DNA of 47,721 nt, taken from contig JBDKUT010000160.1 in the NCBI GenBank assembly GCA_039679545.1, positions 1-47,721 on the forward strand, in the 5' to 3' direction. This document shows, piece after piece, positions 1-47,721 of the stretch. Numbering within the stretch: the stretch's first letter is position 1; each line of letters begins with the position of its first letter. Below the pieces are notes generated by a model, which was not told where the DNA came from, searched no databases, and saw only the letters and a list, made by a program, of their open reading frames with translations. A program made the position numbers and the translations under genes. The DNA comes from Thermotogota bacterium. Its GTDB lineage: Bacteria > Bipolaricaulota > Bipolaricaulia > UBA7950 > UBA9294.

Positions 1-144
1 GTTCCGACGGCAAACGGCGCGCTTCCGTCCATCATGTGCCACTTTGCGCTGATCCTCGCCGTGTTCCTCGCGCGGATGATCGCTCTCGAGCGCCGTCAGA
101 CGGGGCGTGCGGAGTCGCCCACGCCGGCGCGCGAGCTGGCCTGA
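1..144 (+). CDS. 3' end of an upstream gene, probably a membrane protein (partial)
   Basis: Frame 1 is open from base 1 to TGA at 142-144: VPTANGALPSIMCHFALILAVFLARMIALERRQ...ELA*. The hydrophobic stretch with an SIxxH motif is reminiscent of CPBP intramembrane proteases, but it is too short to call. Confidence 0.45.
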   Translation, partial: VPTANGALPSIMCHFALILAVFLARMIALERRQTGRAESPTPARELA

Positions 145-197
145 CGCCGCCGCTGGGATGCTGCCGGTCGTCCCCGTACACTAGAGGGGAGGACTCG

Positions 198-770
198 ATG
201 GGCGGCAGAAGCTTCGAAACCGAACGGATGGCGCTTCGGGCGCTCGAATTGGAGGACGCGGCGTCTCTTCAGTCGTACCTGAACGACGACGCCATCCGAG
301 GGCGCCGCTACGTCCCAGGGTCGGTGCGCGACGTGGAACCCCTCTCCCGCGCGCAGGCCAGCGCGATCCTCGAGGAGTGGGGCAAGGAGAAGTCCAGCTT
401 CACGCTCGGCGTGCTCGCCAAGGCGTCGGGACGGCTGATCGGCCACGCCACCTGCGAGTGGAGTTGGGATCCGCACTGTCCGTCGGTTTCCGTCGTAATT
501 GCCCCATCCCAGCAGCGGGCCGGATACGGCTCAGAAGTCCTGCGTCTCCTCGTCGAGCACCTTTTCCTCGACACTCCAGCGCACACGATCACGGGATGGA
601 TCGCAAGCTGGAACGAGCCCGCGCTGGCGTTCGCCGCGGCGTTCGGGTTCGTCGAGTGTGGGCGCATCCCGCGAGCGGGGCTTCGGGACGGCGATTACTA
701 CGAACACGTGCTTGTCGACCTCCTGCGTCGCGAGTGGGCCGCCGGCCAAGGAGGTCACCGTGCCGCTTGA
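198..770 (+). CDS. GNAT N-acetyltransferase, RimJ/RimL-like
   Basis: ATG at 198 follows GGAGG. N-terminus FETERMALRALELEDA, acetyl-CoA motif QQRAGYGSE, C-terminal NEPALAFAAAFGF and DLLRREW. Confidence 0.85.
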   Translation: MGGRSFETERMALRALELEDAASLQSYLNDDAIRGRRYVPGSVRDVEPLSRAQASAILEEWGKEKSSFTLGVLAKASGRLIGHATCEWSWDPHCPSVSVVIAPSQQRAGYGSEVLRLLVEHLFLDTPAHTITGWIASWNEPALAFAAAFGFVECGRIPRAGLRDGDYYEHVLVDLLRREWAAGQGGHRAA

Positions 771-1348
771 GGGTACCCTCGTTGTCCTGAGGGAGGAACG
801 CCGCGAAGATCAGAAGCTGTTCGCCGAGCTGCGCAACGACCTCGCGACGCAGGCGTGGGGCCAGTCGCTCCCGCCGACGTACACCGAGGAGATGCACGTC
901 AAGCGGTTCGAGGCCATGGAGTTCTCGTACCAGCGAACCAGCGCCCGACTTCCGATCGTTCACAAGGAGACGGGCGAGATCGCCGGCTACATCTCGTACA
1001 CCGACCTCGAGCCGAGGTTTTCGACATCCATCGGTCTCGTGGTGGCGAAGCCGTTCTGGGGGGACCCGCGTCGGACTCGATGCTCAGGAGACGCTGCTCC
1101 GATTCCTCTTCTCCGAACTTGGGTTGCGCGTCGTTCATCTGTGGACCCACAGCGGGAACCCGCGTGCCGTGGGCCTCGCGGAGAAGTCCGGATTCCGGGT
1201 CACGGCGCGCATCCGTGAGGCTGTGTACAAGAACGGCAAGCTTCTCGACACGCTGGCCATGAGCTTGACGCGCGACGAGTACTACGCCCGGCACCCCGAG
1301 TCTGCGGACACGCTTCCCGATCCGGCGCACTCACTTCGTGAGGTCTGA
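760..1348 (+). pseudogene. Second RimJ/RimL-like GNAT, split by a +1 frameshift in a G6 run (1058-1063); true pseudogene or sequencing error
   Basis: GTG at 760 follows AGGAGG. Frame 1 reads PLEGTLVVLREE...VVAKPFWG. Removing one G continues TRVGLDAQETLLRFLFSELGLRVVHLWTHSGNPRAVGLAEKSGF into ORF 1124..1348, giving a full GNAT. Confidence 0.8.
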
Positions 1349-1372
1349 TCGGCACGTCGTGTTCACGAAGTG

Positions 1373-1480
1373 CGGGGAAGGGGCCTCCCCCACCACATGC
1401 TCCACGCTCGTTCGGCGAGCATGGACAGACGATTGTCCTATGAGAACATGTGGTCCTGATGTGGGCGGCCTTCCCCGAAC
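1373..1480 (-). ncRNA. Candidate structured small RNA of unknown family
   Basis: Closing stem 1373-1381/1469-1477, inner 12-bp stem 1392-1403/1443-1454, and two adjacent hairpins (1404-1422, 1423-1438). Three G-U pairs form only on the minus strand. A promoter-like element lies immediately upstream. Confidence 0.45.
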
Positions 1481-1487
1481 AGTCCAG

Positions 1488-1516
1488 AGCATATGGGAGA
1501 TCGTAGGATTCCGCAA
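1488..1516 (-). promoter_or_regulatory. sigma70-like promoter TTGCGG-N17-TATGCT facing the candidate sRNA
   Basis: Plus-strand ccgcaa at 1511-1516 and agcata at 1488-1493 with a 17-nt spacer. Same pattern as at 26409 and 30519. Confidence 0.5.
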
Positions 1517-1545
1517 GGTCGCCGCCATCTACGGCGCTAGGCAGA

Positions 1546-2694
1546 CTACGCCGGCTCGCGGTACGTGAGCATGAGACACGCCGCGAGGAGTGGAAGTAGC
1601 GCGACGACGCTCATGACCGAAACGAGTCCGAATCGATCGGCGAACCATCCGATGGGCGTCAACGCAACCCCGCCGGCACCCCACGCCAGCCCCATGACCA
1701 GGCCGGACACAAGGCCGGTTCGTCCCGGCACGCACTCCTGGGCGGCGACGATCGCCACGGGAGAGGAAGCCAGGGAGAACGCGCCGGCGAGGGCCGCCGC
1801 GGGGAGGAGGCTCCACGCCGGGCCGCGGACAAGCGCGACCAAGAACGGCGTTGCCAGAGCAAGGGATCCGAGGATCACGGCCTTCCGCCCGAAGCGATCG
1901 GACAGACTCCCGGCGAGGAACTCCGCCGTGGCACCACAGATCAGGAAGACGCTGAGCGCGGCTCCACCGACCCATGCCGAGCCGCCTCGTTCGACGACGA
2001 GCACGGACAGAAAGCTCGAGAACGCGGCGCTGCAGGCATACGTCACGACCATGACAAACCAAAGCAGGGCGAGGCGGGGCGGAAGCGCGGTCCGGCTCTG
2101 CTCCCTGCGAGTCGTTTCCCGTGAGGCCGGGACCAGTCGCCGTAGCGGAATAGCGAAGGCTGCGACGATGGTGAGTCCCGGAAGGACCAGCCACGGACTT
2201 CGCTCCACCGAGAACGCCCCCGTGAACGCGACAATCGCCATCGGAGCAAGCGCGGCCCCCACCGTACCGCCCGAAGAGAACAGGGCCATCAGGAAACCCT
2301 GACGAGCCGGCCTGTCGGCGGTGACCATCGCCGCCGCCGCCGGGTGGAACAAGGCCGTTCCGATCCCAGCCACAAGCATGATGGCGAGGAGTTGGGCGAA
2401 GCTCGTCGCTCGGCCGAGGAACGACATCGCGGCGATCGTCAGGATCGGTCCAACCACGACAAGACCCGGGCGCCCGGCGCGGTCGATCCAGTGGCCGAGG
2501 CTCGGCTGAAGCACGGAGTTCGTGACGATGCGGATCGTCCCAAGGACACCGGCCAAGGTGAGAGACAGGTCGAGGCGGTCGATCAAAAGCGGGAGGAGAG
2601 GGGCGAAGAACCCTCCGAACCCGTCATTCACGAGGTGCCCAACCGACAGGAGCCCAGTCCGTAGCCACAGGCGCGTGCGCTGCTCCTTAATCAT
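1546..2694 (-). CDS. MFS transporter, Fsr-like
   Basis: GHLVNDGFGGFFAPLLPLL, ALFHP, GSLSDRFGRK; about 12 hydrophobic segments. Confidence 0.9.
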   Translation of the reverse strand: MIKEQRTRLWLRTGLLSVGHLVNDGFGGFFAPLLPLLIDRLDLSLTLAGVLGTIRIVTNSVLQPSLGHWIDRAGRPGLVVVGPILTIAAMSFLGRATSFAQLLAIMLVAGIGTALFHPAAAAMVTADRPARQGFLMALFSSGGTVGAALAPMAIVAFTGAFSVERSPWLVLPGLTIVAAFAIPLRRLVPASRETTRREQSRTALPPRLALLWFVMVVTYACSAAFSSFLSVLVVERGGSAWVGGAALSVFLICGATAEFLAGSLSDRFGRKAVILGSLALATPFLVALVRGPAWSLLPAAALAGAFSLASSPVAIVAAQECVPGRTGLVSGLVMGLAWGAGGVALTPIGWFADRFGLVSVMSVVALLPLLAACLMLTYREPA

Positions 2695-2774
2695 ACGGCT
2701 CGAATCATAGTGGGGCTTCCGCTACGGATCGAGGTCGGCACGACGCACGTGTAGACTGGGCCGGCACGGAGCAT

Positions 2775-5603
2775 CTACAGAGCGAAGTTGACGCTTAGGT
2801 AGACCTGGTCTGCGGCGTTCCAGCCGATCAGCGGGTACGCATAGCCAAGCGTGAGGTCGAACTCGAGGCCGAGAGGGCCGACGAGCGCGAAGCGGAACTC
2901 CCCGCCGGTCTCGAGGCGGAACCCTAGGTCGAAAACGGGGGGAGCCTCGACCCACGTTCGACCGCCGCGCAGGAAGACCACTGGCGTGACGGAAGCGACG
3001 CGTGCGAGGTTCAGCACGGCGTATCCCCAATCGCGGTAGGTCGGGGGGAGAACGATGTCCACGCCGACGAACACCTGGCGCTGCCCCTCGGGGAGTTCGG
3101 AGAAGCCATGGAGCTTGTCGAGCGAGAACTGGAACGAACGGGGAAGCGGTCGAATCAGCGCCTCGGAGAGGGAAGCCGAGAGGTCGAGGTAGAGGAGAGC
3201 GCCCCAGCGATAGCGGACCGTGCCGTTCCACTCCAAGGCGGCAAACGGCGTCTCGCCGAGCCCCGGGATCCCAAGCACGAGTGCGATGCTGCCTCCGCGG
3301 TCTCGCGCCGGAAGCGCGGACTCCGACAGGGTGAAGGAGGCATAGGGCGTGAGTTGGCTCACGGTGCCGAGGACGCCGAACGTCATGTCCAACTGGTACG
3401 TGGGGTACCAGTAGCGCCCGGGGCTCCCGGTGTCCGGGTGAGTGTAGAAGGAGAGAACGGCCGTGAGGCTCGCGTCGACATTTCCGGTCCCTTCGACGAA
3501 GTCGAGATCAAGGACCGTGCAGCTTGCCCGGAGCGAAAGGCGTCGATCGATGTCTGCGGCGAACGCACCGACGACGTCCCAATGGTTCAGAAGCTCGCCC
3601 CAATCGAGGGAGGAGAAGTCCGTGTCCTCGTCCACATGCGGGAACGCCATGACGCTCCATTCGTGGTCGTTGCGGAACGAACCGGACACGGCAAACGATT
3701 CGACCTTGATCACGTACGCGTCGAGCGGCCTTCCGACGGGCGGCGCGTCCACGGCGCGCAACGGGCTGTCGATGAGCACGCGGCGCGGCCAGCGATTGTT
3801 GAACCGATCCCGGTCGGGAAGCATCTCCTCCGGGTCGACGTGGATGTGAACGACGGGGAGCGCCGTGACGAAAAAGGGGATCGCGGCCGTCGTCCCGTCG
3901 CTTGAGATCCAGGTCGTGCGGACCGTTGACCCGTCGGACAACGTGGCAGCGATCGTTACCGGAAGCGGCGGCCCCGAGCGTCGGACGATGGCCGTCGTCG
4001 TGTACCCATCCTCTCCGAGGGACGATACGAATCCGTCGACGGCGATGTCGAGCTGGGCGTCTCCCGTGACCCAATCGTCGAAGAACTCGGGGTACAGCGC
4101 ATTCCCCGCCGCGCGCTCGACGATCTCCCGGAGCGCCGCCACCGTCAAGGTTCGCCCCTCCCACGCGGCCGCCGTGTCTCGCAAGACCTCGTCCATGCGA
4201 TCTCTTCCGAGGATGCCCTCGATCATCCGAAGAACCAAGTAGCCCTTCTTGTACGTTCGAACCGACTCGCCGTTCAAGTATTCGACGTTCCGCAACGGCT
4301 TCACGATCCCCTCGTCGAACCCCATCTTGAGCAGAGCCAAGTAGGGTGTCTCAATCATGTGTTGGCGAAGGTTGTAGTACCCGAAGACGTCGGAGATGAG
4401 ATCCTCCACAAGCCCCTCGCCGAGCCCGGCGAACAGGTTCGGCTCGTAGACACCGTAACGGTCCTCGAAATACCGCACCGCGAGGTACTCCGCGAAGCCT
4501 TCCGAGATCCAGTTCTCCGCGTTGAAGTCGGCGCCGACACCGATTCCCCACCAGAGGTGCGCAAGCTCGTGGGCAAGCGCGTACTCGATCAGTCGGTCAT
4601 ACATGCCGATCGCGGGCATGTCTTTCATGCGCGAGAGGAGCGATCCGAGGAACACCATCCCGTCCGAGCCCAAGCCGTACAGCCCGGGCGTCGGGTCCTC
4701 GACGATCACCACTCGTCGGGGTGCGAGGGCTCCGAATCGAGCGGCGTACACCGGCAGGATTTCCGTGGCCTCGGACGCGACAACCCGCGCGAAACCCTCG
4801 GCGCCGGGGAGGCAGATCGCATCAATCAGAACGCCGTTCCATGTCGTGCTCACCACGGATAGGTCGCGGCCGATTACAAGGGGCACCGAGCGCACCGGGC
4901 GCTCGCTCGAGAGCGTCGTGGTCGTCCAGCCCGTTGCGACGACCGATGAGGTTTGCTCGTCTGCACCGCCGAAGGTCTGGTATCCCACGGGGACCGAAAC
5001 CTCCACACGGTACAGGGCGGCCGGCAGAGCGAACACATCCTCGTTCTCGGGACGCGCGACGGCGATCGGGTTCCACCCGAACCGCCAGATGTAGGTGTCG
5101 CGGTACACGCACATGTCTGCGCTGAGGGCCTCGGCGAACTTCGTCCGAAAGCCGATATGCAGCGTCACACGCTCACCCGGCAGGAGCGGCTTCGGGAGAT
5201 CCACAACCAAGAGGACGTCGTCGAGAGAGTAGGTCTGCAGGCTCGGCGGCGACGGCTCGAATCGATAGGGGAGCGGTGCTTTCGCCGCGTCGGAGACATC
5301 GTCGATCACCGTCCATGTTGGGTCAAACCCGGCCACGTACCCTTCGTCGAGGAGAACGGGATCGACGTACGGGTTCTGCTCCCTCCCCCAGTTCGCGACA
5401 AGGAGGAAGACCACTTCCCCTAGGGGCTTCGCAGTGTCGTTGACGTACTCGACCCACTCGGCACCCGCGAGGGTGTTCTCCTGCGGACTCAGGGTCACCG
5501 AGATGTTGTAGGAACTCATCCCGTCGCGGCTCAAGCTGATCGCTGAGCACACGGTGAGGATAGCAAGAGCGCACAGAGCCGCGGTAACGCGTCGAGTGAA
5601 CAT
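2775..5603 (-). CDS. Secreted M1-family (gluzincin) metallopeptidase with a C-terminal beta-strand-rich, barrel-like region
   Basis: ATG at 5603 follows AAAGGAG; signal peptide. HELAH-x18-E (NWISEGFAEY), YKKG, DPEEMLPDRDRFNN. Ends QVYLSVNFAL. Confidence 0.85.
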   Translation of the reverse strand: MFTRRVTAALCALAILTVCSAISLSRDGMSSYNISVTLSPQENTLAGAEWVEYVNDTAKPLGEVVFLLVANWGREQNPYVDPVLLDEGYVAGFDPTWTVIDDVSDAAKAPLPYRFEPSPPSLQTYSLDDVLLVVDLPKPLLPGERVTLHIGFRTKFAEALSADMCVYRDTYIWRFGWNPIAVARPENEDVFALPAALYRVEVSVPVGYQTFGGADEQTSSVVATGWTTTTLSSERPVRSVPLVIGRDLSVVSTTWNGVLIDAICLPGAEGFARVVASEATEILPVYAARFGALAPRRVVIVEDPTPGLYGLGSDGMVFLGSLLSRMKDMPAIGMYDRLIEYALAHELAHLWWGIGVGADFNAENWISEGFAEYLAVRYFEDRYGVYEPNLFAGLGEGLVEDLISDVFGYYNLRQHMIETPYLALLKMGFDEGIVKPLRNVEYLNGESVRTYKKGYLVLRMIEGILGRDRMDEVLRDTAAAWEGRTLTVAALREIVERAAGNALYPEFFDDWVTGDAQLDIAVDGFVSSLGEDGYTTTAIVRRSGPPLPVTIAATLSDGSTVRTTWISSDGTTAAIPFFVTALPVVHIHVDPEEMLPDRDRFNNRWPRRVLIDSPLRAVDAPPVGRPLDAYVIKVESFAVSGSFRNDHEWSVMAFPHVDEDTDFSSLDWGELLNHWDVVGAFAADIDRRLSLRASCTVLDLDFVEGTGNVDASLTAVLSFYTHPDTGSPGRYWYPTYQLDMTFGVLGTVSQLTPYASFTLSESALPARDRGGSIALVLGIPGLGETPFAALEWNGTVRYRWGALLYLDLSASLSEALIRPLPRSFQFSLDKLHGFSELPEGQRQVFVGVDIVLPPTYRDWGYAVLNLARVASVTPVVFLRGGRTWVEAPPVFDLGFRLETGGEFRFALVGPLGLEFDLTLGYAYPLIGWNAADQVYLSVNFAL

Positions 5604-5642
5604 GGCCCGCTCCTTTCGAGTCTCCCGCAAGGGATTGTGATC

Positions 5643-6152
5643 CTATTCGAGGGCCGCGGCAACGGCGGCGGCGAACTCCGACGTGTTGTCCGCCATCATG
5701 TCGTGTCCTGCCCCGAGGGTGATCTGAACCTGCACGCCGTGCAGCAGGAGGAAGGTCCGGGGAAACCGCAGCCCGTACAGGACCTCGTGGAATGTCGGGA
5801 AGCGAGGGGCGATCAGGTCGGCGATCCGTAGGCTGCCGAGGTATCCGGTTGGCACGCGGGGATCAGCGGCCGCTTGCTTCACCAGCTTGGTGTGCCCCGA
5901 GCGTAGGTACTCCTCCGAGAATCGCGTCGCGTACCCGGAGATCAACCCTGGAGATGGACCCAGATTCAACTCGGCAAGGGCGACGCGTGTGACGCGCGCT
6001 TCCGGCCGCGCCGCAGCGAGGAGTGCGTCACCTCCGCGAACGACGGAGCGCTCGAAGCGCCGAGGCCGTGGATCCACACGACGGCCGGGCTTTCCCGGGG
6101 GATCGGAGTAACGCAAGCGAGTGTTCGCCGGCGGGTAGCGGAAAACGCGCAT
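5643..6152 (-). pseudogene. Internally deleted alpha/beta-hydrolase remnant
   Basis: 169 aa. Retains GGDALLAAARPEARVTRVALAE (post-nucleophile helix and strand) and C-terminal GAGHDMMADNTSEFAAAVAAAL, but has no HG oxyanion motif and no GxSxG. Confidence 0.55.
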
Positions 6153-6156
6153 CGGC

Positions 6157-7320
6157 CTAAGAATCGCCACTGTGGGGTGGGGATTCGATCGACTCCGTTG
6201 TGCGGCGGTAGGTAATGCCGCGCTCCGCCAGTCCGGCAAGGAGAAATTGGACGCAGTCCTCGCGTCGTCCGATGACCTCTGGCGGGGTGACCCCTACTTC
6301 GCGGAAGAGGCCCTTGGCCAACATACGGACGGCCATCGCAGCGGCGTATCCGGTCGTCCGCGCCATGGACGATGTTTCCGTCGCCCGATCAAAGCGATCC
6401 GCGAGAGTGTACACGACGTGGACAGGGCGCCCGTTTTTCTCTCCGTCGACCACGATTCGCATGACGGTAACATCCTCATCCCCCTCGTGCATCTGCCACA
6501 AGGGAAAGAGGAGCGCGGCCGCCACATCAACGGGGCGGACCGACGCTCCGTCGACGTGGATCGGCTCCGCGCCGAAAAAGCCGGAATCTCGCAGCAGGCT
6601 CATCCGCTCGGCGTGCCCGGGGTAGCGCATGGTCTTTTCCGCCATGTCGGGGCAAGGGATGGTCGCCAGGAGCGTACGCAGCCCGTCGGTGACGAACGCC
6701 TCAAGCGTCCCAATCCCCTCAACTTCGATGTGCTCCAGGTCCGACAGAGCCGGCTTCACGCGGAGCTCTCCGCCCTCGACGACGCGGCTCGGCCTCGTGT
6801 ATTCCTCGATGACGTCGATCGGCGAGAACCCCGCCTTGTACTCGTACGGAAGGACACGAATCGTGGGCAGTCCGCCCACGTAGATCCGTACCCGCGCCGT
6901 CCGGTCGAGCCGGGCGCTCTCCCGGCCGACGAGGAGGTTGCTCATTCCCGGGGCGACACCGCAATCCACAAGCGCGGTGACCCCGTTGGCTTTTGCGAGA
7001 TCGTTCAACCCGAATGGGTCTTCGGGGAAGAAGGCGATGTCCACAACCTGCTTGCACGCTTCGAGCACGGTTCGGAGCGTGCGGTAGCCCAGGAACCCGG
7101 GGACGGCGCTTACGACGAGGTCCGCCTTGGCAACCGCCCTCGCTGTGGCCCCTTCGAGCGAGAAGTCGACTCGCTCTCCCGCGATTCCGTGCTGTGCCCG
7201 CAGGCGTTCCAGCGAGCGAGGGTCCCGATCGGCGACCCGAACTTCAAACTCCGCACCCTTAGCAAGATCGATAGCGATCGCGCTGCCTACGCGACCGGCT
7301 CCGAGTACAACAACCTTCAT
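6157..7320 (-). CDS. Saccharopine dehydrogenase / lysine 6-dehydrogenase family oxidoreductase
   Basis: Rossmann motif VVVLGAGRVG, DCGVAPGMSN, YVGGLP, TDGLRTL, KTMRYPGH, SSMARTTG; AGGAG RBS. Confidence 0.9.
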   Translation of the reverse strand: MKVVVLGAGRVGSAIAIDLAKGAEFEVRVADRDPRSLERLRAQHGIAGERVDFSLEGATARAVAKADLVVSAVPGFLGYRTLRTVLEACKQVVDIAFFPEDPFGLNDLAKANGVTALVDCGVAPGMSNLLVGRESARLDRTARVRIYVGGLPTIRVLPYEYKAGFSPIDVIEEYTRPSRVVEGGELRVKPALSDLEHIEVEGIGTLEAFVTDGLRTLLATIPCPDMAEKTMRYPGHAERMSLLRDSGFFGAEPIHVDGASVRPVDVAAALLFPLWQMHEGDEDVTVMRIVVDGEKNGRPVHVVYTLADRFDRATETSSMARTTGYAAAMAVRMLAKGLFREVGVTPPEVIGRREDCVQFLLAGLAERGITYRRTTESIESPPHSGDS

Positions 7321-7464
7321 ACAGTCTCCTTCGTCCTTCCACGGAGGGTGAGAACTCCGGACTACGGCACCTCTCTCGCCGCGAGTCCACTATGCGCGGC
7401 GCACGTGCGCTGCACAAGGCCCACGTCGTGGGAGCGAATTGATGGCCCTGTACCTTAATCGTCG

Positions 7465-10353
7465 CTAGTCCGTGGCGCCGGATTCGGAGGCCGCCGCGAC
7501 GCGCACGATGAGATCGCGGCAGCGAGCCGCCTCTTCGGGCGCGGGGTGTGCATCGCAGATCTCGAGAGCCGCCTGGGCGTGCTCCGCCGCGTCGCTGAGC
7601 CGATTCATCTCGAGGGCAATCTCGGCGAGCACTCGATGGCAATAGGCGGCACTCAGCCGCTGGTGCACCCGCTCCGCGAGGTTGAGCGACTCGCTCAGCC
7701 GGGCCGACGCGTCCTCCAAGCGCCCCAGGCGCCGATCGACCTGTGCGACCTCGATGAGACACTCCATTTGCCCGTAGGGGTCGATGTCCAGGCGCCGACG
7801 GATCGCCGCCGACTTCAGGAACCCCGCGCGAGCCTCTTCGAACTGCTGAAGCCGCAGGTCGCACAATGCGAGCGAGAAGGCTCCCAATGCAAGTCCCCAC
7901 GCGTCGCCAAGCTCTGTCCTCACCTCGATGCTACGCTTGACCGACTTGACGGCTTTCTCGGGAGCGGCGTCGACGTATCGGCCGCTGACGGCCTCCGCCC
8001 CCGCCGCGAATTCCCATCTGTGCCCTTGAGCCTCGAGGAAGGCAAGGTCCTCCTCGATCTCCGTCGTGGTGAGTCCCACGTTGCGATACCCCGAGAACGC
8101 GACGAGCACGTGAATGAACGAGCTGTTCAGGTCGCGCGGCCCTTCTCGCAGCGCACGGCAGCTCTCTCCAAAGAGCCGCTCGGCCTCCTCGACGTCGAAA
8201 AAGCGCGTGAACCAGGCTTCCAATCCGCGAAGGTATCCACATACAGGTGGAGGGGCTCCCCGCTCGGCGGCGGCCATGGTTGCCGCTCGGAAGAGCTCGC
8301 GGCCTTCGGCGAACCGCGTCGTCATGTCACACAAAAGATACAGGCCCATTGCCGATTGCCGCAGCTCGGCGAACCGTCCTTCCACGACTGCATGGCGCCA
8401 TCCGGCATACACGTTGGCTGCTTCACGACCCAAGACCGTGAGGGCGTCCTTCTGGTCGGTGCCCTTGAGTCGGCTCTCCTGGCCGGAGAGCATGGCAAGG
8501 TAGTACCCGGCATGTCTCGCTTCCAGACGCGCGCGCTCCTCGGGAAGTGCCTGGAGTCGCTCCTCCGCAAATTGGCGGACGATCTCGAGCATCTCGAATC
8601 GGTCCGACGAAGAACGCCGAACCAGGGACTTCCCGACCAAAGAGGCGATGGTCGGGAGCGATGTTGATGCGACGCGCTCGGCCGCCTCAGCGCAGAATCC
8701 TCCGCGGAACACGGACAGAGCCCGGAACGCCTCGCGTCCGGAATGATCGAGGAGCGCCCACGATCCCTCGAACGCCGCGCGCAGGCTGCGGTGACGGCGC
8801 GGCGCGAGCGTCTTCTTCGCGCCGAGGAAGCCCAATCCGCGTGCGATCTCCTCGGCGATTGCCGGGCACGTCATCGTGCGGCTCCACGACGCGGCCAGCT
8901 CGATCCCCAGCGGGAGTCCTTGGAGAAGCCGGCAGATCCCGCCGATAGACTCCAGCTCCTCCGGCGATGGGTCGAAGTGCGCGTCGGAACGTTTCGCCGC
9001 CTGAAGAAACATCCGAACCGCGGGGAAGTCGCGAAGCTCTTCGATGGGATGTTCGTCCTGCGGGTAGGCCAGCCCTTCGAGGGGGTAGACCCACTCGAAG
9101 TCGATGTCGAGCTGCTGACGCGACGTAACGAGGAAACGAGGCCCGCCCGGGACATCCGCCAACGCCTGCAGCCACCGGAGGTCCCGGCCCAGGTGTTCGA
9201 CGTTGTCCAGGATGAGGAGGATCGAGCGTCCCCGCAATTGCTCGACCAGGTCGTCGAGCAGCGAGGCTCCGCCGACCCGCGATCCGTGCGAACGTGACGC
9301 GTCGAGGGCTTCGGCAATGGCAGCCGGGGCGAGGGCGGCAGACTCAACCGCTGCGAGGGGTACGAATACGACGCCCTCGGGGAACTGCGGCGCGCCGCAA
9401 CGCGCTGCTTCCACCGCCAACCGCGTTTTGCCGCTTCCTCCCACCCCCGTCACAGTCACGACCCGGCAGTCCTCGCGCGTAAGGAGCTCGATCAGGTGCT
9501 TCACATCCTCTTCTCGGCCGAAGAACGGTGTGCGGAACTTCGGCAACGATGTCGGAGGCGACGGGTGTGGCGGGCGAGCGGCAGCGACGTTGGCTGTTGC
9601 CGTACGGATCACCTCCGCGAGCGCGGCCGTCTCCCCGCACGGGCAGATCGACAACTCCTCCTGAAGCAGTCGCACACACTCGTCGAACTGTCGCAACGCA
9701 CCGGCCCGATCGCCCATGGCCGCTCGCAGGCGCATCACTCGGCGGTGGGCCGGCTCGTGCAGCGGCTGAGCGATCAGCTGACGCTGTGCGTAGCTCAGGG
9801 CGCGTTCGGGTTGGCCGGCTTGCTCGAAGTAATCCGCCAACAAGTCGAGAGCCCCCATGAGTTCTTCGCTGAGTACGTCGGCCTCGGAGTACTGCCATTC
9901 CTCGTAGGAGCGGCTGTCGTCCACGGTGAATCCAGCAAGCAGACGGTCCTGGCAGAGGTTGACGGCCTCCTCCAGCTGGGCGGCTCCGCGCTCGCAAAGA
10001 ACGACGCCCGGATGGGAGTGAGCTCGGCAAGGGCTCAGTGCCCGTCGGAACTCCACGATGTCGATCCAGAGTCCGGAGTCGGGGCGAAGACCAATCATGT
10101 GCCGTGTCGACGTCACCCACTCCCCGAGGCGTGTCTGGTTCAGGAGCCATAGAGCGTTCCGAAGCAGCGCGTAGGCGCGCGAGCTCTCCTGCTCTGGCCA
10201 GAGAAGCGCGGCCAGGGCGTCGCGGCTGTGCGCACTCTGCGTGACAGCAAGGTAGGCGAGAAGCGCGAGCGCTTTGCGGCGCGGAACGGTCACCGGCTCA
10301 CCGGCGCATTCCACCTGAGGATAGCCGAACAAGCGTATGCGAAGTGGTTCCAC
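7465..10353 (-). CDS. AfsR/SARP-like regulator: wHTH + BTAD + NB-ARC ATPase + TPR
   Basis: GTG at 10353 follows AGGAGAGGTG. IRLFGYP, RRKALALLAYL, PLHEPAHRRVM, Walker A GVGGSGKT, Walker B LLILDNVEH, GLPL, TPR-like tail. Confidence 0.9.
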   Translation of the reverse strand: MEPLRIRLFGYPQVECAGEPVTVPRRKALALLAYLAVTQSAHSRDALAALLWPEQESSRAYALLRNALWLLNQTRLGEWVTSTRHMIGLRPDSGLWIDIVEFRRALSPCRAHSHPGVVLCERGAAQLEEAVNLCQDRLLAGFTVDDSRSYEEWQYSEADVLSEELMGALDLLADYFEQAGQPERALSYAQRQLIAQPLHEPAHRRVMRLRAAMGDRAGALRQFDECVRLLQEELSICPCGETAALAEVIRTATANVAAARPPHPSPPTSLPKFRTPFFGREEDVKHLIELLTREDCRVVTVTGVGGSGKTRLAVEAARCGAPQFPEGVVFVPLAAVESAALAPAAIAEALDASRSHGSRVGGASLLDDLVEQLRGRSILLILDNVEHLGRDLRWLQALADVPGGPRFLVTSRQQLDIDFEWVYPLEGLAYPQDEHPIEELRDFPAVRMFLQAAKRSDAHFDPSPEELESIGGICRLLQGLPLGIELAASWSRTMTCPAIAEEIARGLGFLGAKKTLAPRRHRSLRAAFEGSWALLDHSGREAFRALSVFRGGFCAEAAERVASTSLPTIASLVGKSLVRRSSSDRFEMLEIVRQFAEERLQALPEERARLEARHAGYYLAMLSGQESRLKGTDQKDALTVLGREAANVYAGWRHAVVEGRFAELRQSAMGLYLLCDMTTRFAEGRELFRAATMAAAERGAPPPVCGYLRGLEAWFTRFFDVEEAERLFGESCRALREGPRDLNSSFIHVLVAFSGYRNVGLTTTEIEEDLAFLEAQGHRWEFAAGAEAVSGRYVDAAPEKAVKSVKRSIEVRTELGDAWGLALGAFSLALCDLRLQQFEEARAGFLKSAAIRRRLDIDPYGQMECLIEVAQVDRRLGRLEDASARLSESLNLAERVHQRLSAAYCHRVLAEIALEMNRLSDAAEHAQAALEICDAHPAPEEAARCRDLIVRVAAASESGATD

Positions 10354-10380
10354 CTCACCTCTCCTTGCCCGAGAAGGATC

Positions 10381-10409
10381 AGTATACGATGGTCGCTCCA
10401 TCCCGGAAA
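10381..10409 (-). promoter_or_regulatory. Putative promoter TTTCCG-N17-TATACT for the regulator
   Basis: agtata at 10381-10386 and cggaaa at 10404-10409. Supports the GTG start at 10353. Confidence 0.4.
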
Positions 10410-10462
10410 CGGAATGGAGACGACCGCCATGATACCGTGCGGGGGACGGAGCGGGGGATGCG

Positions 10463-11182
10463 ATGGAGTCTGGCGGAAGCCTAGCGCAGGTGCTGGAGCG
10501 GGCCGACGTAGCGTTTCGGCAAGGTCGACCGGCGACCGCGTCGGTGTGGCACGCTCTGGTATGCTCGCTTCTCGATCGGCAGATCCAGACTGGCCGGAAG
10601 GCGGGACTGTTTGCCCTGTCTCCTGGGGATTGGGAGCGCGGTCCGCATCTTTGGACCGGCGAACCGATTCGCACGAAGCTGGCGACCGAGCAAGTCTTCT
10701 CCCAGGAGGCTGCCCGTCTCCTCTGCCAGCTTGGAGGCAACGACCCAGCGGTCGAGCGAGCCGTACAGGCAGCCTCTGTACGCTTGGCGGGAACCTGCTA
10801 TGCCGTGCAACACTGCACCATCGGTGAGTGCGCAACCAGCTTCATCGGCTACGTCCGGTTCGTAGCAGCGGCCCTCGGAGACGACGCGCACGCCGAGATC
10901 GCACCACGGATCCAGACCCTTTCCCAGCATCGCCTCGGGGACGGCAGGTGGAAGCGCTTCCCGCTCTTCTACACCGCGCTCGTCTTGTCAGAGCTTCGCT
11001 TGCCGGCGGCGAAGGACGAGCTTCTGTACGCGCGTGAAGCGTGTGTCCGAGCGGCCCGACACCATTCGGTTGACGAGCCGTACGCCGACCGACGCGCGCG
11101 GCTGTTGAGCGAGGTCTTCGGCGAGGAATCGGGAGCAAACGCTGGCGCCGCCTTGAGGCGGGAGAGCCAGGCGCTCGTCTGA
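10463..11182 (+). CDS. Hypothetical protein (239 aa), divergent from the regulator
   Basis: Natural-looking composition with W/C/H motifs (HCTIGEC, GDGRWKRFPLFYT); fills the gap between neighbouring genes. Confidence 0.7.
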   Translation: MESGGSLAQVLERADVAFRQGRPATASVWHALVCSLLDRQIQTGRKAGLFALSPGDWERGPHLWTGEPIRTKLATEQVFSQEAARLLCQLGGNDPAVERAVQAASVRLAGTCYAVQHCTIGECATSFIGYVRFVAAALGDDAHAEIAPRIQTLSQHRLGDGRWKRFPLFYTALVLSELRLPAAKDELLYAREACVRAARHHSVDEPYADRRARLLSEVFGEESGANAGAALRRESQALV

Positions 11183-11329
11183 CGACGCGTTCGAAGCTCG
11201 GCGCCTCGGCGTACCACCTTTGCTGTGTCCCTCGCACTCTCATTCTCAGTTGCGGACCGTCGGCCCGCCGGTCGTGGAGAGGGACACAGACGACGAGGAG
11301 TGATAGCATCGTTCGGGAAGGAGGTCGTC

Positions 11330-12121
11330 GTGTTTGGTCTTGCGGAGAAGCGGCGAGCGCGGCTGCGGGCGCGGCCGTTCCCGGACGAGTGGACGGCGAT
11401 CCTCGACGACGTTCCTCTTTGCCGGCGGCTTCCGCGCGCGGGCTTCTCGGAACTGCAGGGGCACGTCCAGGTCTTCCTGGCGGAGAAGCGATTCGAAGGC
11501 GCCGGCGGGTTTGCGGTCGACGATGCCGTGCGACTGACGATCGCAGGCCAGGCGTGCGTCCTCCTTCTCCATCGGGTATCGAGATCCTTCCCGAAGCTCC
11601 GCTCGATCATCGTCTACCCGGGGGAGTACGTTGCCCCACTGGAGGAGGTCGACGACAACGGCTTCGTGATGGAAGACGTCGAATCGCGGTCCGGGGAGTC
11701 GTGGGCGCACGGGAGCCTCGTCCTCTCGTGGGACGACGTCCTCGCCGACCTGGAAGACCCCTGCGGTGAGCTGAACGTCGTGTTGCACGAGTTCGTACAT
11801 CAGCTTGACGCGGAGACGGGCGAGATGAACGGTTGCCCATCCATCGCCGACCCCGCGCTGCGGGCCGATTGGGCGCGCGAGATGCACGCCGCGTTCACCG
11901 ACCACCGTCGGCGGGTCGACCGGGGCAGACCGACCCTCTTGGATCCGTATGCCGCTGAGGAGCCGTCCGAATTCTTTGCCGTCGTCACGGAGGCGTTTTT
12001 CCAGCAACCGCGGCGAATCCTTGCGACGCTCCCGGCGGTGTACGGCGTGCTGTGCCGGTACTACGAGCAAGACCCGGCCACGTGGCCGCTTGCGGAGGGG
12101 GAGCCGTCCGTCGATTCGTGA
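11330..12121 (+). CDS. mtfA: Zinc metallopeptidase M90 (MtfA family)
   Basis: GTG follows AAGGAGG. FLAEKRFEG, IIVYP, GESW, NVVLHEFVHQLD, DPYAAEEPSEFFAVVTEAFF. Confidence 0.88.
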   Translation: MFGLAEKRRARLRARPFPDEWTAILDDVPLCRRLPRAGFSELQGHVQVFLAEKRFEGAGGFAVDDAVRLTIAGQACVLLLHRVSRSFPKLRSIIVYPGEYVAPLEEVDDNGFVMEDVESRSGESWAHGSLVLSWDDVLADLEDPCGELNVVLHEFVHQLDAETGEMNGCPSIADPALRADWAREMHAAFTDHRRRVDRGRPTLLDPYAAEEPSEFFAVVTEAFFQQPRRILATLPAVYGVLCRYYEQDPATWPLAEGEPSVDS

Positions 12122-12149
12122 GAGTCGAGACGGCAGTGGGGAGGTCCGA

Positions 12150-14015
12150 ATGAGACTTGAAGAGATGTTGTCGACCTTGTCGGCGGAGGTGTCGGGGGCT
12201 CGCGCGAAGGACATGGTCGCAGAGATCGCCCGCTTTCATCGTACGCAAGCGTCCCCGGGATACGACGAGGCACTCGGCGTTGTTCGCGAGCGGCTGACCG
12301 GCTTCCACGTTGCGACGTGCACCCACGAGTACCCCGCCGACGGGCGCTCGAAGACCTACGCTTGGACGTCGCCGCCCGGCTGGACCGTGCGGGGCGGCGC
12401 ACTCGCCCAGACGACCCCCGACGAGAGGTGTCTGGTCTCCTTCGATGAGATCCCTACGTGCATCGCGGCCCACTCCCCCGGGGGCGCATTCGAGGGAGAT
12501 CTTGTTCACGTCAGCAGAGGCGACGCCGACGCGGACTACGCCGCCGTGGACGTCCGAGGCCACGTCGTTCTCGCTTGCGGTCGAGCCTCCGAAGTGGCGA
12601 AGCGGGCCGGGCGCAAGGGCGCGGTCGGCGTTGTGATCTACCCCGACGACGAACGATCTGCGGCGTCGCATGACCTCGTCGGCTATCACGGGATCTTCCC
12701 CACCGCGGACGAGATCCCCCACTTGGTTCCGACCTTCTCGGTGTCGCGCCGCACCGCCGACGGTCTCCTCCGCGCGCTCTCGCGGGACACGGTCCGCTTG
12801 CGAGGCGAAATCGATGCCGAGTTCACCGATCGGCCCCTCCGAGTCCTCGAAGCGTGGATTGACGGCACCGATCCCGCGGCCGGCGAAATCCTCCTCATGG
12901 CGCACCTTTGTCACCCGCGTCCATCCGCCAACGACAACGCTTCGGGGAGCGCCGTCCTCGTGGAGGCTGCCCGCGTTCTCCGCAAGACGGCCAACCTCCT
13001 CCCGTCCCGGGCGGGAATCCGGTTCTTATGGGTTCCCGAGTTCTACGGTACGCTCCCCTGGGCGGCGGCACACGTCCGCGAGCTCGAGCGCGTTCGCTAC
13101 TCGTTCAACCTCGACATGGTCGGACAGTCTCCGGAGAGGATCGGAGAGCCGCTTCGAATCTTCCGCGCGCCGAACCACCTGCCGACGTACGTTCACGCGT
13201 TCGTCGAACCTCTTCTTGCGATGGTGGCGAGCCTGCCGGTCGCAGCGCCGGGCGGCTCGCGCCGACCTCTCCACTGGAGCTACGACGCGCCGAGCGGCGG
13301 AAGCGACCACCTCGTGTTGGCCGCGCCCCCGCACGGGATTCCCTCGTTTATGGTTGGACACGACGATCCGTACTGGCACACAAGTCTCGACTCGATCGAG
13401 AACGTCGATCCCACTCGCCTCCAGCACGTCGGACTGTTCGCCTGCGCCGCCGCCCTGCTTCCGCCGTGCGTCACGGACGACGACCGCCTGTTCGGATGGC
13501 TCTTCAGCTACGGCGCTCGCGAGCTTGCCCGTGCCACCGCTCTTGCGCAGGGCTTGGACCCCGAACTGGGGCACGAGCTTCTCGACATCGCGTTGTCGAT
13601 CGAGACCAAGCGAGCCCGGACAGTCGAGGCTCTCGGAGTCGACGCCCGGATGGCCGGGCTTCTCCATCGCCATGAAGACGCGCTTCGGGGGGTGCGAGAT
13701 CATTTCGCCGCCTTCCTGTCCCCCACGAATCCGCGCTTGGCGAAGACGCACGCCGAGTCGCCGACTCGGCGGATCGACGGGCCGCTTGTCTACGCCGTGA
13801 CGGACTTCTTCACGGAGGAGGAGACACGTTTCTTCAAAGACAGGCTCTCGGCGAATCACCGAGCGCTCGCCGAGGGGCTCCTCGCGCTCTGCGACGGCAG
13901 CCGGTCAGCCAGTCAGATCGCTCTTCAGTTGTCGCTCGACGTCGGCCGCCTGATTCCGGCGGAGGACGTCGAAGCGGGCGTCGCACTCCTCCGCAAGGTC
14001 GGCTACGTGGCCTGA
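12150..14015 (+). CDS. M28-family peptidase with PA domain (DUF4910-like) and C-terminal HTH
   Basis: ATG follows GGAGG. AHLCHP, ANDNASG, VPEFYG, NLDMVG, GGSDH, YWHTSLD; tail LCDGSRSASQI. Confidence 0.85.
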   Translation: MRLEEMLSTLSAEVSGARAKDMVAEIARFHRTQASPGYDEALGVVRERLTGFHVATCTHEYPADGRSKTYAWTSPPGWTVRGGALAQTTPDERCLVSFDEIPTCIAAHSPGGAFEGDLVHVSRGDADADYAAVDVRGHVVLACGRASEVAKRAGRKGAVGVVIYPDDERSAASHDLVGYHGIFPTADEIPHLVPTFSVSRRTADGLLRALSRDTVRLRGEIDAEFTDRPLRVLEAWIDGTDPAAGEILLMAHLCHPRPSANDNASGSAVLVEAARVLRKTANLLPSRAGIRFLWVPEFYGTLPWAAAHVRELERVRYSFNLDMVGQSPERIGEPLRIFRAPNHLPTYVHAFVEPLLAMVASLPVAAPGGSRRPLHWSYDAPSGGSDHLVLAAPPHGIPSFMVGHDDPYWHTSLDSIENVDPTRLQHVGLFACAAALLPPCVTDDDRLFGWLFSYGARELARATALAQGLDPELGHELLDIALSIETKRARTVEALGVDARMAGLLHRHEDALRGVRDHFAAFLSPTNPRLAKTHAESPTRRIDGPLVYAVTDFFTEEETRFFKDRLSANHRALAEGLLALCDGSRSASQIALQLSLDVGRLIPAEDVEAGVALLRKVGYVA

Positions 14016-14018
14016 GCA

Positions 14019-14036
14019 TTCCGCCTTCCGGCGGGG
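14019..14036. terminator. GC hairpin between convergent genes
   Basis: ccgcc-ttcc-ggcgg at 14021-14034; no U tract. Confidence 0.3.
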
Positions 14037-14045
14037 CCGTCTTCA

Positions 14046-14627
14046 CTAGAGATTCGCGACAGCCTCGCGTCCGGCGGCGCGTGCGGCGTCCATCAGATCT
14101 GGTCGTTTGGAGGCGTCGGAACGACTCGACACGTTTGGTGCAAGCACCGTGGCCGTCAACGTCATACCGACGTAGGTGAACGCATCCTGGAACATCCCGA
14201 CCACGTGTCGGGCCGTCGCGGGATCCGAGTCACCCATCGAAGCGACGAGAACCGCTCGCTTCCCGGCAAATGCGGCGCGATGCGCCGGGTTGTGCCAGGC
14301 CCCGTACCAGCGATCGACGAACGTCTTCAGCTGGGCCGATGGGCCCCACCAGTATACGGGGGTCGCAAGAGCCCACACGTCGCTCTCGACCATTCGGTTC
14401 ACAAGCTCTTGCATGTCGTCGTGCTGCACGCAGACGCCCGCCTTCAGACACGCGTCGCACGCTCGGCAGGGCGCGATCCTCTTGTCTGCTAAGACGGCTC
14501 GCTCCACCGCGGCGCCCCGCTGCTCCGCCGCGCGGAGGACTTCCTCAAGCAGCGTCGACGAGTTCCCGTCTAGCCGTGGGCTCCCGAACACCCCCAACAC
14601 TCGCGGTGTTCTTTCCGACTTGACCAT
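14046..14627 (-). CDS. Iron-sulfur flavoprotein / NADPH-dependent FMN reductase family
   Basis: GSPRLDGNS, CRACDAC-x5-C, DDM, ATPVYW, KTFVDR; AAAGGAG RBS. Confidence 0.9.
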   Translation of the reverse strand: MVKSERTPRVLGVFGSPRLDGNSSTLLEEVLRAAEQRGAAVERAVLADKRIAPCRACDACLKAGVCVQHDDMQELVNRMVESDVWALATPVYWWGPSAQLKTFVDRWYGAWHNPAHRAAFAGKRAVLVASMGDSDPATARHVVGMFQDAFTYVGMTLTATVLAPNVSSRSDASKRPDLMDAARAAGREAVANL

Positions 14628-14831
14628 GACCCTCTCCTTTCCGGAACGTCCGATGCTTCCGATGCTACGCTTGTACCCAGTTCGTGCGCCAGGCGGTGCG
14701 GGAGATTCTAGCGGGCTCGTTCCCGAACTGGTCCGGGCCCTCGTCGAGAAGTGCAGATTGGCCGCGGGCAAGTTCCAGCGCTAGCATGCAAGCAGGAAAC
14801 GAAGCAGAGCCACCTGAGGAGATGTCAAGCG

Positions 14832-17800
14832 ATGGCACGCCACGAAAAACGAAGCTCCGTGCCCGACAGAACCGTGCGCCCGCGCGCCGCGAAGGCCGAT
14901 CCGGCGGCCCAGGGTTCCACGCCTGCCGACGCGGTGGCCTACCGCCGCTACCTTGAGTTGGCCACGGAGGGCATCTGGCGCTACGAGGTTCGCCCCGCCG
15001 TCCGCACAAGCGGGCCTCCCGGGAAGCAGGCGGAGGCCATCCTGGAACGGTCGGCTCTCGTCGAGTGCAATGCCGCCTTCGCGCGCCTGCACGGCTTCGC
15101 ACGTCCGGAGGACATGCTCGGCCTCCCGCTCTCCAAGCTGCTGGCCGGCTCGCACGATGAGCAGGTGCGGTTCATCGCACATTCCATCGAGTCGGGATAT
15201 CGCATCCTCGATGCCGAGTCTGCGACGCTGGACAAGCAGGGTCGAACCGTCTGGACGCTGAACAACGTCCTCGGAATCGTCGAGCGCGGCAACCTCGTCG
15301 GCGGCTGGGGATCGACCCGTGACATCACCGATCGAAAGGCGGCCGAAGCCGCCCTCCAGGCGAGCGAAGATCGCCTGTCGCTGGCTCTCAATGCGGCCAG
15401 CGAAGGCGTGTACGACATCAACCTGGTGACCGGAGAAAGCTACTACAGTCCCGGGTACTACACCATGCTCGGATTTGCTCCGGGCGAGTTCGCCCCCAGC
15501 GACGATGCGTGGGAGAGGCTGCTGCACCCGGACGACCGGGCACGCGCCCACGAGATGCTGAACCGCTGTCTGAGTGGGGAAGTCGACGAGGCTCAGACGG
15601 AGTTCCGCTTGCGGACAAAGGCCGGAAAATGGAGGCACATCCAAAGCCGCGGAAGGATCGTCCTGCGCGATGACAAAGGGAAGGCGTTACGCCTCGTGGG
15701 CACCCATCGGGACATCACCGCATACTGGGAAGCGAGGGAAGAGCTTCGCCAGGAACGGGATCGCGCCCGCGCGTACTTCGACATCGCTGAGGTCATGTTG
15801 GTCGCCTTGGATCCCCAGGGCCGGATTGCGCTCATCAACCGTAAGGGATGCCGCCTCCTTGGATACGACGGGCCGGAGAAGCTGATCGGTGAGGACTGGT
15901 TCAAGACATGTCTCCCCTCCGACGCGGTCGACAAAATGCAGGCCGTGTATCGCGAGATGATGGTCGGCCATATTCAACCGCTGGAGTACCACGAGAACCC
16001 CGTTCTGACCAGATCCGGGCAGCTGCGAGAGGTGGCGTGGCACAACGCTCTGCTCTACGACTCCGAGGGCAAGGTCATAGGGTCGCTGAGCTCGGGCGAG
16101 GACATCACCGAGCGCCGTCAGGCAGAGCAGGCGTTGGCGAGAACCGTGACGCTTCTGTCGCGATCCGAAGAGATCTCCCACGTTGGAAGCTGGGAGCTGG
16201 ACCTCAGCGCCGGCCGACTGTTCTGGTCCGACGAGCTCTACCGGATCTTCGGCCTCGAGCCACAGGAGTCTCCACCCACGGCCGACGCGTTCTACAGCAT
16301 CCTCCATCCGGACGATCGGGACGCTGTGGGAGCCGCCTACACGAAGGCCTTGCGCGATGGGAAGGAGAGCTACGAGAGCTTGCATCGCCTAGTCCGCCCG
16401 CGGACCGGCGAGGTCCGCTACGTGCACGAGAAGTGCAGCTTCATACGTGATGCGGCGGGCACCCCACTGCAGGTCTATGGGATCGTCGAGGACATCACGG
16501 AGCGCCGGCGTGCCGAGGCCGCTCTCCAGGAGAGCGAGAGCAAGTACAGGATCCTCGTCGACACCGCCAGCGAAGCGGTGTTCGTGGCACAGGACGGTAT
16601 TCTGAAGTTCGCCAATCCCGCGACGGCAAGGATCCTGGGACGCACGCCCGAGGAGACCGGGTCCCGCTCGTTTGCTGAGTTCATTCACCCCGACGATCGA
16701 GCGATGGTCGTCGAGCGCCACGCTCGTCGCCTGGCGGGAGAGAACGTCGAGACGGGGTATGCATTCCGGGTTCTCCATGCGGACGGCACGGTGCGCTGGG
16801 TCGAGCTCAACGCCGTCCGCCTCGAGTGGGACGGCCGGCCGGCGACCCTGAATTTCGTCACCGACATCACCGAGCGGACTCTCGCCGAGGAGGCCCTCGC
16901 AGAGAGCGAGGAGCGGTTCCGGCAGATTTTCGCCGAGAGCCCCCTGGGGATCGTCTCCTGCGACAGAACCTTTCGGTTTACACGAGTCAACCGAGCATTC
17001 TGCCGCATGCTCGGGTACACCGAAGACGAACTTCTCTCCCGCTCTTTCGTGGACGTCACCCATCCCGACCACGTGGCCGGTGACGTCGAGTTCGTGACGA
17101 GGCTTCTTCGCGGCGAGGTCCCCTTGTACCGGACCGAGAAGCGCTACGTCCGCAAGGATGGCGAAGTCCTGTGGGCATCGATCGTGGTTTCTGCCCTTCG
17201 CGACGCACATGGACGATTTCTCCACTTCGTCGGGATGATCGAGGACATCACGGCCCGACGGGCCGTGGAGGCCGAGCTCGTTGAGCGTGAGAGGCGGTAC
17301 CGCGAGCTGGCGAACGACCTGCCGACGTGCGTGTTCGAGGCCGACCCGCAGGGGCGTCTGACCTTCGCAAACCGTACGGGCCTTGATTGGTTCGGCTACT
17401 CTGAAGAGGAGGTCAGAGCCGGAAGGATGGTCTTCAAGATGGTCGCCGCGGAGCAACGCGACCGCGCGATGAGGACGTTCCGGCAGGCGCTCGAGAATGG
17501 CTCCGTCCCCACCGGCGAGTACACGGCGATTCGAAAAGACGGCTCCACGTTCCCGGCCCTCATCTCCTCCCGCGCCATCGTGAAGGATGGACGCCCTGTC
17601 GGCATCCGCGGCATTCTGATTGACATCAGCGAGCGGGTCGAAGCGGCACGCCGAGTCCAGAATGCCCTCTCTGAGACGATCCATGCCCTCGCGGTCACCA
17701 CGGAGATGCGCGATCCGTACACAGCGGGGCACCAAGAGCGCGTCACGCAGCTTGCGTGCGCCATCGGACAGGAGATGGGAATCTCCGGAGATCGCCTCGA

Positions 17801-18236
17801 AGGGCTACGGGTCGCCGGAATCCTGCACGACGTTGGCAAGGTTTCCGTTCCGGCCGAAATCTTGAGCAAACCGACGGTTCTGACGCCGACGGAGTTCGGG
17901 CTTGTGAAGATCCACCCCGAGTCAGGATACGAGATTCTCCGTGCGATCCATTTCCCGTGGCCGGTTGCGGACATCGTCCTGCAGCACCACGAGCGGATGG
18001 ACGGGTCGGGATACCCGAGGGGGCTCCGAGGTGACGCGATCCTCCTCGAAGCGCGAATCCTTGGAGTCGCCGATGTCATCGAGGCCATCGTCTCTCATCG
18101 CCCGTACCGTCCGGCTCGCGCGATGGCAATTGCGGTAGCCGACATCGTCCGAGCCGCGGGCACGCTGTACGACGCAGAGGTCGTTGCCGCGTGCAAGAGG
18201 CTTTTCGACGACGGGGAACTCCCGCTAATGGAGTAA
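14832..18236 (+). CDS. Sensor with seven PAS/PAC domains and an HD-GYP phosphodiesterase domain
   Basis: Seven DIT/DIS PAC ends; RDPYTAGHQERV, LHDVGK, HHERMDGSGYP, HRPYR. ATG at 14832 follows GAGGAG. Confidence 0.92.
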   Translation: MARHEKRSSVPDRTVRPRAAKADPAAQGSTPADAVAYRRYLELATEGIWRYEVRPAVRTSGPPGKQAEAILERSALVECNAAFARLHGFARPEDMLGLPLSKLLAGSHDEQVRFIAHSIESGYRILDAESATLDKQGRTVWTLNNVLGIVERGNLVGGWGSTRDITDRKAAEAALQASEDRLSLALNAASEGVYDINLVTGESYYSPGYYTMLGFAPGEFAPSDDAWERLLHPDDRARAHEMLNRCLSGEVDEAQTEFRLRTKAGKWRHIQSRGRIVLRDDKGKALRLVGTHRDITAYWEAREELRQERDRARAYFDIAEVMLVALDPQGRIALINRKGCRLLGYDGPEKLIGEDWFKTCLPSDAVDKMQAVYREMMVGHIQPLEYHENPVLTRSGQLREVAWHNALLYDSEGKVIGSLSSGEDITERRQAEQALARTVTLLSRSEEISHVGSWELDLSAGRLFWSDELYRIFGLEPQESPPTADAFYSILHPDDRDAVGAAYTKALRDGKESYESLHRLVRPRTGEVRYVHEKCSFIRDAAGTPLQVYGIVEDITERRRAEAALQESESKYRILVDTASEAVFVAQDGILKFANPATARILGRTPEETGSRSFAEFIHPDDRAMVVERHARRLAGENVETGYAFRVLHADGTVRWVELNAVRLEWDGRPATLNFVTDITERTLAEEALAESEERFRQIFAESPLGIVSCDRTFRFTRVNRAFCRMLGYTEDELLSRSFVDVTHPDHVAGDVEFVTRLLRGEVPLYRTEKRYVRKDGEVLWASIVVSALRDAHGRFLHFVGMIEDITARRAVEAELVERERRYRELANDLPTCVFEADPQGRLTFANRTGLDWFGYSEEEVRAGRMVFKMVAAEQRDRAMRTFRQALENGSVPTGEYTAIRKDGSTFPALISSRAIVKDGRPVGIRGILIDISERVEAARRVQNALSETIHALAVTTEMRDPYTAGHQERVTQLACAIGQEMGISGDRLEGLRVAGILHDVGKVSVPAEILSKPTVLTPTEFGLVKIHPESGYEILRAIHFPWPVADIVLQHHERMDGSGYPRGLRGDAILLEARILGVADVIEAIVSHRPYRPARAMAIAVADIVRAAGTLYDAEVVAACKRLFDDGELPLME

Positions 18237-18266
18237 GGACGGAGCGGCTCGCCCGACCGATGGCTG

Positions 18267-18716
18267 CTAGGGGTGCACGGCGGCCCATCGCGGCTCAAGC
18301 CAGACGGGATAGCCGCTCGATTCACGCGTCATCGTCGTCTGGTTCGTCCCGTCGGCGTTCATGGCGTAGATCCGATACTCCCCATCACGGCGCGATTCGA
18401 AGGCGATTCGAGTTCCGTCGGGCGACCAGGAAGCACACGTCCAGGCTCCCATGCCGGAAGCGATGTCCGTCGCATCGGTGCCGTCCGGGTTCATCCGGCG
18501 CAGCACGGAGTCGCCGCCGCGCTCCGCGAAGTACAAGATGCCCCGCACGACCGTGAAGATCCCGCAACCGACAACCCCACCATTGGCATTCACGAGCACG
18601 GTCGCGTCACTCGACGCCCCGCCCAGTGTGACCAACAGGGGGACGCGGGCGGCAATCGCTCCGCCGTTCCATGCGTCCATCGTCGCCGGCTCTCCGTAAG
18701 AAGGAACATCCGCCAC
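18267..18716 (-). pseudogene. TolB-like/PD40 beta-propeller fragment
   Basis: ASWSPDGTRIAFESRRDG..IYAMNADG plus one partial copy (RRMNPDGT). Too short for a propeller, no signal peptide, start uncertain. Confidence 0.55.
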
Positions 18717-18788
18717 CGAGACGCTTCCGAGACCTCGGCCGGGTAGGATGGCGCGGTGCCTGCGAGGGCCGGGGAAAGGAGGTCGGCG

Positions 18789-19601
18789 ATGCCGGAGTTG
18801 CCGGAGATCACGTGTAGGGCTCGTGAGATGAACGAGATGCTCTCAGGCCGCGTCATCCGCGAGGTCGCGGTGATGCAATCGAAGTGCCTCAACGTGCCTG
18901 TCGGCGTGTTTGAGCGGGGGCTCCGCGGAGCCAAGCTCTGCCAGGTCACGCACCGGGGGAAGTGGTTGTTTGTGGAGACGTCGAGCGGGCATCTGCTCCT
19001 CAACCTCGGCATGGGTGGGGAGATCCTCCTCGTCCCGTCGAAGCGACTTCCCGAGAAGTGGCGCGTCCGCTTCGACCTCAACCGCGGTCAGTCCCTGGCC
19101 GTCAACTTCTGGTGGTTCGGGTACGCACACTACGTCCCGCCGGGCAAGCTGGATGAACATGCGATGTCGGCCAGTCTCGGCCCCAACGCGCTCGGCATCT
19201 CCCTCGCCGAGTTCCGCAAGCTCCTCGCCGGGCGACGCGGCGGCGTGAAGTCGTTCCTCCTCGATCAATCAAAACTCGCTGGGATCGGCAACGCGTACAT
19301 TCACGACATCCTCTTCCGCGCCAAGCTGCACCCGCTCGAAGCGATCTCCCGGCTCTCACCCCGGGACGTCCGCTGCCTTCACACAGCGATCCAGACGGAA
19401 CTGCAGCGCTCGATCGACAAGGGAGGCGCGTTCTACGAGGTGGATCTCCACGGCCACCCGGGCGGGTTCCTCGGGACCGATCTCCTCGTCGGTTACCGAG
19501 AGGGCAAGCCGTGCCCCGCGTGCGGGGCCTCCGTTCTCAAGATCAAGACAGGGCCGACAGCCAGCTTTATCTGCCCGAAGTGCCAGCGGCGGCGCGCCTA
19601 G
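18789..19601 (+). CDS. Fpg/Nei family DNA glycosylase (divergent)
   Basis: MPELPE after AAGGAGG, RGKWL, LGMGG, H2TH LLDQSKLAGIGNAY, zinc finger CPAC...CPKCQ. Confidence 0.9.
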   Translation: MPELPEITCRAREMNEMLSGRVIREVAVMQSKCLNVPVGVFERGLRGAKLCQVTHRGKWLFVETSSGHLLLNLGMGGEILLVPSKRLPEKWRVRFDLNRGQSLAVNFWWFGYAHYVPPGKLDEHAMSASLGPNALGISLAEFRKLLAGRRGGVKSFLLDQSKLAGIGNAYIHDILFRAKLHPLEAISRLSPRDVRCLHTAIQTELQRSIDKGGAFYEVDLHGHPGGFLGTDLLVGYREGKPCPACGASVLKIKTGPTASFICPKCQRRRA

Positions 19602-20287
19602 GTGCCGAGGAAGTGGGTGACAAGAGCGGCGAAGGTCTGAAGGCCGGCGGGGACACGCCGCCACGTCGTCCGCGGCAGGCCGCCTTGGCGCTGGGTGACC
19701 AGGAGGTGCGCCCGCATCGCGAACTCCGAGGAGCGTTGCGTGATCTCGGGATGGGCCTGGAGGCCCCAGATGGGTTTCTCCCCGTAGCGCAGGACGTGCG
19801 TTGCGCACCTGGAGGACCTTGCGAGCACTCGCCAAGGCGGCGGCGGTGAGACGACCTCGGCGACGTGAAATGCGAAAACCGTCCAGGGTGAGGGAACGTC
19901 GCGGAGCAAGGAATCTCGCTCCACAATGTCAACCGACGTCCAGCCCATCTCGGGCCTCGCGGCCCACGTCAAATACTCCGGCCCGGAGAGAGCCCAGACC
20001 AAGAGTTCGTGGCCGAAGCACGAGCCAAGGATTCGCACGTCGCCGTCGGTGGCAGTGCGCACGAGTTCTGCCTCGCGGTGAACCCAAGCTGGCGGCTTGA
20101 GGAGCGAGGCTTCGGAGCCGGTCAGAACAAGGTGTGTGTAGTCGCGGACATCCGGCAACGTCCGCGTAGTCGGGGCACGCACAACAGCGACACTCGCCTC
20201 GCTCGCCAGACGCGCTGCCCAGCGCTTCCCAAGGGGGAAGAGCCTCGGATGAACCGTGTTGTCGAGAAGGAGGACGCGGGTCACCAT
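19598..20287 (-). CDS. Class I glutamine amidotransferase-like protein
   Basis: LTGS, ILGSCFGHEL, GLQAHPE (Cys-His-Glu triad). Confidence 0.88.
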   Translation of the reverse strand: MVTRVLLLDNTVHPRLFPLGKRWAARLASEASVAVVRAPTTRTLPDVRDYTHLVLTGSEASLLKPPAWVHREAELVRTATDGDVRILGSCFGHELLVWALSGPEYLTWAARPEMGWTSVDIVERDSLLRDVPSPWTVFAFHVAEVVSPPPPWRVLARSSRCATHVLRYGEKPIWGLQAHPEITQRSSEFAMRAHLLVTQRQGGLPRTTWRRVPAGLQTFAALVTHFLGT

Positions 20288-20474
20288 GTGGCGAGTATAG
20301 CGGGTGCCTCCGGCCGACCCGTGCCGTTAGGTGGCGATGGCCGTCAGCGCCTGCAGCCAGTTTCCCACGGACGTAACGCGCGCGGCATTCCTTGCAGGCG
20401 GGACCGGCTTGCGTTCGCTGGCGACGGCCTCGAACACAACGTACGCTTGCCGCATGGCTGCCGCGGAGGAGAAT

Positions 20475-20870
20475 ACGGTCGGCCGACGACCTCGGGTCAT
20501 CCTGCCGCTCGCTCTGACGGGTCTTGAGCGCAATCGCCAGTGGCGGACTTGGACTCCTGGTGCAGCTGTTCTTTGTGTACATGGACGACTTGGGGATCTT
20601 TGATGGGCACGGTCGGCTCCTTGAACACCGCGACCCAGGTCGTTGCGCTCGTGGACTTCGGCGGGGTCTCCGACCGCATCGGCCGAAGGAAAGTGTTCCT
20701 CCGTCGGGGTTGCGATCTTGACTCTGCTGCCGTGCGTGCTCGCCGTATTGCGAAACGTCCCGAGGATGGCGCTCTCCTACGTCATCCTCGGAATCTCGTC
20801 CAGTTCGCTCTACATCGGATCCACCGTTCATATCGGCGATCGGTTCCTCGTCGTGCTCGGGGAACGCTTT
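20475..20870 (+). pseudogene. Decayed MFS transporter with several frameshifts and an internal deletion
   Basis: GGAGGAG is followed by ACG instead of ATG. Pieces in successive frames: VILPLALTGL / SAIASGGLGLLVQLFFVYMDDLG / GSLNTATQVVALVDFGGVSDRIGRRKVF (MFS motif A) / AILTLLPCVLAVL..YVILGISSSSLYIGSTVHIGDR. Confidence 0.7.
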
Positions 20871-20984
20871 CCGTTCCCTGTCCGTGGGACCGATACACCG
20901 AAGCCGGAGGCGGGATCCCCGGTGGTGGACAGCGGCCCGATCTCGGTGTAGCGTGCCCCGTAGACTTTGCGAAAGGTGAATGAC

Positions 20985-21899
20985 ATGGGGAGTCGGAGGC
21001 TGACCCTGGTTGTGCTCGCAGCCGGCCTCGGAAGGCGATTCGGAGGTCCGAAGCAGATCGAGAGCGTAGGACCGAGCGGCGAGATCCTCCTCGACTACTC
21101 GGTCTTCGACGCCCTGCGCGCCGGCTTCTCGCGGCTCGTGCTCGTCGTCCGAGAGGACGTGAAGCACGTGCTGCGCCGCCGGCTCGGCGTATTGTCCGGT
21201 CGTTGCGAGGTTGAGTACGTCGAGCAACGGTTGGACGACGTTCCAATCGGATGCACGGCGCCTCCAGGGCGCGTGCGGCCGTGGGGAACCGGACACGCGG
21301 TGTGGGTGTGCCGCGACACCGTGGCGGAACCGTTCGCCGTGATCAACGCCGACGACTTCTACGGGGCGTCCGCGTTTGATACCATGGCGCAGTTCCTCCG
21401 CGACGTGGACGGCCGAGCCTCGCTCCGTGCCGCTCTCGTGGGCTACGCACTCAGCGCCACGCTGACGCCGCATGGTATCGTTTCGCGAGGCGTCTGCGAG
21501 GTGGATCCGGCCGGCCGTCTTCTCGCGATCGTCGAGCGCCACGGCGTGGAGCGTCGCGAGGCCGGGATCGGATACTCCGACCACGGAATGTGGCATCCGC
21601 TGGGCGACGACGCAGTCGCCTCGATGAACTTCTGGGGCTTCGCACCGAGCGTGTTTCCGGCCTTCGGCCGCGAGTTCATCCGCTTCCTTGAGTCGATTCC
21701 CGCCGCCGATGACGAGTTTGGCCTGCCGACGGCCGTGACGGCCCTTCTCAGGGCGCAGGAGGGGGAAGCCCACGTTCTCCCAACGAAGCCCGCGTGGCTC
21801 GGTATGACGCACCGGGAGGACCTTGAGTGGGTGCGAGACGAGATCCGCCGTCGGGTTCGAGCTGGCGTGTATTCAAGCCCGATCTGGGGGAGAGTCTGA
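20985..21899 (+). CDS. Sugar-phosphate nucleotidyltransferase family protein
   Basis: LAAGLGRRFGGPKQ, DYSVFDA, PWGTGHA, VINADDFYG, SMNFWGF. Confidence 0.88.
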   Translation: MGSRRLTLVVLAAGLGRRFGGPKQIESVGPSGEILLDYSVFDALRAGFSRLVLVVREDVKHVLRRRLGVLSGRCEVEYVEQRLDDVPIGCTAPPGRVRPWGTGHAVWVCRDTVAEPFAVINADDFYGASAFDTMAQFLRDVDGRASLRAALVGYALSATLTPHGIVSRGVCEVDPAGRLLAIVERHGVERREAGIGYSDHGMWHPLGDDAVASMNFWGFAPSVFPAFGREFIRFLESIPAADDEFGLPTAVTALLRAQEGEAHVLPTKPAWLGMTHREDLEWVRDEIRRRVRAGVYSSPIWGRV

Positions 21900-21903
21900 C
21901 GTT

Positions 21904-22836
21904 ATGATCAACCACGCCGTGATCTCGACCGAGGGTCTCTCCAAGCGGTTCGGCGACCGCGTTGCCGTCGACGACCTCACCGTTGTCGTGGGCGCGGGCG
22001 AGATCGTTGGTCTTCTCGGCCCGAACGGAGCGGGGAAGACAACCACCCTCAGGATGCTGGCAGGCATCATCGCGCCGAGTGCGGGCCGCGCCGCCGTGGA
22101 TGGACGCGATCCGGCTCTGGAGCCCGAGAAGGTGCACGAGTCGATCGGCTTTCTCACAGAGGCTCCCGGCTTCTACGAACGTCTATCGGCGGAGCGGAAC
22201 CTTGCCTACTTCGCGGCATTCTACGGGGGCATCGACGCCAAGGCTGCGGCAGCGCGCGAACTCGAGCGACTCGGGCTCGCTGACCGTGCCCGGGACAAGG
22301 TCGGGACCTTCTCGAAGGGGATGAAGCAGAGGCTCGCTCTCGCCCGGGTCCTCCTCCACAAGCCGCGCATCCTCTTCCTCGACGAGCCCACGGCGGGCCT
22401 CGATCCTGAAGCGGCGCGGGACTTACGCGAGCTCATCGTCTCGCTGAAGAAGGATGGCTGCACAGTCCTCCTCTCGACCCACAACCTCTCCGAGGCGGAG
22501 GAGCTGAGCGATCGCATTGCCGTATTTCGCACGCACCTCCTCGCAATCGACACGCCAGAAGCCCTCCGGGGGCGCCAGTTCGAGCGTCGGTTGCGCGTGC
22601 GCCTCGCCGGCGGAGTGGAGCCCTGCCTTGCGGCGTTGCGCGCCGAGCCGTACGTCCAAGAGGTCCACGGCGAAGACAACGGAACTCTCTCCGTGCTCCT
22701 CTCGGATCCGGACCGCGATCGCCCGCGCTTGGTGGCCCGCATCGTCCACGCCGGGGGGCAGATCCTCGAGGTGCGTGAGGACGAGCACCCGCTTGAGGAC
22801 GTCTACCTCAGCTTGGTCAGAGAGGAGGAAGCATGA
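21904..22836 (+). CDS. ABC exporter ATP-binding protein
   Basis: GPNGAGKTT, FSKGMKQ, LFLDEPT, STH. Confidence 0.93.
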   Translation: MINHAVISTEGLSKRFGDRVAVDDLTVVVGAGEIVGLLGPNGAGKTTTLRMLAGIIAPSAGRAAVDGRDPALEPEKVHESIGFLTEAPGFYERLSAERNLAYFAAFYGGIDAKAAAARELERLGLADRARDKVGTFSKGMKQRLALARVLLHKPRILFLDEPTAGLDPEAARDLRELIVSLKKDGCTVLLSTHNLSEAEELSDRIAVFRTHLLAIDTPEALRGRQFERRLRVRLAGGVEPCLAALRAEPYVQEVHGEDNGTLSVLLSDPDRDRPRLVARIVHAGGQILEVREDEHPLEDVYLSLVREEEA

Positions 22837-23588
22837 AGCGGAGGATCTGGAACGTCGTCCGGATGGAGTGGGCGGGGATTGCGGCCACGCCCTCAAGCCT
22901 CCTCTTTCTCGTCGTGATCCCGCTCGTTCTCGTGGGGCAGGCTCTCCTCCTCTCGTGGATCATTCCCCGCTTCGTGAACCCGACAATCCTGGGCCCGGCG
23001 GCGACCGACGCAAACGCACTTCGTCTCGTCATCCTCCGGCAGTTCCCGTTCTTTGTCCTGCTCATTCCGGCGATGGTCGCCAACGTGTTCGCCACGCTCG
23101 GCATCGTCGAGGAGAAGGTCTCGCGCACACTCGAGCCGCTGCTCGCGACCCCCGTGCGCACGTGGGAGCTTCTCGCTGGGAAGATCCTCTCCGGCGCGTT
23201 GCCCGGACTGCTTGTGGCCTGGGTGAGCGCGGCTTTGTTCGTGGCGGTGGGGTATGCCCTCGGGTGGGGATCCCTGCTGCGCTCGGTGCTCACAACGACC
23301 TTCTTTCTCGACGTCCTCCTTCTGATGCCTGCCGTGTCCCTCTTGAGCTTCATTCTCGGGGTCATCGGTTCGTCGCGGGCCCGGGACGCCAAGGAGGCGC
23401 AGAACCTGGCGGTGCTTGTCATCTTCCCGATCTTCGCCCTCATCGCCGTCCAGGCCATCGGCCTCGTCCAGTTCACTCCTGGGCGTACGCTCCTCCTCTC
23501 GCTCGCGTTCTTTGCGGTCGACGCGGTCCTGCTTCGGGGCGCCGTGCGCCTGTTCGGACGGGAGTCGATCGTTACGCGCTGGAAGTGA
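22833..23588 (+). CDS. ABC-2 type permease
   Basis: ATGA overlap with the ATPase; EEKVSRTLEPLLATP..LLAGK; about 6 TM segments. Confidence 0.9.
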   Translation: MKRRIWNVVRMEWAGIAATPSSLLFLVVIPLVLVGQALLLSWIIPRFVNPTILGPAATDANALRLVILRQFPFFVLLIPAMVANVFATLGIVEEKVSRTLEPLLATPVRTWELLAGKILSGALPGLLVAWVSAALFVAVGYALGWGSLLRSVLTTTFFLDVLLLMPAVSLLSFILGVIGSSRARDAKEAQNLAVLVIFPIFALIAVQAIGLVQFTPGRTLLLSLAFFAVDAVLLRGAVRLFGRESIVTRWK

Positions 23589-23652
23589 GCCGGCCGCATC
23601 GCGAAGAGCGTGGAGCGGCGCTACTATGCACACCGCAACGGAGGGTAACTCG

Positions 23653-24639
23653 ATGACAGCTCCTGACACGCCCGAGTCGAAGGTCCGCGCGGTTCAGCTC
23701 CTGCCCCTTCGGACCGACCAGATCGTCGATCCTGAAGTGGTTTCGGGACGCAGCGCCGGGGCCTACTGTGCGGACCTCTTGCGCCGGAATGGCTTGGTCC
23801 CGCACGATGGAGACATCCTCGTCGTGAGTTCCAAAGTGACGGCGTTCCACGAAGGCTGCGCCGTGCGCCTTGCCGACGTCCGCGCGTCGTGGAAAGCGCG
23901 TGTCTTGGGCCGCCTGTTCCGCAAGGATCCGCGGAAGCTTCAGCTCATCATGGAGACCGGCCGAGTCGCGATCGTCATCCCGATGTGCTGGATCCTCCGG
24001 ATTCCCGCGATGGGCCGCGCGATGCGGGCAACGTCACCGAACCCCGAGGCCATGCGTCGCGCGTTCGCGCGCAACAACGCCTTCGTCCTCATGGTGAACG
24101 CCCACGGTACGTACTTCGACGACGCCGGCATCGACTACTCCAACGCCCCGGAAGGGATCGTGACGACGCTGCCGAAGGATCCCTGCGCCACGGCCGCGTG
24201 CATCCGAGCTGAGCTCTCCAAGCAATTCGGCGTCGATGCGGCCGTCATCATCACCGACACGGCGGCGAAGCTCGGGAGGATCGGTTCGAACGACGTCGCC
24301 ATCGGCTACGCCGGGATGGATCCGATCACCCGCCTTACGTTCAGCGACGACCTGTTTGGAGTCCCGCGCTCCGGGGGTGTCGACCTCGTTGTGGATTCGG
24401 TTGCCGCCACGGCCGGACTCGTCATGGGGCAGACAACGGAAATGACACCCGGCGTCCTTGTCCGTGGCATCGCGTACGAGCCGGAGCGCACCGCGGATGA
24501 TGTGACAGGCATGGAGGTCGTCGCCTACCCTCGCGGGACGATGTGGAAGGCCACGACCCTCACCCTCCTTGTCACGACGTGGTTCTTCCTCGCCAACGCG
24601 CTGACGTTTCAGCGCTGGCCGCGAAAAACGCGCGCCTAG
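23653..24639 (+). CDS. CofE-like (F420-0:gamma-glutamyl ligase family) protein
   Basis: GDILVVSSKV, AGIDYSN, LPKDP, VIITDT, VAIGYAG, DLFG, GLVMGQTTE. Confidence 0.8.
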   Translation: MTAPDTPESKVRAVQLLPLRTDQIVDPEVVSGRSAGAYCADLLRRNGLVPHDGDILVVSSKVTAFHEGCAVRLADVRASWKARVLGRLFRKDPRKLQLIMETGRVAIVIPMCWILRIPAMGRAMRATSPNPEAMRRAFARNNAFVLMVNAHGTYFDDAGIDYSNAPEGIVTTLPKDPCATAACIRAELSKQFGVDAAVIITDTAAKLGRIGSNDVAIGYAGMDPITRLTFSDDLFGVPRSGGVDLVVDSVAATAGLVMGQTTEMTPGVLVRGIAYEPERTADDVTGMEVVAYPRGTMWKATTLTLLVTTWFFLANALTFQRWPRKTRA

Positions 24640-26108
24640 GCTCCTCCCACGGGGCCGAAGACGTCCTCGAACCTCTGCGGGCGTCGCCAGACCTCGAGCC
24701 GACCGGCTCCGTCGACGGCCACCTTGGCCGGCAGAGGGAAGCCGCAGCTGTTCGACGCGAAGTGGTCGGCGGAGTACGCTCCGGTGAAGTAGATGACGGC
24801 TCGCTCTCCGGGACGCGGCGCGCGGTTCAGCCGCACCTTGACCTTGCTGATCATGTCGCCCGAGAGGCACAGCCTCCCGGCGAGGAAGGCGTCGATCGGA
24901 ACGTCGTCCGCCTTCCGCGGCAGGATGACGACGGGGAAGATGTCGTTCGTGATCAAGTTCGTTCCGTGGTTTGTGATCCCAAGGTCGAGCGACACCACAG
25001 GGTTGTCGAGCACGCTCTTCGTTCCGCGGACCTCGGCGAGCGTCACGCCTGCCGCCGCCATGAGGCTTCTCCCCGGCTCTACGACCAGGGTCGGAGAGCC
25101 AAGGCTAGCGAGGTGCTCAACCGTGCTCTTGCCGTCTGGATGGCAGAACGTGAGGGCGTGTTCGAGCATGGCCGAAGCGGGGTACGCCGACCAGTACGCC
25201 TTGCCCACCCAGGCCGGCGGATCGGCGTCCGGCTCCGCTCCGTCGTAGCCCATCGGAAGGTCGGTCCACGTGACAGACCTTCCACGGCCCTCCGGAACCC
25301 GAAGGCGTTTGAGCAACTGAGCTTGAAATGTGGCCCACTCCGCTTGTGTAACGAACGAAACCGGATACCCGCCGCCCAGGTCGATGGCCGAGAGAGGCAA
25401 ACCGAACGCGAGGGCCTGCCGAGCGAGAGCGTCCATGTGCACGGCAAGGCGCTCATAGGCAAGAGGGTCGGCGATCTGGGTTCCGACGTGCGCCGAGATC
25501 CCGACAAAGCGAAGCCCCGGCGCCCGCGCGACCTGCGCGAACACCTCGTCTGCCTCATCGACCGAGAAGCCGAACTTCGTCCACTCCGCTGCGGTCGTCT
25601 GATCGTCGGCGGTGAAGCCGGAGAGCGGCATGCCTCGGAAGCGCACCAGAACGGGGGCCTGGACGCGCCGCTTCACCGCTGTGTGCGACAGCTCCTCGAG
25701 TTCGTCGGCGTTGTCGACCGACGAGAGAGCTCCCGAGGTCACGATCGCCTCGATGTACCGCGACGTTTTCGCGTTCCCGTTCGCGACGATCCTCGCCGCC
25801 GGGATGCCCTCCTCGAGTGCCGCGCGGAACTCGTGCTCGGAGGCGGCGTCGGCGCCGAGACCGAGGCGTGCGGCGGTCCGGACGGCTCCCCGACATGGAT
25901 TCGACTTGACCGCGAAAAGAACAAGGGAGTTCGGGTAAAGCCGACCGAGAACCTCTTTGTACCCGCTCGCGCTCTGCGCAACCTGGTCCTTGAAGATCAC
26001 GTGAAGCGGCAGGCCGAAGGTCTCGACGGCGCGGTCAATCGCGGCCCCATGCCGCGCAAGCTCCTTGTCAAGAGCGGCGTACGTCGGCGATAACGCTCGG
26101 GTTGCCAT
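24636..26108 (-). CDS. Fold-type III PLP enzyme (Orn/DAP/Arg decarboxylase family), Y4yA-like
   Basis: FAVKSN (PLP Lys), TKFG, HVGTQ, DLGGG, EPGR, CLSGD, GAY; long insert between DLGGG and EPGR. Confidence 0.85.
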   Translation of the reverse strand: MATRALSPTYAALDKELARHGAAIDRAVETFGLPLHVIFKDQVAQSASGYKEVLGRLYPNSLVLFAVKSNPCRGAVRTAARLGLGADAASEHEFRAALEEGIPAARIVANGNAKTSRYIEAIVTSGALSSVDNADELEELSHTAVKRRVQAPVLVRFRGMPLSGFTADDQTTAAEWTKFGFSVDEADEVFAQVARAPGLRFVGISAHVGTQIADPLAYERLAVHMDALARQALAFGLPLSAIDLGGGYPVSFVTQAEWATFQAQLLKRLRVPEGRGRSVTWTDLPMGYDGAEPDADPPAWVGKAYWSAYPASAMLEHALTFCHPDGKSTVEHLASLGSPTLVVEPGRSLMAAAGVTLAEVRGTKSVLDNPVVSLDLGITNHGTNLITNDIFPVVILPRKADDVPIDAFLAGRLCLSGDMISKVKVRLNRAPRPGERAVIYFTGAYSADHFASNSCGFPLPAKVAVDGAGRLEVWRRPQRFEDVFGPVGGA

Positions 26109-26144
26109 GCTTCGTTCCTTCCTTGCAGCTCTGATTCATCGCGG

Positions 26145-26174
26145 ATGGTAGCTGACTCAGTCCGTGTTGTCAGC
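26145..26174 (-). promoter_or_regulatory. Putative promoter CTGACA-N17-TACCAT with an overlapping inverted repeat GCTGAC-N12-GTCAGC
   Basis: atggta at 26145-26150, tgtcag at 26168-26173; inverted repeat 26151-26156/26169-26174. Confidence 0.35.
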
Positions 26175-26408
26175 CAGCCGGGAACCGGCACGGCGGCGGG
26201 GACACGTGACCGTGATGCACGCCACAATCCTTCGGCATCGGAGTCGCGGCTTTCGAGGGATTGACAACAGCGAAGGGAACGAGCGATGCGGCGCCCGGAA
26301 CTCGCAGCGCAGTCCGCTCAGGACCGGGCAGAGCTCCAAGGAATGTAGGTTGCGGGGGCGTCGCCCGCGACGACAGATGTCCGGATGTGACTTTTCGCCA
26401 TTGGGCCA

Positions 26409-26437
26409 TTGCCGCCGGTCACGCGTCATGCTATGCT
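26409..26437 (+). promoter_or_regulatory. sigma70-like promoter TTGCCG-N17-TATGCT with extended -10 TG
   Basis: Read directly from the sequence; about 25 nt upstream of the small ORF. Confidence 0.55.
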
Positions 26438-26462
26438 CCAGTCAGGAAGAAGGAGGTGACCA

Positions 26463-26567
26463 ATGCCGATCATTACCATCGAGATCACGGCCGGAATGCT
26501 TCTTGCGTTCTTCTGGGCATTCTGGGTCTTCGCGTTCGCGGGTTGGTGGTGCGGCGGCGGTTGCTAG
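26463..26567 (+). CDS. 34-aa hydrophobic peptide MPIITIEITAGMLLAFFWAFWVFAFAGWWCGGGC
   Basis: AAGGAGGTGA at 26450-26459, ATG at 26463, TAG at 26565-26567. Absent from the ORF track because it is below the size cutoff. Confidence 0.7.
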   Translation: MPIITIEITAGMLLAFFWAFWVFAFAGWWCGGGC

Positions 26568-26599
26568 CCGCTTCGTGCGACAAGACGGTGGGTGGCCGG

Positions 26600-27685
26600 A
26601 TGAGGCTGTCTGATTGGGGAAGAGCGCTTGTCGTCTCTTCCCTTTTCCTTTTCCTCGCAACGGTGGCTGTCTCCGCAGAGCCGCGCGAGGAGTTCGCCCG
26701 CGAGACCGGCCTGGACATGGACCTCATTAACGTCCTGAAGGTCGATGTCGACGGCACGGAGCTGACGGTTGTCTTTGTCTTCATCAACGACCGGGCGCTA
26801 GCGAGCAAGGTGGATCCAGCCCTTCGGCAGACGTTACTCCCGTTCGTGGGGCGCAACGCAATCTACGTCAACCCAAGCATTAAGAGCGTTGTCTCGTCGT
26901 TCGACTTCAACCCGCTCACCATCGCTGTTCAATCGGAGGGCGGCTCGCTTCTGTGGCCGTCTGCCGACTCGTGGATCGAGATCACTCCCGGCTTCATGAA
27001 CGGTTTCTTCCAGGTGAACCCCGCCGGACCGTCACAGGGGTCCGGAAGCGAAGGGATTCTGGTCCTCGGCGACTTGATCGACCCAGCGAAGCCGTTCGAG
27101 GTCGTGCTCAACGGCCAGCGCGTTCGATTCCAAGTATCCGCGACGGCGGCGGTCGTCTCCGCAGCGCGCTCGGTCACGTCGTCTCACGAGCCGATCTCCG
27201 TTCCCGTCCTCGAGGACGTCGGCACGATCGAGCAACTCTTGGCGCTCGACTCCGTGACCTCCGAGAGCATGGCCGGCCTCCTCGGACTCGACCGATCCCT
27301 CGTCCGCGTCCTCGACACGCGCGAGCGCGGCCAGGCGCTTCGCCTTGTGTTCGTGCATCTCACCGCAGCGGTTCGTTCGGGATCCCTGGGTGCGGACCTT
27401 CTCCAACGGCTCGACCCCGTGATCGGGACCGGCGCGGTCATGGTTTGGGCAACGTCCGCAACAGGTACGGCGTTCTCGCCCTGGAGTTTCTACGTCCAGC
27501 AGAACGGGACGAACTACATGTTCTTCAGCTCCGCGTCGTTCGTCGAACTGACGCAGGGATTCCTCGCCCTGAAGGCCCTCTCCCCCGGCGCCGTCGTTGC
27601 AGGTGTCATCCGACTTCCCAAGAGCGTCGACGCGTCCGTCCCCTTCTCGATCCGCTACGGCACCTCAGGGGTGAGTTTCCCCTGA
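26600..27685 (+). CDS. Secreted hypothetical protein with two tandem homologous domains
   Basis: Signal peptide ending AVSA. Repeat pairs: GLDMDLINVL/GLDRSLVRVL, SWIEITPGF/SFVELTQGF, IDPAKPFEV/VDASVPFSI. Confidence 0.8.
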   Translation: MRLSDWGRALVVSSLFLFLATVAVSAEPREEFARETGLDMDLINVLKVDVDGTELTVVFVFINDRALASKVDPALRQTLLPFVGRNAIYVNPSIKSVVSSFDFNPLTIAVQSEGGSLLWPSADSWIEITPGFMNGFFQVNPAGPSQGSGSEGILVLGDLIDPAKPFEVVLNGQRVRFQVSATAAVVSAARSVTSSHEPISVPVLEDVGTIEQLLALDSVTSESMAGLLGLDRSLVRVLDTRERGQALRLVFVHLTAAVRSGSLGADLLQRLDPVIGTGAVMVWATSATGTAFSPWSFYVQQNGTNYMFFSSASFVELTQGFLALKALSPGAVVAGVIRLPKSVDASVPFSIRYGTSGVSFP

Positions 27686-27747
27686 GCGACCGCGCGCACA
27701 GTCGGGCCTCGGCCCGTTCGGGTCGCCCTCTCGAAGAGCCGATCCCC

Positions 27748-28302
27748 GTGATCCTCGCATCCGGCTCGCCGCGTCGGGCGGAGCTGCTGTCGCGAATCTT
27801 TGACCACTTCGAGGTTGTTCCGAGCGGCGCGGATGAGACTTCTGACGACCCACCCGAAACGGCGGTGCTCACCGTCGCACGGGCCAAGGCGCGAGAAGTT
27901 GCGCAGAGCCACTACGGGATCATCATTGCCGCCGATACGATCGTCATCGCTCGAGGCCGCGTCCTCGGGAAGCCTGCCTCTCCCGTTGAGGCTCGAGAGA
28001 TGCTCGAGCGGCTCTCCGGGCGGGAGCACGACGTGATCACGGGTTTGTGCGTCCTGCGAACCGATTCTCCCGTCGAGCGCACGGCCGTCGAGCGCACTAC
28101 GGTTCGCTTCCGCGCCCTCCTTCCACGCGAGATCGACGCCTACATCTCGTCCGGGGAGTACGCAGACAAGGCGGGAGCCTACGGAATCCAGGGGCGCGCT
28201 GCCGTCTTCGTCGACCGAATCTGCGGGGATTACTACAACGTCATGGGCCTTCCCCTCTGCCGCCTCGTCCTCCTGTTGCGGGAGGTGGGGGTGGGCGTGT
28301 AG
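27748..28302 (+). CDS. maf: Maf-family nucleoside triphosphate pyrophosphatase (start may instead be CTG at 27682)
   Basis: ILASGSPRR, AADTIV, LGKP, DKAGAYGIQ, GDYYNVMGLP. Confidence 0.92.
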   Translation: MILASGSPRRAELLSRIFDHFEVVPSGADETSDDPPETAVLTVARAKAREVAQSHYGIIIAADTIVIARGRVLGKPASPVEAREMLERLSGREHDVITGLCVLRTDSPVERTAVERTTVRFRALLPREIDAYISSGEYADKAGAYGIQGRAAVFVDRICGDYYNVMGLPLCRLVLLLREVGVGV

Positions 28303-28361
28303 CGTTTCGCCGCGACGACGAAGTGCTGATCGATGGCGAGGCGTCGACAAAGGAGAGCGCG

Positions 28362-29246
28362 GTGACGGAGAAGAAGAAACACAGCATCCACACGCTGCGA
28401 GAGATGAAGGCGAGCGGCGAGAAGATCGCCTGGCTCACGTCGTACGACTACCCCACGGCGTCGTTCGCCGAAGCGGCCGGCATGGACATGATCCTCGTCG
28501 GCGACTCGCTCGGCATGTGCGTGTACGGCTACGAGGGAACCGTACCCGTCACGATGGACCAGTGCATCGTCCACAGCGAAGCCGTCCGCCGCGCCGCGCC
28601 AAACACCTTCGTGGTCGGCGACATGCCGTTTATGAGCTATCAGGCGAGTGACGAAGACGCCGTCCGAAATGCAGGCCGCTTCCTGAAGGAGGCCGGGGTC
28701 GACGCCGTCAAACTCGAAGGAGGGAAGCGGGTTCTTTCGCGCATCCGCTCCCTGCTCGACGCCGGCATCGTCGTCTGCGGGCACATCGGCCTGACTCCAC
28801 AGAGCTCCGGGCAGCTTGGCGGTCACAAGGCCCAGGGCCGCACGATCGACTCCGCGCGCCTCCTGATCGAGGATGCTCTCGCCATCGAAGAAGTCGGGGC
28901 CCAACTCCTCCTGCTCGAGGCCGTCCCGCCGGAGGTGGCCGGGTTCATCGCCAAGAAACTCGGGATTCCTGTCCTGAGCATCGGGGCGGGCCCCCTGTGC
29001 GACGGACAGCTGCTCATCGTGTCCGACCTGATCGGCCAGTTCCAGGCGTTCACCCCGAAGTTCGTGAAGAAGTACTGCGACGTTGCCATGATGGTGACAC
29101 AGGCCATGGCCCAGTACGTCGCCGACGTGAAGGCCGGCCAGTTCCCCGCCGACGAGCACTGCTACCACATGCTGAAAGAGGAAGCTCCGCGCTTCCCCGA
29201 GCTTCTGAAGGAGTTCGAATCGGACCGACCGAGGAGGAACCGATGA
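28362..29246 (+). CDS. panB: 3-methyl-2-oxobutanoate hydroxymethyltransferase
   Basis: TSYDY, LVGDSLG, DMPFMSY, VKLEGG, GHIGLTPQ, IGAG, PKFVKKY. GTG follows AAGGAG. Confidence 0.96.
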   Translation: MTEKKKHSIHTLREMKASGEKIAWLTSYDYPTASFAEAAGMDMILVGDSLGMCVYGYEGTVPVTMDQCIVHSEAVRRAAPNTFVVGDMPFMSYQASDEDAVRNAGRFLKEAGVDAVKLEGGKRVLSRIRSLLDAGIVVCGHIGLTPQSSGQLGGHKAQGRTIDSARLLIEDALAIEEVGAQLLLLEAVPPEVAGFIAKKLGIPVLSIGAGPLCDGQLLIVSDLIGQFQAFTPKFVKKYCDVAMMVTQAMAQYVADVKAGQFPADEHCYHMLKEEAPRFPELLKEFESDRPRRNR

Positions 29247-30508
29247 GCGACCTGCAGCGACGACTGGCGATCCCCGCCGACCACCTCGAAGCGATCAACA
29301 AGCTCCTGCTTGACCCAAAGTCGGCCGTCGTCCGCGACTTCCTCAAGGTCGTGGAGAAGCATGGCGGCCCAGAGGAGATCAACCGCAAGGCAGCGGCGGC
29401 CCGCGAGCTGCCGAACCTCCTGCGCCGTCTTCGCGAGTCCGGTTCGCCGTACGTCAAGGACATCGAGTGGCTCACCCACGAGCGGGATCGGGGTGCGTTT
29501 GTGTCGATCGCCGACTTCCGTCGCCGCGTTGTCGGCGCGAAGGCCGACACGATGAAGTTCGACGACACCCACGCCGTCACCCTCGAGGTCAGCGCCCTTC
29601 AGTTCTTCCCGTGGCTCATCACCGAGGCGAAGCAGGCGATCGACCGCCACGAGGTGATGCCGAGCCGATACATCCGTGTGCGCACGATGTCCGAGCAGGT
29701 AAAGGATCACGGCGACACGCTCGCCATTGCCGCCGCCATGCAGATCGTCGGAGCAAGCTACGTCGAGACCCTCGACACAAAGGGAACGGACGGGTCGAAC
29801 ATCCACCTCGGCGGCCCGGCCACGATCACGGGGTACTTCGGCGGCGTCGGGCAGCCGAACGACCACGCCCTGGGGTGGGTCGACGAGTTCCTCGGCTACT
29901 ACACCGAGTACGGCATCCGGCAGGTCCTCAACATCAATCCCGGCACCGTCCTTCTCGGGTACTTCCTCCACAAGCTCGGGATCAACATCGAGTTCAAGAT
30001 CTCGGTGTTCATGGGAAACGACAACCCGTATGCGGCGCTCTGGACGCTGATCGGAGCCAAGCTCTTCTCGCGCGACGACGGGACGACGTCGCTCATCGGG
30101 TTCAACTGGGCGAACTCCGTCGACAACTCGACCATCGAGCGCGGTGCGGAGGTTCGGCAGGCGCTCGGGTTCGAGAACGTCGTCCGCTTCGAACACCACA
30201 TTACGGAGACGTGGAAGTCGATCGTCGTTCAGCCGTACGACCGGACCGACGAGCTCGTTAAGCTTGCTGACCACGTCGCCAACATCTCCGCCAAGCACGA
30301 AGGCGGAAAGCCCGAGGTCGACGGGCGGCGCGAGCACCCCTCCGACATCCTCGACTACTTCCTGCCGAAGACGGACATCGAGGCCCAGGGGCTCATGCCG
30401 GCCATGGAGCGGAACTACCTCGACAAGCACGACGCCGTGAACGCGACCGCGGCGGCGCTGGCGAAGCGGGGGCTTTCGTTCATCGCGGCGCGGAACCTGC
30501 ATCGCTGA
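29243..30508 (+). CDS. Hypothetical protein (421 aa) translationally coupled to panB
   Basis: ATGA overlap, GAGGAGG RBS, strongly GC3-biased codons; no family recognised. Confidence 0.88.
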   Translation: MSDLQRRLAIPADHLEAINKLLLDPKSAVVRDFLKVVEKHGGPEEINRKAAAARELPNLLRRLRESGSPYVKDIEWLTHERDRGAFVSIADFRRRVVGAKADTMKFDDTHAVTLEVSALQFFPWLITEAKQAIDRHEVMPSRYIRVRTMSEQVKDHGDTLAIAAAMQIVGASYVETLDTKGTDGSNIHLGGPATITGYFGGVGQPNDHALGWVDEFLGYYTEYGIRQVLNINPGTVLLGYFLHKLGINIEFKISVFMGNDNPYAALWTLIGAKLFSRDDGTTSLIGFNWANSVDNSTIERGAEVRQALGFENVVRFEHHITETWKSIVVQPYDRTDELVKLADHVANISAKHEGGKPEVDGRREHPSDILDYFLPKTDIEAQGLMPAMERNYLDKHDAVNATAAALAKRGLSFIAARNLHR

Positions 30509-30518
30509 GTGCGGGCGC

Positions 30519-30547
30519 TTGCCGATCCGCGGGCGCTCCGGTAAGCT
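30519..30547 (+). promoter_or_regulatory. sigma70-like promoter TTGCCG-N17-TAAGCT for glnA
   Basis: Read directly from the sequence; about 35 nt upstream of ATG 30582. Confidence 0.5.
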
Positions 30548-30581
30548 ACTCGCCCCGTTTCTCGTCGAATAAGGGAGACCG

Positions 30582-31964
30582 ATGATCGACTACGCGTCGC
30601 TCCAGCGTCGGATCGAGGAAGAGGCGATCGAGTTCGTCGACTTCCGGGTGGCCGATCTGTTCGGCCGATTGCGGCATATCGCGATTCCCTCCGCGCGGTT
30701 CACGGAAACCCTCGTCCAAGAGGGGATCGGCTTCGATGGGTCGAACTACGGCTATCGCCACGTCGAGGGAAGCGACATGGTTCTTCTTCCCGACCTCGCG
30801 ACCGCCTACGTCGAAGAGCGGGGTGGGGAGACGATTCTCTCGGTTCTCTCCGACATTTGCGATGCAACGACGCGCAAGCCCGCGTCCATCGACCCGCGCG
30901 GCACGGCGGCGGCGGCCATGAAAGTTCTGCGGGACCGGAAGGTCGCCGACGACGTTCTTGTGAGCCCCGAGTTCGAGTTCTACGTGTTCGACCAAGTGAA
31001 TTTCGGGACGGACCCGGGTCGGTGCGGAATCGACATCGCGCCGATCGAGGGCTGCGAGCATCGAGACGCCCCGGGGCTTGGGACCCCTGCTTACTCGGCG
31101 TACCACGCGCCGCTTCCCGAAGACCGGCTGTTCAGCCTGCGGTGCGAGATGGCGCGGCAGATCCAGGCCGCGGGAATCGAGGTCAAGTACCACCACCACG
31201 AGGTCGGCACCTTCGGCCAGCAGGAGATCGAACTCGGCTTCGCGCCCCTCGTACAGATGGCGGACGCCGCGCTCATCGTCAAATCGATCGTCCGCAACGT
31301 AGCCGACGACGCCGACCTGACGGCCACGTTCCTTCCCAAGCCGATCCACGGCGAGGCGGGGAACGGGATGCACCTGCACCAGTACTTGGTTCGCGGCGGG
31401 AAGAACCTGTTCCGCGGGGAGGGCGAGCTCTCCGAGCTCGCCTTGTGCTACGTGGGGGGGCTCCTCAAGCACGGACGAAGCCTGATGGCTCTGACAAATC
31501 CCTCCACGAACTCGTACCGCCGGCTCGTCCCCGGGTTCGAGGCCCCGGTCCATTTCGCCTACGGCTCCGGGAACCGGAGCGCCGCCGTGCGCGTTCCCTC
31601 GTACGCGCACGGAGAGAAGATGCGGATCGAGCTGCGGACGATGGACGCGACCTGCAACCCGTACTTCGCGTTCGCCGCGATCCTCCTCGCGGGGCTCGAC
31701 GGGATCGAACGGAAGATGAATGGCAAGGCCCTCGGTTACGGTCCGGTGGACAAGAACCTGTACGCCAAAGGGACTGGAGAAACAGCCCCGGCCTCACTCG
31801 GCGAAGCCCTCGACGCGCTCGCGGCCGATCACGAGTACCTACTAGCTGGTGACGCATTCACCGAGGCGGGGATTGAGCACTGGATCCGAGTCAAGCGACA
31901 AGAGGTCGACGCCGTCGCCCTTCGCCCTCATCCCCACGAGTTCGTCTTGTACTACGACCTGTAG
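30582..31964 (+). CDS. glnA: Glutamine synthetase type I
   Basis: FDGS, PEFEFY, HHEV, TFLPKP, GNGMHLH, NSYRRLVPGFEAP, NRSAAVRVP, NPY, PHPHEF. Confidence 0.95.
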   Translation: MIDYASLQRRIEEEAIEFVDFRVADLFGRLRHIAIPSARFTETLVQEGIGFDGSNYGYRHVEGSDMVLLPDLATAYVEERGGETILSVLSDICDATTRKPASIDPRGTAAAAMKVLRDRKVADDVLVSPEFEFYVFDQVNFGTDPGRCGIDIAPIEGCEHRDAPGLGTPAYSAYHAPLPEDRLFSLRCEMARQIQAAGIEVKYHHHEVGTFGQQEIELGFAPLVQMADAALIVKSIVRNVADDADLTATFLPKPIHGEAGNGMHLHQYLVRGGKNLFRGEGELSELALCYVGGLLKHGRSLMALTNPSTNSYRRLVPGFEAPVHFAYGSGNRSAAVRVPSYAHGEKMRIELRTMDATCNPYFAFAAILLAGLDGIERKMNGKALGYGPVDKNLYAKGTGETAPASLGEALDALAADHEYLLAGDAFTEAGIEHWIRVKRQEVDAVALRPHPHEFVLYYDL

Positions 31965-31966
31965 TC

Positions 31967-31983
31967 GCACGGCTCCGCCGTGC
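31967..31983. terminator. Hairpin just after the glnA stop
   Basis: gcacggc-tcc-gccgtgc; no U tract. Confidence 0.3.
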
Positions 31984-32058
31984 AGGCAGTACAACCCAAC
32001 GCGGCCGCCCGCCGCGGGTCGGTGCACGCAGCAGATCGCTCACCCGGAGCTCGCGAGG

Positions 32059-32232
32059 CTACTTCCGCTTCTCCTCGCGGTCGAGGTACTGGACGATCGC
32101 TTCCACGACGAGGTAGTTGATCGAACGATCCAGTTTCTTTGCGAGGCGATCCAGACGCTCGATCGGCCTTCGCTCCAGTTTGCTCTTCGGGATGTAGATC
32201 GACAGCGTTGTCACTTCGCTCTTGCGGACCAC
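32059..32232 (-). CDS. Small ribbon-helix-helix (CopG-like) DNA-binding protein
   Basis: GTG at 32232. TLSIYIP strand, then ERLDRLAKKLDRSINYLVVEAIVQYL; 57 aa. Confidence 0.8.
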   Translation of the reverse strand: MVRKSEVTTLSIYIPKSKLERRPIERLDRLAKKLDRSINYLVVEAIVQYLDREEKRK

Positions 32233-32345
32233 TCGTCTCACCCCCTTCCCGCAGGAACCTAGAGGTCCTTGTTTGATCGTGTAGCCTACAGTAAACCACT
32301 CGCAACAGGCAAATCGGAGAGGTTCCTGACGCACAACGAGGCCCC

Positions 32346-32372
32346 AAAGAAACGGGGCTCCGAGGAGCCCCG
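32346..32372 (-). terminator. Intrinsic terminator after the 32402-33124 gene
   Basis: Minus strand CGGGGCTC-CTCG-GAGCCCCG followed by TTTCTTT. Confidence 0.75.
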
Positions 32373-32401
32373 CAGAATCCGCTTGACGACCGAAGCCGCC
32401 G

Positions 32402-33124
32402 TTATCGCACGATGAACCGGAATGTGTAGTAGACGATCTCCCGAGCCGAGCAGTCGCAGCTCTTCTCCGGCATCGGCATCATCATCGGAGCCGCCTCGCC
32501 GCACGATGCTTCGGGCTTCGGCTCCATGACACACATCGCAGCCTTGTGTGGGCACGACGCCGCCTTCTCGATGGCGAGGACGACCGTGAACGTGCCTTGA
32601 TCGAGAACGCCTGTCGTCACGTCGTAGCCGTCGTCGGTCCATGAGATCTCGCTCACTGGGATCAGCGCGTCGAACAGGTCGCAGGTCGAGGCAATCGACA
32701 GTGCAGTCCCCGTACCGTACTTCAGCCCCTCCTCGCTGAGGACGCCCACCGTGTTGCCGCCCGGCAGCTGAACCGAACAGCGGTCCCAGAGAATCGTGAT
32801 GACGTCTCCCGAGATGTTGTGAATCCACAACGGAATCCTGCTCTCGAACCCCTCCGCGACGAACGAGGCGTTGAACGACGCGCGGATCGTGTCGTCCTGG
32901 AACACCGCCTTCTCCGAGTAGACAGGGTCGAGCAGCTCCAGCGACTGCGTGTGGACGACCGTCACATCCTTGACCGTCGTCTGGGGGGCGGGCGCAACGA
33001 CAACCGGTGCGGCCACGACGGGCTCCGCCGGCTTCTCCGCCGGGTGCATCAAGATCCCGAAGATCAGGAGCGCCCCCATGATGGCGCCGATCACCGCGAG
33101 CTTCACTAGGTCAGTACTCTCCAC
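32402..33124 (-). CDS. Membrane-anchored hypothetical protein with a Cys/Met-rich segment
   Basis: N-terminal TM, Pro/Ala/Val linker, beta-rich domain; AAGGGGTGA RBS and its own terminator. Confidence 0.8.
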   Translation of the reverse strand: MESTDLVKLAVIGAIMGALLIFGILMHPAEKPAEPVVAAPVVVAPAPQTTVKDVTVVHTQSLELLDPVYSEKAVFQDDTIRASFNASFVAEGFESRIPLWIHNISGDVITILWDRCSVQLPGGNTVGVLSEEGLKYGTGTALSIASTCDLFDALIPVSEISWTDDGYDVTTGVLDQGTFTVVLAIEKAASCPHKAAMCVMEPKPEASCGEAAPMMMPMPEKSCDCSAREIVYYTFRFIVR

Positions 33125-33299
33125 TCCGAGTCACCCCTTCTTCGCCGACTTGACCGGCGGAATCGCTCTAGCATATGCCTCCTGCACGGAGCCAGAAAGG
33201 GACTCTGCCCTTCCGAAGGAGGAAGCCTGTCCCTTCGGCGAGGGCGTATCGAGTTTCGGACTGTAAGTCGCCAGCTGCACGATGCGTCAACCGGTCCAA

Positions 33300-33515
33300 T
33301 CACCGATCACGTTCGACGAAGAGTGCGAGGTCCGGGCAGTTCGTCTCGCACAGCCGACAGCCGGTGCACGCGGCGGCGTTGGCTACTTCGACCACCCGGT
33401 ATCCCTTGGCGTTGGGGGTCGTCGAAAGGCGCAGGACTCCTTTGGGACAAAAGAACACGCACAGCTCGCAACCCTTGCAGATCTCTCGGCTGATGTGAAT
33501 ACGCGTTGTCGTCAC
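33300..33515 (-). CDS. 2x[4Fe-4S] ferredoxin-like OFOR delta subunit
   Basis: CKGCELCVFFCP and CTGCRLCETNCP, NAKGY; overlaps the sucD-like stop. Confidence 0.92.
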   Translation of the reverse strand: MTTTRIHISREICKGCELCVFFCPKGVLRLSTTPNAKGYRVVEVANAAACTGCRLCETNCPDLALFVERDR

Positions 33516-34393
33516 GGCGCGTTCCCTCCTTCCAGCTTCCGAAGGAGAGGGACGATCTCCGCCGGGTTCCTCGTAACCATACAGCCGGCCTGCTCGAGCG
33601 CCGCCAGCTTGGCCTCCGCCGTCTCCGTCTCACCCTCCACGATAGCTCCGGCGTGGCCCATGCGTGCTCCGACAGGTGCCGCGCGCCCGACAATCAGCAC
33701 GATGACGGGCTTCTTCATCCGAGTGCGAACGAACTCCGCCGCCTCCTGCTCCATCGTTCCCCCCACCTCGCCAAGCAGGATGACGGCCCGAGTCTCGGGA
33801 TCGGCCTCGAACAGGGCGAGGGCGTCACGCTGTGTCGTTCCCCACAGCGGACCGCCTCCGATCCCGACGACCGTGGACTGGCCGATCCCGCTCTCCGTTA
33901 ATCGTTTGCACACTTCGTACGACAAGGCGCCGCTCTTCGAGACGATCCCCACAGCTCCAGGAAGAAGCACGCGATTGGGATGCACGCCCACCTTGCACTT
34001 CCCCGGCGAGACTATGCCCGGCGTGTCCGGGCCTACGACGCGGGTTCCGCGTGAAGACGCGAAGCGGATGATCGCCATCACGTCGTGATCGGGGATCTCC
34101 CCCGCCGACAGCACAAGGAGGGGGATCCCGTTGTCGATGACCTCGATCGCTGCGTCCTTGGCGGACCGCGCGGGCACGAAGCTGAGCGCAGCGTCGACAG
34201 GTCCCACCTTCACCGCTTGCTCGACCAGGTTGTAGACAGGGATCTCGTGGACGAGCGTGCCCCCTTTTCCGGGCGTCACGCCCGCCACCACGCGGGTCCC
34301 GTAGTCCTTCATCACTTGCGCCTGGAAAGAGCCCACTTTCCCCGTGATTCCTTGCACGAGTACCCGGGTTGATTCGTCTACGAGGATCGACAT
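33512..34393 (-). CDS. sucD: Succinate--CoA ligase-like alpha subunit
   Basis: VQGITG, GVTPGKGG, SKSGALSYE, GEVGG, RMGHAGA (phospho-His). Substrate may not be succinate. Confidence 0.9.
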   Translation of the reverse strand: MSILVDESTRVLVQGITGKVGSFQAQVMKDYGTRVVAGVTPGKGGTLVHEIPVYNLVEQAVKVGPVDAALSFVPARSAKDAAIEVIDNGIPLLVLSAGEIPDHDVMAIIRFASSRGTRVVGPDTPGIVSPGKCKVGVHPNRVLLPGAVGIVSKSGALSYEVCKRLTESGIGQSTVVGIGGGPLWGTTQRDALALFEADPETRAVILLGEVGGTMEQEAAEFVRTRMKKPVIVLIVGRAAPVGARMGHAGAIVEGETETAEAKLAALEQAGCMVTRNPAEIVPLLRKLEGGNAP

Positions 34394-35532
34394 CGGTCCT
34401 CCTTCGCGAGGGACACGGCCTGCCCCACAGCCGCAGGTAGATCGTCGTAAGCCGCGATCCCCACGCGAGCGAGGATTCGGCGGCCTTCCTCCTCTTTTGT
34501 ACCCACCATCCGGACGACCGTGGGCGTCATTCCAGGGTGGCTCGTGCGGAACGCGTAGATCCCTTCCGCGATCTCGTCCATCCTTGTCAGCCCTCCGATC
34601 AAGCTGACAAGGACAACCCGCACGGCATCGTTCGCCAAGACAGCGTCGAGCGCCGTCTGGATCCCCCTCGCGTCGCCCAGCGCCCCAAGCTCACAGAAGC
34701 ACGCGGCGCGGCCGCCGGCATCGTGGATGAGGTCAAGCGCCAACATGCCTGTTCCCGCTCCATCGGAAATGAGGGCGATGTTGCCATCAAGCGCCACGTA
34801 GGTCAGCCGCGCGTCGCTGGCTACCCTCTCGGAGGCGGACATCGCGTGCGCGACCGCGTCCGCCTGTTCCGCGCGAAGCTCGTCAAACAAGTCGGCGCGC
34901 CGAAAGCCCGCCTTGTCGTCGAGCGAGAGCTTCGCATCGAGCGCGACGAGCCCCGCGGAACTGACCCCAAGCGGATTGATCTCAACGAGCGTGGCATCCA
35001 GGTCACGAAACAGCTCAAACGCTCCGCCCACGATGGTTCGTAGTTCGTTGACGCGGCTCTCCAGTCCAAGCTGGAGAGCGAGAGAGCGCGTCCCGTGCTC
35101 CGTGGGACCGAGGCAGAGGTCAATCGGAAGTCGCACGATGGCGCGCGGGTCGCGGCGAGCGAGCTCCTCGATATCCATTCCGCCTGAGCGGGAGGCTAGC
35201 ACCATCGGCGCATTCAGCCCCCGGTGGATCAGGATCGCGAAGTAGACCTCCCGCTCGACTTTCCGCTCCTGTTCGGCAAGAACGACGCGGACGGGATACC
35301 CCTTGATAGACAGCGCCCGCAGGTCGCAAAGGGCGTCCTCCGCCTCTCGACGGCACTTGACCACGCGAATGCCTCCGGCCTTGCCTCGACCTCCGACGGG
35401 CACCTGTGCCTTGAGCACGGCCGGGAACTCGACGGCGCTCGCGTCGTCCGTACTGCGAAGGACCACACCGTGCGGAGTCGGAATGCCAATGTCCTGAAAG
35501 AGCCGCTTCGCTTGGAACTCGAGCACGCGCAT
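34378..35532 (-). CDS. sucC: Succinate--CoA ligase-like beta subunit (divergent)
   Basis: LEFQAK, KAQVPVGGRGKAGG, GGMDIE, EINPL, LDAK, DGAG, GGLTRMD. Confidence 0.88.
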   Translation of the reverse strand: MRVLEFQAKRLFQDIGIPTPHGVVLRSTDDASAVEFPAVLKAQVPVGGRGKAGGIRVVKCRREAEDALCDLRALSIKGYPVRVVLAEQERKVEREVYFAILIHRGLNAPMVLASRSGGMDIEELARRDPRAIVRLPIDLCLGPTEHGTRSLALQLGLESRVNELRTIVGGAFELFRDLDATLVEINPLGVSSAGLVALDAKLSLDDKAGFRRADLFDELRAEQADAVAHAMSASERVASDARLTYVALDGNIALISDGAGTGMLALDLIHDAGGRAACFCELGALGDARGIQTALDAVLANDAVRVVLVSLIGGLTRMDEIAEGIYAFRTSHPGMTPTVVRMVGTKEEEGRRILARVGIAAYDDLPAAVGQAVSLAKEDRCRSS

Positions 35533-35535
35533 GGC

Positions 35536-36099
35536 CTAGACCTCCACGACACGGTTCCGTTCGACCGCGAGCGCCTTCCCGCAAGCTGCCGCTCGGAGGT
35601 TCGTCTCGACGAACTTCTCGGGAACGCTGTCGCGGATCGCGTGGTTCAGGGCATCCTCGGGAACGATCCCCGTCGCCTGACGAAGGAAACCAAGGAGCAC
35701 CATGTTGGCAACGATCGGCATGCCAAACTGCTCCGTTGCCACCTGCGTCACCGGAACAGCTACCACTTGCACGTCGCTGCGTGAGGGAGTCGCTACAAAC
35801 TGAGGGTCGACGAGCAAGACGCCGCCCGGTCGCAGCCTCTTCGCATAGCGATCGTAGGCCGCCTGCGACATCGCAATCAGGACGTCGACCTGATCAGGAG
35901 ATGGAGAGCGAAGGGCTCCCTCAGCGATACTCAACTCCGCCTGACACTCGCCGCCACGCGCCTCCGATCCGTACGACTGGGTCTGGACTCCGTTCAGCCC
36001 CGCGCGGACCGCCGCGGTGCCGAGCACGGTGGCGGAGAGGACAAGCCCCTGCCCGCCAAAACCGCAAAACTGGAAGTTGACACGCCGCCCGCCACTCAT
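35536..36099 (-). CDS. 2-oxoacid:ferredoxin oxidoreductase gamma subunit
   Basis: GFGGQG, QSYGSEARGG, ANMVLLG. Confidence 0.92.
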   Translation of the reverse strand: MSGGRRVNFQFCGFGGQGLVLSATVLGTAAVRAGLNGVQTQSYGSEARGGECQAELSIAEGALRSPSPDQVDVLIAMSQAAYDRYAKRLRPGGVLLVDPQFVATPSRSDVQVVAVPVTQVATEQFGMPIVANMVLLGFLRQATGIVPEDALNHAIRDSVPEKFVETNLRAAACGKALAVERNRVVEV

Positions 36100-36911
36100 G
36101 ACTCCCCTCCTTGCGGCATCGTCGAGCTGCCCGCAAACACGGGGCGGCTCGTGTTCACAAAGTCCCCGAGGACGAACCGCGTTCCGAGGTCGTCCGCGGA
36201 GAGGAGCTTCGCCTGCTCCGCCGTTACCGAATGCTCTTCAATCCAGCGGATGTTTTTCGCAGCGTCGCCCGATCCCAGCGCTCGGCGTCCGTAGTTCGTC
36301 GGACACTGCGCCACGAACTCCACGAGCGAGAAGCCTCGGTGTCGCAATGCCCCTTCGATCGCGCGAATCCCTTGCCGTGAGCGGAACGTATTCCATCGGC
36401 TGACGTACGTAGCGCCCGCTGTGGCGGCAAGCGCGCAGAGGTCGAACCGCGGCTCGACGTTTCCGTAGGGCGTTGTCATCGTATTCGCTCCCTCCGGAGT
36501 CGTAGGCGCGACCTGCCCCCCCGTCATGCCGTAGTTGAGGTTATTGACGACGATCATGGTGACGTCGAGGTTTCGCCGAGCGGCCTGGATGAGGTGATTC
36601 CCCCCAATGGCCGCGGCGTCGCCGTCACCCGAGAAGATGACTACCTTGAGTGCGGGGTTGTGAAGCTTCACACCTGTTGCCCAAGGCAAGGTCCTTCCGT
36701 GAACGCCGTGAAGGCAGTCAGCCTTGAGGTAGACCGGAATCCGCGCCGTGCAGCCTACGCCGCCGATTCCGACCAAGCGGCCGAAATCGAGCCCGACGGC
36801 GTCCGCCGCGCGGAGAAAGTAGTTGAGCACCTGGGCCGCGCCGCAGCCGGGACAGAAGAAATGCGGCAGGCTCCCCTCCCGCAAATTCCTCGTGAGCGGG
36901 TTCAGCGTCAT
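36096..36911 (-). CDS. 2-oxoacid:ferredoxin oxidoreductase beta (TPP-binding) subunit
   Basis: FCPGCG, GVGC, HGR, GDGD...NN, YGMTGGQ, CPT; ATG at 36911. Confidence 0.93.
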   Translation of the reverse strand: MTLNPLTRNLREGSLPHFFCPGCGAAQVLNYFLRAADAVGLDFGRLVGIGGVGCTARIPVYLKADCLHGVHGRTLPWATGVKLHNPALKVVIFSGDGDAAAIGGNHLIQAARRNLDVTMIVVNNLNYGMTGGQVAPTTPEGANTMTTPYGNVEPRFDLCALAATAGATYVSRWNTFRSRQGIRAIEGALRHRGFSLVEFVAQCPTNYGRRALGSGDAAKNIRWIEEHSVTAEQAKLLSADDLGTRFVLGDFVNTSRPVFAGSSTMPQGGES

Positions 36912-38047
36912 CGCGCCGCCTCCTCGATCACGCGCAGGATCTCCTGCGCTGTGTGGATCTCGCCGCGGTTCTTCGTCACGCGGACGACCGGGCACCGCCT
37001 GCCGACGACGCGCTCGATCTCCCCGGCGTACTTCCCTACATTCATCTCCACCGCGAGCACAGCGCGCGCTTGCTGAGCGGCGTGACGGATCTCGTCCTCC
37101 GCGACGGGCCACACGGTGACGAGCCGAAGAAGCCCGGCCGCGATCCCGTTCTCGCGTGCGGCCTCCACCGCGTCGAGCGCTGGGCGCGCTTCGCTTCCGT
37201 AGGCGATGAGGACAATCTGCGCGTCGGCCAGGTAGTACGCCTCGGTCTCGACGATCTCGCGTCGATGGGCTGTGATCTTGCCGAGGATCCGCTCGTACAT
37301 TCTTTCGAATACGTCGGCATCCCAGGCAATTCCGCCGCGCTCGTCATGCGGGTTCAGGGAGTGAAGAATCCCGTACCCCTCGCCAAGGTTGGGCAAGGGC
37401 GGCACGCCGTTCTTCTCGGCTCGAAAGGGTATGAACTCGGCCGGTGGCACAGCCGGACGGCGGCGGTTCACAATAGGGATCTCCGAGGCGTCTGGGATTG
37501 TCAGGTTCTCCCGCATCAAAGCAATCGTCGTCTCCGACATCACGATGACCGGTGCGCGGAAGCGCTCGGCGAGATTGAACGCCTTCACGGTGTGGTCGAA
37601 CAGCTCCTGCACCGACCACGGCGCGAGCACAATCATCTCGTGGTCCCCGCTCGCCGCCCAGCGAAGCTGCATGACGTCCGCCTGGGTCGCGTAGTTCTCG
37701 CCGCGGCAGCGCTGCACGTCGACGATCACACACGGGATCTCGGCGGCGACGGCATAGCCGACACCTTCCAGCATGTAGTTGAATCCCTCGCTCGCCGTCG
37801 CCGTCATCGCCTTCGCTCCGGCGAGCGAGGCCCCGGTTACCGCGTACACCGAACACAGTTCGTCCTCTCCCTGCAGGAACTTGCCACCGACCTCCGGCAT
37901 GCGCGACGCCATGCGTTCAGAGATCTCGTTCGCCGGCGTGATCGGGTACCCGGCGAAGAAGTCGCACCCCGCGGCTAGTGCTCCCTCCACCACCGCGTAG
38001 TTGCCCAACATGAAGTGCTTGCCTGTCAGCACCCTGCCACGTCCCAT
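36908..38047 (-). CDS. 2-oxoacid:ferredoxin oxidoreductase alpha subunit
   Basis: FAGYPITP, EDE, TATASEG, AYGS, VEMN; ATG at 38047 follows GAGGAGG. Confidence 0.93.
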   Translation of the reverse strand: MGRGRVLTGKHFMLGNYAVVEGALAAGCDFFAGYPITPANEISERMASRMPEVGGKFLQGEDELCSVYAVTGASLAGAKAMTATASEGFNYMLEGVGYAVAAEIPCVIVDVQRCRGENYATQADVMQLRWAASGDHEMIVLAPWSVQELFDHTVKAFNLAERFRAPVIVMSETTIALMRENLTIPDASEIPIVNRRRPAVPPAEFIPFRAEKNGVPPLPNLGEGYGILHSLNPHDERGGIAWDADVFERMYERILGKITAHRREIVETEAYYLADAQIVLIAYGSEARPALDAVEAARENGIAAGLLRLVTVWPVAEDEIRHAAQQARAVLAVEMNVGKYAGEIERVVGRRCPVVRVTKNRGEIHTAQEILRVIEEAAR

Positions 38048-38058
38048 GCGCAACCTCC

Positions 38059-39273
38059 TCAGTGAGTAGAGCCCACTTGCTTTGCTCTCCCCCGCTTCTG
38101 GGGCGCGCGCTGGCGAAAGAAGCGGCCCATACGGGCAAAAGCCTCGCGGATGTCCTCTTCGCTCGCGGCGTAGGACAGTCGGAGATGCCCCTCTCCGCAA
38201 GATCCGAAGGCCGAGCCCGGCACAGTCGCAACGTGCGTCTCCTCCAGCAACGCCTTGGCCAAGTCAACGGACGGCTCGTTTGATTGGAACGACGGGAAAC
38301 AGTAGAAGGCGCCTAGCGGTTCGTGGGCGCAGCGAAGGTAGCCGGATGCCTGAATCCTCTCCACCATCAGGCTGCGCCGCGTGGCGAATCCCCGAACCAT
38401 CTCATCGGCGGCGCTCGCGGACTCGGCGCTCGTCAGCGCCTCGAGGGCTCCCGCCTGGGCAAACGCCGTCACGCAGCTTGTCGAGTGCTGCGTGATTTTG
38501 AGCATTCCCTTCAGGATCCCGCGCGGCGCCGCCACGTACCCTAGGCGCCAGCCGGTCATGGCGTAGCTCTTGGAGAAGCCGTTTACGGTGATAACGTTGT
38601 CGAACTCGGACGCGGGGCTGTACCGTTCCGCGCCGTAGTTGAGACGCTCGTAGATCTCGTCCGAAAGGACATACGCGCCGCGGTCCTTCGCCATTCGTAC
38701 AATGGAGCGGACGGTCTCGGGCGGGAAGACGGCCCCTGTAGGATTGCACGGCGAGTTGACCACGACGACTCGAATGGAGTCGTCGAGGCATGCGGCGACT
38801 CTGTCGAGGTCAGGCTGGAACCCCTCCACGGGGCTCGAGGGGACGCGCACGACACCAGCGCCCGCCATCTGTGCAGCCGGCTCGTAGCTCACCCACGCAG
38901 GGTCAAGCAGCAGTACCCGATCGCCCGGTTCCAGCATCGCCTGGAACGCTAGGTAGATCGCGTACTTCGCACCGGGAGTTACCATGACGTCCTGCACCGC
39001 CGCAACGATGCCATTCTCCTTCGTGAGCTTGGAACAGATCGCTTCCCGCAGTGCGAAGTCCCCAGCCGTCAGCTCGTACTTGGTTTTCCCCGCCGCGAGC
39101 GCCTCACATGCCGCACGCTTGATGTTCTCCGGCGTGTCGTAGCACGGCTCCCCCACTCCCAGGGAAATGACGTCCTTGGCTCCTTCTCGCAGGAGAGTCT
39201 TTAGCGCGTTGTCGACCTCCTCGGTCGCCGACGACGCTATGCTCGCTACCTTCGTTGATAGAGCCTGTCGCAT
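38059..39273 (-). CDS. PLP-dependent aminotransferase class I/II (AspC-like)
   Basis: GEP, NSPCNPTG, SDEIY, NGFSKSYAMTGWRLG, GAFY, RLSYA; ATG at 39273 follows GGAGG. Confidence 0.93.
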   Translation of the reverse strand: MRQALSTKVASIASSATEEVDNALKTLLREGAKDVISLGVGEPCYDTPENIKRAACEALAAGKTKYELTAGDFALREAICSKLTKENGIVAAVQDVMVTPGAKYAIYLAFQAMLEPGDRVLLLDPAWVSYEPAAQMAGAGVVRVPSSPVEGFQPDLDRVAACLDDSIRVVVVNSPCNPTGAVFPPETVRSIVRMAKDRGAYVLSDEIYERLNYGAERYSPASEFDNVITVNGFSKSYAMTGWRLGYVAAPRGILKGMLKITQHSTSCVTAFAQAGALEALTSAESASAADEMVRGFATRRSLMVERIQASGYLRCAHEPLGAFYCFPSFQSNEPSVDLAKALLEETHVATVPGSAFGSCGEGHLRLSYAASEEDIREAFARMGRFFRQRAPQKRGRAKQVGSTH

Positions 39274-39416
39274 GATGTCTTCCTCCGTTCCTGACCAACG
39301 CGGAGCTGTCCGCTTCTCTCCGGGGCTCGCACACCTGGCGCGAGATCCCGCCCCGCGGCCTCTCCACGCCGCTGCCTCCCGGGAGCCAGTCCGACCCCCC
39401 TCAACCTCGCTCTGTT

Positions 39417-40598
39417 TCACCCAAGCCCGTCGCTACCGCCTTTGCTGGCGGCTTCTCCTTTGACTATCCTTCGGAGCACCTCGGCAAGGAGCAGGGTCCG
39501 GACGCGGAGAGAGGTCAGATCGACCCACTCGTCGTTCGTGTGGGCCCCTCCCCCGGCAGGGCCCATCCCGTCAATGCAGGGCACCCCCAGCGAGGTCAGC
39601 AGGTTTCCGTCTGAGGCTCCTCCACGGGGCTCCGCCTCGAAGGCAAGCTCCGTCCCCAGACTTCTTGCGACCGATGTGATGAGATCCCGGAACCGCTCGG
39701 TTCCCGAAACCGGCTCCATTGGCGGGCGGTGAAACCTCCCCGCGACAGAGACAGACGTACCGGCCGTGTACGTGGCGTGCACGATCCTGGCGAGCGCACG
39801 CTCGATCCGCTCCTGCTCTCCCCGACTGGCGACCCGGACGTCCACGACGGCCTCTGCCGCATCCGGGACGACGCTCGGCCCCGTTCCGCCACCGAGCACT
39901 CCGACGCTGACGGAAGTTCCCCGCTCGGAATCCTGAAGACGTATCGTGTCTCCAAGCGCCTGAATCAACGCGTGGATCGCATTGGCCCCCATCCCCTCGG
40001 CGGCGTGAGCCGATCGGCCGGCGGCTGCGAAGTGAAAGACGCCGACCCCCCTGCGCGAAAGCACCAACTTGCCTTCCGTGTCCGGCGGCTCGAGGAGGAA
40101 GACGCACTGGGCTCCCCCGACCACAGCGGGGAGGTGCGCCCGGCTTTCGGGAGAGCCCGGCTCCTCGTCTCCGTTGAGGAAGACACGGAGCCCCACTTCC
40201 GACGCGCGAATCCCGTTCTCACAGACCATGCGCAGAGCGCACACCAGAAGGGCCAGTCCGCCCTTCATGTCCAACACTCCGGGTCCCCGCGCCGTCTGGG
40301 TTGACGCGTCCATCGCGAACGGGCGGCGGGCTGCGGTCCCGGCGGGGAACACCGTGTCCATATGCCCCATCAGCATGACAGCCCGGCTGCTGGGCCCCCA
40401 CGTTGCGTACACCGTCGGGGCGAAGCGGTTCTCTGCAAGCCACTGCACATCAAAACCGAGCGACGATAGTTCAGCCGACAGGATGTCTGCGACGCGCCGA
40501 ACGCCAGCCATGTCTTCGCTTCCGCTGTCGACGTTCACCAATCGTGCGAGGAGATCTACTTCTTCTCCGAACCACTGCGTCGATCGGCCATCCACCAT
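39417..40598 (-). CDS. M20 metallo-amidohydrolase, carboxypeptidase G2-like
   Basis: GHMDTV, DMKGG, DEE, EP, GGASDGN, GAHTNDE; no signal peptide. Confidence 0.9.
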   Translation of the reverse strand: MVDGRSTQWFGEEVDLLARLVNVDSGSEDMAGVRRVADILSAELSSLGFDVQWLAENRFAPTVYATWGPSSRAVMLMGHMDTVFPAGTAARRPFAMDASTQTARGPGVLDMKGGLALLVCALRMVCENGIRASEVGLRVFLNGDEEPGSPESRAHLPAVVGGAQCVFLLEPPDTEGKLVLSRRGVGVFHFAAAGRSAHAAEGMGANAIHALIQALGDTIRLQDSERGTSVSVGVLGGGTGPSVVPDAAEAVVDVRVASRGEQERIERALARIVHATYTAGTSVSVAGRFHRPPMEPVSGTERFRDLITSVARSLGTELAFEAEPRGGASDGNLLTSLGVPCIDGMGPAGGGAHTNDEWVDLTSLRVRTLLLAEVLRRIVKGEAASKGGSDGLG

Positions 40599-40604
40599 GT
40601 CGAC

Positions 40605-42146
40605 CTACCTTCCGTCCGCCGTGCTGGCGGGCTCGTCGAGCGTTTCCTGCATCAGCAGCTCGGCAAGCTGCGCGCGTGCCGACAACGTGAGCGTCTCGCA
40701 GGTCGCCAAGGCGCGCGCCGCAGCCTCACCACTGGTTCTCGCGAGCAGGTTACGGAGCCCCCCTTCATCGTCATGGCGCTGGAAAGCCGCTACGCGTTCG
40801 GTCAGGTCCGGCAGCGCGTCGATCCATTCCCTCTCCAGGGCGTCGTACGCTTCCCGGATGGCCGGGTAGAGCAGGCTCCAGCCATGGCGAGCCAAGGCGC
40901 CCAACGAGAAGAACTTCCAGAACGCGCCCTTGTGCGGATCGCCGGTGTCGTATCCCTCTGGTAGGGCGTCCGCCGCCGGGAAGAGGGGCACGTAGCACCC
41001 CGTGGAAGGTGAGTGAAAAGAAAACCAGACCACGTCGGGAGCCGGGGCCTGTAAGGCCCCGCGAGCTTGAGCCACGTAGCTCAACTGCGTGTTGAACATG
41101 TCGATCGGTCTCGGATACGGCGTTGGGACGGCGAAGGGGGGGTGCGGACACCCGTAGACTCCCCCGCCGTTCTCCGGGCGGGTCGTGTCGAACGGAGTCC
41201 CTTCGTAGTGGTCGCGCAGGATAGCCAGAACCTCGAGAAGGGACAGTTTGTGACGTGGGACGACGAAGTGCGGGCCGGCCCACTCGACGCCCTGAGTTGG
41301 CTCGGGCAGCGCGTGGCCGCCGGCGAGGCTCATCACGCGCCACTCACGTAGTGTGCTGTACACCCGGTGGCTGCTCGGCACACCGTCTCCATCGCGGTCA
41401 CCGTACGCCGTACAGAACGAGAACGGACGCTTAGAGGCCTGATCGTACCAACCCTGCTGCACGGCATAAGGGATCAGTCCCGGTGAACTCAGGTACTCGC
41501 CTCCTTCCGGGTTGCCCTCTCCGCTCAGCCAGAAGCGGTTGGCGTTTACTGACACGGCGTCGTCCGGCACGCGCTGCGCGATCCACTCATGCCCTCCTGG
41601 AGCGTTGAACCACCAAGCCTCTGCAAGATCAATGACCCCGATGTTCTTTCCGGACGGGAACGGCCCCACGTCCAACAGGCCGTGCTCTTCTACGAGGGCG
41701 CCCATGATGGCGACGGCATCGCGCGCCGATCTCGCACGCTCTAGCGCGATCCGCATGAGCTGGAAGTGGCTAATGTAGCTTTCGGCAGCCCGCCGCAGGA
41801 GACGCCGGGAGCGGCACGCGTTCATCACCATGGCGACATGGTGCTCGTTCATGCAGGGAAGGTAGTCCGTGCCGAGCACTCGAGCTGTTGCCCGTGCCTG
41901 GGGCACGTACGCCGCGATGTCCTGTCTCGCTCTACGCCAGTCTCGGTAGATCGGGATCTTCGTTCCAGCGGCGTGGTTCTGTCTCGGCTGCATCTCCAGC
42001 CAGGCCACGGATCCCCCGTCCGAGTTGAAGGCCGCCGTGACCGATCCGTCGGCGGTGGCGTCCTTTCCGAGGAGGAGCGTCGTGCACCCTCCTGCTTCCA
42101 GGGCGTTCGGGCAACGCAGGTTCACTCTCACAGTCGCCTCGTCCAC
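40605..42146 (-). CDS. C69-family Ntn-hydrolase (dipeptidase/secernin-like)
   Basis: CTTLLLGKDATADGS, MNEH, ALERARSARDA, WIAQRVPDD, ANRF, LRDHYEGT. Confidence 0.88.
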   Translation of the reverse strand: MDEATVRVNLRCPNALEAGGCTTLLLGKDATADGSVTAAFNSDGGSVAWLEMQPRQNHAAGTKIPIYRDWRRARQDIAAYVPQARATARVLGTDYLPCMNEHHVAMVMNACRSRRLLRRAAESYISHFQLMRIALERARSARDAVAIMGALVEEHGLLDVGPFPSGKNIGVIDLAEAWWFNAPGGHEWIAQRVPDDAVSVNANRFWLSGEGNPEGGEYLSSPGLIPYAVQQGWYDQASKRPFSFCTAYGDRDGDGVPSSHRVYSTLREWRVMSLAGGHALPEPTQGVEWAGPHFVVPRHKLSLLEVLAILRDHYEGTPFDTTRPENGGGVYGCPHPPFAVPTPYPRPIDMFNTQLSYVAQARGALQAPAPDVVWFSFHSPSTGCYVPLFPAADALPEGYDTGDPHKGAFWKFFSLGALARHGWSLLYPAIREAYDALEREWIDALPDLTERVAAFQRHDDEGGLRNLLARTSGEAAARALATCETLTLSARAQLAELLMQETLDEPASTADGR

Positions 42147-42148
42147 TC

Positions 42149-43306
42149 TCAGGCCACAAGGTCCTGGCTGAGGTGCGTCAGAATCTCGGCGCCCGTTTTC
42201 GTGACGAGCACCGTCTCACTCACGCCAACGCCGTACATGCCGTACCTACGAAGCGCGGGAGGAATGTGGAACACCATGCCAGGCTGGAGAATCGTCTGAT
42301 CGCCTTCCGAGAGGCTGACGATGTGCCCCTCCCCCCAGTCGGGGGGAAAGCTGACGCCTACGGAGTACCCCGCACGCTTGCGGAAGTTCTCGGTGTACCC
42401 CGCGTCGTCGATGACGGCCTGGCACGCGCGATGCGGCACCTCGGCTCTCACACCTGGTTTGATGGCGGCAATGCAAGCCGCAAGGCCCTCGACGCACGTC
42501 TTGTACATCCGCCTCACTTCGGCCGGCGGCTCTCCGACGCAGCCGGTTCGCATCAATGCAGCGGTATAGCGGTTGTAACAGCCGCCCAACTCGAGCAGCG
42601 CGACGTCTCCGCGCTTCAGCACGTAACGATGGAACGTCGTGTGGGCGACCCCCGACTTTCTCCCCGCCGTGATGATGGGTTGGGACGACAAGTACTCGCC
42701 GCCCCGCGCCATGCAGCCGTGGAACATCGCGGCGGCGATGTCGTTCTCGCTTACCCCGGCCTTCACTGCAGCCAATCCCTCGGCCATGCCGGCTTCCGTG
42801 ATGTGGGCGGATTCGCGCAGACACTCGATCTCCTGAGGCGACTTGATCGCGCGCAGCGCCTCGACCAGACCGTGGACCGGCAGCCCTGCACGGCCCAGCT
42901 TCGCCATGACGCGACCGAAGTCCCGCGCCGTCAGGAACTGCGCTTCTTCCTCCACCCCCACGCGCCCTTTGGCAAGCTTGCGGGCGTCCAGCGCCGCGAG
43001 GAGCGCCTCGGCCGGCGCCTGATTGTCGGAGTAGAGGACAATGTCATCCACGGTCGACGAGTACTCAGCGCACCCTAGTTCCATTTCGCGCACGAGCAAC
43101 ATCAGGCGTCCTTGGCTGCTCACCGCGAGACACTGGAACGAGGAGTATCCAATGGACTGATATCCACACAAGTAGTGCGTGTTCTCCGGCGTGAAGACAA
43201 GGAGGACGTCGAGGCTCTGTTCAGCCATCCGCTGCTGCAAACGCTTGATACGGCTCTCATACTCCTCGCGAGGGAACACGAGTTGTTTCTCCAGCACGTC
43301 TGACAC
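42149..43306 (-). CDS. M24-fold hydrolase, ectoine hydrolase (DoeA)/creatinase-like
   Basis: FPREEY..R, IKSPQEI, ELGGCYNRY, GYSVGVSFPPDWGE, GMVFH; GTG follows AAAGGAG. Confidence 0.88.
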   Translation of the reverse strand: MSDVLEKQLVFPREEYESRIKRLQQRMAEQSLDVLLVFTPENTHYLCGYQSIGYSSFQCLAVSSQGRLMLLVREMELGCAEYSSTVDDIVLYSDNQAPAEALLAALDARKLAKGRVGVEEEAQFLTARDFGRVMAKLGRAGLPVHGLVEALRAIKSPQEIECLRESAHITEAGMAEGLAAVKAGVSENDIAAAMFHGCMARGGEYLSSQPIITAGRKSGVAHTTFHRYVLKRGDVALLELGGCYNRYTAALMRTGCVGEPPAEVRRMYKTCVEGLAACIAAIKPGVRAEVPHRACQAVIDDAGYTENFRKRAGYSVGVSFPPDWGEGHIVSLSEGDQTILQPGMVFHIPPALRRYGMYGVGVSETVLVTKTGAEILTHLSQDLVA

Positions 43307-43350
43307 ACTCGCTCCTTTCGTTACCGAACGGCAGCTTGATGCCGCGGCGT

Positions 43351-44181
43351 CTACGCCATTCCTGCGGTCTTCTTGGCCAACGCCTTCACGACAACAGAGA
43401 CTCCCGCGTTCAGGATGACAACCACCAACGCGAGCACGATGAGGGCGGAGAACACGCCCGCTGTGTTGTACTTCGTGCTCGACATTGAGATCAGGAAAGC
43501 GATACCCCGGTAGGACGCGATGAACTCACCGACGACAGCACCGACGACAGCGTCGGGCACAGCGATTCCGAGAGACGTCAGCATGAACGGAAGAACCGCG
43601 GGGATGATGACCTTGTTGATCGTTGCTGCGCGGCTTGCCCCGAGCGTCTTCGCGACCGTCAACAGCCCGCGATCCACATTGCGGATCGCGCGAATCGTGT
43701 TCATGAAGATGATGAAGAAGACGAAGAACGCCGTAAGCAGGATCTTGGGCAACATGCCGACACCCAGCCACATGATCAGAAGCGGCGCGATGGCGATCGA
43801 GGGGATCGAGTACACAACCAACACGAGTGGCTCGATGACCTCATAGAAAAAGAGAAGCAGGCCTAGGACGATCGCCATCGAGATGGCCGTCACCGCGCCC
43901 AGCAGGTATCCCAGGGACATCTCGATCAGGGTAAACTGGAGGTGATACCATAAAGTGCCGGAACGGAGCCACTTGACTGACTGCCTAAGCACCGCAGAAG
44001 GAGAGGAGATGTAGAAAGGGTCGATCAACCGCCCGGACACCAACTCCCAGGCGACAAAGAACAAGACGATCAGCGCGATGCGAGCCAGAAGCGTCGACGC
44101 GGACATCCATCGGCGTTCGTGCTGCCACTTGGATCGAACGTTGTCCTGTAACTCGATCGAGTACGCATCCAGCGCCTGCAT
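43351..44181 (-). CDS. NitT/TauT-family ABC permease
   Basis: PSAV, IPSIAIAPL, TLGAS, GAVVGEFI. Confidence 0.92.
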   Translation of the reverse strand: MQALDAYSIELQDNVRSKWQHERRWMSASTLLARIALIVLFFVAWELVSGRLIDPFYISSPSAVLRQSVKWLRSGTLWYHLQFTLIEMSLGYLLGAVTAISMAIVLGLLLFFYEVIEPLVLVVYSIPSIAIAPLLIMWLGVGMLPKILLTAFFVFFIIFMNTIRAIRNVDRGLLTVAKTLGASRAATINKVIIPAVLPFMLTSLGIAVPDAVVGAVVGEFIASYRGIAFLISMSSTKYNTAGVFSALIVLALVVVILNAGVSVVVKALAKKTAGMA

Positions 44182-44235
44182 CTTCCTCCGGGCTCCTTTC
44201 TCGCTCGAGGACTCCCCCGTCAGCCAGTGATGCGA

Positions 44236-44277
44236 GGGAGAGGCGCTTTGGGTTGCGCCCAGAAGCGCCTCCTCCCC
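44236..44277. other. Intercistronic stem-loop just downstream of the SBP gene
   Basis: gggag-aggcgctt-tggg [ttgcg] ccca-g-aagcgcct-c-ctccc. Confidence 0.55.
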
Positions 44278-44296
44278 CAACCGGTCACGGCTTCGC

Positions 44297-45322
44297 TTAG
44301 TTGCTCACCGTATTCGGGTTGTAGATGTTCGTCCACAGGACGCCTTCCGTCGTGTTGAACTCGCCTTCAATCACGCCGAGTTGTCCGTAGACCTCGAGCT
44401 GGTTCTTGATTCCCTGCTCGGTGATCAGGCCGTCCGTGTTGCTGCCGAACCCAATCAGCGTCGCCTCGATAATCTCCACGGGTGTTGACGTGTACCAGCG
44501 AGCTTGGAGGACCCGAGCGGCGTCTGCTGGATGGTCGACGATATACTTGTTGGCCCGATCCACGGCCTTGCAGTAGCCAACACAAAGGCCGGGATTCGCT
44601 TCCGCCCAGTCCCGGTTCACCGCGATGTTGGTGAACATGAACTCCTTGAAGATGTCGATGTCTTGCCCAGGCCGGATCAGCATCGTCGCAACGCCGTCGG
44701 CAACCGCCTTCTGCGGATTCGGCGCAGAGAGCATGAATGCATCGATCTGGTCAGCAACAATGCCGGCATACAGGGCAGCCCCGTTGCCAATGGCGAGGAA
44801 CTGCGCATCGCGCTCGGGGTCCGCGCCGATCATCTGGAGCATATACTGGGGGAACAGCTGGGTCACCGCGCCGGGGCGTGTGATCCCGATGCGCAGGCCC
44901 TTCAGCACAGCAATCCGGTCGTTGATCGGCGATTGGGGGGTAACCCCCTTCTCGGCCAGGACGTCGTTCCGAACAACGAGGTTCATGCTCAGTCCGTTCT
45001 CGACGTTGTAGATGAAGACGATGTCCTTGCCTTGCGACTGCAAGTTCGCGACGTCATCGATGCCCAAGTCTACGAACTGGGCGTCGCCGGAGACGAGCGC
45101 CGCGGCGCCCAGAGCGCCGCTCGCGATCTCGACGAACTCGAAGTCCAGACCCTCGTCCTCAAAGTAGCCAAGCTCGTCGGCAAGCAGAATCCCGTTCATG
45201 CTTCCGACCAGGAAGCCGGCCTGAACAACCTTGGGCAGACTCGCTGCCAGCGAAGATAGCCCTAGCGCCATTGTGAGAAGAGCCACCCACACGACTATCC
45301 GGGGAAACCTGCTAACTTGCAT
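44297..45322 (-). CDS. NitT/TauT (SsuA/THI5-like) substrate-binding protein
   Basis: Signal peptide; ADELGYFEDEGLD, ALVSGD, LKGLRIGITRPG; ATG follows AGGAG. Confidence 0.9.
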   Translation of the reverse strand: MQVSRFPRIVVWVALLTMALGLSSLAASLPKVVQAGFLVGSMNGILLADELGYFEDEGLDFEFVEIASGALGAAALVSGDAQFVDLGIDDVANLQSQGKDIVFIYNVENGLSMNLVVRNDVLAEKGVTPQSPINDRIAVLKGLRIGITRPGAVTQLFPQYMLQMIGADPERDAQFLAIGNGAALYAGIVADQIDAFMLSAPNPQKAVADGVATMLIRPGQDIDIFKEFMFTNIAVNRDWAEANPGLCVGYCKAVDRANKYIVDHPADAARVLQARWYTSTPVEIIEATLIGFGSNTDGLITEQGIKNQLEVYGQLGVIEGEFNTTEGVLWTNIYNPNTVSN

Positions 45323-45459
45323 ACCGTCTCCTCCTGACTCGTACGTCTCTTGCACTGATCGTAAGCTACCGTAGCCCACACCTTGCCGTTCCATGCTCCG
45401 TCCGATGCCAGGCACCTCCTTTCACATCACTTCCCGACGCAGAGTTCCTGTGGAGAGGC

Positions 45460-46284
45460 TCATTGCTTCGGCTCCCTTCGCCCGATCCACCGCTCCATGG
45501 GCACGAGCAGTCCGCTAAGGAGCAAGCTCAGCACGGTCAGGATCAGGACGCCGGCAAAGACCGTATTCGGTGCCAACTGGCTCGAGCCTCGATTGATCAG
45601 AACGCCAACTCCTCGCTGAGCTGCGACGAACTCCCCCAAGATCGCACCCAGGACGGCGCTAGCCGAGGCCACACGCATCGCGGTCACCGTGTACGGCAGC
45701 GCTGAAGGGAAGAGGATCCGATACGTCAACTGAAGTCGGGAGGCCCCCATGACACGGGCCACATTCAGCAGCTCCTCCGAAGCGGAGTTGAGGCCCATCA
45801 CTGTGTTCACGAAGACCACAAAGAAGCACATGATGGAGGCTACGATGAGCTTGGGTGCGATCCCGAGTCCGAACCACATCACCAGGATCGGCGCGAGCGC
45901 CATCTTCGGAATGCCGTAGAAGGCTTGGATGAAAGGGAACACGACGTTGTAGAAGCGCCGGGAGAAGGGCAGGAGGCACGCCGCAAAAATCCCGGCGCCC
46001 ACTCCGATGCCGTACCCTGCAAGCACCTCGATCAACGTGCTCTGAAGGTCGGGCCAGAGGCTCCCGGATCTCGCGAACTGGACGAGTGTCCGGACAATCC
46101 CCGATGGCGTACCGCTGAATCCCTCGTCAAAGAGCGCGCCTGCGCCGAACTGCCAGAGGAGGATGACCACGGCGACGATCGTCGTTCGCAGCGTCCACTT
46201 CAGGATGTGGCGACGCCGAGCGCGGCGCTGATACAGCTCCCGCTCTGCCTCCTTGAGCTGCTCGACAAAGTCCGGGACGCTCAT
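45460..46284 (-). CDS. NitT/TauT-family ABC permease
   Basis: IPKMALAPI..WFGLG, MGAS, GAILGEFV; overlaps the ATPase stop. Confidence 0.92.
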   Translation of the reverse strand: MSVPDFVEQLKEAERELYQRRARRRHILKWTLRTTIVAVVILLWQFGAGALFDEGFSGTPSGIVRTLVQFARSGSLWPDLQSTLIEVLAGYGIGVGAGIFAACLLPFSRRFYNVVFPFIQAFYGIPKMALAPILVMWFGLGIAPKLIVASIMCFFVVFVNTVMGLNSASEELLNVARVMGASRLQLTYRILFPSALPYTVTAMRVASASAVLGAILGEFVAAQRGVGVLINRGSSQLAPNTVFAGVLILTVLSLLLSGLLVPMERWIGRREPKQ

Positions 46285-47117
46285 CGCGAGCTCCCATTGC
46301 TGGCACAGGATGCTCCGCGCCCTTGTGCGAGGATCTCCTCTCGGATGTCCTGCCAAATCTGGTCGTAGATGTGGTCGAATCCGGGCACCTCATGGATGTG
46401 GAAAGCGTCGCGCGGATGGGCCAGCGGCACGGGGTAGATGTTCTTGATCCTCCCCGGAGAGCAACTCATCACCATAACGCGATTGGCGAGGACGATGCTC
46501 TCCACGAGATCATGGGTGATGAAAACGACCGTCTGCTTCCCTTCATCCCACAGGGAGAGCAGTTGGTCCTGAAGCACGAGTCGCGTCTGAGCATCCAGAG
46601 GGCCAAACGGCTCATCCATCAAGATGACATCGGGGTTGTAGGCGAGCGTGCGGGCGATCGACACGCGCTTCCGCATCCCGCCCGACAGCTCGTGAGGGTA
46701 GTGCTGTTCAAACCCGGTCAGGCCGACCTGCCGAACGTGCTCTTCGGCCAGCCTCTCGCGATCGCGTCGAGCCACCCCTCGCACCTCAAGCGAGAACTCC
46801 ACGTTCTTGACCACCGTTCGCCATGGAAGCAGGTTGTCGTCCTGCGTCACGTAGCCGACCTGAGTGTTGATCCCGCGAATCTCGCCGCCCCTGTACAGAA
46901 CCTGTCCCGATGAAGGTTGCATCAGGCCGGCGATCAGGTTGAGGACGGTCGACTTGCCGCACCCGCTCGGGCCGACGATGGTCAGAAACTCCCCCTGGGG
47001 CACGGTGAACTCGGCGTTCTGCAGAGCAAGCATGGCGATGGGGTTTCGCTTATTCCCCGACACGAACACCTTGTACACGCCGTGCAACTCGATGATGGAC
47101 GTCTGGTGGTCTCCCAT
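46281..47117 (-). CDS. NitT/TauT-family ABC ATP-binding protein
   Basis: GPSGCGKST, LLPWRT, LSGGM, MDEPFGPLD, ITHD. Confidence 0.95.
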   Translation of the reverse strand: MGDHQTSIIELHGVYKVFVSGNKRNPIAMLALQNAEFTVPQGEFLTIVGPSGCGKSTVLNLIAGLMQPSSGQVLYRGGEIRGINTQVGYVTQDDNLLPWRTVVKNVEFSLEVRGVARRDRERLAEEHVRQVGLTGFEQHYPHELSGGMRKRVSIARTLAYNPDVILMDEPFGPLDAQTRLVLQDQLLSLWDEGKQTVVFITHDLVESIVLANRVMVMSCSPGRIKNIYPVPLAHPRDAFHIHEVPGFDHIYDQIWQDIREEILAQGRGASCASNGSSR

Positions 47118-47135
47118 GGCGGACGGATCACCTCG

Positions 47136-47721
47136 CTACAGCATCGCCTGAACTCGGCCGCCGTCGACCTGAATCGCGTTTCCGGTCATGTACGACGCAC
47201 GCTCCGATGCAAGGAAGGCCACGACGTCCCCGAACTCCTTGGGGTCGCCAATGCGCCCCATCGGGATGTCGGTCAACCACTCCGCGGCGGCCTGCTCCGA
47301 CGTGATGCCCTTCTTCTGTCCCTCCTCGGCAAAGAACTTCGCCTCGGCTTCGGTCATGTACGGACCCGGGCAGACGACGTGCACCGTGATTCCCGAGCGC
47401 GAGTACTGATTCGAGAGGATCTTCGCCAGCCCAACGACCCCCATGCGCGCGGCGCTGGACAGCACCATGTCGCCGAGCGGCTGCTTGACGGAGGTTGACG
47501 TGATGTTGATGATTCGCCCGAACCCCTGCCGCTGCATGATGGGGATCGCGTGGCGGCAGAGACGCACCACGCTTTTCATCACCAGGTCGTGCGCCACATC
47601 CCACTTCGCGTCGTCCAGTTCCGCGAACCGGCCGTGCGGTGGGGGACCGCAGTTGGTGATGAGGATGTCAATCCGTCCGAGCTGGTCGAGCAGAGACTTC
47701 ATGACCCGGTCTATGTCCTCA
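47136..47721 (-). CDS. SDR-family oxidoreductase, atypical; 5' end outside the window
   Basis: DILITNCG, GRIINITS, IPMGRIG, ASYMTG..IQVDGG; frame open to the window edge. Confidence 0.9.
   Translation of the reverse strand, partial: EDIDRVMKSLLDQLGRIDILITNCGPPPHGRFAELDDAKWDVAHDLVMKSVVRLCRHAIPIMQRQGFGRIINITSTSVKQPLGDMVLSSAARMGVVGLAKILSNQYSRSGITVHVVCPGPYMTEAEAKFFAEEGQKKGITSEQAAAEWLTDIPMGRIGDPKEFGDVVAFLASERASYMTGNAIQVDGGRVQAML

Follow-up and report, generated by a model that had tools for sequence, protein, structure and literature searches.

Archaeal peptide fermentation relies on an aminotransferase, a Kor-, Vor- or Ior-type 2-oxoacid:ferredoxin oxidoreductase (OFOR) and an ADP-forming acyl-CoA synthetase, and the same three-step logic, leading to reduced ferredoxin and ATP, was noted in the window, i.e., the whole contig of 47,721 nucleotides analyzed here. 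In contrast with the archaeal route, that of the window is encoded by a single operon together with a ligase of the SucCD type, an importer and hydrolases, carries distinct pocket motifs and is rare and patchy in occurrence. In urate fermentation by the 2,8-dioxopurine (yge) pathway, a flavin/Fe-S step, amidohydrolases, a carbamoyltransferase and an M20 enzyme lead to a free amino acid, and the pathway ends in an ammonia-lyase that forms pyruvate. In G015 and G023, the same kinds of enzyme would converge on a free amino acid, whereas the route in the window ends in OFOR and ligase rather than in ammonia-lyase and pyruvate. Common to the window and ectoine catabolism (DoeABCD/EutABCDE) are a metal-free M24 protein with the His and Glu of EutD and Eut-like genes that recur near members of the family, although M20 and C69 proteins replace DoeB and a class I aminotransferase and OFOR replace DoeD and DoeC. 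With SucCD and 2-oxoglutarate:ferredoxin oxidoreductase, the window shares the fold, phospho-His, distal Tyr, YPITP motif and Arg; unlike these enzymes, the window-family ligase carries DGAG, GPDT, CE[LM]GG, G[LM]T, GGGPxW and VHP and forms a separate clade, and the window-family OFOR carries RCRGEN, TAS[AE]G and Asn232. Precedents for SucCD homologues with changed pockets that make ATP from an acyl-CoA other than succinyl-CoA are HpfYZ, SauCD and SqwKL (PMC11489063, PMC10413351), which are paired with a CoA-acylating aldehyde dehydrogenase, whereas the window ligase is paired with OFOR and lacks His160 and GIN.

The gene run encodes a rare enzyme set that distantly related anaerobic bacteria and archaea have in common, with substrate pockets unlike those of its textbook relatives, and that likely imports, frees and oxidizes a modified acidic amino acid for ATP. 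The route appears not to have been described previously, in that no description of the cluster was found in the literature at the level of listings. The original prediction of a 15-gene co-directional run was borne out by ORF and profile searches, which found all 15 ORFs within 33300-47720 of the minus strand, ordered as predicted and each with a match to the Pfam family named for it:

33300..33515, minus strand, OFOR delta, 2[4Fe-4S] ferredoxin (Pfam Fer4; best NCBIfam model OorD, under cut-off)
33512..34393, minus strand, SucD-like alpha subunit (H247 and Y159 kept; D123, H138 and GGGPLW changed)
34378..35532, minus strand, SucC-like beta subunit (loops DGAGTG, with D257, CELG and GLT)
35536..36099, minus strand, OFOR gamma (Pfam POR)
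36096..36911, minus strand, OFOR beta (R57 kept)
36908..38047, minus strand, Kor-type OFOR alpha (loop RCRGEN at 113-118; N232)
38059..39273, minus strand, class I aminotransferase, Thermus AspAT type (PDB 1bkg, E 5e-90)
39417..40598, minus strand, M20 metallo-amidohydrolase, carboxypeptidase G2-like by profile scores (metal motifs kept)
40605..42146, minus strand, C69 Ntn hydrolase (Pfam C69; nucleophile Cys21 kept)
42149..43306, minus strand, M24 hydrolase, metal-free DoeA/creatinase branch (PDB 6twk)
43351..44181, minus strand, ABC permease 2 (BPD_transp_1; start refined)
44297..45322, minus strand, NMT1/SsuA-type solute-binding, lipoprotein-like subunit (family profiles)
45460..46284, minus strand, ABC permease 1 (BPD_transp_1; start refined)
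46281..47117, minus strand, NitT/TauT-type ABC ATPase (best NCBIfam model TauB, 219 bits versus a cut-off of 357)
47136..47720, minus strand, SDR, 5'-truncated at the contig end (Pfam adh_short_C2)

After refinement of gene starts from the start codon and, in most cases, from a ribosome-binding site upstream of it, intergenic gaps from the SDR to OFOR delta were 18, -4, 137, 115, 44, 2, 6, 143, 11, -4, -4, 3, -16 and -4 bases, so that the predicted overlaps of stops and starts were present at 5 of 14 junctions. Also as predicted, sucC and sucD lie inside the OFOR gene set, between the gamma and delta genes. The contig ends within the SDR gene, at its 5' side, so that the full cluster has more than 15 genes. 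In the relative G167, the genes from the ATPase through permease, solute-binding protein, permease, M24, C69, M20 and aminotransferase to OFOR alpha, beta and gamma follow in the same order at 51-81% protein identity, so that the arrangement is not a matter of chance. The upstream genes that the original prediction had asked for were found in this relative, where GntR and a TfrAB-like flavoenzyme precede a full-length SDR (76% identical to that of the window) and the same front-end order. The TfrA-like gene was not found in the source genome by tblastn and no contig overlapped the contig end; an assembly gap is the likely reason. All 30 bins of the window were covered by contigs from two DNA runs of one study, with no substitution or indel listed, and these runs may be the source sample. 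No RNA holder was listed, matches in the one RNA run of the same study being of 18-31 bases only, and a scan for promoters and terminators gave no excess over shuffled sequence.

The conserved unit of the family is OFOR together with the SucCD-like ligase, in most cases accompanied by the aminotransferase. It was found in 88 non-redundant loci, which come from several phyla of anaerobic bacteria and archaea. Within phyla the unit is rare (8/184, 2/401 and 1/401 genomes). Of 53 loci with the full set of five genes, 49 kept the order alpha-beta-gamma-sucC-sucD and the other four had it rearranged. One carrier, Dethiosulfatarculus sandiegensis SPR (L074), is a named species whose record is not a MAG.

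Residues expected for binding of the substrate anion were retained in the core enzymes together with family-wide changes in the pockets. Thus, S15, T17 and K103 of the aminotransferase, presumably equivalent in role to Ser14, Thr16 and the distal Lys of 1bkg, are kept in alignment with that structure while E18 and D21 are gained; the motif SxT[ED]xxD was found in 30 of 34 family aminotransferases (four lack the Asp motif) and the distal Lys in 34/34. This enzyme scored below the curated AspAT cut-off (best 350 versus 550 bits). OFOR alpha, for which the closest solved structure is 1yd7, passed the PRK08659 cut-off, whereas OorA and OorB cut-offs were failed (283 versus 579 and 226 versus 364 bits). 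The YPITP motif and carboxylate-binding Arg of Kor/Oor are present, but RCRGEN replaces the RGGPSTG loop and Asn232 replaces Leu at the position of StOFOR D468. The loop RxRGE/D occurs in 81 of 82 family members and the Asn in 78/81, as opposed to Leu in the three Kor-type relatives shown. The beta-subunit Arg, kept in 73/73, is a soft marker because Arg at this position of StOFOR1 favored pyruvate (PMC5020499).

The SucC-like beta subunit scored below both SucC cut-offs (304 versus 376 and 297 versus 370 bits) while the SucD-like alpha subunit scored above NF004230 (348 versus 336) but below TIGR01019 (343 versus 353). The catalytic His (H247) and distal Tyr (Y159) of SucD are present, the latter in 59 of 59 members, and the window ligase has GPD, DGAG and GLT where SucCD has alpha GPN, beta NGAG and a GIV-type loop. 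The last of these changes is mild, as Thermus SucC has GIT. The change to DGAG was seen in 56/56 members and that from GPN to GPD in the subgroup of the window; a second subgroup has different loops (GFN, GPG[STC]), so that substrates may differ within the family. By our own mapping, all five pocket-framing loops that PMC11494057 lists differ from those of SucCD. The Asn-to-Asp sites are assigned jointly to binding of phosphate, Mg2+ and the C1-carboxylate (PMC11489063), so these changes may tune metal binding rather than substrate choice.

In a quick tree, DGAG SucC formed one clade (53 rows versus 21, SH-aLRT 99). A second SucC was present in 5/5 carriers tested (four NGAG, one CGAG), and further Kor-type and Vor enzymes, scoring above cut-off, are encoded separately in the source genome. 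On the basis of this ligase clade, the second SucC and the family-wide changes in pocket loops with anion-binding residues kept, a housekeeping role is unlikely for the core. That ordinary kor/sucCD accounts for everything is made unlikely by the second copies and the separate clade. Ordinary kor-sucCD linkage with NGAG was seen in some archaeal loci. The predicted dedicated route of aminotransferase, OFOR and ADP-forming ligase held up, and the grounds named with the prediction for rejecting it do not apply, because its linkage is conserved beyond the source genome, carriers have other Kor, Vor or SucCD copies and the pockets are not ordinary.

A different result was obtained for the three amidohydrolases, which had been predicted to strip a precursor to an amino acid. 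Catalytic residues are intact in all three, including the N-terminal Cys nucleophile of C69 dipeptidases (Cys21). H222 and E239 of the M24 protein align to EutD H238 and E255 and the prolidase metal ligands are absent. None of the three reached an NCBIfam cut-off (C69, 161 versus 250 bits on NF033678; M20, 245 versus 357 and 232 versus 349 bits), and Atlas look-ups gave entries for C69 and DUF6282 only. Only two of the 51 large loci contained all three genes, which rules these out as the defining unit of the module; they are a lineage-specific front end. Counted over the same 51 loci without a background control, recurring partners of the core were racemases and varied amidohydrolases. Aspartate racemase (14/51) is canonical-looking (E 5e-61 to 1jfl, Arg48 and Lys164 positions kept) and glutamate racemase (13/51) is remodeled (CTD for CTH, LLRLAE); mutual exclusion of the two is not claimed, as the two loci with both are close to chance. 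In the source genome, the racemase is unlinked to the cluster. Among other linked genes, carbamoyltransferases belong to the aspartate type and show altered residues in the pocket (HDLP, TRLNKEG), and TfrA-like proteins carry QFYP. Other accessory genes (PxpABC, GGT, M42, GDH, TAXI and carboxypeptidase-G2-like M20) point to glutamate. The recurring racemases and upstream flavoenzyme were out of view of the original prediction, which was made from the window alone.

From these sequence comparisons we propose, at somewhat less than an even chance, that the module handles a non-proteinogenic, aspartate-sized, polar-substituted acidic amino acid and yields a malonate-type acid, reduced ferredoxin and ATP apart from housekeeping Kor/SucCD. 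The NitT/TauT importer would, judging from its family, bring in a small precursor that is cyclic or N-substituted; the ligand was sought through homologue names and PDB matches of the solute-binding protein, which were uninformative (the best PDB match, at E 1e-13, is an exported protein that lacks annotation). The TfrAB-like flavoenzyme and the SDR, which has SxxxR in place of YxxxK, might adjust the redox state of a ring or C=C/C=N bond. The DoeA-like enzyme may then open a cyclic amidine or amide, C69 and M20 proteins may remove the acyl or peptide remainder and the racemase linked in many carriers may feed in the D form. By established family chemistry, the aminotransferase would form the 2-oxo acid, OFOR would convert this to acyl-CoA, CO2 and reduced ferredoxin, and the ligase would release the acid with formation of ATP through phospho-His247. 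Polar or acidic pocket gains in aminotransferase, OFOR alpha, SucC and SucD suggest a polar substituent; canonical aspartate racemases, remodeled glutamate racemases and aspartate-type carbamoyltransferases suggest aspartate size, against which stand the many glutamate-pointing genes; and rare, patchy occurrence is as expected for an uncommon substrate. A linked racemase could also act on product rather than substrate. Our guesses for the substrate are 3-amino- or 3-hydroxy-aspartate, although we know of no abundant natural source of the former.

The glutamate compound of the original prediction could give succinate, and a divergent ordinary module in which gamma-glutamyl peptides, pyroglutamate or N-acyl-, N-methyl- or D-glutamate pass through glutamate, 2-oxoglutarate and succinyl-CoA to succinate and ATP agrees with the Kor-type OFOR, the anion-binding residues, glutamate-releasing neighbors that also include hydantoinase/oxoprolinase and MtmB-like genes, and the failure to find canonical NGAG SucC in the source genome (93.6% complete). 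This explanation is nevertheless unlikely, if still a rival, since it leaves unexplained the rarity of the core and the family-wide remodeling of all three core enzymes and the linked glutamate racemase, other carriers retain a second SucC and QFYP replaces the QFHP canonical for fumarate reductases. Plain aspartate, converted through oxaloacetate and malonyl-CoA to malonate and ATP, would suit the racemase, transaminase and carbamoyltransferase types and the aspartoacylase-family and D-aminoacylase neighbors but is very improbable, as cells can route oxaloacetate via pyruvate at an equal or better yield, and acidic gains in transaminase and carbamoyltransferase go unexplained. Polar gains would also fit 4-hydroxyglutamate, processed via 4-hydroxy-2-oxoglutarate and malyl-CoA to malate and ATP, or 4-aminoglutamate, processed to aspartate, a product that would account for aspartate racemase. 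Neighbors in keeping with such substrates (class I fumarase, LeuCD-, IlvD- and maleate-isomerase-like proteins, AcnX, RraA-like aldolase and 2-hydroxyacid dehydrogenase) were mostly found in 1-2 of 51 loci each, distal-loop residues are bulkier (L/M/F for I) and SucC scored 251 versus 604 on the malate-CoA ligase model, lower than on SucC models, making these substrates improbable.

A sulfonated amino acid, in which cysteate or sulfolactate would lead through sulfopyruvate and sulfoacetyl-CoA to sulfoacetate and ATP, or homocysteate to 3-sulfopropionate, is similarly improbable, although cysteate still stands as a rival. The NitT/TauT importer and the action of SauCD, SqwKL and HpfYZ on sulfonates (PMC10413351, PMC11489063) are in its favor, as are GFN/GLN in subgroups II and III, which resemble HpfY GIN, CuyA- and ComC-like genes under cut-off in single loci and three linked racemases above the CuyB cysteate-racemase cut-off (254-259 versus 190), a score that may not discriminate them from unlinked racemases. 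However, the 3-sulfopropionate ligase signature of HpfYZ (alpha His160, beta GIN) is absent from the window pair, which has the invariant Tyr159 and GLT. A SauS/SqwD aldehyde dehydrogenase and sulfonate exporter were likewise absent from the window and neighbors scanned: no SauS or SuyAB label appeared (one distant fragment was far below the Xsc cut-off) and no TauE among selected neighbors scanned with Pfam, that of the source genome being on another contig. NCBIfam matches of the window included no SauCD or SqwKL model by which membership of that clade could be judged. Least favored of the predicted candidates was ectoine, for which DoeA-like opening and deacetylation to diaminobutyrate, alpha-transamination and formation of beta-alanyl-CoA would end in beta-alanine and ATP. 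Ectoine hydrolase is the closest solved M24 (6twk, E 1e-49), EutA-, EutC-, EutE- and EhuCD-like neighbors occur in some loci and acidic gains could bind an amine. Anaerobic ectoine use is highly unlikely all the same, as M24 is present in only 11/51 loci and scored far below both DoeA cut-offs (278 versus 575 and 201 versus 613 bits), every Eut-like neighbor is under cut-off, the Lys, Arg and Tyr that bind the distal anion are retained and no DoeB, DoeC or DoeD was found among the 15 genes of the run or four upstream genes of G167.

A bolder form of the proposal for an aspartate-sized, polar-substituted substrate, which we regard as doubtful, is that amino- or hydroxy-oxaloacetate is the substrate of a new class of OFOR and that aminomalonyl- or tartronyl-CoA serves a SucCD-type ligase for ATP formation, in fermentation of 2,3-diaminosuccinate or 3-hydroxyaspartate derived from N-heterocycles. 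If true, this would mean substrate-level phosphorylation through an alpha-substituted malonyl thioester and release of amino acids from reduced N-heterocyclic carboxylates. The family is an enzyme subfamily that crosses the domains and is annotated in databases as succinyl-CoA synthetase, a label that probably leads to too many TCA-cycle calls for uncultured anaerobes. Its signatures and three soluble enzymes make the substrate findable by a small screen. This substrate could be an unrecognized organic-nitrogen compound, and the route could hold a new step by which ATP is gained in fermentation in digesters and, probably, in sediments.

The 15 minus-strand genes predicted between positions 47720 and 33300 (SDR, ABC importer, M24, C69 and M20 hydrolases, class I aminotransferase, 2-oxoacid:ferredoxin oxidoreductase (OFOR) alpha-beta-gamma, sucC-sucD and OFOR delta) were borne out in order and family by ORF positions and Pfam/NCBIfam families, and the overlapping stops and starts were seen at 5 of 14 junctions, the widest gap being 143 bases. 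Nearest named homologues, among the matches listed, were from Ca. Bipolaricaulota, which is therefore the probable phylum of the host. The window spans an entire contig, part of a 2.35 Mb genome that is 93.6% complete, and ends inside the SDR gene; the cluster was covered, with no listed difference, by contigs of two wastewater metagenome runs from one study. In G167, a genome of the same family but another genus, genes for ATPase, permease, solute-binding protein (SBP), permease, M24, C69, M20, aminotransferase and OFOR alpha, beta and gamma were found in identical order up to the contig end, with 51-81% protein identity. A second G167 contig, overlapping the first in frame by 18 bases, terminated in GntR and TfrAB-like genes, the latter for a flavoprotein (TfrA-like) and an Fe-S/CCG protein (TfrB-like), followed by an SDR gene whose product shares 76% identity with the SDR of the window. 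Since these contigs join in frame and place GntR and TfrAB-like genes before the SDR, the complete operon probably contains at least 18 genes. Two further relatives, G015 and G023, shared this core and had related TfrAB-like and SDR genes (42-52%), but their SBP was a different one and they carried DUF6282, an aspartate-type carbamoyltransferase, other M20s and an aspartate racemase; C45-like hydrolases were noted in G023.

Beyond the ferredoxin gene, by 175 bases and on the same strand, lies a 240-aa ORF with a Cys-containing tail, accompanied by a terminator-like hairpin at 32373. This ORF had no Pfam/NCBIfam match and no counterpart among neighbour families of related loci. It is listed here with other genes of the window:

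32402-33124, minus strand, 240-aa ORF
26953-31964, plus strand, Maf-like, panB and glutamine synthetase genes, facing the cluster
24636-26108, minus strand, LysA-like PLP decarboxylase, below cut-off, converging with the CofE-like gene
23416-24639, plus strand, CofE-like gamma-glutamyl ligase domain protein, below cut-off
14751-18236, plus strand, multi-PAS signalling protein of 1161 aa
7465-10740, minus strand, SARP/TPR-like regulator of 1091 aa

The genes facing the cluster are apparently unrelated housekeeping genes.

Scans with SucC and OFOR-alpha alignments gave at least 80 genome loci (40 of 64 parts) and at least 80 metagenome loci (21 of 64 parts), four metagenome loci being excluded before counting, three of them from assemblies titled as human gut and the fourth an unlabelled contig that scored similarly. 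Among the listed genome loci, 27 belonged to the module family (OFOR with SucCD-like ligase) and 53 were other SucC proteins; the 27, among the matches listed, came from Chloroflexota, Desulfobacterota, Bipolaricaulota, Bathyarchaeia, Thermoplasmata and others. With relatives' loci and the window, the set comprised at least 111 loci, 88 after near-duplicate removal at 95%, of which 51 were of at least 10 kb. Of the dedicated uptake, hydrolysis and ATP-generating route originally predicted, the OFOR-ligase core proved to be linked in a conserved way: among the matches listed, 49 of the 53 loci that hold the full set of five genes keep the order alpha-beta-gamma-sucC-sucD. The family is rare: in its own phylum the module was found in 8 of 184 genomes at E < 1e-200 (next best 1e-128), in none of 5 other genomes of the genus, and in two other phyla in 2 of 401 and 1 of 401 genomes, counting the centre genome and scoring 4 candidates per genome.

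Neighbours were labelled by BLAST against representatives scanned with Pfam/NCBIfam. In the 51 large loci, as raw counts without background control from loci that may be cut on one side, an amidohydrolase of any type occurred in 39, a racemase-like gene of any type in 33, the family aminotransferase in 28, an Asp or Glu racemase in 25, a threonine-synthase-like gene in 14, M24 in 11, a 2-hydroxyacid dehydrogenase in 10 and C69 in 2. In several loci the threonine-synthase-like enzyme and 2-hydroxyacid dehydrogenase occupied the usual place of the aminotransferase, so the 2-oxo acid would be a hub fed by different front ends. MtmB-like methyltransferases and corrinoid proteins flanked the module in L067, L071, L077, L156, L158 and L161, some also with MttB-like and PxpABC genes, which suggests an N-methylated precursor in these carriers; the MtmB-like proteins of L067, L071 and L077 were about 455 aa without an in-frame stop. 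The TfrA-like proteins carried QFYP and the SDRs lacked the catalytic Tyr, so they are unlikely to be plain fumarate reductase and alcohol dehydrogenase, respectively. Canonical aspartate carbamoyltransferases carry HPLP and TRVQKER; HDLP and TRLNKEG were found in 3 of 4 linked homologues (L021:7282-8775, L022:7688-8635 and L154:3625-4572), which are probably misannotated catabolic variants, the two tested both scoring above PyrB cut-offs.

The module is unlikely to be a housekeeping one. DGAG SucC proteins formed one side of a branch in a quick tree (SH-aLRT 99, 53 rows versus 21), a second SucC was present in 5 of 5 carriers tested (4 NGAG, 1 CGAG), and the source genome also has Kor-type alpha and VorB above cut-off. 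It carries a second SucCD-like pair, likewise non-canonical, and no canonical SucC was found in this 93.6% complete genome, so a succinate role has room here. At L024 (G000:C82:663-8513) the same genome carries a D-2-hydroxyacid dehydrogenase, a Por-type OFOR, a SucCD-like pair (long branch, SGAG, GIN loop as in HpfY, alpha Tyr retained) and an aldehyde:ferredoxin oxidoreductase, together a candidate second specialised module whose substrate may be a 2-hydroxy acid, for example sulfolactate.

Pocket residues were compared among hits ranked by similarity; because the search patterns lacked DGAG and RCRGE, counts of these motifs were not built in. Anion-binding positions were retained (aminotransferase Lys 34/34, OFOR beta Arg 73/73, SucD Tyr 59/59). 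In the aminotransferase, Thermus V17 and N20 were replaced by E18 and D21 (motif in 30/34), and in OFOR alpha a deletion of four residues accompanied the change of the RGGPSTG loop to RCRGEN (RxRG[ED][ND] in 81/82). The position of StOFOR1 Asp468, tied to specificity in PMC5020499, was Asn in 78 of 81 and is Leu in 1yd7, 8ys5 and 6n2n. SucC NGAG was DGAG in 56 of 56, SucD GPN was GPD within the window's subgroup, and the ligase loops LDVGG, GIV, GGDP and IMP became CE[LM]GG, G[LM]T, GGGPxW and VHP. Since a 16-member subgroup has a GFN loop and SucD GPG[STC], specificity may not be uniform across the family; a block of D-aminoacylase-like, ureidoglycolate-lyase-like, DUF6282 and FrhB-like genes recurs after this subgroup (L173, L174, L177, L182).

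By family chemistry, the aminotransferase would transaminate the substrate, the OFOR would decarboxylate the resulting 2-oxo acid oxidatively to an acyl-CoA, with reduced ferredoxin, and the ligase would phosphorylate ADP via His247. The substrate suggested by the retained anion sites and by the acidic and polar residues gained is a dicarboxylate-like amino acid bearing an extra amino or hydroxyl group. Linked aspartate racemases were canonical-looking, whereas linked glutamate racemases were remodelled (CTD and LLRLAE in 15 of 15 aligned), which suggests an aspartate-sized substrate; these 15, including L068:5298-6161, form a distinct subfamily adjoining the module. From the pocket changes and the racemase contrast, a 3-substituted aspartate, converted to a substituted malonate, is tentatively favoured. 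This reading is weakened by the Asp residues gained in the ligase, which may relate to Mg2+ or phosphate, and by the fact that we know of no source rich in a compound of this kind.

Many neighbours release glutamate, which also counts against a 3-substituted aspartate, and plain glutamate, although unlikely, ranks next. A cysteate-type sulfonate is doubtful: the HpfYZ signature is His160 with GIN (PMC11489063), and the window ligase has Tyr159 and GLT there. Hydroxy- or amino-glutamate, which would carry the extra group, follows as a slightly poorer candidate, and both ectoine and plain aspartate are very improbable.

In its mode of working the module resembles archaeal peptide fermentation, and also SauCD, SqwKL and HpfYZ, which are ligases for sulfonates (PMC10413351, PMC11489063, the review PMC12890257, PMC11494057). 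The window proteins failed the defining tests of DoeA, HpfYZ, OorAB and SucC beta. No description of the arrangement was found in the literature searched, which left most subscription journals outside its scope. The module is real and conserved, and is apparently an undescribed variant of known systems.
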